Shown in pieces: positions 1-32,000 of a DNA stretch of 32,000 nucleotides (position 1 is the stretch's first letter; the number at the start of each line of letters is the position of its first letter). The stretch comes from Candidatus Electrothrix sp. GW3-4 (GTDB taxonomy: Bacteria > Desulfobacterota > Desulfobulbia > Desulfobulbales > Desulfobulbaceae). Made by a program: the position numbers and the translations under genes. The DNA is taken from positions 2,520,001 through 2,552,000 of the forward strand of contig NZ_CP147990.1 of the NCBI RefSeq assembly GCF_037902255.1. The letters are read 5' to 3'. The notes under the pieces are model-generated. The model was given only the letters and a program-made list of their open reading frames with translations. It searched no databases and was not told the origin of the DNA.

Positions 1-256
1 GAGAGTAAGGGGCAGCGGGTTTCTTGTCATATACTACTTGTCCATTGACAAGTTCGTCAAGTTCCCAACGATGGTATACCCATATCGTCAACCTCCAGGA
101 AATGACATTTCTTTCATGTCGGAGCAGCATCTTTTGTCACTTGGGGAGGGTATAACAAAAACAGAAAGGATAAGAAGAGGACAGAGGCAGGTTATTCCCA
201 GGGGGTATTTTTCTGCCCTATATCCTGAGATCATCTCATCATTAAAGGAGAACACC

Positions 257-556
257 ATGAAAAAACAAACAGTAATTTTCGCGCTGGCCCTGCTGAGCCT
301 CTGCTCGGTTCATGCTTTTGCTGCTGATAATGCACAGCGCAGAGAGGGGCGGCATCGCCAGCCACCACAGGAGGCGTACACGGTCTGTGAAGGAAAGGAG
401 AGCGGAGACCAGGCTGAGTTCACTGGGCGTCGGGGAGAGGCTGTTACAGGGATCTGTGTCCAAGAAAAAGACGGTGATCGTCTGTTCCTCCGCCCAGATC
501 ATCCACCTGAAGGGCCTCAAAAACGCCAGGGAGGAGGAGAAGGCCCAAGAGACTAA
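257..556 (+). CDS. small secreted protein of unknown function (99 aa)
   Basis: The ATG at 257 lies 6 nt after AAAGGAG (244-250). The product begins MKKQTVIFALALLSLCSVHAFA/ADN, a typical signal peptide with an AFA cleavage motif. The extra 73 upstream codons of tracked ORF 38..556 have no RBS or signal support. No family recognised. Confidence 0.6.
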   Translation: MKKQTVIFALALLSLCSVHAFAADNAQRREGRHRQPPQEAYTVCEGKESGDQAEFTGRRGEAVTGICVQEKDGDRLFLRPDHPPEGPQKRQGGGEGPRD

Positions 557-706
557 CGACAGCTACAGACTGTTCCTCCTGAAGGATTTTCGCGTCAGGA
601 GGGACAGCCTTACTCCACATGAGCTCTAACACAGACCTTCTCATGCTGAGGCCCTGGCAGCGGCCGGAAAGAAAGCATATTTGATGCTCAATATCTCATT
701 TATTCT

Positions 707-3700
707 TTAGTTACGTACCTTAACGTCGAACTCGAACACAGCATTTTCAGGATGTTCCCCCCATTTTTTCACCACCTTGAGATATTTTCCACTCAGGAAG
801 AATTCCGGACTATGTTCGTCCCAGACGCCGGGACCGTCATCTCCCACAGTCCAACCAAGATCTGTTGTACCTATCTGGGTAATCTCCGTCCATGGTCCGT
901 TAAGATCATCAGCCACATAGGCTTGATAGAGAATGACATAGGAACCGGTGAAAAACCTCATTCCGTACACCGGGCTGGGATTACCATTTTCATCGGCAAT
1001 GTCAAATGTCGCATAGAATCCACCTCTCTGAAGAATACCGGTTACTGCATTACCGGTTGTCAGATCGTCATCGATTAACACTTCTGGGTTAACCATATCT
1101 GAATCTGCGATGGCCGTGGGGGTCTGCCAGACTAGCTCACCGGGAAGACCTTCAGCTTCCTTAGCACCAACATCCGGGCCGTTTCCATTGAATTCATCAT
1201 TCACACCGAGAATCGGCTCTGCAGCATCGATGCATATAGAGTAAGGATCCAGAGAGTAATCGTCAGCAAGATAAGGGTTACTGAAGATGATATTATCACC
1301 TATAATCCCAGTGCCTTTTGGTATTAGGTGATAAAGGTTGGTCGAGGCAGTTACTACAGCCCCTGCTTCTTGCCCTATCCCCCCTGGAAGGCGATAGAAG
1401 ATATTGTTTCTCACATCCGCGCTGCTGGTTGCATCGAGATAAATCCCATCACCTGGGCCTAAATTTAATGGTCCCGCTCCGCCACTGTTGGCGTTACCAA
1501 CGATCGTATTGTGAAAAACATTGGCGCTTGATCCGGTTAACAATTGTATTTGATAGAGATTTCCACCAGGTTCATGTAAGACATTTCGGCTGATGTCAAG
1601 CTGGCTATTGTAGAAAGCAACCTGACCGCCACCAGCATAACCGTTATTGTAAATATCGTTCTTTTCAATACTGCCGTAGCAACCACCGGTTAATATTCCA
1701 TAACGAGGGTGGTTGGAAATGGTGAGTTGACTTAGATTGATCTCGCAGTTTTCGAGGTATATACCTGGGGTAAGATCTGTACCGTTGCTATCAAAAATAG
1801 CTCCTGAAACATCAAGTGTGGAATCGGAGGCTTCCAGCCCTGGTCTTGCGGCTCCTGAAACCATACCTCCATGCATGGTGAATTGAGTATCGTATCCATT
1901 TCCAGCTATTACTATGTTCGGGGCGCCAACCGTAACCTCGAATGTGGAGTCTTTGACATCCACAATCGCACCACTCTGCACGATGAGGTTGGGGGCTACC
2001 GCTGCCTGTCCACTGTGATCAACGGTGCCGCCTTCAAGTGAGACGGAAGTACCGTCATCAAGAATACTCACACCAGCTAATCCACTATTACTGATGGTTG
2101 TGTTCTTGATAACGGCTGAAGAACCCTGCATCACTACAAGACCTGCGGCATTGCCGAACAGGCCGTACAGGCCATTGTGGTCAAGGGTATTGTTTTCTAT
2201 AATACCCGCTATTGAACCTTCGATCAGAGAAAGACCTGTAGCATGGTTATCATAGATATTGTTGTTACTTATTTCATCAACTTTCGAGCTCCCACTAATT
2301 CCGATACCTGCTGCGCCGTTGTCATACAAGGTATTGTTTGTTAGCAAGTCGCAGCTTGCCTGGTTGGTAAAACCAATACCTGCATCATTATTGCCGTATG
2401 TTGTGTTACCGCTAATTTCAACAGCATGCGCACCATCAAGCCCGATGCCAGCTCCAAATCCGTCACGACCGCCATCTGTCAATTCATTGTTGATAATCCT
2501 TACATGACCAAGATTCGGAGGATCATTTCCATCAAGGGACCGGCATCCAATGGCCGCATTCGCTGCACCGTTTACATAGTTGTCTTCAATTATGTGGTAG
2601 ACATACGTCTTGAGCATCGGATCATAACCGCCAGTGTCTTCAGCACCGATGCCAGCCCCTCGCATGACAGTGCCTGATGTGTCAGCCTCACCGGAGTCAT
2701 AAATTATGTTGCCTTTTACAATAGGATGGGTTGGTCTATTGATAAAAAAGCTTCCTTCATCGTCCCCCTTTCTCGCCCCAATCCCTGCCAAATCACTCTT
2801 GTATAGAAGGTTGCCAACAACCAGGGTATGGGCGCCATGCTGGATGCCGATACCAGCCTGGTATTGACCTGGGTTGGAAAGAGACTCAAAACATTCATTG
2901 TTGTAAACAATGGCATTTGAGTAAGCATGGTTTTCAACATGGCTTCCTGCATTGTGGTATATAACATTGTTAAGAATGATCGGATGAGCATCATACATGA
3001 TATTGGTATAACGAAAATCACGTTTACTCATGTCGGGTTCTTCCTGATCAAAAAACCAGGCTTGACTCATCAATCCACTGCTTCCGTTATTGCCTATGAT
3101 GTTGTTGATGATGGTTGGAGAACCACCCTCAATCTGAATCGCACGTGGGTGATCAGGAACAGAAGGATCTACGACCGGCATATTGGTTACCGTAAAACCG
3201 TCTAGCCATGTGCCCACGGTAGCTCCTTGCGGGAAATCAACCATGGGTTTGGCTCCGGTTCCGCTGGGAAACCCCGTACCGTCAATGATCGTTTGTGTAG
3301 CACGACGCAATACATTTTTTGATTCAAGCTCGTATAAGACATCTGCGTAACCGGGGCCGGAGACAAGATCATTCCCGCCGTTGCTTGCATCACTGACAAG
3401 TTTGATTCCTCTCTGTGATTTACCGATGACGAGCTGCTCATTATAAGTACCGGCCCTGACAAGAACGGTATCTCTGTGCTGGGCTGCATCAATTGCCGCT
3501 TGAATCGTTGAGTATTGATCAGGAACCACCAAAGTATTACCCGGTAGGGACATCCAGTTGTTAAGGACCTGTGCTATAACTTCTTTCCGGGCATCGTTTA
3601 GACCTGACACACAATAAAACTGGCCATACTGACCACCGTTCGTGTTCACAAGGACGATGTTGTCGGACTGGTATTTTTCACTATCTTCGGCAAAAATCTC

Positions 3701-4390
3701 GTCGATACGCCAGTACGACATATTGTCCCAGTCTGAAGACTCCGAGTTTGTGAGCAATTTACTGTAATCAAGTGAATTCGTTGCATCGTAGGAGAGAAAT
3801 GCGCTGATATTATAATCACCATCGGCATCATCATAATCCCAGACTGCGGTCGTCGGCTTTTGCAATCCGCCGCCCTGACAAAGACCTGGGGAAGAAGCAT
3901 CAAGTATTTTACTTGCTCCTTCAGCGCCCGCGCCATCATTAAGCACAGTTCCATTCATATCAACATAAGCGGCAAACGGTTCAGAGCCTGTCCAGATCAG
4001 CGTATTGCCGTTTTCCATCCATTCTTCAGCAATTGATTCGTCAGTTTCACCGTGGAATAGAGAACCAGGACATGTATCAATAATCACAAGTACATCCTGT
4101 TTGCCGTCATTCTGACGATCGTTCATCCAGGCCAAGAGGGAGGCTACAGTTCCCTGATCGTAACCGGCAAAAACTGTTTTTGAACCTGTATTGATGTTGG
4201 CATGAATATAGTCGGCACAGGCCTGTTGTTCCAAGGAAGTCATTCCACCTTGAATCCCGGGTCGATATATGGCTACGTCATTAAGTGTGGCAAAGGCCAA
4301 ATTAACCAGTCCCAAACTTAAAACCAAAGATGTTAATATAAAAAATATTTTCTTCTTAACATCCCTTGTCTTTCCTATTTCCTCATTCAT
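707..4390 (-). CDS. large secreted parallel beta-helix (PbH1-type) repeat protein with a C-terminal discoidin/F5-8-type-C-like domain
   Basis: Tracked ORF 707..4426. The preferred start is ATG 4390 (MNEEIGK...), with AAGGAGGG about 10 nt upstream. An N-terminal signal-like segment is present (IFFILTSLVLSLGLVNLAFA). A cap-like motif (VPDQYSTIQAAIDAAQHRDTVLVRAGTY) is followed by hundreds of residues of short G/N/I/T-rich turns typical of right-handed beta-helices. The last ~140 aa (GKYLKVVKKW...AVFEFDVKV) resemble a discoidin-type beta-sandwich. The first ~300 mature residues are unassigned. Confidence 0.8.
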   Translation of the reverse strand: MNEEIGKTRDVKKKIFFILTSLVLSLGLVNLAFATLNDVAIYRPGIQGGMTSLEQQACADYIHANINTGSKTVFAGYDQGTVASLLAWMNDRQNDGKQDVLVIIDTCPGSLFHGETDESIAEEWMENGNTLIWTGSEPFAAYVDMNGTVLNDGAGAEGASKILDASSPGLCQGGGLQKPTTAVWDYDDADGDYNISAFLSYDATNSLDYSKLLTNSESSDWDNMSYWRIDEIFAEDSEKYQSDNIVLVNTNGGQYGQFYCVSGLNDARKEVIAQVLNNWMSLPGNTLVVPDQYSTIQAAIDAAQHRDTVLVRAGTYNEQLVIGKSQRGIKLVSDASNGGNDLVSGPGYADVLYELESKNVLRRATQTIIDGTGFPSGTGAKPMVDFPQGATVGTWLDGFTVTNMPVVDPSVPDHPRAIQIEGGSPTIINNIIGNNGSSGLMSQAWFFDQEEPDMSKRDFRYTNIMYDAHPIILNNVIYHNAGSHVENHAYSNAIVYNNECFESLSNPGQYQAGIGIQHGAHTLVVGNLLYKSDLAGIGARKGDDEGSFFINRPTHPIVKGNIIYDSGEADTSGTVMRGAGIGAEDTGGYDPMLKTYVYHIIEDNYVNGAANAAIGCRSLDGNDPPNLGHVRIINNELTDGGRDGFGAGIGLDGAHAVEISGNTTYGNNDAGIGFTNQASCDLLTNNTLYDNGAAGIGISGSSKVDEISNNNIYDNHATGLSLIEGSIAGIIENNTLDHNGLYGLFGNAAGLVVMQGSSAVIKNTTISNSGLAGVSILDDGTSVSLEGGTVDHSGQAAVAPNLIVQSGAIVDVKDSTFEVTVGAPNIVIAGNGYDTQFTMHGGMVSGAARPGLEASDSTLDVSGAIFDSNGTDLTPGIYLENCEINLSQLTISNHPRYGILTGGCYGSIEKNDIYNNGYAGGGQVAFYNSQLDISRNVLHEPGGNLYQIQLLTGSSANVFHNTIVGNANSGGAGPLNLGPGDGIYLDATSSADVRNNIFYRLPGGIGQEAGAVVTASTNLYHLIPKGTGIIGDNIIFSNPYLADDYSLDPYSICIDAAEPILGVNDEFNGNGPDVGAKEAEGLPGELVWQTPTAIADSDMVNPEVLIDDDLTTGNAVTGILQRGGFYATFDIADENGNPSPVYGMRFFTGSYVILYQAYVADDLNGPWTEITQIGTTDLGWTVGDDGPGVWDEHSPEFFLSGKYLKVVKKWGEHPENAVFEFDVKVRN

Positions 4391-4605
4391 ATTAAATCTT
4401 CCCTCCTTAACAATCCTGTAACACACAATCTTTGCTTACCATTGTTGGCCGTTCAAAAAAATGAGCAATCATCTCTGTTATTTCAGTTTATCGCCAGGCC
4501 ACCTCCCTCCTCTGGATTTTTATTGTCCCATCCTGTTAATGTGCTCCTCATCTAACATGGTGAACATTAATGGAGTTATACTCAAAAGTGGTGTTTAAGA
4601 GCGTC

Positions 4606-4845
4606 ATGACTCATGGTATAATTATTTTGTTGAGAAATAAAGAAGATAGTTCCGTTGATCCGTTGACCGACTTACTGTGTGCAGATGCCAGGAAGTTGAT
4701 CCTGGACGCTGTCAAAGCAGAGCTCCAGATCCTGCTCGGTCATATGCAGATTATAAAGATAAGCAGGGCTCCAGCTTGTTGTGCGAAACGGATACCTGCG
4801 AAAGACCAAAAGTGTTGAAGAAGTCTTACCGTGACTTTACTTCAA
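4606..4845 (+). pseudogene. N-terminal remnant of an IS256/Mutator-family transposase, frameshifted and truncated
   Basis: Three frames read together give DPLTDLLCADARKLILDAVKAELQILLG / YADYKDKQG / VRNGYLRK. This matches the remembered N-terminal pattern of IS256-family transposases (D.L..LL...AR.L...AVEAE...FL ... G...VVRNGY). At least two frame changes are needed, and the homology stops where rhs fragment J begins (~4848). No DDE domain is present. Confidence 0.45.
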
Positions 4846-4847
4846 GG

Positions 4848-5259
4848 CATACTGATTCAGATCATTCGCCGCGTAGCCGACCGAGGTATAGGTTCCCGTG
4901 TTGATGAGTTTTTGATCCGGCGGAACAGGCAGGGAGATGGAAAAGGCATCCCCGGAGGTCGTCATGGTTTTTCGACACCCTATATCGTCATGCGTATAAT
5001 CGTACTGTGAAATTGTTGCGGAGTTATAGGTATTCAGTACAGAGGTTTTCAGGTTACGATGGGGTTCATAGGAATAGCCTGTTGATGCACCGGTACCGAA
5101 GGTTGCGCTTTTCAGCAGGTGCGAGTTCGGCTCGTAGCCGTACTGCACAGTATCGCTGTGCGTACCGATATTCCAGGAAACACCTCCGAAGCGTCCGGTG
5201 CTGTCATAGCCATAGGTGACGGCATAGCTGCTGTCCGTGCTGAAGCCGGTGTTTCTGCC
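4848..5259 (-). pseudogene. internal Rhs/YD core fragment (module J), no toxin tip
   Basis: Nearly identical by eye to 14712..15105 of module D (offset 9846). It translates as ...[34 protein letters not shown]...NDLNQY. Both ends are non-homologous junctions: the IS256 remnant on the left and the region downstream of the immunity gene on the right. Confidence 0.85.
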
Positions 5260-5345
5260 TTTTTCAAAACAACAAAGGCAGGAAAGATTGACTCTCTCCC
5301 GCCTGTTGCTACTTGGATGGTGAAACAGTTATCTCATTCAGTCGA

Positions 5346-5786
5346 TTAATAATTCTGAATAGAAAAACGACTATCCTGTTCTGCGACCTTTAACCACCAT
5401 CGTTTGCCATGCTGTACTGAAAACCCTTCCAGCTTGGATGAATCAACTTGCACCATTCCTCCTTCTCTTAAGTCTTCAGTATCCCAGCCGATCATAGTCA
5501 CCTCGTTATCGGTAACAGAAATAATTACATGCCCATTGTTCACCACAGAAGGATTGTCCAGGTCATACCCGCAGTGCCGAGAAATAATATAGATCGGAGA
5601 ACTGGGGCCCCGACTTCGAATATCAATATCGTGAGAATAGCGTTGTATTATTTCAATATCGGTACGTTCAGGTTCCGCATGGCATCCCGCAATAACGAGG
5701 AAAAACAGAACCAAGGCGTTTCCCTTCACGGCCCGGCTGCAAAGCCACCAGAGCATCCGGGAAAGAACATTAAAAACTGCATTCAT
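5346..5786 (-). CDS. putative lipoprotein immunity protein for the module I toxin
   Basis: The ATG at 5786 lies 2 nt after the rhs stop codon (5789-5791), with GGGAGA 6 nt upstream. The N-terminus ...GNALVLFFLVIAGC carries a lipobox-like VIAG/C. The gene sits directly downstream of a toxin tip. No family recognised. Confidence 0.65.
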   Translation of the reverse strand: MNAVFNVLSRMLWWLCSRAVKGNALVLFFLVIAGCHAEPERTDIEIIQRYSHDIDIRSRGPSSPIYIISRHCGYDLDNPSVVNNGHVIISVTDNEVTMIGWDTEDLREGGMVQVDSSKLEGFSVQHGKRWWLKVAEQDSRFSIQNY

Positions 5787-5788
5787 GC

Positions 5789-8700
5789 TTATTCTCCCGA
5801 CCATTTGTTAACAATACGAGACACCATATCTGCTATGGCTTTGCTCTTATAATCAAAAAAATGAATACCGTCATCTCCTCTGGCCGGGTCGGGCTTTCCT
5901 TGGGCATCAGTAAGCATTGTATGGGTCATGCCGGATGCATCGGCGACTTCACATCCCCACCAACCTCCGACAGGACTGCATGTTTTAACCATGTCAGCAT
6001 TCAGAGAAGTCAGAAACCGGTTAATTTTTCCGCTGATAACTCTGAAGTGATCTCCAAGTTTTGGCGTGTTAGCCACAGCGGGAACAGTGATGGTCACAAA
6101 AAGCACCTTCTTTTTGGGATCAAGTCGGCTAAAATCACTCATCAGGGACTTATATAGCCCTTCCCATCCCTCCAAAGCAGAGTCATACCGTTTCTGATAA
6201 TTTTTCGCCTTGATCGCCTCGTCAAACTCATTGTCCTGCCACAGACTGAGCGCATCATTCATTCCCATCATTCCTAAAATCGCAACCTTTTCATCGCATA
6301 ATGCTGTCGGATTTTTATATCTTTTTTTGATATCGCGTGTTCGTTGTCCGGGACCTCCGGCATAAAACCATAAGTTACCAGTGTTTTTTATAGTAAGATA
6401 TGCTGCGTATCCGGTAAAAAACTGTCCTGTATTCTTATTATGAGTACCAAAAGTCATTGAATCACCGAGAACAATAACTGAAACTTTCAACCCCAAATAA
6501 TCCCATCCATTAACCCCATCATTCCCCACAAACGCATAAAGATTGGTCCCACCATTTTCCCCAATAGGATCCCGACTCAACCACCGTCCAACTACAGGAG
6601 AATAATACCGATACCCGTAATAATACAGTCCCGTCGTATCATCGGCATACTTTGAGCTGAATCTGAACGGGTTGGTTTCCGCATAACTCCCCATAGCAGA
6701 AGTAAGTCCACCGAAAGGTGCATACTCGTAGGCAGCGGCGACAGATCCGTCCGAGCTGTCGAGAAGCTGGCCTACATTACCATTGGCATCGTAGAAATAG
6801 AGGTGAACCTTATCCGCCCCATGATCAATACGGGCAAGAATTCCACCGATACCGCCAGCCCCCTGAAGGCTCTGCGACAGATCAAGACCGTGGACATAGC
6901 TTGCTGTGGTTATACCGGTTCCGTCCAGTTCCTCGATCAGGTTCCAGCCGTCGTAGACAAAGAAGCGGGTTTCATCAGCTTGCCAGGTTGAGCCGTCCCA
7001 GGCAGTTGTAATTTTCCGTGCTCTGCGGCCCATGTAGTCGTAGAGAAATTCGAGTTTTTTATCACCAACAGCCGGTGTTTTCGGTGTGATTGTAATCAGC
7101 CGGTTTTCGCCGTTCCAAACATAAGTAAAAGTGCCGTCGTCGGTCAGGTTGCCGTCCTCGTCATAGGCCGGGCTGACCGCTGATCCGTTTGTATTCACGA
7201 ACGTATACTGATTGAGATCATTCGCGGTGTAAGCGGCTGAAGTCGTCGTGCCGGTGTCGATCATGAGCAGCTCATCCGGTACCGGAGGCAGAGCAGGATT
7301 TTCAAACACATCTCCTGTCATGGTCGCAGTTTTTCGACGCCCTATATTATCATAAAGATAATCATACTGTGAGACTGTGGCTGCGCCGTACTCGTTCTTC
7401 ACGCCGATCTTCAGGTTCCGATGGAGTTCGTAAGAGTTGGTTATCAGGCCACCTGAAGCAAAAGTGGTTGTGCGGAGAAGGTGCGAGTCTGGTACGCGGG
7501 CGTAGGTCACGTTGCCCGTGAAAGAATCGACATTCCAGGAAACACCGTTAAAACGTCCGGTGCTGTCATAGCCATAGGTGACAGCATAGCTGCTGTCTGT
7601 GCTGAAGCCGGTGTTTCTGCCAGGCACAGTGGTTGTGTCGTAGGAGCGAGTGAGGGTTCGGCTGATCAGCCCGGTGATGCTTTCGCTGTCCGGTTGAAGA
7701 GCAGAGTTATAGGCAAAAGTACGGGTCCCGACGGCATCGGTCACTGTACTGCGTTGTCCGGTGCGGTTGTAGGTAAACCCGATATCCGGGGTGGTGTCGG
7801 AATAATCAATGCCGGTCAATTCGCCGGTGTTCGGATCATAGCTGTAGGTGGTTGTGATAGCCGGAGTTCTGGCCCAGGTACGGGTATGGAGTCTGCCGCC
7901 TTCCAGATAGGTGTATTGTGTACTCTTATTTTGCGCATCTTCTTTGGACTCCAGCAGGCCAGTGGCCTCGTGGTAATGCCAGCGGGTAATATCAGCCAGC
8001 CCGTCGTTGGCAGACGGCCAGGTCGGGGAATCCCAGCCCTCACCACTCCGCCAGGTGTGCATGGCATCCATTCTGCCGTAGTTGTCGTATTCATAGCGGA
8101 CAGGCGTTGTTCCACCCCAGGTATGGGTGACCCGATCAAAGTTGTCATAGAGAAAGTAGACCGTCCGGTTCTCCGCATCGGTCACTGAAGTTTTCCTGCC
8201 CGTGATTGGATCGTAGCCGTACTCTGTGCGCTTCGTTGCTGCGTCCTCAGTGTAATCAACCTGCCCCAGGGTGTTGTAATGGGTGATGCTCTGGCCGGTG
8301 CGGGGATCGGTGACGCCGGTGCGTCGTTCCAGGGCGTCGTACTGGTAGGTGGTGGTGATGCCGGATTTGTCCGTGGAGGATTTCAGCAGGCCGTACAGGG
8401 ATTCCTGCACCGCATTCGTGTCCGAATCAAGATAATCCGTGATTTTAGTAATTGTATGAGAGGTCCGGTTGATATACCGCGACGAAACAGTCTCATTGTC
8501 GTGGATGTCCGTGCTCACGGTTTCGGCAATCAGGCCGCCTGCGCCCAGACCGGTCAGGCGAGTCCGGGTTTTGCCGGTGATTGTCTCGGCAGATGAACCG
8601 GATTCGGCAAAGATACTCTGTACCTGTTCCTGCCACCACGCACCGTTATCCAGGAGAAAGGCTGTGCTGCTGCCGCTGATCCGGTCGTCTGAGGCGGTTT

Positions 8701-9697
8701 CCAGGACCCCGCTGCTGTCGATATCCAGACCTGAACGGATTCTGTTGCCCAGTTCGTCGTACTGGTGCAGGGTGTCAGCCAGTCCCGGCGCAGTTGTTCG
8801 GATCAGCTGCCCTTTGTCGTTGTAAAAATTCTCCGAGACTTCCGTGCCCAGATAACCCGGCTTTTCGGTCTTCACTGTCCGTCCGGCCAGGTCTGTTGTG
8901 GTTTTCTCCCAGACCGGGGAAGCAGCGGTTCCGCTATGCACCTCTGTCCAGATGCTGCCGTCGCTGTTCACCCCGTAGCTGTAGAAGCGGGGCACAACGC
9001 CGCTGCCGGTCACGGATCTGGTTCGACCATCCAAATAGGTTTCTGTGATTTCGGTGATATTACCGGGCCGGGTTTCAGTAGTGATCCGACCTCCTGAAGC
9101 ATAATCGTAGTTGGTGGTCAGGTTCCTGCTGTCGGTCCGGCTGATGATCCTGCCGGACAGGTCGTACTGGCTGGAACTGCCCAGACTGAGACTGCCGGAG
9201 GACACGGTTTCGGTGAGCCGTCTGCCCGAAGCGTCGTAGGTATAATCAGTTACAACAGGCCCCTGTTCGGCTTCACGGCTTTGACTGATGAGTCGGTGGA
9301 GACCGTCGTACTCCGTAAAATCAGTTCGCACCCCGGTCGCGTTGATCTCGAAATTCTTCACGCAGCAAGACCAGTCTGTTTCAACAACAGTGCCGTCCGA
9401 GGATGTCCGGTCGGTCACTCTGCCGAAATCATCAAATTCCTGCGCTGTCCAGCTCACCGGCTGATAGCTGCTCCCGTCGTAGACCAGGGTCTGCTGAAAT
9501 ACCCCTTTACCCAGGCTGTCGCTGATGCTTTCTTCTTTACTCGTCTTCAGAGCAATGCCCGCTGGCGAACTCTCCGTGCCGTGTACCGTTGTCACCCGTT
9601 CGTCGCTACCGCTGCCCGGCGTGAAGACCTGCGTTGCCGGATCAAAGCCGCCCGTTTCATATGTCTGAGCACTGAGTTGGTCGTCAGGGGAGGAAAA
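5789..9697 (-). CDS. 5'-truncated Rhs/YD-repeat protein, module I, with an SGNH/GDSL-hydrolase C-terminal toxin domain
   Basis: YD repeats occur throughout, and the core end is [33 protein letters not shown]. The tip (5792..6487, 232 aa) has [16 protein letters not shown] and DDGIHF, which correspond to SGNH blocks I, III and V. The frame is open up to 9697, where a TGA inside the junction palindrome closes it. The first possible start is GTG 9595, with no RBS. Confidence 0.85.
   Translation of the reverse strand, partial: [1302 protein letters not shown]
7674..9397 (-). repeat. 1.7-kb rhs core segment near-identical to 15158..16881
   Basis: At offset 7484 the tracked plus-strand ORFs 8279..8596, 8469..8825, 8765..9097 and 8794..9048 have translations identical to their partners at +7484. 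I saw one mismatch by eye (9240 G versus 16724 A). Confidence 0.8.
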
Positions 9698-9722
9698 TCA
9701 ATTGAGCCTAGCCCTATTGATC
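9696..9722. repeat. junction palindrome copy 1 (AATCAATTGAGCCTAGCCCTATTGATC)
   Basis: A 27-bp imperfect dyad (AATCAAT...ATTGAT), 24 nt downstream of the module H immunity stop and directly abutting the first rhs-homologous codons of module I. Confidence 0.65.
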
Positions 9723-9746
9723 TTAATTAACCAGACTCTTTCAGAG

Positions 9747-10112
9747 TTAATCAGATAACTGACGCAATTCAGCATTTAAGTTAACCGCACCATCAGTAGT
9801 TTGATACCAGATGGTAATCTTGTTTCTGTCTTTTATCATATAAGCGACTTTGCCTCGCTGCGCTTTTGATATAATTTTTTTCGCTTTTTCAGAAAAACTT
9901 TTTTCTTTTTTCCATTTCACCTTATTAAGCGTCCCAACGACCTTTCCTTGATAAGTATCAAGGTACACTGTCCCATTTTCATCAATCTTTTCAAGCAACC
10001 CAGGATTATCAGTGAAGTCTATCTCGCTATGATAGCCGTAAAAAATTATTACAGATATAGCAATAATCAATACAACTATTATTAGCGACATCCTTTTGAT
10101 TAAAATCTTCAT
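9747..10112 (-). CDS. putative membrane-anchored immunity protein for the module H toxin
   Basis: A 121-aa ORF starting 19 nt after the rhs-H stop. It has an N-terminal hydrophobic helix (MSLIIVVLIIAISVIIFYGY) and is AT-rich. Its position downstream of a toxin tip supports the call. Confidence 0.6.
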   Translation of the reverse strand: MKILIKRMSLIIVVLIIAISVIIFYGYHSEIDFTDNPGLLEKIDENGTVYLDTYQGKVVGTLNKVKWKKEKSFSEKAKKIISKAQRGKVAYMIKDRNKITIWYQTTDGAVNLNAELRQLSD

Positions 10113-10131
10113 AATATCAAATCACTATAAA

Positions 10132-12999
10132 TTAATACAAAATATTATCCGATTTATTATACCAAGCCCTCCAGTTACTGATAGTGAACTGACCAGACTT
10201 GAACTTTTCCGCAAGCTCACGACATTTACACTCCCCTACATCAAATGCATTTTGAAGCTCAGTTCCTCTTCTGTTCCATGCCAAATCATGAGTACTGAAC
10301 CCATGATCACCAATGGGCGAATGTCCCCTAAAAGTGCCTTTCACTGCATCTCCCAGCTCTACAGCCGGACCAATCGCTACATCTGAAACCGTTTCCCCAA
10401 TATATGCTGAAACTGCCCCGGAAGCAAAAAAATGCATAACAGCATCCATCCTCCTGCCAAATTTATTAGTGGTATTTGTTGCCGGTGTTGCTCGTTTTAA
10501 CTGCCACTGATTGCTGCCACCATTCCACCAATACATAACACTTTCCACCCAATTCCTCACCCTCCTGAATCGTTTCGCCGCAACAGTTTCTTGTGAGGTG
10601 CCATGAGGTTGATTTTTAAAGTTAGTTGCTAATACATCGCCAAGCGCATCAAATACTTCTTCCATATCATCTTGGCAGTCCCAAGCCAATCTGAACAAAC
10701 TACCACTAGCTTGATCACTGGAGAAGTATAGCTCAATCAAATCCTTAAAGATCAAATCTGGATCAACTATTCCCGAATCAATCGCACTATTCGCTTCCTT
10801 AATATAATCGGCTTCACTAAGCTCTGATTGTCCCAAATAATCCCACCCATTAATCCCATCATTCCCCACAAACCCATACAGATTCAGTCCGCCATCTTCC
10901 CCAATGGGATCACGGCTCAACCATCGCCCAAGCTCAGGAGAATAATACCGATACCCATAATAATACAGCCCGGCCACATCATCAGCGTATTTGCTGGAAA
11001 ATCGAAACGGATTTACATCGGCATAACTCCCCATAGCAGAAGTCAATCCGCCAAAAGGCGCATACTCGTAAGCAGCGACGACAGAGCCGTCCGTAGAATC
11101 AAGCATCTGCCCCACATTGCCGTTAGCGTCATAAAAATACACATGCATCTTGCCAGCACTGTGATCAACCCTTGCCAGAATTCCCCCGATTCCTCCGGCA
11201 CCCTGAAGGCTCTGCGAAAGATCAAGGCCGTAGACATAACTGGCCGTGGTTGCTCCGGCCCCGTCCAGTTCCTCAATCAGGTTCCAGCCGTCATAGACAA
11301 AAAAACGGGTTTCATCAGATTGCCAAGTTGAGCCGTCCCAGGCGGTTGTAACTTTTCGTACCCGTCGGCCCATATAGTCATAGAGAAACTCAAGCTTCTC
11401 ATCCCCGACAGCCGGTGTTTTCGGGGTAATGGTGATGAGCCGGTTCTCTTCGTTCCAGCTATAGGTGAAGGTTCCGTCGTCGGTAAGGCCGCCGTCGTTA
11501 TCATACGCCGGACTGGCCGCTGCCCCGTTCGTCTCCACGGAAGTATACTGATTCAGATCATTCGCCGTGTAATCGACCGAGGTATAGGTTCCCGTGTTGA
11601 TGAGTTTCTGATCCGGCGGAACCGGCAGGGAGACGGAAAAGGCATCCCCGGAGGTCGTCATGGTTTTCCGACGCCCTATATTGTCATGGGTATAGTCGTA
11701 CTGTGAAATTGTTGTGGTGTTATACGTATTCAGTACAGAAGTTTTCAGGTTACGATGGGTTTCGTAGGAATAGCCTGTTGATGCACCGGAGCCAAAGGTT
11801 GCGCTTTTTAGCAGGTGTGAGTTCGGCTCGTACCCGTACTGCACAGTATCGCTGTGCGTGCCGACATTCCAGGAAACACCTCCGAAGCGTCCGGTGCTGT
11901 CATAGCCATAGGTGACAGCATAGCTGCTGTCTGTGCTGAAGCCGGTGTTTCTGCCGGGTACCCCGGTGGTTTCATAGGAACGGGTGAGCGTCCGGTTGAT
12001 CAGTCCTGTGATGCTTTCGCTGTCCGGTTGAAGAGCAGAGTTATAGGCAAAAGTACGGGTCCCGACGGCATCGGTCACTGTACTGCGTTGGCCAGTTCGA
12101 TTGTAGGTGAATCCGATATCCGGGGTGGTGTCGGAATAATCAATCCCGGTCAGCTCCCCGGTGTTCGGATCGTAGCTGTAGGTGGTTGTGATGGCCGGAA
12201 TTCTGGCCCAGGTGCGGGTATGCAGTCTGCCGCCTTCGAGATAGGTGTATTGCGTGCTCTTATTCTGCGCATCCTCCTTGCTCTCCAGCAAACCGGAAGC
12301 CTCGTGGTAATGCCAGCGGGTTATATCAGCCAGCCCGTCATTGGCAGACGGCCAGGTCGGAGACTCCCAGCCTTCGCCGCTGCGCCAGGTGTGCATGGCC
12401 TCCATTCTGCCGTAGTTGTCGTATTCATAGCGGACAGGCGTTGTTGCACCCCAGGTATGGGTGACCCGATCAAGGTCGTCATAGAGAAAGTAGACCGTCC
12501 GGTTTTCCGCATCGGTTACTGAAGTTTTCCTGCCCGTGACCGGATCGTAGTCGTACTCAGTGCGCTTCGTTGCTGCGTCCTCGCTGTAATCCACCTGGCC
12601 AAGGGCATTATAATGAGTGATACTCTGGCCGGTGCGGGGATCAGTGACGCCGATACGCCGTTCCAGGGCGTCGTACTGGAAGGTGGTCATGATGCCGGAT
12701 TTATCTGTGGAAGATTGCAACAGACCGTAGATGTTTTCCTGCTCCGCATTTGTCTCTGAATCAGGATAGTCTGTGATTTCCGTAACTGTATGTGAGGTCC
12801 GGTTGATATACCGCGACGAAACAGTCTCATTGCCGTGGATGTCCGTGCTCACGGTTTCGGCAATCAGGCCGCCTGCGCCCAGACCGGTCAGGCGAGTCCG
12901 GGTTTTGCCGGTGATTGTCTCGGCAGATGAACCGGATTCGGCAAAGATGCTTCGTTTTTTTTCGCTCCACCAGTGACCACCGGTCAAAGAAAACGCCAA
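10132..12999 (-). CDS. 5'-truncated Rhs/YD-repeat protein, module H, with an unassigned 231-aa toxin tip
   Basis: Core homology begins at ..FSLTGGHWW.. (equivalent to [10 protein letters not shown] in modules I, D and B). The core end is [28 protein letters not shown]. The tip spans 10135..10827. The only start candidate is TTG 12999, with no RBS. Confidence 0.85.
   Translation of the reverse strand: [955 protein letters not shown]
11039..11518 (-). repeat. about 480-bp rhs core segment near-identical to 20586..21065
   Basis: Offset 9547. The only difference seen is a CC/TT dinucleotide (about 11262 versus 20809). Confidence 0.7.
11384..11913 (-). repeat. 530-bp rhs core segment identical by eye to 31471..32000
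   Basis: Offset 20087. A line-by-line comparison showed no mismatch up to the window edge. Confidence 0.8.
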
Positions 13000-13026
13000 A
13001 TTAATTGAGATACGTCCCCATTTCCC
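12999..13026. repeat. degenerate junction palindrome copy (AATTAATTGAGATACGTCCCCATTTCCC)
   Basis: The left half (AAT[C/T]AAT[C/T]GAG) and the CCCC block match the other copies, but the right arm has decayed. It occupies the same position, between the module D immunity stop (13052) and the first rhs-H codons. Confidence 0.4.
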
Positions 13027-13051
13027 TCACAAAATGTTCAGACGGATCGCT

Positions 13052-13486
13052 CTAATTTCTAAATAAATAGACATAAACATTATTAGAGGAAGAATTTGTT
13101 AAGAAATATAAACTCTGCATAGTGTCTTTATCTCCAAAAGTTGATTTGTAAACTTGGTTGCTGTCAATATGTTCTTTAGGAATGTTTAATATTGACGATA
13201 TGCAATCGACAGCGAATAATAAATCGCTGTGATCTGACAACACCATATAGTCAGGAACAACAATATGGTTATCCTTTGCCTGTAAGTGCCAAGCTAAATC
13301 TTTTTTTTCGAAGGGAGCCGTTGAGTCGCTACCATCTGAAATAACAGTATAGTTCCCACCAATTTTATCTAGGATTGATTTCAGTGTATTTTCATTGCTG
13401 GTGTTACAAGATACTATACAACCTAACGACAACATTACAGTAACACAATATCTCATTAACGTTTTGTTAACTATTACAGTATGCAT
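13052..13486 (-). CDS. putative lipoprotein immunity protein for the module D toxin
   Basis: The preferred start is ATG 13486 (MHTVIVNKTLMRYCVTVMLSLGCIVSC...), which overlaps the rhs-D stop as TAATG. GGAGGT lies about 6 nt upstream. Lipobox-like LSLG/C. AT-rich. Confidence 0.65.
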   Translation of the reverse strand: MHTVIVNKTLMRYCVTVMLSLGCIVSCNTSNENTLKSILDKIGGNYTVISDGSDSTAPFEKKDLAWHLQAKDNHIVVPDYMVLSDHSDLLFAVDCISSILNIPKEHIDSNQVYKSTFGDKDTMQSLYFLTNSSSNNVYVYLFRN

Positions 13487-16400
13487 TATAAACCTCCACC
13501 TCCACAACAGGAAGAACCAGAGATAGGCCACTCGGCCATCCTGACTCTTCTTCCGACAAACATTTTTGTATAAGAAAGTATTTCTCCAGGATCGGCTCCG
13601 GTGTTCTCAAGAACGAAAACAGTAGCTGTGTATCTGAAGCAGCATTCATTATCCCAGGTTATATTAATACGTTCTGCTTGAATAACAAAATTGCCAATTT
13701 TAACATAACGCTCCCAAACACCTTGTGGCTTATCACCATACCTTTTCATGTTACTATAGACATCAACTTGTCCCTGTCGATCAATTATAGGAAGAATACT
13801 GGTTGGATGCGAGGATCGTTTCGAGCATGTTCTCTTGACAATTCTCTCGCCTAATAACTGCTTTGCCCCTGCACAAGTTTTGGGGAAACGATTCTCAAAC
13901 CATTCGGTATAATCTTTCTTATCACTTCCGCGCCAGCCAAAAGGATTGATTTGATCTCCCACGCCGGGTGACGAAAGCAATCCTAGTTTATCAATCCAGC
14001 TAACCGAATTATTTGAGATAAACCCATACAAATTAACCCCGCCTTCTTCCCCAATAGGATCTCTGCTCAACCAACGCCCAAGCTCAGGGGAATAGTACCG
14101 GTACCCATAATAATACAGCCCGGCCACATCATCAGCGTATTTTGTTGAGAACCGGAACGGATTGGTTTTCGCATAAGTCCCCATAGCGGAAGTCAGTCCG
14201 CCAAAGGGAGCGTACTCATAAGCAGCGACGACAGAGCCGTCCGAAGAATCAACCATCTGTCCGACATTACCGTTGGCATCGTAGAAATAGAGATGAGCTT
14301 TATCCGTTCCGTGGTCAACTCGTGCCAGAATCCCGCCGATACCGCCAGCTCCCTGCAAACTCTGCGAAAGATCAAACCCGTGAACATAACTCGCCGTAGT
14401 TGCTCCGGTTCCGTCCAGTTCCTCAATCAAATTCCAGCCGTCATAGACGAACAGGTTTGTCTCATCGGGTTGCCATGCCGTGCCATCCCAAGCGGTTGTG
14501 ACTTTCCGCACCCTGCGACCCATATAATCATAGAGAAAAGAAAGCTTTTTATCACCGACAGCAGGGTTTTTCGGAGTAACCGTTACAAGCCGATTTTCTC
14601 CGTTCCAAGTATAGATGAAGGTGCCGTCGTCAGTGAGACCACCGTCATCATCATAAGTGGGATTGACCGCTGAGTCGTCCGTATCCACGGAGGTGTACTG
14701 GTTCAGATCATTGGCAGTGTAATCGACCGAGGTATAGGTTCCCGTGTTGATGAGTTTTTGATCCGGCGGAACAGGCAGGGAGATGGAAAAGGCATCCCCG
14801 GAGGTCGTCATAGTTTTTCGACGCCCTATATCGTCATGCGTATAATCGTACTGTGAAATTGTTGCGGAGTTATAGGTATTCAGTACAGAGGTTTTCAGGT
14901 TACGATGGGGTTCATAGGAATAGCCTGTTGATGCACCGGTACCGAAGGTTGCGCTTTTCAGCAGGTGCGAGTTCGGCTCGTAGCCGTACTGCACAGTATC
15001 GCTGTGCGTACCGATATTCCAGGAAACACCTCCGAAGCGTCCGGTGCTGTCATAGCCATAGGTGACGGCATAGCTGCTGTCGGTGCTGAAGCCGGTGTTT
15101 CTGCCGACAACTCCGGCGGTTGCATAGGTGCGGGTGAGGATTCGGCTGATCAGTCCTGTGATGCTTTCGCTGTCCGGTTGAAGAGCAGAGTTATAGGCAA
15201 AAGTACGGGTCCCGACGGCATCGGTCACTGTACTGCGTTGTCCGGTGCGGTTGTAGGTAAACCCGATATCCGGGGTGGTGTCGGAATAATCAATGCCGGT
15301 CAATTCGCCGGTGTTCGGATCATAGCTGTAGGTGGTTGTGATAGCCGGAGTTCTGGCCCAGGTACGGGTATGGAGTCTGCCGCCTTCCAGATAGGTGTAT
15401 TGTGTACTCTTATTTTGCGCATCTTCTTTGGACTCCAGCAGGCCAGTGGCCTCGTGGTAATGCCAGCGGGTAATATCAGCCAGCCCGTCGTTGGCAGACG
15501 GCCAGGTCGGGGAATCCCAGCCCTCACCACTCCGCCAGGTGTGCATGGCATCCATTCTGCCGTAGTTGTCGTATTCATAGCGGACAGGCGTTGTTCCACC
15601 CCAGGTATGGGTGACCCGATCAAAGTTGTCATAGAGAAAGTAGACCGTCCGGTTCTCCGCATCGGTCACTGAAGTTTTCCTGCCCGTGATTGGATCGTAG
15701 CCGTACTCTGTGCGCTTCGTTGCTGCGTCCTCAGTGTAATCAACCTGCCCCAGGGTGTTGTAATGGGTGATGCTCTGGCCGGTGCGGGGATCGGTGACGC
15801 CGGTGCGTCGTTCCAGGGCGTCGTACTGGTAGGTGGTGGTGATGCCGGATTTGTCCGTGGAGGATTTCAGCAGGCCGTACAGGGATTCCTGCACCGCATT
15901 CGTGTCCGAATCAAGATAATCCGTGATTTTAGTAATTGTATGAGAGGTCCGGTTGATATACCGCGACGAAACAGTCTCATTGTCGTGGATGTCCGTGCTC
16001 ACGGTTTCGGCAATCAGGCCGCCTGCGCCCAGACCGGTCAGGCGAGTCCGGGTTTTGCCGGTGATTGTCTCGGCAGATGAACCGGATTCGGCAAAGATAC
16101 TCTGTACCTGTTCCTGCCACCACGCACCGTTATCCAGGAGAAAGGCTGTGCTGCTGCCGCTGATCCGGTCGTCTGAGGCGGTTTCCAGGACCCCGCTGCT
16201 GTCGATATCCAGACCTGAACGGATTCTGTTGCCCAGTTCGTCGTACTGGTGCAGGGTGTCAGCCAGTCCCGGCGCAGTTGTTCGGATCAGCTGCCCTTTG
16301 TCGTTGTAAAAATTCTCCGAGACTTCCGTGCCCAGATAACCCGGCTTTTCGGTCTTCACTGTCCGTCCGGCCAGGTCTGTTGTGGTTTTCTCCCAGACCG

Positions 16401-17277
16401 GGGAAGCAGCGGTTCCGCTATGCACCTCTGTCCAGATGCTGCCGTCGCTGTTCACCCCGTAGCTGTAGAAGCGGGGCACAACGCCGCTGCCGGTCACGGA
16501 TCTGGTTCGACCATCCAAATAGGTTTCTGTGATTTCGGTGATATTACCGGGCCGGGTTTCAGTAGTGATCCGACCTCCTGAAGCATAATCGTAGTTGGTG
16601 GTCAGGTTCCTGCTGTCGGTCCGGCTGATGATCCTGCCGGACAGGTCGTACTGGCTGGAACTGCCCAGACTGAGACTGCCGGAGGACACGGTTTCGGTGA
16701 GCCGTCTGCCCGAAGCGTCGTAGATATAATCAGTTACAACAGGCCCCTGTTCGGCTTCACGGCTTTGACTGATGAGTCGGTGGAGACCGTCGTACTCCGT
16801 AAAATCAGTTCGCACCCCGGTCGCGTTGATCTCGAAATTCTTCACGCAGCAAGACCAGTCTGTTTCAACAACAGTGCCGTCGGAGGCGGTACGCCGGGTC
16901 ATCCTGCCGAAATCATCAAATTCCTGCGCTGTCCAGCTCACCGGTTGATAAGCGCCGCCATCAAAGATCAGGGTGCGCTGAAATACTGTATTTCCCAGGT
17001 TGTCGCAAATACTCTCTTCCCTGGTTGTTTTCAGCGCAATACCGGCGGGTGAGCTCTCCGTACCATGCACCGTTGTCACCCGTTCGTCCGTGCCCGCACC
17101 CGGCGTGAAGACCTGGGTGCCGACATCAAAGCTCCCCTGCTCATAGGTGGTGGTTGTCAGCCGTCCGTCCGGTGAAAGCACGGACTTCAATCTGCCCGAG
17201 GAAAGAGAGCCATCTTCGGAATAATAGACCGTGACTGTGCGCAGGTTGACCGGATTACCAAAGGACGCGGAGCACAA
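13486..17277 (-). CDS. 5'-truncated Rhs/YD-repeat protein, module D, with an unassigned 163-aa toxin tip
   Basis: Core homology starts at ..[11 protein letters not shown].. and the core end is [28 protein letters not shown]. The tip spans 13489..13977. The only start candidate is TTG 17277, immediately preceded by an in-frame TGA from the junction palindrome. Confidence 0.85.
   Translation of the reverse strand: [1263 protein letters not shown]
15158..16881 (-). repeat. partner copy of 7674..9397
   Basis: See the partner entry. The flanks on both sides diverge into clearly different, though still homologous, core sequence. Confidence 0.8.
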
Positions 17278-17302
17278 TCAATCGAGTCTGACACCATTGA
17301 TT
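17276..17302. repeat. junction palindrome copy 2 (AATCAATCGAGTCTGACACCATTGATT)
   Basis: A 27-bp dyad with 7-bp outer arms (AATCAAT/ATTGATT) and an inner GTC.GAC, directly abutting the first rhs-D codons. Confidence 0.65.
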
Positions 17303-17404
17303 CTCTGTGAGTTTCTTCGGGCACCCTTGCCATCATCTACATATTCCCTCCTTCAGGGTTATGACTGGACTTTCACCAGCTAGTTCGTGACCATGCCGGT
17401 CGCA

Positions 17405-17848
17405 CACCGTGTGCCTCTGGCCGGAACGGTAATAGGTGAAGCCGATATCCGGGGTGGTGTCGGAATAGTCGATGCCGGTCAGTTCTCCGGTGTTGACGTC
17501 ATAACTGTAGGTGGTGACCAGGGAAGCGGAGTTTCGCGCCCAGGTCCGGGTGTAGAGCTTCCCGTTCTCTATATAGCTGTAAAGGGTTTGGTGATGCTGT
17601 GCGTCTTCTTTGGACTCCAGCAGACCGGTGGCCTCGTGGTAATGCCAACGGGTGATATCGGCCAGGGGATCATTGGCGGACGGCCAGAGCGGAGTATCCC
17701 AGCCCTCTCCTCCGCTCCGCCAGGTATACATGGTGTCCATTCTGCCGTAGTCGTCATACCCGTAACGGACAGGACTTGTTGCGCCCCAGGTGTGGGTAAC
17801 CCGGTCAAGGTCGTCATAGAGAAAATAAACCGTTCGGTTCTCCGTATT
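17405..17848 (-). pseudogene. internal Rhs/YD core fragment (module G)
   Basis: Translates as ..[49 protein letters not shown]...GQRHTV. It is homologous to 21600..22050 of module E. Homology ends near 17405 and there is no core terminus or tip. Confidence 0.8.
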
Positions 17849-17856
17849 TGACTTTT

Positions 17857-18186
17857 CTAGTAATTTCGCATTCTTTTAATGAACGGGAGCAGGTAGCTTA
17901 CATAACGGACATGGGCACCCGACAGCCTCAAATTATTGTAATAATATAAACGAATTTCCCAATAGCCAAACATATGGCTCTTACGCCAGACTTCCACCGG
18001 TTCGGAACTGGAAATTTTTTTTTGTTCCTGCATGTCTGAGGTGATTGCCAATTTATATACCTTGCTTCTCGGCATATCATTTTTAAGCATAGCCCAAGAT
18101 GCTGGAGGGGCAGGAAAAGTAACCCATATCAATGCGATACATCCTATTACCAACCCGGCTCCCCACAAGAAGATTTTTCTTTTCAT
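17857..18186 (-). CDS. putative membrane-anchored immunity protein for orphan toxin tip F
   Basis: A 109-aa ORF, 69 nt downstream of the tip F stop. It has an N-terminal hydrophobic segment (IFLWGAGLVIGCIALIWVTF) and is AT-rich. Confidence 0.55.
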   Translation of the reverse strand: MKRKIFLWGAGLVIGCIALIWVTFPAPPASWAMLKNDMPRSKVYKLAITSDMQEQKKISSSEPVEVWRKSHMFGYWEIRLYYYNNLRLSGAHVRYVSYLLPFIKRMRNY

Positions 18187-18255
18187 TTTATTGCTTAATT
18201 AAAATTCACGAGGAATCTTGCCAGCCTCACATCTCTTTCTGTGTCAGCATGTGAA

Positions 18256-18926
18256 TCACCCGCCTTCCAGGACACCGTGTAAGCTGTAATTAGGTGGTGA
18301 GTTTGGAACCCATTTTGCGTTATCAGACGGCTGGACATTATTCGGGTTGGCGTAATTAGTGCGACCATCTACTCCATAAAACTCAAAGTCGAAATAAGCT
18401 TTCCATACATCACGAAGAGACTCACCTGTAGATGCCTTTGCTGCACTGTTACAACCGCAACTTATTCCAATCGCATTTTTAGCAAATGCAGATGCAGCAA
18501 TAGCCCCACTTGTGATATCTGCACTGGTCAAAGACTCTGCTCCAGGATTTAAACCAAAATTGTTATTATACTGCAACATCAGTTCACCAGGTTTTCCATG
18601 ACCAAAATAAGTCCATCTTGAAATCCGCTCCCTTCCTTGTCTGTTTCCTCCTTGAGCATTTTTATTCATATTATTAATGAATTGGTTTTTATTGCCGAAC
18701 CACCGTATAAGAACGTTATGTTTAGCAGCTAACTTTACAATCTCAAGAGGATACGTAAGATCATCTCCTGTGTCCTCAATAGATCGTCCCTGATAAGATG
18801 AGACCTCAATATGCCACTCTATTATTTCACCCCTGCTTATTTTTGCTTTGCGTTTTATAATTTCTTTTTCTGCCGAGGTTATAAAATTTTTCCAGTTCCT
18901 GTCATGAGCAATAGGAAAGCCTATAA
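18256..18926 (-). pseudogene. toxin tip F, 5'-truncated by the IS3-family element; His-Gly...Gly-Cys-Asn (clan CD / C80-like) putative cysteine peptidase
   Basis: The frame is open from the IS boundary (18926) to the stop at 18256: ..IGFPIAHDRNWKNF...WTYFGHGKPGE...NAIGISCGCNSAAK... No rhs core is attached upstream. Tracked ORF 18256..18669 is only the part after an internal ATG. Confidence 0.7.
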
Positions 18927-19044
18927 TGGACCCCTATTCTTGGACAGCTATTTAAGGTAGATTTTTTTCTAAAAATGCTGAATGTATTTTGGTGCGCTTG
19001 GCACGAGTCCGAAATTCATACAGCCACTACCGGAGAATCTACGC

Positions 19045-19323
19045 ATGTCACGTAAAAGAAGAGTCCACTCAGCTGCATTTAAAGGAAAAGTTGCACTTGA
19101 AGCACTGAAAGAACTAAAGCCGATTAATGTACTGGCCTCCCAGTATGAGATTCAGCCAAACCAGATTAGCACCTGGAAAAAGCAGCTAAAAGAAGGTGTG
19201 TCCGAAATGTTCAGCAAAAAACGCGGTAGAGCCAAAGAGGATTCCAGGAAGGCTGAAAAGCGCTTATACGAAGAAATCGGTCGCCTAAAAATGGAGTTGG
19301 ACTGGCTTAAAAAAAAAGTCTGA
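19045..19323 (+). CDS. IS3-family transposase OrfA (HTH)
   Basis: The ATG at 19045 lies 9 nt after GGAG. The product MSRKRRVHSAAFKGKVALEALKE...ISTWKKQL...LKMELDWLKKK has the HTH plus leucine-zipper pattern of IS3 OrfA. Confidence 0.85.
   Translation: MSRKRRVHSAAFKGKVALEALKELKPINVLASQYEIQPNQISTWKKQLKEGVSEMFSKKRGRAKEDSRKAEKRLYEEIGRLKMELDWLKKKV
19309..19317 (+). promoter_or_regulatory. A9 slippery run at the orfA/orfB overlap
   Basis: The sequence is CTT AAA AAA AAA GTC TGA in the orfA frame. orfB lies in the +1 frame relative to orfA, not the usual -1 frame. The -1 frame hits TAA at 19347-19349. Confidence 0.6.
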
Positions 19324-19396
19324 GTCCTACTCAGATCCCATTGATTTAATTGACTCTAAGCACAAGTCAATCAGCATCCAGAGGCAATGTGACCTA

Positions 19397-20152
19397 TTGG
19401 GCATCAGTCGATCCCGCTATTACTACAAGCCTGCGGTCGAGAGCGAATTGAACCTCAAATTGATGCGAATTATCGATGAGATCTACACCGACTGCCCTTT
19501 TTACGGAAGCAGACGGATGGTCATCGAACTGGAACGGCGTTCTTTTCGTGTCAACAGAAAGCGGGTTCAACGGTTGATGCGCCTTATGGGGATTGAAGCG
19601 ATCTACCCGAAACCGAAGTTAAGTCAACGGAATATTGAACATAAGGTTTATCCATACCTTTTGCGGAACATCTTGATTGATCGTCCCAATCAGGTCTGGA
19701 GCACAGATATCACGTACATCCCGATGCAGAGCGGTTTCATGTATCTGACGGTAATTATTGACTGGTACAGCCGATACATCCTCAGTTGGCGTATATCCAA
19801 TACGATGGATAACGATTTTTGTGTCGAAGCTCTTGATGAAGCATTAACTCATGGATTACCCGATATTTTTAATACAGATCAGGGAGTGCAATTCACAAGC
19901 AAGCAGTTTACACAACGCCTGACAGATGTTGATGTAAAAATCAGCATGGACGGCAAGGGCCGAGCACTGGATAATATTTTTGTCGAGCGTCTTTGGCGTA
20001 CAGTAAAGTACGAAAATATCTACCTGAAAGACTATCGAAATGGCAATGAGTTATACCACGGTCTGGAAGAGTATTTTTCGTTTTATAATACCCGACGTCC
20101 TCATCAGTCTTTGGGGTACAGATCTCCTGAAGATATTCATTATTGCTCATGA
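19397..20152 (+). CDS. IS3-family transposase OrfB (DDE integrase core)
   Basis: Motifs include WSTDITYIP, FNTDQGVQFTS and DNIFVERLWRTVKYE (DDE triad context), plus YNTRRPHQSLG. The frame is open back to 19289 and overlaps the A9 run. The coordinates follow the tracked ORF, whose start is TTG. Confidence 0.85.
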   Translation: MGISRSRYYYKPAVESELNLKLMRIIDEIYTDCPFYGSRRMVIELERRSFRVNRKRVQRLMRLMGIEAIYPKPKLSQRNIEHKVYPYLLRNILIDRPNQVWSTDITYIPMQSGFMYLTVIIDWYSRYILSWRISNTMDNDFCVEALDEALTHGLPDIFNTDQGVQFTSKQFTQRLTDVDVKISMDGKGRALDNIFVERLWRTVKYENIYLKDYRNGNELYHGLEEYFSFYNTRRPHQSLGYRSPEDIHYCS

Positions 20153-20260
20153 GATACAGTCAAACAAATATAGGAGGAAATCACCAGATAAGAGAGTTTG
20201 TTGTTAGCCCGAAATCTATCTTAAATTATGCTAAATTTTGTGTTGACTATGGGGTCCACT

Positions 20261-22050
20261 TTAGCCCAATGCTCGGAGTATACGTGCTGGCAGCTCTAAT
20301 CCGGTCGCCCTGGGGCCTGCAATCTCCCACCCATGCCAAGCCGGGTTGCAGCCGCCGCTGACAACAACTTCATTCTGTCCTAACGGATCTATCGAGTTGA
20401 CCCCATTATTCCCCACAAACCCATACAAATTCAAACCACCCTCTTCACCAATCGGATCACGACTCAACCACCGGCCAAGCTCGGGGGAATAGTAGCGATA
20501 CCCATGATAATACAACCCGGCAACATCATCAGCGTATTTGCTAGAAAAGCGAAACGGATTAACATCGGCATAACTTCCCATAGCGGAAGTCAATCCGCCA
20601 AAAGGCGCATACTCGTAAGCAGCGACGACAGAGCCGTCCGTAGAATCAAGCATCTGCCCCACATTGCCGTTAGCGTCATAAAAATACACATGCATCTTGC
20701 CAGCACTGTGATCAACCCTTGCCAGAATTCCCCCGATTCCTCCGGCACCCTGAAGGCTCTGCGAAAGATCAAGGCCGTAGACATAACTGGCCGTGGTTGC
20801 TCCGGTTCCGTCCAGTTCCTCAATCAGGTTCCAGCCGTCATAGACAAAAAAACGGGTTTCATCAGATTGCCAAGTTGAGCCGTCCCAGGCGGTTGTAACT
20901 TTTCGTACCCGTCGGCCCATATAGTCATAGAGAAACTCAAGCTTCTCATCCCCGACAGCCGGTGTTTTCGGGGTAATGGTGATGAGCCGGTTCTCTTCGT
21001 TCCAGCTATAGGTGAAGGTTCCGTCGTCGGTAAGGCCGCCGTCGTTATCATACGCCGGACTGGCCGTAGCACCGTTTGTATTCACGGAGGTATACTGATT
21101 CAGATCATTCGCCGTGTAATCGACCGAGGTATACGTCCCCGTGTTGACCAGCTTTTGATCCGGCGGAACAGGCAGAGAGACGGAAAAGGCGTCCCCGGAG
21201 GTGGTCATGGAATTCCGGCGGCCTATATTATCGTGGGTGTAGTCGTACTGTGAAATTGTTGCGGAGTTATAGGTGTTCAGCACAGAGCTTTTCAGGTTAC
21301 GATGGGGTTCATAGGAATAGCCTGTTGATGCACCGGAGCCGAAGGTTGCGCTTTTCAGCAGGTGCGAGTTCGGCTCGTAGCCGTACTGCACGGTATCGCT
21401 GTGCGTGCCAATATTCCATGAAACTCCGTTGAAACGTCCGGTATTGTCGTATCCGTAGGTGACTGCGTAATTGCTGCCTGTGCTGAAGCCGGTGTTTCTG
21501 CCGGGAACATCGGTCGTGTCGTAGGCTCGGGCCAGGGTTCGGCTGATTAAAACCCGGTGAGGCTTTCGCTGTCCGGTTGAAGAGCAGTGTTATAGGCAAA
21601 GGTGCGAGTGCCGACCGCATCACTGACCGTGTGCCTCTGGCCGGAACGGTAATAGGTGAACCCGATATCCGGGGTGGTGTCGGAATAATCAATCCCGGTC
21701 AGCTCCCCGGTGTTCGGATCGTAGCTGTAGGTGGTTGTGATGGCCGGAATTCTGGCCCAGGTGCGGGTATGCAGTCTGCCGCCTTCGAGATAGGTGTACT
21801 GCGTACTCTTATTCTGCGCGTCTTCCTTGGACTCCAGCAGACCGGTGGCCTCGTGGTAATGCCAACGGGTGATATCAGCCAGTCCGTCATTGGCAGACGG
21901 CCAGGTCGGGGAATCCCAGCCTTCGCCGCTCCGCCAGGTATACATGGTATCCATTCTACCGTAGTCGTCATACCCGTAACGGATAGGCGATGTTGCGCCC
22001 CAAGTGTGGGTAACCCGATTGAGGTCGTCATAAAGATAATAAACGGTACG
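20261..22050 (-). pseudogene. 5'-truncated, frameshifted Rhs/YD module E with a 37-aa tip stub ending at the IS boundary
   Basis: The core runs from ..SRTVYYLYDDLNRV.. (about 22050), and a stop occurs at 21547 after ..DSESLTGF. Homology continues in another frame (LISRTLARAYD...VQYGYEPN...) to the core end [28 protein letters not shown]. A short tip follows (20264..20374), with its stop 2 nt from the IS end. Confidence 0.8.
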
Positions 22051-22063
22051 GGAGATGTGTTAT

Positions 22064-22534
22064 TTATTCCATCCCGTGTTGTTTATAGAACTCTATTAGT
22101 GGGGTTGTTGGTAAACGGCCATATTTACTTTTCTGTTCCAGTAAGCTATCTGTAATAATTTGCAAATAGCTATCTACAACTTGATTTCTATATGGGCCAG
22201 TATAAAAAGGCTTATAGTTCTTTTGATAATTTATAATACTTGCAAGTATATTTATTGGGGTACCACCCATATCCTTTAATAAAGGAGCTGTACTGCTAAC
22301 CTCACTTATCTTCCGGTAGAGTGACTCTTCGAGTTTGGAAATCACCTCAGTATTCCCACTTAAATTTTCACGACAATAACGTATTAACTCAATGTCGGAT
22401 TTTGCATGAAACAATAGCACGTTAGCAATTTTCAAATTAGTTATTCTAGATGCAGACTTCTTAGTAGTGCTAGCATAGCTTAAATTTGCATTAAAAATAA
22501 ATACAAGAAATAACAAGCATGTAAATTTTTTCAT
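22064..22534 (-). CDS. putative secreted immunity protein for the module C toxin
   Basis: A 156-aa ORF starting 8 nt after the rhs-C stop. It has a signal peptide (MKKFTCLLFLVFIFNANLSYAS) and is strongly AT-rich. Confidence 0.65.
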   Translation of the reverse strand: MKKFTCLLFLVFIFNANLSYASTTKKSASRITNLKIANVLLFHAKSDIELIRYCRENLSGNTEVISKLEESLYRKISEVSSTAPLLKDMGGTPINILASIINYQKNYKPFYTGPYRNQVVDSYLQIITDSLLEQKSKYGRLPTTPLIEFYKQHGME

Positions 22535-22542
22535 TTTACTCT

Positions 22543-24645
22543 CTAATTGTTCATGTTGATATAATATGTTGTCGAATGATTGAAAAGGTTCTGAAATGTA
22601 TCTTCATTTATTAAGTTAGGTTCAATCATCAATTGGATAGTCTCAGATTCAAGTGCTTGGTGGTCGAGTTGAGTGGAGTCATACAAAGACTTAAATTTTC
22701 CCAAAACTGGAATATCATTAGTCCAACCATATAAGAATTCAGCGTATTCTTTTAACCCTTCATTAAATCTGCTATTTGCCTTTTGAGCTGCAAAATCTTT
22801 AAAATTACTCCATAACTCGGCAAAACCACTCATGCCCGTTTCTTTAAACCTGCAAATGTTATAGTAATTATCAATACCATATTCGTAAAAGAAATTAAAC
22901 TCCACAGGGTAGAGGGTTGGCAATGCGTCATAAACAGTACGTGCTTTGATAGAAACACCAACAAAAAAGGAAATATATTCTCGCTTTAAAGAATCTGAAA
23001 GCCCATTGTAGGAAGATGCGCTAATTGTCTTTATATCTTGTAATACTCCACCATGTGTTGATGATAATCCTTTGGGATCAGTGTCATTAATACCATCATT
23101 TCTAACAAACCCATACAGATTCAATCCACCCTCTTCCCCAATCGGATCACGACTCAACCATCTTCCCGTATCGGGCGAATAATAACGGTACCCGTAATAA
23201 TACAGCCCCGTCGTATCATCGGCATACTTGGAACTGAATCTGAACGGATTAACCTCAGCATAACTCCCCGCAGCAGAAGTCAGGCCGCCAAAAGGTGCAT
23301 ATTCGTAGGCCGCAACAACGCTTCCGTCTGCAATATCAATCAGCTGACCGACATTACCGTTGGCATCGAAGAAATAGAGGTGAACCTTATCTGTTCCGTG
23401 GTCGATTCGAGCCAGAATACCTCCGATACCTCCGGCTCCCTGAATACTCTGCGACAGGTCAAGACCATGAACATAGCTGGCTGTGGTTGACCCAGCTCCG
23501 TCCAATTCCTCAATCATATTCCAGCCGTCGTAGACGAAGAGGGCTGTCTCATCGGGTTGCCAAGTCGAGCCATCCCAGGTAGTTGTAATTTTCCGCACTC
23601 TCCGGCCCATGTAATCATAGAGCAGCTCAATTTTTTTATCGCCGCTGACCGGATTCTTGGGTGTAGCCGAGGCAAGGCGGTTTTCGCCGTTCCAGACATA
23701 AGTCAACCGAGCGTCGTCCGTCAGGTTACCATCTTCGTCATGGGTAGGATTGATAACACTTCCGTCGTTATTCACCTCATTGTATTGATTTAGACTGTTG
23801 GGAGTATAGCTTACAGAGGTATAGGTATCAGTGTTGATCAAATTTTGATCCGGCGGAACAGGCAGAGAGACGGAAAATGCCTCTCCTGTCATGGTCGCCG
23901 AGGTGCGACGCCCTATATTGTCATAAACATAGTCATACTGAGAAACAGTGGATGAACCGTACTCGTTTTTCACGCCGATTCTCAGATTACGGTTCGGTTC
24001 ATAGGAGTTGGTAATCACTCCTCCCGATGCAAAAGTGGTTGTGTGGAGCAGATGCGAGTCAGGTACGCGGGCGTAGGTCGCACTATCGGAGTGGGTGCCG
24101 ACATTCCAGGAAACACCTCCAAAGCGTCCGGTGTTGTCATAGCCGTAGGTAACGGCATAGCTGCTGTCCGTGTTGAAACCGGTGTTTCTGCCGGGCACAG
24201 TGGTTGTGTCGTATGAACGGGTAATCGTCCGGCTGATCAGTCCGGTGAGGGTTTCGGTCTCCGGTTGGAGAGCAGTATTGTAAGTGAAGCTGCGGCTGCC
24301 CACTGCATCGGTCACTGTACTGCGCTGCCCGGTGCGATTGTAGGTAAACCCGATATCCGGGGTGGTGTCGGAATAGTCGATACCGGTCAGTTCGCCGTTA
24401 TTTGGATCGTAGCTGTAGGTGGTGACCAGCGAAGCCGAGTTCCGTGCCCAGATCCGGGTATGGAGTCTGCCTCCTTCAAAATAGGTGTACTGCGCCTGTT
24501 GGCTCTGCGCATCTTCCTTGGACTCCAGCAGGCCGGTGGCCTCGTGGTAATGCCAGCGGGTTATATCAGCCAGTCCGTCATTGGCAGACGGCCAAGTCGG
24601 AGAATCCCAGCCCTCGCCGCTCCGCCAGGTATGCATGACATCCAT
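22543..24645 (-). CDS. 5'-truncated Rhs/YD-repeat protein, module C, with an unassigned 173-aa toxin tip
   Basis: Core homology starts at ..NDYGRMDVMHTW.., and the frame opens at 24663 right after a TAG. The core end is [28 protein letters not shown]. The tip spans 22546..23064. ATG 24645 is the first start and has no clear RBS. Confidence 0.8.
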   Translation of the reverse strand: [700 protein letters not shown]

Positions 24646-24666
24646 TCTGCCGTAATCGTTATGCTA

Positions 24667-24693
24667 AATCAATCGAGTCCGACCCCGTTGATT
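24667..24693. repeat. junction palindrome copy 3 (AATCAATCGAGTCCGACCCCGTTGATT)
   Basis: A 27-bp dyad, 6 nt downstream of the module B immunity stop (24700-24702) and immediately upstream of the first rhs-C codons. Confidence 0.65.
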
Positions 24694-24699
24694 TCCTCT

Positions 24700-25278
24700 T
24701 TACAGTGAAACACCAATTTTCCTCTCTTTTATTTGCTTGAATTGCTTTATTATATCATCTTCGACCTTTCCAGTTTTTAATTCAAGGATTTCCAGAATAA
24801 CTCCCGCGATATCAGACAAATGCTCTCGAACAAATATTAATTCTTCACGTCGTTTCTGTTGTTCCTCTGAGTTAAATCTCTTAATGTTACGCTCAAAACT
24901 CGGTCCCCAGAAAATAGGACGAGGCCGTGACGACTCCGCTGACACAGAGAAAGGATAAAGAGAAAGTATTAAACTTCTCGTAGCTCTATCCTCCTGTTTC
25001 CACCAGATAAGCTCTATGTCCACTTTATTTCTGAACCATAATTCCATGACGGCAGGCATCGCAATATCATAATCAATAGACAGAGCATGCGAAAGTAAGG
25101 TTGCCTCCATTTCATCTTGAACATCAGCGGCATTCTCTGATTTAGCCATGCGTTTAAGCTGTAACGAGAAATTATTTTTCCAATTTATTTCTTGCCCTGC
25201 CGCAAGAGTATCACTGCATGATAACAACAAAAGCAGCAAAACAAAATTGATACATTTTATTTTGTTAAAGAGGATCAT
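24700..25278 (-). CDS. putative lipoprotein immunity protein for the module B toxin
   Basis: A 192-aa ORF whose ATG at 25278 overlaps the rhs-B 3' end by 14 nt. GGAG lies 6 nt upstream. The signal/lipobox reads MILFNKIKCINFVLLLLLLS/CSD. Confidence 0.7.
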   Translation of the reverse strand: MILFNKIKCINFVLLLLLLSCSDTLAAGQEINWKNNFSLQLKRMAKSENAADVQDEMEATLLSHALSIDYDIAMPAVMELWFRNKVDIELIWWKQEDRATRSLILSLYPFSVSAESSRPRPIFWGPSFERNIKRFNSEEQQKRREELIFVREHLSDIAGVILEILELKTGKVEDDIIKQFKQIKERKIGVSL

Positions 25279-28200
25279 AATATTCTCCTAATTGCGCTGT
25301 TGATCCTGTCGTTGGATCAATCTTGTAAAATCCAAGGTTTTTCTTTTTCTTTTTTTCGTCCCAATATCCTGGAGCACTTCTCCATTTATCACCTTTTATA
25401 GAACAGGACGCTGAAGCCGCGACGACATGACACCCAGTTGCTGCTGCAAGCGATGATGAAAAAGACTGGGCAATTCGACACGAGTGAATTTGAATTGTGC
25501 ATTTAGATGCAAATTTTATCTTTTTCCGCTTGATATCAACTTTTAAATCACTAATAGTTGCGGAGCCTGGTTGAACCCAAGAACTTCCGTCAGAATAAAA
25601 CCCTACTCCGTCCGCTGTAGCAGGAATACCGGCTCCATTTGAGTTCGGATCGTTTTCATCATAACCCCAACCATGACCGGCTATAGTCAGTAATTTGATT
25701 GAACACTTTGATTTTTTACACTGATCCGCTAAGAATTTTAACATTTCCCAGCCTGTTCTTGCCGCAATCCATCTTCCCTTATCCGAACTGTCTTGTACAA
25801 TTTTTTTGAACAGGTTGTTTTGACTGTCTTTAGTTGGTCCATAACCATTTAAGAATGCCACTCCGACTTTAATCATTCCTAAATAATCCCATCCGTTAAC
25901 CCCATCATTCCCCACAAACCCATACAGATTAACTCCGCCATCCTCTCCAATCGGATCCCTGCTCAACCACCGCCCCAACTCAGGAGAATAATACCGATAC
26001 CCATAATAATACAGCCCTGTCATATCATCGGCATACTTCGAGCTGAACCGGAAGGGATTCGTTCCGGCATAAGTTCCCATAGCAGAAGTCAATCCACCGA
26101 AGGGCGCATATTCGTAGGCAGCAACAACACTTCCATCCGCAGTATCAATCAACTGTCCTACATTACCGTTGGCATCGTAGAAATAGAGGTGAACTTTATC
26201 TGCTCCGTGGTCAACTCGTGCCAGAATTCCACCGGTACCGCCTGCACCCTGAATACTCTGCGACAGATCAAGTCCGTGGACATAACTGGCCGTAACAACA
26301 CCACTTCCTTCCAGCTCCTCAATCATATTCCAGCCGTCATAGACGAACAGGGCTGTTTCATCGGGCTGCCAGACTGCGCCGTCCCAGGCGGTTGTAATTT
26401 TTCGTGCTCTGCGGCCCATGTAGTCGTAGAGAAATTCGAGTTTTTTATCACCAACAGCAGGGGTTTTCGGAGTAACCGTGATAAGCCGGTTTTCTCCGTT
26501 CCAGGCATAGGTGAAGGTTCCGTCATCAGTAAGGCCACCGTCATCATCATACGCCGGGCTGACCGCAGAGCCGTTCGTATCCACCGAGATGTACTGATTC
26601 AGATCATTCGCTGTGTAATCGACCGAGGTATAGGTTCCCGTGTTGATGAGTTTCTGATCCGGCGGGACCGGCAGGGAGATGGAAAAGGCATCTCCGGTGG
26701 TGGTCATGGAATTCCGTCGCCCGATGTTGTCGTGGGTGTAGTCATACTGAGAAATAACGCTCACGCTGTACTCGTTTTTCACACCGGTTTTCAGGTTACG
26801 ATGGGGTTCATAGGAATAGCCTGTTGATGCGCCGGAGCCGAAGGTTGCGTTTTTCAGCAGGTGCGAGTTCGGCTCGTAGCCGTACTGCACGGTATCGCTG
26901 TGCGTGCCAATATTCCATGAAACTCCGTTGAAACGTCCGGTATTGTCGTATCCGTAGGTGACTGCGTAATTGCTGCCTGTGCTGAAACCGGTGTTTCTGC
27001 CGACAACTCCGGCGGTTGCATAGGTGCGGGTGAGGATTCGGCTGATCAGTCCTGTGATGCTTTCGCTGTCCGGTTGAAGAGCAGTGTTATAGGCAAAGGT
27101 GCGAGTGCCGACCGCATCACTGACCGTGTGCCTCTGACCGGAACGGTAGTAGGTGAAGCCGATATCCGGGGTGGAGTCGGAATAATCAATGCCAGTCAGC
27201 TCCCCGGTGTTCGGGTCGTAGCTGTAGGTGGTTGTGATGGCCGGAGTTCTGGCCCAGGTTCGGGTGTGCAGCCTGCCGCCTTCGAGATAGGTGTATTGCG
27301 TGCTCTTATTTTGTGCATCCTCCTTGCTCTCCAGCAGGCCAGTGGCCTCGTGGTAATGCCAGCGGGTGATATCGGCCAGCCCGTCGTTGGCAGACGGCCA
27401 GGTCGGAGACTCCCAGCCCTCGCCGCTACGCCAGCTGTGCATGGCATCCATTCTGCCGTAGTTGTCGTATTCATAGCGGACAGGCGTTGTTCCACCCCAG
27501 GTATGGGTGACCCGATCAAGGTCGTCGTAGAGAAAGTAGACCGTCCGGTTCTCCGCATCGGTTACTGAAGTTTTCCTGCCCGTGACCGGATCGTAGCTGT
27601 ACTCTGTCCGGTTGCCTGCCGCGTCTTCTGTATAATCAACCTGCCCCTGGCTGTTGTAATGAGTGATACTCTGGCCGGTGCGGGGATCAGTGACGCCGAT
27701 ACGTCGTTCCAGGGCGTCGTACTGATAGGTCGTGGTGATGCCGGATTTATCTGTGGAAGATTGCAACAGACCGTAGATGTTTTCCTGCTCCGCATTCGTA
27801 TCCGAATCAGGATAGTCTGTGATTTCCGTAACTGTATGTGAGGTCCGGTTGATATACTGCGACGAAACAGTCTCATTGTCGTGGATGTCCGTGCTCACGG
27901 TTTCGGCAATCAGGCCGCCTGCGCCCAGACCGGTCAGGCGAGTCCGGGTTTTGCCGGTGATTGTCTCGGCAGATGAACCGAATTCGGCAAAGATACTCTG
28001 TACCTGTTCCTGCCACCACGCACCGTTATCCAGGAGAAAGGCTGTGCTGCTGCCGCTGATCCGGTCGTCTGAGGCGGTTTCCAGGACCCCGCTGCTGTCG
28101 ATATCCAGACCTGAACGGATTCTGTTGCCCAGTTCGTCGTACTGATGCAGGGTGTCAGCCAGTCCCGGCGCAGTTGTTCGGATCAGCTGCCCTTTGTCGT

Positions 28201-29763
28201 TGTAAAAATTCTCCGAGACTTCCGTGCCCAGATAACCCGGCTTTTCGGTCTTCACTGTCCGTCCGGCCAGGTCTGTTGTGGTTTTCTCCCAGACCGGTGA
28301 GGAAGCGGTTCCGCTATGCACCTCTGTCCAGATGCTGCCGTCGCTGTTCACCCCGTAGCTGTAAAACCGCGGCACCACGCCGCTACCAATCACGGATCTG
28401 GTTCGACCATCCAAATAGGTTTCTGTGATTTCGGTGATATTACCGGGCCGGGTTTCAGTAGTGATCCGACCTCCTGAAGCATAATCGTAGTTGGTGGTCA
28501 GGTTCCTGCTGTCGGTCCGGCTGATGATCCTGCCGGACAGGTCGTACTGGCTGGAACTGCCCAGACTGAGACTGCCGGAGGACACGGTTTCGGTGAGCCG
28601 TCTGCCCGAAGCGTCGTAAGTATAATCAGTTACAACAGGCCCCTGTTCAGCAGCACGGCTTTGACTGATGAGGCGGCGCAGGCCGTCATAGCTGAAATCA
28701 GTCCGCACGCCGGTGGCGTTGATCTCGAAATTCTTCACGCAGCAGGACCAGTCTGTTTCAACAAGCGTGCCGTCCGAGGATGTCCGGTCGGTCACTCTGC
28801 CGAAATCATCAAATTCCTGCGCTGTCCAGCTCACCGGCTGATAGCTGCTCCCGTCGTAGACCAGGGTCTGCTGAAATACCCCTTTACCCAGGCTGTCGCT
28901 GATGCTTTCTTCTTTACTCGTCTTCAGAGCAATGCCCGCTGGCGAGCTTTCCGTACCATGTACCGTCGTGACCCGTTCGTCCGTGCCTGTGCCCGGTGTG
29001 AAGACCTGGCTGCCGACATCAAAGCTCCCCTGTTCATAGGTGGTGGTTGTCAGCCGTCCGTCCGATGAAAGCACGGATTGCAGCCTGCCTGCGAAGATGC
29101 TGCCGTCTTCAGGATAATAGGTCGTGACCGTGCGCAGGTTGGCCGGATCACCAAAGGACGTGGCCTGGGCAGTGGCGATCTCGCTGATCTCCTGCCTGCT
29201 GCCTGAGCCATCAACGGAGTAGACAACGTATTTCCGGGAGGTGACAATACCGCCCGTGGTTTCTGTCGTAATTCTGGGACGATTTTTATCCTCGTCCAGA
29301 TCCGAATCACCGGTTAATGCTGTGGGATCGTAGTTATAGCTTGTGACACGGGCATTGGCCCTCTGGCTGATATCCCCAGATCCAGCCAGCTCGAATATTG
29401 GGCCGCAATCCGGCCCTGGCTGTCGTATTCGTAATATTCCCAGGAACCGTCTGGATTTTCGACGGACTTCAGTTTGGAATAACTGCCCGGATTATTGCTG
29501 TCTTCGTAATAGGTGAAGCTTGTGACCAGATTGTCACCGTCCGAGTCGTCGGCCTGATTAAGCAGTTCCTCGCCCCAAGGGAATTCTTTGTAGGTTCGCT
29601 CAATCACCGAGGATATATGACCGGAACTGTTTTTCACGATCTCCCGCCGAACGATGGTCTCACCGACAACCTGCTCGGAGCGTTCGCTTATCCGCTCACC
29701 GTCCGCCTCGCTCAGGGTCCAGGCTCCTATGCTGCTGCCGCTGATCTGGAACAGAACAAATGT
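25265..29763 (-). pseudogene. longest Rhs/YD module (B); 5'-truncated and interrupted by a 1-nt frameshift; His-Gly...Cys putative peptidase tip
   Basis: The frame opens directly after the immunity A stop (..TFVLFQISGSSIGAW..) with no start codon. It stops at 29314 and homology continues in another frame from about 29398 (IFELAGSGDISQRANARVTSYNYD...), joining tracked ORF 25265..29074. The core end is [28 protein letters not shown]. The tip spans 25268..25873. Confidence 0.8.
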
Positions 29764-30174
29764 TTAAAGATAACGATATCCTTCCGCCGGATAGTCAATT
29801 TTCAGTCCTTTCGTGTGATAAACTGTGATCTTCTTTGAATCATTATCTACTTTCAATATCGTTTTATAACTATTATAAATACCGCTTTGAATGATGACCT
29901 CAAAAGAGCCGTCCTTGTCAATATCAGTGCATTCTACTTCTAAAACATCACCAGATATCGTAGGACCGTCTTTTCGATTACCCTCACTGTCTTCATGGTA
30001 GAAGATGATCGTGTCCCATGAAGACGAAGATGCACCATTATCATATTCATAACGAAATCCACCAGCCTTCATGTCTCCACATTTATTTTTACAAGCGATA
30101 GGAAAAATAAAGAAAAACAAAATCAAAAAAATAGCCCGACCCTCTTTATTCAACCTGCTTTTATCTTTATACAT
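29764..30174 (-). CDS. putative lipoprotein immunity protein for the module A toxin
   Basis: A 136-aa ORF starting 8 nt after the rhs-A stop. Hydrophobic N-terminus with a lipobox-like FPIA/C. AT-rich. Confidence 0.6.
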   Translation of the reverse strand: MYKDKSRLNKEGRAIFLILFFFIFPIACKNKCGDMKAGGFRYEYDNGASSSSWDTIIFYHEDSEGNRKDGPTISGDVLEVECTDIDKDGSFEVIIQSGIYNSYKTILKVDNDSKKITVYHTKGLKIDYPAEGYRYL

Positions 30175-30182
30175 AGCACATT

Positions 30183-32000
30183 CTATTTTATATATTTCTC
30201 AATAAACCGAAATTTATCTGGATCTAATTCTCCAGGATCTAACGGAACAACATCGGGAAGATTACTTGAATTATCACGCCATAATGCCGTCTGTTCTGGA
30301 CTTAGATTTCGTCTTGACGAACCGCCTGCTCTATTCCAAAAATGTTTTTTCCCCTCTCTTAGCCAACTAACTAGTAGTTCGGTATTTCTTCTACTGTATC
30401 CACAACAGAAATGCCCTTTTAAATCTACCATTGCATCAAGAACAAAATTAATGGTCAGGTTAACAGTTCCTGCATCTGTTGTTAAACTCTTTGCGACATC
30501 GTTTATTTTTCTACTTTTTGACGAACTAAAATTATACCCCATATAATTGAGAGCCGTTATTAAATTAATATTTGCTGGTCCAAGATCATGCCTTCCTGCG
30601 TGAACTTGGGTCACTGCTTTTTGAGCAACATTCCCTCGTTTCCAAGATTCATCTATCCACCCAACTAAGCCTTGTGTTCCTGGAATCATATGTAAGCCTG
30701 TTCCTGCTGTAACGTCTTGTAGATAATCATATATCCCCTTTAGTCCTATTTGAGTTGAATATTCATCCGCTATAAATTTTAACGAGGTCGCACGAAATAA
30801 CATTTTACAACTTACAGAGGAAAGACCACCTAATTGACATTTTTTATCAACTCCTTCTCTTACCATTGGAGATAGTTGTCGTATTTTATTTTTAACTTTG
30901 CTTGAATACTCCTCAAGCCCCAAATAATCCCATCCATTAATCCCATCATTCCCCACAAACCCATACAGATTCAGTCCGCCATCTTCCCCAATAGGATCCC
31001 TGCTCAACCACCGGCCAAGCTCAGGGGAATAATACCGATACCCGTAATAATACAACCCCGTCACACCATCGGCATACTTGGAGCTGAACCTGAACGGATT
31101 GGTCTCCGCATAGCTTCCCATAGCAGAAGTCAGGCCGCCGAAGGGTGCGTATTCGTAGGCGGCGGCCACAGAACCGTCCGAGCTGTCGAGGAGCTGGCCT
31201 ACGTTACCGTTGGCGTCATAAAGATAAACGTGAACTTTATCCGCCCCGTGATCAATCCGGGCTAAGATACCTCCAATACCTCCGGCACCCTGCAACGACT
31301 GACTCAGATCAAGGCCGTAGACATAACTCGCCGTAACAGCTCCGGCCCCGTCCAGTTCCTCAATCAGGTTCCAGCCGTCGTAGACAAAGAAGCGGGTTTC
31401 ATCAGCTTGCCAAGTTGAGCCGTCCCAGGCAGTTGTAATTTTCCGCGCTCTGCGGCCCATGTAATCATAAAGAAACTCAAGCTTCTCATCCCCGACAGCC
31501 GGTGTTTTCGGGGTAATGGTGATGAGCCGGTTCTCTTCGTTCCAGCTATAGGTGAAGGTTCCGTCGTCGGTAAGGCCGCCGTCGTTATCATACGCCGGAC
31601 TGGCCGCTGCCCCGTTCGTCTCCACGGAAGTATACTGATTCAGATCATTCGCCGTGTAATCGACCGAGGTATAGGTTCCCGTGTTGATGAGTTTCTGATC
31701 CGGCGGAACCGGCAGGGAGACGGAAAAGGCATCCCCGGAGGTCGTCATGGTTTTCCGACGCCCTATATTGTCATGGGTATAGTCGTACTGTGAAATTGTT
31801 GTGGTGTTATACGTATTCAGTACAGAAGTTTTCAGGTTACGATGGGTTTCGTAGGAATAGCCTGTTGATGCACCGGAGCCAAAGGTTGCGCTTTTTAGCA
31901 GGTGTGAGTTCGGCTCGTACCCGTACTGCACAGTATCGCTGTGCGTGCCGACATTCCAGGAAACACCTCCGAAGCGTCCGGTGCTGTCATAGCCATAGGT
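30183..32000 (-). CDS. Rhs/YD-repeat protein, module A (partial; continues beyond the right edge), with an unassigned 243-aa toxin tip
   Basis: The frame stays open to position 32000 (..[31 protein letters not shown]..). The core end is [28 protein letters not shown]. The tip spans 30186..30914. Confidence 0.85.
   Translation of the reverse strand, partial: [605 protein letters not shown]
31471..32000 (-). repeat. partner copy of 11384..11913 (may extend beyond the window)
   Basis: See the partner entry. Confidence 0.8.

Follow-up and report, generated by a model that had tools for sequence, protein, structure and literature searches.

The window analysed here, 32,000 nucleotides of DNA from the cable bacterium Candidatus Electrothrix sp. 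GW3-4, contains an array of genes that all lie on the minus strand. As in rhs orphan arrays, which are reportedly formed by C-terminal displacement, the array consists of co-oriented rhs core fragments, each with a variable toxin domain and a small downstream ORF, and the cores are 5'-truncated at different positions. The small ORFs were assigned as presumed immunity genes from position alone and have no Pfam or NCBIfam match. Copies of a short palindromic repeat lie between these modules, and the features concerned are as follows.

5789..9695, minus strand: 5'-truncated rhs whose C-terminal domain is GDSL-lipase-like, its core homology reaching the edge of copy 1 (self-BLAST)
9696..9722, minus strand: repeat copy 1, GATCAATAGGGCTAGGCTCAATTGATT, a divergent variant that differs from the family consensus at 6 positions (nhmmer family profile, 16.1 bits, E = 3e-4)
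9747..10112, minus strand: ORF of 121 aa, presumed immunity gene upstream of copy 1 (from position; without family match)
10132..12998, minus strand: 5'-truncated rhs, 955-aa ORF, downstream of decayed copy 4 (self-BLAST)
12999..13026, minus strand: probable, decayed repeat copy 4, reduced to the right arm CTCAATTAATTT and ATGGGG plus one extra base
13052..13531, minus strand: ORF of 159 aa, presumed immunity gene upstream of decayed copy 4 (from position; without family match)
13486..17270, minus strand: 5'-truncated rhs, 1263-aa ORF, beginning ~5 nt past copy 2 (self-BLAST)
17276..17302, minus strand: repeat copy 2, AATCAATGGTGTCAGACTCGATTGATT, 1 mismatch to the family consensus (nhmmer family profile, 31.8 bits, E = 4e-9)
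17333..17847, minus strand: upstream of copy 2, a short piece from within the rhs core, with the end of its ORF; immunity gene absent (self-BLAST)
22543..24662, minus strand: 5'-truncated rhs, 700-aa ORF, beginning ~4 nt past copy 3 (self-BLAST)
24667..24693, minus strand: repeat copy 3, AATCAACGGGGTCGGACTCGATTGATT, 2 mismatches to the family consensus (nhmmer family profile, 31.3 bits, E = 5e-9)
24700..25278, minus strand: ORF of 192 aa, presumed immunity gene upstream of copy 3 (from position)

Copies 1-3 were found with the coordinates and sequences given in a preliminary description of this DNA, and they are exactly the matches of its degenerate pattern in the window, with 0 matches in 100 shuffled controls. 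A recount by hand of the dyad pairs i/28-i from the copy sequences gave 9/13, 11/13 and 10/13 for copies 1, 2 and 3, respectively, the range of 9-11 reported before. The compensatory change then proposed for pair 12/16 did not hold up, as the C-G of copy 1 is a single event, unique among 131 distinct family members, and the dyad test on these members detected no covariation above shuffled controls. The decayed fourth copy was retained as probable: its right arm is 11/12 identical to the arm of copy 1, but a profile of 204 family members did not recover it (E > 50), and it is accepted only because of its position at an equivalent junction.

Every copy has the orientation of the family consensus on the minus strand, 6-30 nt past an ORF stop and 0-8 nt ahead of a 5'-truncated rhs core. 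Copy 3 lies 6 nt past the stop of ORF 24700-25278, copy 1 24 nt past that of ORF 9747-10112 and copy 4 ~25 nt past that of ORF 13052-13531, while copy 2 follows the end of an rhs fragment by 103 nt and the stop of ORF 17333-17740 by 30 nt. Self-BLAST and reading of the frames showed that core homology is entered 0-8 nt beyond each copy at four different core positions, confirming that the copies adjoin the core at differing entry codons. For copies 1 and 2, the TGA within ATTGATT falls in the frame of the downstream rhs; the in-frame stop of copy 3, a TAG, closely follows the motif. The repeat is present at 4 of the 8 junctions between an immunity gene and a truncated rhs in the window, and the other four are truncated without it, so the repeat is not needed for truncation. 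To our knowledge, the published displacement model of rhs arrays has no repeat at the junction, unlike this array, where a transposase-associated repeat directly abuts the truncated core at half of the junctions.

The repeat belongs to a family with the consensus (A)AATCAATGGGGTCAGACTCGATTGATT(T). A genome scan recovered more than 200 copies; the loci that carry them, at least 120, belong to Beta-, Gamma- and Zetaproteobacteria and Desulfobulbaceae. Conservation is 80-97% at those pattern positions that had been left free and does not extend into the flanks. The identical 27-mer accounts for 58 of 209 copies, and the motif is scattered over unrelated, mostly intergenic sites in ~100 species. 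Some 82% of copies fall outside any ORF of 100 aa or more, with enrichment near ORF stops, and they are arranged as singlets, inverted doublets ~43 nt apart, tandem clusters and gene-flanking pairs ~780 nt apart. For the single-stranded DNA hairpin, the predicted free energy is -5.5 kcal/mol (z = -3.4). No Rfam family matched the repeat, and its sequence was not found in the literature searched. The core GGGGTCAG fits GGGGWSAS, the motif of the repeats that flank TIRYT genes in TIRtrons (PMC3733652; PMC6006769). The window motif is thus very probably a copy of a REP-like terminal-inverted-repeat element, in keeping with the original view of a real and discrete palindrome of the protein-recognised type.

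In 29 of the at least 120 loci, inverted copies of the repeat flank a gene for a ~237-aa Y1/HUH transposase, one 50-100 nt upstream and the other, inverted, overlapping the stop codon. The protein scores 82 bits against the NCBIfam model NF047646, REP-associated tyrosine transposase (cutoff 80), and matches Pfam Y1_Tnp at 1e-14 to 1e-16. Its Y1 domain comprises residues 15-123 and is followed by a C-terminal extension of ~100 aa in which no helix-turn-helix Pfam domain was detected, for which reason its subclass assignment is tentative. This Y1 (HUH) single-stranded DNA transposase of the RAYT/TIRYT type is the putative cognate enzyme of the repeat. The search for a recombinase or HUH nuclease suggested earlier was therefore rewarded in other genomes, where an HUH enzyme is linked to the motif, but not in the window, which contains no tyrosine or serine recombinase, no remnant of a Y1 transposase gene and an IS3 DDE transposase as its only transposase.

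Among known systems, TIRYT (PMC3733652), which probably corresponds to TnpAY1 subclass 2.1 of Quentin et al. 2018 (PMC6006769), shares with this element a Y1/HUH transposase longer than classical RAYTs, flanking inverted repeats with GGGGWSAS, a 3' repeat overlapping the gene end and moderately abundant repeat families occurring as singles, dimers and clusters. Unlike in TIRYT, the repeat is itself a near-perfect palindrome of 27-29 nt, and therefore REP-like, it is almost invariant across several bacterial classes, and the C-terminal extension lacks a detected helix-turn-helix domain. Moreover, Quentin et al. found no REP-like sequences near subclass 2.1 genes (PMC6006769), whereas such repeats lie beside the transposase gene here. 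The classical REP/REPIN/BIME elements with RAYT (TnpAREP) of E. coli and Pseudomonas (PMC2817692, PMC3116915, PMC3333891, PMC8266576) are likewise short extragenic imperfect palindromes with a stem mismatch, flank a Y1 transposase gene as inverted repeats (REPtron) and form singlets, inverted doublets and clusters, and the transposase exceeds the NCBIfam cutoff for a REP-associated enzyme. In contrast to them, the repeat has no GT[AG]G tetranucleotide at the hairpin foot, its stem is AT-rich and weak, and its sequence is common to several classes instead of being species-specific. Its copy number also looks lower (at least several copies per genome), and some genomes carry more than one copy of the transposase (L206, L106).

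Within the genus, E. aarhusensis, E. aestuarii and E. rattekaaiensis have both the transposase and repeats. Records of transposase proteins, in part fragmentary, also exist for E. communis and strains AX5 and AR4, and E. marina has scattered repeat copies. In other Electrothrix species, the repeat adjoins toxin-antitoxin genes, a putative glutamine synthetase gene and the transposase gene. No GW3-4 protein is among the best 120 homologues of the transposase or among the 15 listed cluster members; the GW3-4 genome may still have the transposase.

Repeat-anchored truncations recur in relatives. A related contig (L205) has the junction between copy 1 and the core at the same codon, with 78.8% identity across it, an unrelated upstream flank and a different toxin domain. 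In L203, the repeat lies 8 nt ahead of a truncated rhs core end and follows an unrelated gene. The motif had been thought to travel with the cassette boundary rather than with the core; it does stay at the rhs boundary in L205, but in L205 and L203 it goes with the 5' end of the truncated rhs downstream of it rather than with an upstream immunity gene. In addition, comparison of L207 with L203 (both E. aarhusensis), two metagenome-derived assemblies, showed that 253 nt of rhs are missing in L207 from the last base of the repeat, with flanks 98-99.5% identical. In at least 7 loci, the truncated end of a transposase-gene remnant touches a repeat (L074, L105, L120, L077, L088, L106, L102), and these abutted remnants are nested. 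The polarity is not uniform: in the window and L074, DNA was lost on the 3' side of the consensus-oriented repeat, and in L203/L207 and L106 on its 5' side. The link between repeat and truncation looks real, and the best reading (probability about 0.6) is an ordinary REP/TIR repeat that anchors adjacent deletions.

An unlikely alternative is that C-terminal displacement produced the truncated orphan array first, and that repeats without any role in truncation were later transposed into its short non-coding gaps, where they persist because they are harmless. The four repeat-free truncated junctions agree with such late insertion, as do the mostly extragenic positions of the family near gene ends elsewhere and the spacers, which minus the repeat measure ~10-55 nt and resemble in size those of repeat-free junctions (~10-87 nt). 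However, all four copies touch or nearly touch the first rhs-homologous base instead of being variously placed in the gaps, and the orphan rhs bodies (>20 kb, probably unselected) contain no copy. The retention of the repeat with truncated rhs behind unrelated upstream genes in L205 and L203, and the loss of rhs DNA from a repeat edge between L203 and L207, also argue against it.

Still less probable is an updated form of the initial proposal, in which the repeat serves as the downstream crossover for a captured rhs tip and immunity gene, giving integron-like bounds to mobile cassettes; an incoming core-toxin-immunity-repeat segment would recombine through homology in the core on one side and a repeat at the resident rhs on the other, by Y1 transposase or short homology. 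The window copies all point the same way and enclose units made up of a truncated rhs, a toxin domain and an immunity gene, a unit of rhs end, toxin and small ORF in E. aarhusensis lies between two repeats right beside the transposase gene, and repeats occur 30-260 nt past Rhs or immunity ORFs in other genomes (L003, L095, L112, L119). Against this stand the absence of the repeat from half of the window junctions and from all 79 related rhs loci from metagenomes, which also contradicts the description of the motif as a mark of cassette boundaries in rhs arrays. Most copies in other genomes are unconnected with rhs, and the search recommended in the preliminary description showed the motif scattered over unrelated sites in relatives; it is not a recombinase core site specific to cassettes. 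Neither a circular or excised form nor a cassette common to two repeat-bounded sites was seen, and the repeat pair of the E. aarhusensis cassette is divergent, whereas pairs in family doublets are convergent. Integron attC sites, Xer-type pdif modules and IS91/ISCR elements resemble the window in having an imperfect palindrome at a gene-cassette boundary, and the repeat is probably recognised either in the form of a folded single strand, like attC, or by an HUH enzyme, like IS91. Unlike those systems, the window has no integrase, Xer-type arrangement or IS91-type gene, the motif is missing from half of the boundaries and common at cassette-free places, and it has no sequence similarity to attC R'/R'' boxes or dif.

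In E. coli, expression can be reduced by a REP that lies within ~15 nt of a stop codon, and mRNA upstream of a REP can be stabilised by it. These effects, the position of the copies past stop codons and folding better than that of shuffled sequence would suit a regulatory hairpin or operator (a transcript terminator, 3'-end stabiliser, ribosome-stalling REP or double-stranded site for a dimeric regulator insulating silent orphans), but this is very improbable as the origin, since no terminator-like site coincides with any copy, the AT-rich stem is weak, covariation for a conserved structure and an Rfam match are lacking, and the contact with truncated genes and the same 27-mer flanking the transposase gene are left unexplained; such a role could be a secondary effect of a REP.

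In its single-stranded form the repeat folds into a weak imperfect hairpin, and its copies, like those of other REPs, have been spread to sites outside genes, most often a short way beyond a gene's 3' end, presumably by the Y1 transposase. Those of the rhs array occupy this usual REP position, a few nucleotides past the gene that closes each toxin/immunity module. Under the preferred reading of repeat-anchored deletion, DNA beside a copy would readily be deleted on one side, with the repeat edge as the fixed end point, through nicking and rejoining by the transposase at the hairpin foot or, alternatively, hairpin-induced replication slippage or recombination between two copies. Chances that such a mechanism made the four junctions of the window are about even. 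Deletions of this kind would have cost the following rhs its beginning and left the order of stop, short spacer, repeat and truncated rhs core with a variable codon of entry; the motif touches truncated rhs probably because sequence adjoining such copies is apt to be lost.

The 27-nt palindromic repeat at the rhs junctions of Candidatus Electrothrix sp. GW3-4 is, with a probability of about 0.9, a REP-like repeat of a RAYT/TIRYT transposase (a Y1, or HUH, protein of about 237 aa), and the copies in the window are ordinary members of this REP/TIR family. The preliminary description had proposed that the motif, lying at cassette boundaries, fits a dimeric protein binding site or the core site of a recombinase. 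The reading as a cassette recombinase site stands only in part, and the scatter over unrelated contexts that had been named in advance as refuting it is seen in relatives.

Pfam matches and self-BLAST placed all relevant genes of the window on the minus strand, where eight co-oriented rhs core copies form an array (self-BLAST of the window; RHS_repeat matches). The C-terminal region behind each core differs, and a small ORF without a family match usually comes next; these small ORFs are taken, by position only, to be immunity genes. The features of an Rhs orphan array are present, namely conserved cores, varied C-terminal domains, small downstream ORFs, and 5'-truncated copies, and the core end reads DPIGEDGG, with the DPxGx motif. 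The array comprises or adjoins the following features.

Near 29763, 24662, 22051, 17847, 17270, 12951-12998, 9690, and 5259, minus strand: starts of the 5'-truncated rhs cores
18982-20152 (flanks ~18900-20260), plus strand: IS3-family element (orfA + orfB), inside the rhs array
707-4426, minus strand: right-handed beta-helix repeat protein of 1239 aa, encoded immediately downstream of the array

The ORFs of the window match only Rhs, the beta-helix protein, a GDSL-lipase-like domain, and the IS3 DDE transposase, and no tyrosine or serine recombinase, for which a search had been suggested, is found among them. The IS3-family element sits just after the truncated rhs at 22051-20261, the reading frame of which is disrupted (ORFs 21547-21954 and 20261-21391). 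The rhs ending at 25265 extends upstream to ~29763 with stops or frameshifts near 29310 and 29075 (29050-29763, minus strand), and its junction with the preceding ORF (29764-30174) shows no repeat. The 192-aa ORF upstream of copy 3 of the repeat encodes a protein identical to one from the cable bacterium GW3-4. In addition, the window is 100% identical to short-read contigs from three runs, and E. coli genomes and plasmids showed no similarity to it.

Three copies of the repeat were confirmed at 9696-9722 (copy 1), 17276-17302 (copy 2), and 24667-24693 (copy 3), reading GATCAATAGGGCTAGGCTCAATTGATT, AATCAATGGTGTCAGACTCGATTGATT, and AATCAACGGGGTCGGACTCGATTGATT, respectively, on the rhs-coding strand. 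The count of 9-11 paired positions out of 13 in the dyad of each copy was correct, and the degenerate pattern derived earlier matched these three copies only in the window, compared with 0 matches in 100 shuffles. The copies lie 24, 30, and 6 nt, respectively, after the stop of an ORF, and rhs homology begins 0-8 nt after each copy at a core position that is different every time, as self-BLAST and a reading of the frames both indicated. Only the right arm of the decayed fourth copy (12999-13026) was recognized and the family profile did not recover it; it is accepted as probable because it is located at an equivalent junction. Counting this copy, four of the eight window junctions carry the motif, and the junctions near 29763, 22051, 17847, and 5259 contain none, even with the family profile. 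Apart from a preceding A and a following T, no target-site motif was found beside the repeat. A weak profile match at 20391-20407 (minus strand; 6.6 bits, E = 0.34) falls within the coding sequence of an rhs core end (GNNGVNSIDPLG: AATAATGGGGTCAACTCGATAGAT) and was treated as probably due to chance, but may represent a microhomology between rhs ends and the repeat. At the repeat-free junctions 22051 and 17847 (minus strand), the core is entered within ~15 nt of one codon (..TVYFLYDDLDRVTHTW..) behind different upstream ORFs, a hint of either a favoured breakpoint or a junction that has been duplicated.

A scan of one genome per species with the relaxed pattern ATCAAYNGNGNNNGNCTCRATTGATT, for which about four chance matches were estimated, yielded at least 120 loci carrying the motif. 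Among the matches listed, the hosts include Betaproteobacteria (Nitrosospira, Gallionella, Methylophilaceae), Gammaproteobacteria (Methylococcaceae, Thiotrichaceae, Legionella, Hydrogenovibrio), Zetaproteobacteria (Mariprofundaceae), and Desulfobulbaceae (Candidatus Electrothrix). In these listed matches, the free positions of the pattern are 80-97% conserved around the family consensus (A)AATCAATGGGGTCAGACTCGATTGATT(T), and the flanking DNA is unconserved, being merely A-rich and T-rich. About 82% of the listed copies are not within any ORF of 100 aa or more, copies are enriched up to 30 nt to either side of ORF stops, and 13 of the listed MAGs contain several loci per genome. The copies are arranged as singlets, convergent doublets ~43 nt apart, tandem clusters, and gene-flanking pairs 772-825 nt apart. 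Solitary copies in E. marina and E. aarhusensis adjoin unrelated genes, among them toxin-antitoxin genes and a putative glutamine synthetase gene. Of 209 copies, 58 are the exact 27-mer; among the matches listed, these stem from dozens of species in at least four classes, a conservation that is unusual for a REP-like repeat. Classical REPs are normally species-specific, and the transposases accompanying the 27-mer are only ~60-87% identical; part of the conservation may come from the 3' copy, which encodes the last residues of the protein.

The transposase is exemplified by the scan locus L030, in which two inverted copies bracket a 236-aa ORF whose product matches NF047646 (REP-associated tyrosine transposase) at 82 bits against a cutoff of 80, and also Pfam Y1_Tnp (PF01797). 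A transposase gene or fragment adjoins the motif in 29 of the 120 loci listed. Where the gene is flanked, 50-100 nt separate the upstream copy from the start codon, and the downstream copy is inverted and provides the final codons and the stop (...INRV*). The Y1 domain is followed by an extension of ~100 aa, in which no HTH Pfam family was detected even at E <= 10, and the transposase has no relative in the PDB. The transposase family is very large (7,995 clusters or more at E <= 1e-20), and its closest members among the matches listed come from E. aarhusensis, E. communis (fragments), E. rattekaaiensis, E. aestuarii, and strains AX5 and AR4. Within Electrothrix, repeats flank the transposase gene at L038/L203, L204, L206, and L207; no GW3-4 entry appears among the homologues listed and no transposase remnant was found in the window. 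As single-stranded DNA, the consensus (27-29 nt) folds into a hairpin of -5.5 kcal/mol (z = -3.4), predicted to have stems of 8 and 4 bp separated by a G.G mismatch and closed by a 3-nt loop, and the window copies fold at -4.1 to -4.6 kcal/mol. The fold and the flanking of the transposase gene, together with the arrangement of the listed copies, are hallmarks of a REP/REPtron system.

The E. rattekaaiensis locus L206 contains two transposase loci 9.5 kb apart (356-2607 and 9700-10728), and a DDE-type insertion sequence cuts one of the transposases to 151 aa, with repeats remaining at both its ends. The transposase gene is therefore multi-copy in Electrothrix, whereas classical RAYTs are single-copy. 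A second, different Y1-transposase-like protein (MKYNPDIHHRRSIRLRNYDYSQ...) lies beside toxin-antitoxin genes at a solitary-repeat locus of E. marina (L082:852-1454, minus strand); Y1 transposases of more than one family may be present in Electrothrix genomes.

The hairpin of canonical REPs has GT[AG]G at its foot (PMC6006769), in contrast to the present family, where neither GTAG nor GTGG occurs in the consensus of 138-209 copies or in their flanks among the matches listed. Di Nocera et al. described RAYT-like genes with terminal inverted repeats sharing GGGGWSAS as TIRtrons/TIRYTs, whose repeat families occur as singles, dimers, and clusters (PMC3733652), and GGGGWSAS is matched here by GGGGTCAG at consensus positions 8-15. 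Quentin et al. equated the TIRYTs with TnpAY1 subclass 2.1, long proteins with a C-terminal extension, and found no REP-like sequences for this subclass (PMC6006769); the conserved extension of the subclass resembles helix-turn-helix domains (Bac_DnaA_C, HTH_23, HTH_28). Given GGGGTCAG in the motif and the extension after the Y1 domain, the TIRYT/TIRtron is the closest described kind, and the transposase is probably of the TIRYT, or subclass 2.1, type. Among searchable papers, the motif sequence gave only chance primer matches, and one preprint mentions both RAYT and rhs but handles them separately.

With half of the window junctions lacking the motif and unrelated contexts common, the repeat is neither restricted to cassette boundaries nor present at all of them. 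No copy was found, by mismatch scan or profile, in 79 loci with relatives of the window Rhs (<=58% identity, 590 kb), and the motif was rejected as a general feature of rhs arrays for this reason. Rhs is nearby in only ~8 of the 123 repeat-bearing loci listed. Where the repeat and rhs do co-occur, the arrangement recurs. On the related contig L205, with rhs cores 79-82% identical to those of the window, a degenerate copy (19 bits) abuts a truncated core, which is entered at the codon also used at window copy 1; the junction is spanned by the BLAST alignment. In place of an immunity gene, the DNA upstream of it contains the interrupted start of pdxJ and a fragment of unrelated sequence, and the toxin domain is different. 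Since both the upstream DNA and the toxin have changed and the junction is shared, the repeat/core junction is older than both changes and goes with the downstream rhs. In E. aarhusensis (L203), a copy lies 8 nt before the final ~45 codons of an rhs core, after an unrelated AAA-ATPase-like gene, and a repeat-flanked transposase gene is located just 700 nt farther along. Carriage of the repeat with the upstream immunity gene was rejected because the upstream genes are unrelated in L205 and L203. The ORF at L205:9332-9760 starts pdxJ-like (MPQLAINVDHIATIRQAR) and continues as unrelated sequence, preceded by a ybeY-like gene; either the rhs island apparently inserted into or beside a housekeeping gene, or the contig is chimeric.

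A second E. aarhusensis assembly, L207, offers a direct comparison with L203. Both flanks are 98.3-99.5% identical, and a 253-nt stretch, which starts at the final base of the repeat and encodes the rhs core end, is missing from L207 (L203:9010-9290 vs L207:9294-9321). As the 253-nt piece is in frame with the following toxin domain, the difference is most simply a natural repeat-anchored deletion in L207. Transposase genes are likewise truncated at the repeat, and remnants whose truncated end touches it include residues 192-236 (L074), 184-236 (L105), 213-238 (L120), 1-24 (L077), 1-15 (L088), 1-152 (L106), and 24-149 (L102). Taken together, L205, L203, L207, and these remnants place repeats recurrently against genes cut at arbitrary points. 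Repeat pairs in L074, L105, L120, L060, L073, L077, L088, L106, and L102 enclose nested remnants of the transposase gene, 15 to 152 codons long and derived from either gene end, with spacers that form a series from ~780 nt down to ~30 nt; the series resembles successive steps by which a flanked gene is reduced to a repeat doublet alone.

The window junctions have an even chance of having arisen by the same kind of repeat-anchored deletion. Copies would have inserted immediately downstream of the final gene in a toxin/immunity module, the usual kind of site for the family, and the DNA beside them would then have been lost in one-sided deletions anchored at the repeat, which would have removed the start of the next rhs together with the intervening DNA and left the core entered at different codons. 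The Y1 transposases of the IS200/IS605 and TnpAREP types cleave single-stranded DNA at a hairpin foot and then religate it (PMC3333891, PMC8266576), and this chemistry makes deletions at the repeat plausible; copy-by-copy recombination or hairpin-induced slippage would give the same products. It is unlikely that the repeats were instead inserted late and passively into already existing gaps, which the gap sizes would fit, because this explains neither the constant 0-8-nt distance to rhs nor L205, L203, and L207, and more than 20 kb of orphan rhs sequence contains no copies. Even more doubtful is a capture or mobilisation of rhs cassettes through the repeat. In the window, rhs units are bracketed by copies in direct orientation, and an E. 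aarhusensis rhs unit lies between repeats adjoining the transposase gene, but half of the junctions have no repeat. A terminator or regulatory hairpin is highly improbable, as no terminator-like site overlaps any copy, the stem is AT-rich, no Rfam match to a structured RNA occurs in the window, and the covariation that would support a helix is no higher than in shuffles.

Reading the motif as the REP/TIR repeat of a Y1 transposase family, rather than as an apparent rhs-specific recombination signal, avoids a wrong annotation. The near-invariance of the repeat across several bacterial classes contrasts with classical REPs, and the probable TIRYT/subclass 2.1 transposases do have a palindromic REP-like partner, which one survey had not detected. 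DNA loss at the repeat edge bears on the origin of REP doublets and on the trimming of rhs orphan arrays. Both this unusual conservation and the truncation of rhs and transposase genes at the repeat are noteworthy rather than field-changing, and the general picture of REPs and of Rhs systems is unaltered. A more speculative and rather improbable extension is that the Y1 transposase and the 27-nt repeat actively remodel polymorphic-toxin loci in cable bacteria. The enzyme would cut repeats lodged after immunity genes and the ends would rejoin within adjacent rhs genes or with other repeats, so that rhs toxin/immunity cassettes would be truncated, silenced, excised, or shuffled. If this were true, a 'domesticated' REP system would drive the turnover of the toxin repertoire, and repeat-bounded units would act as mobilisable cassettes.
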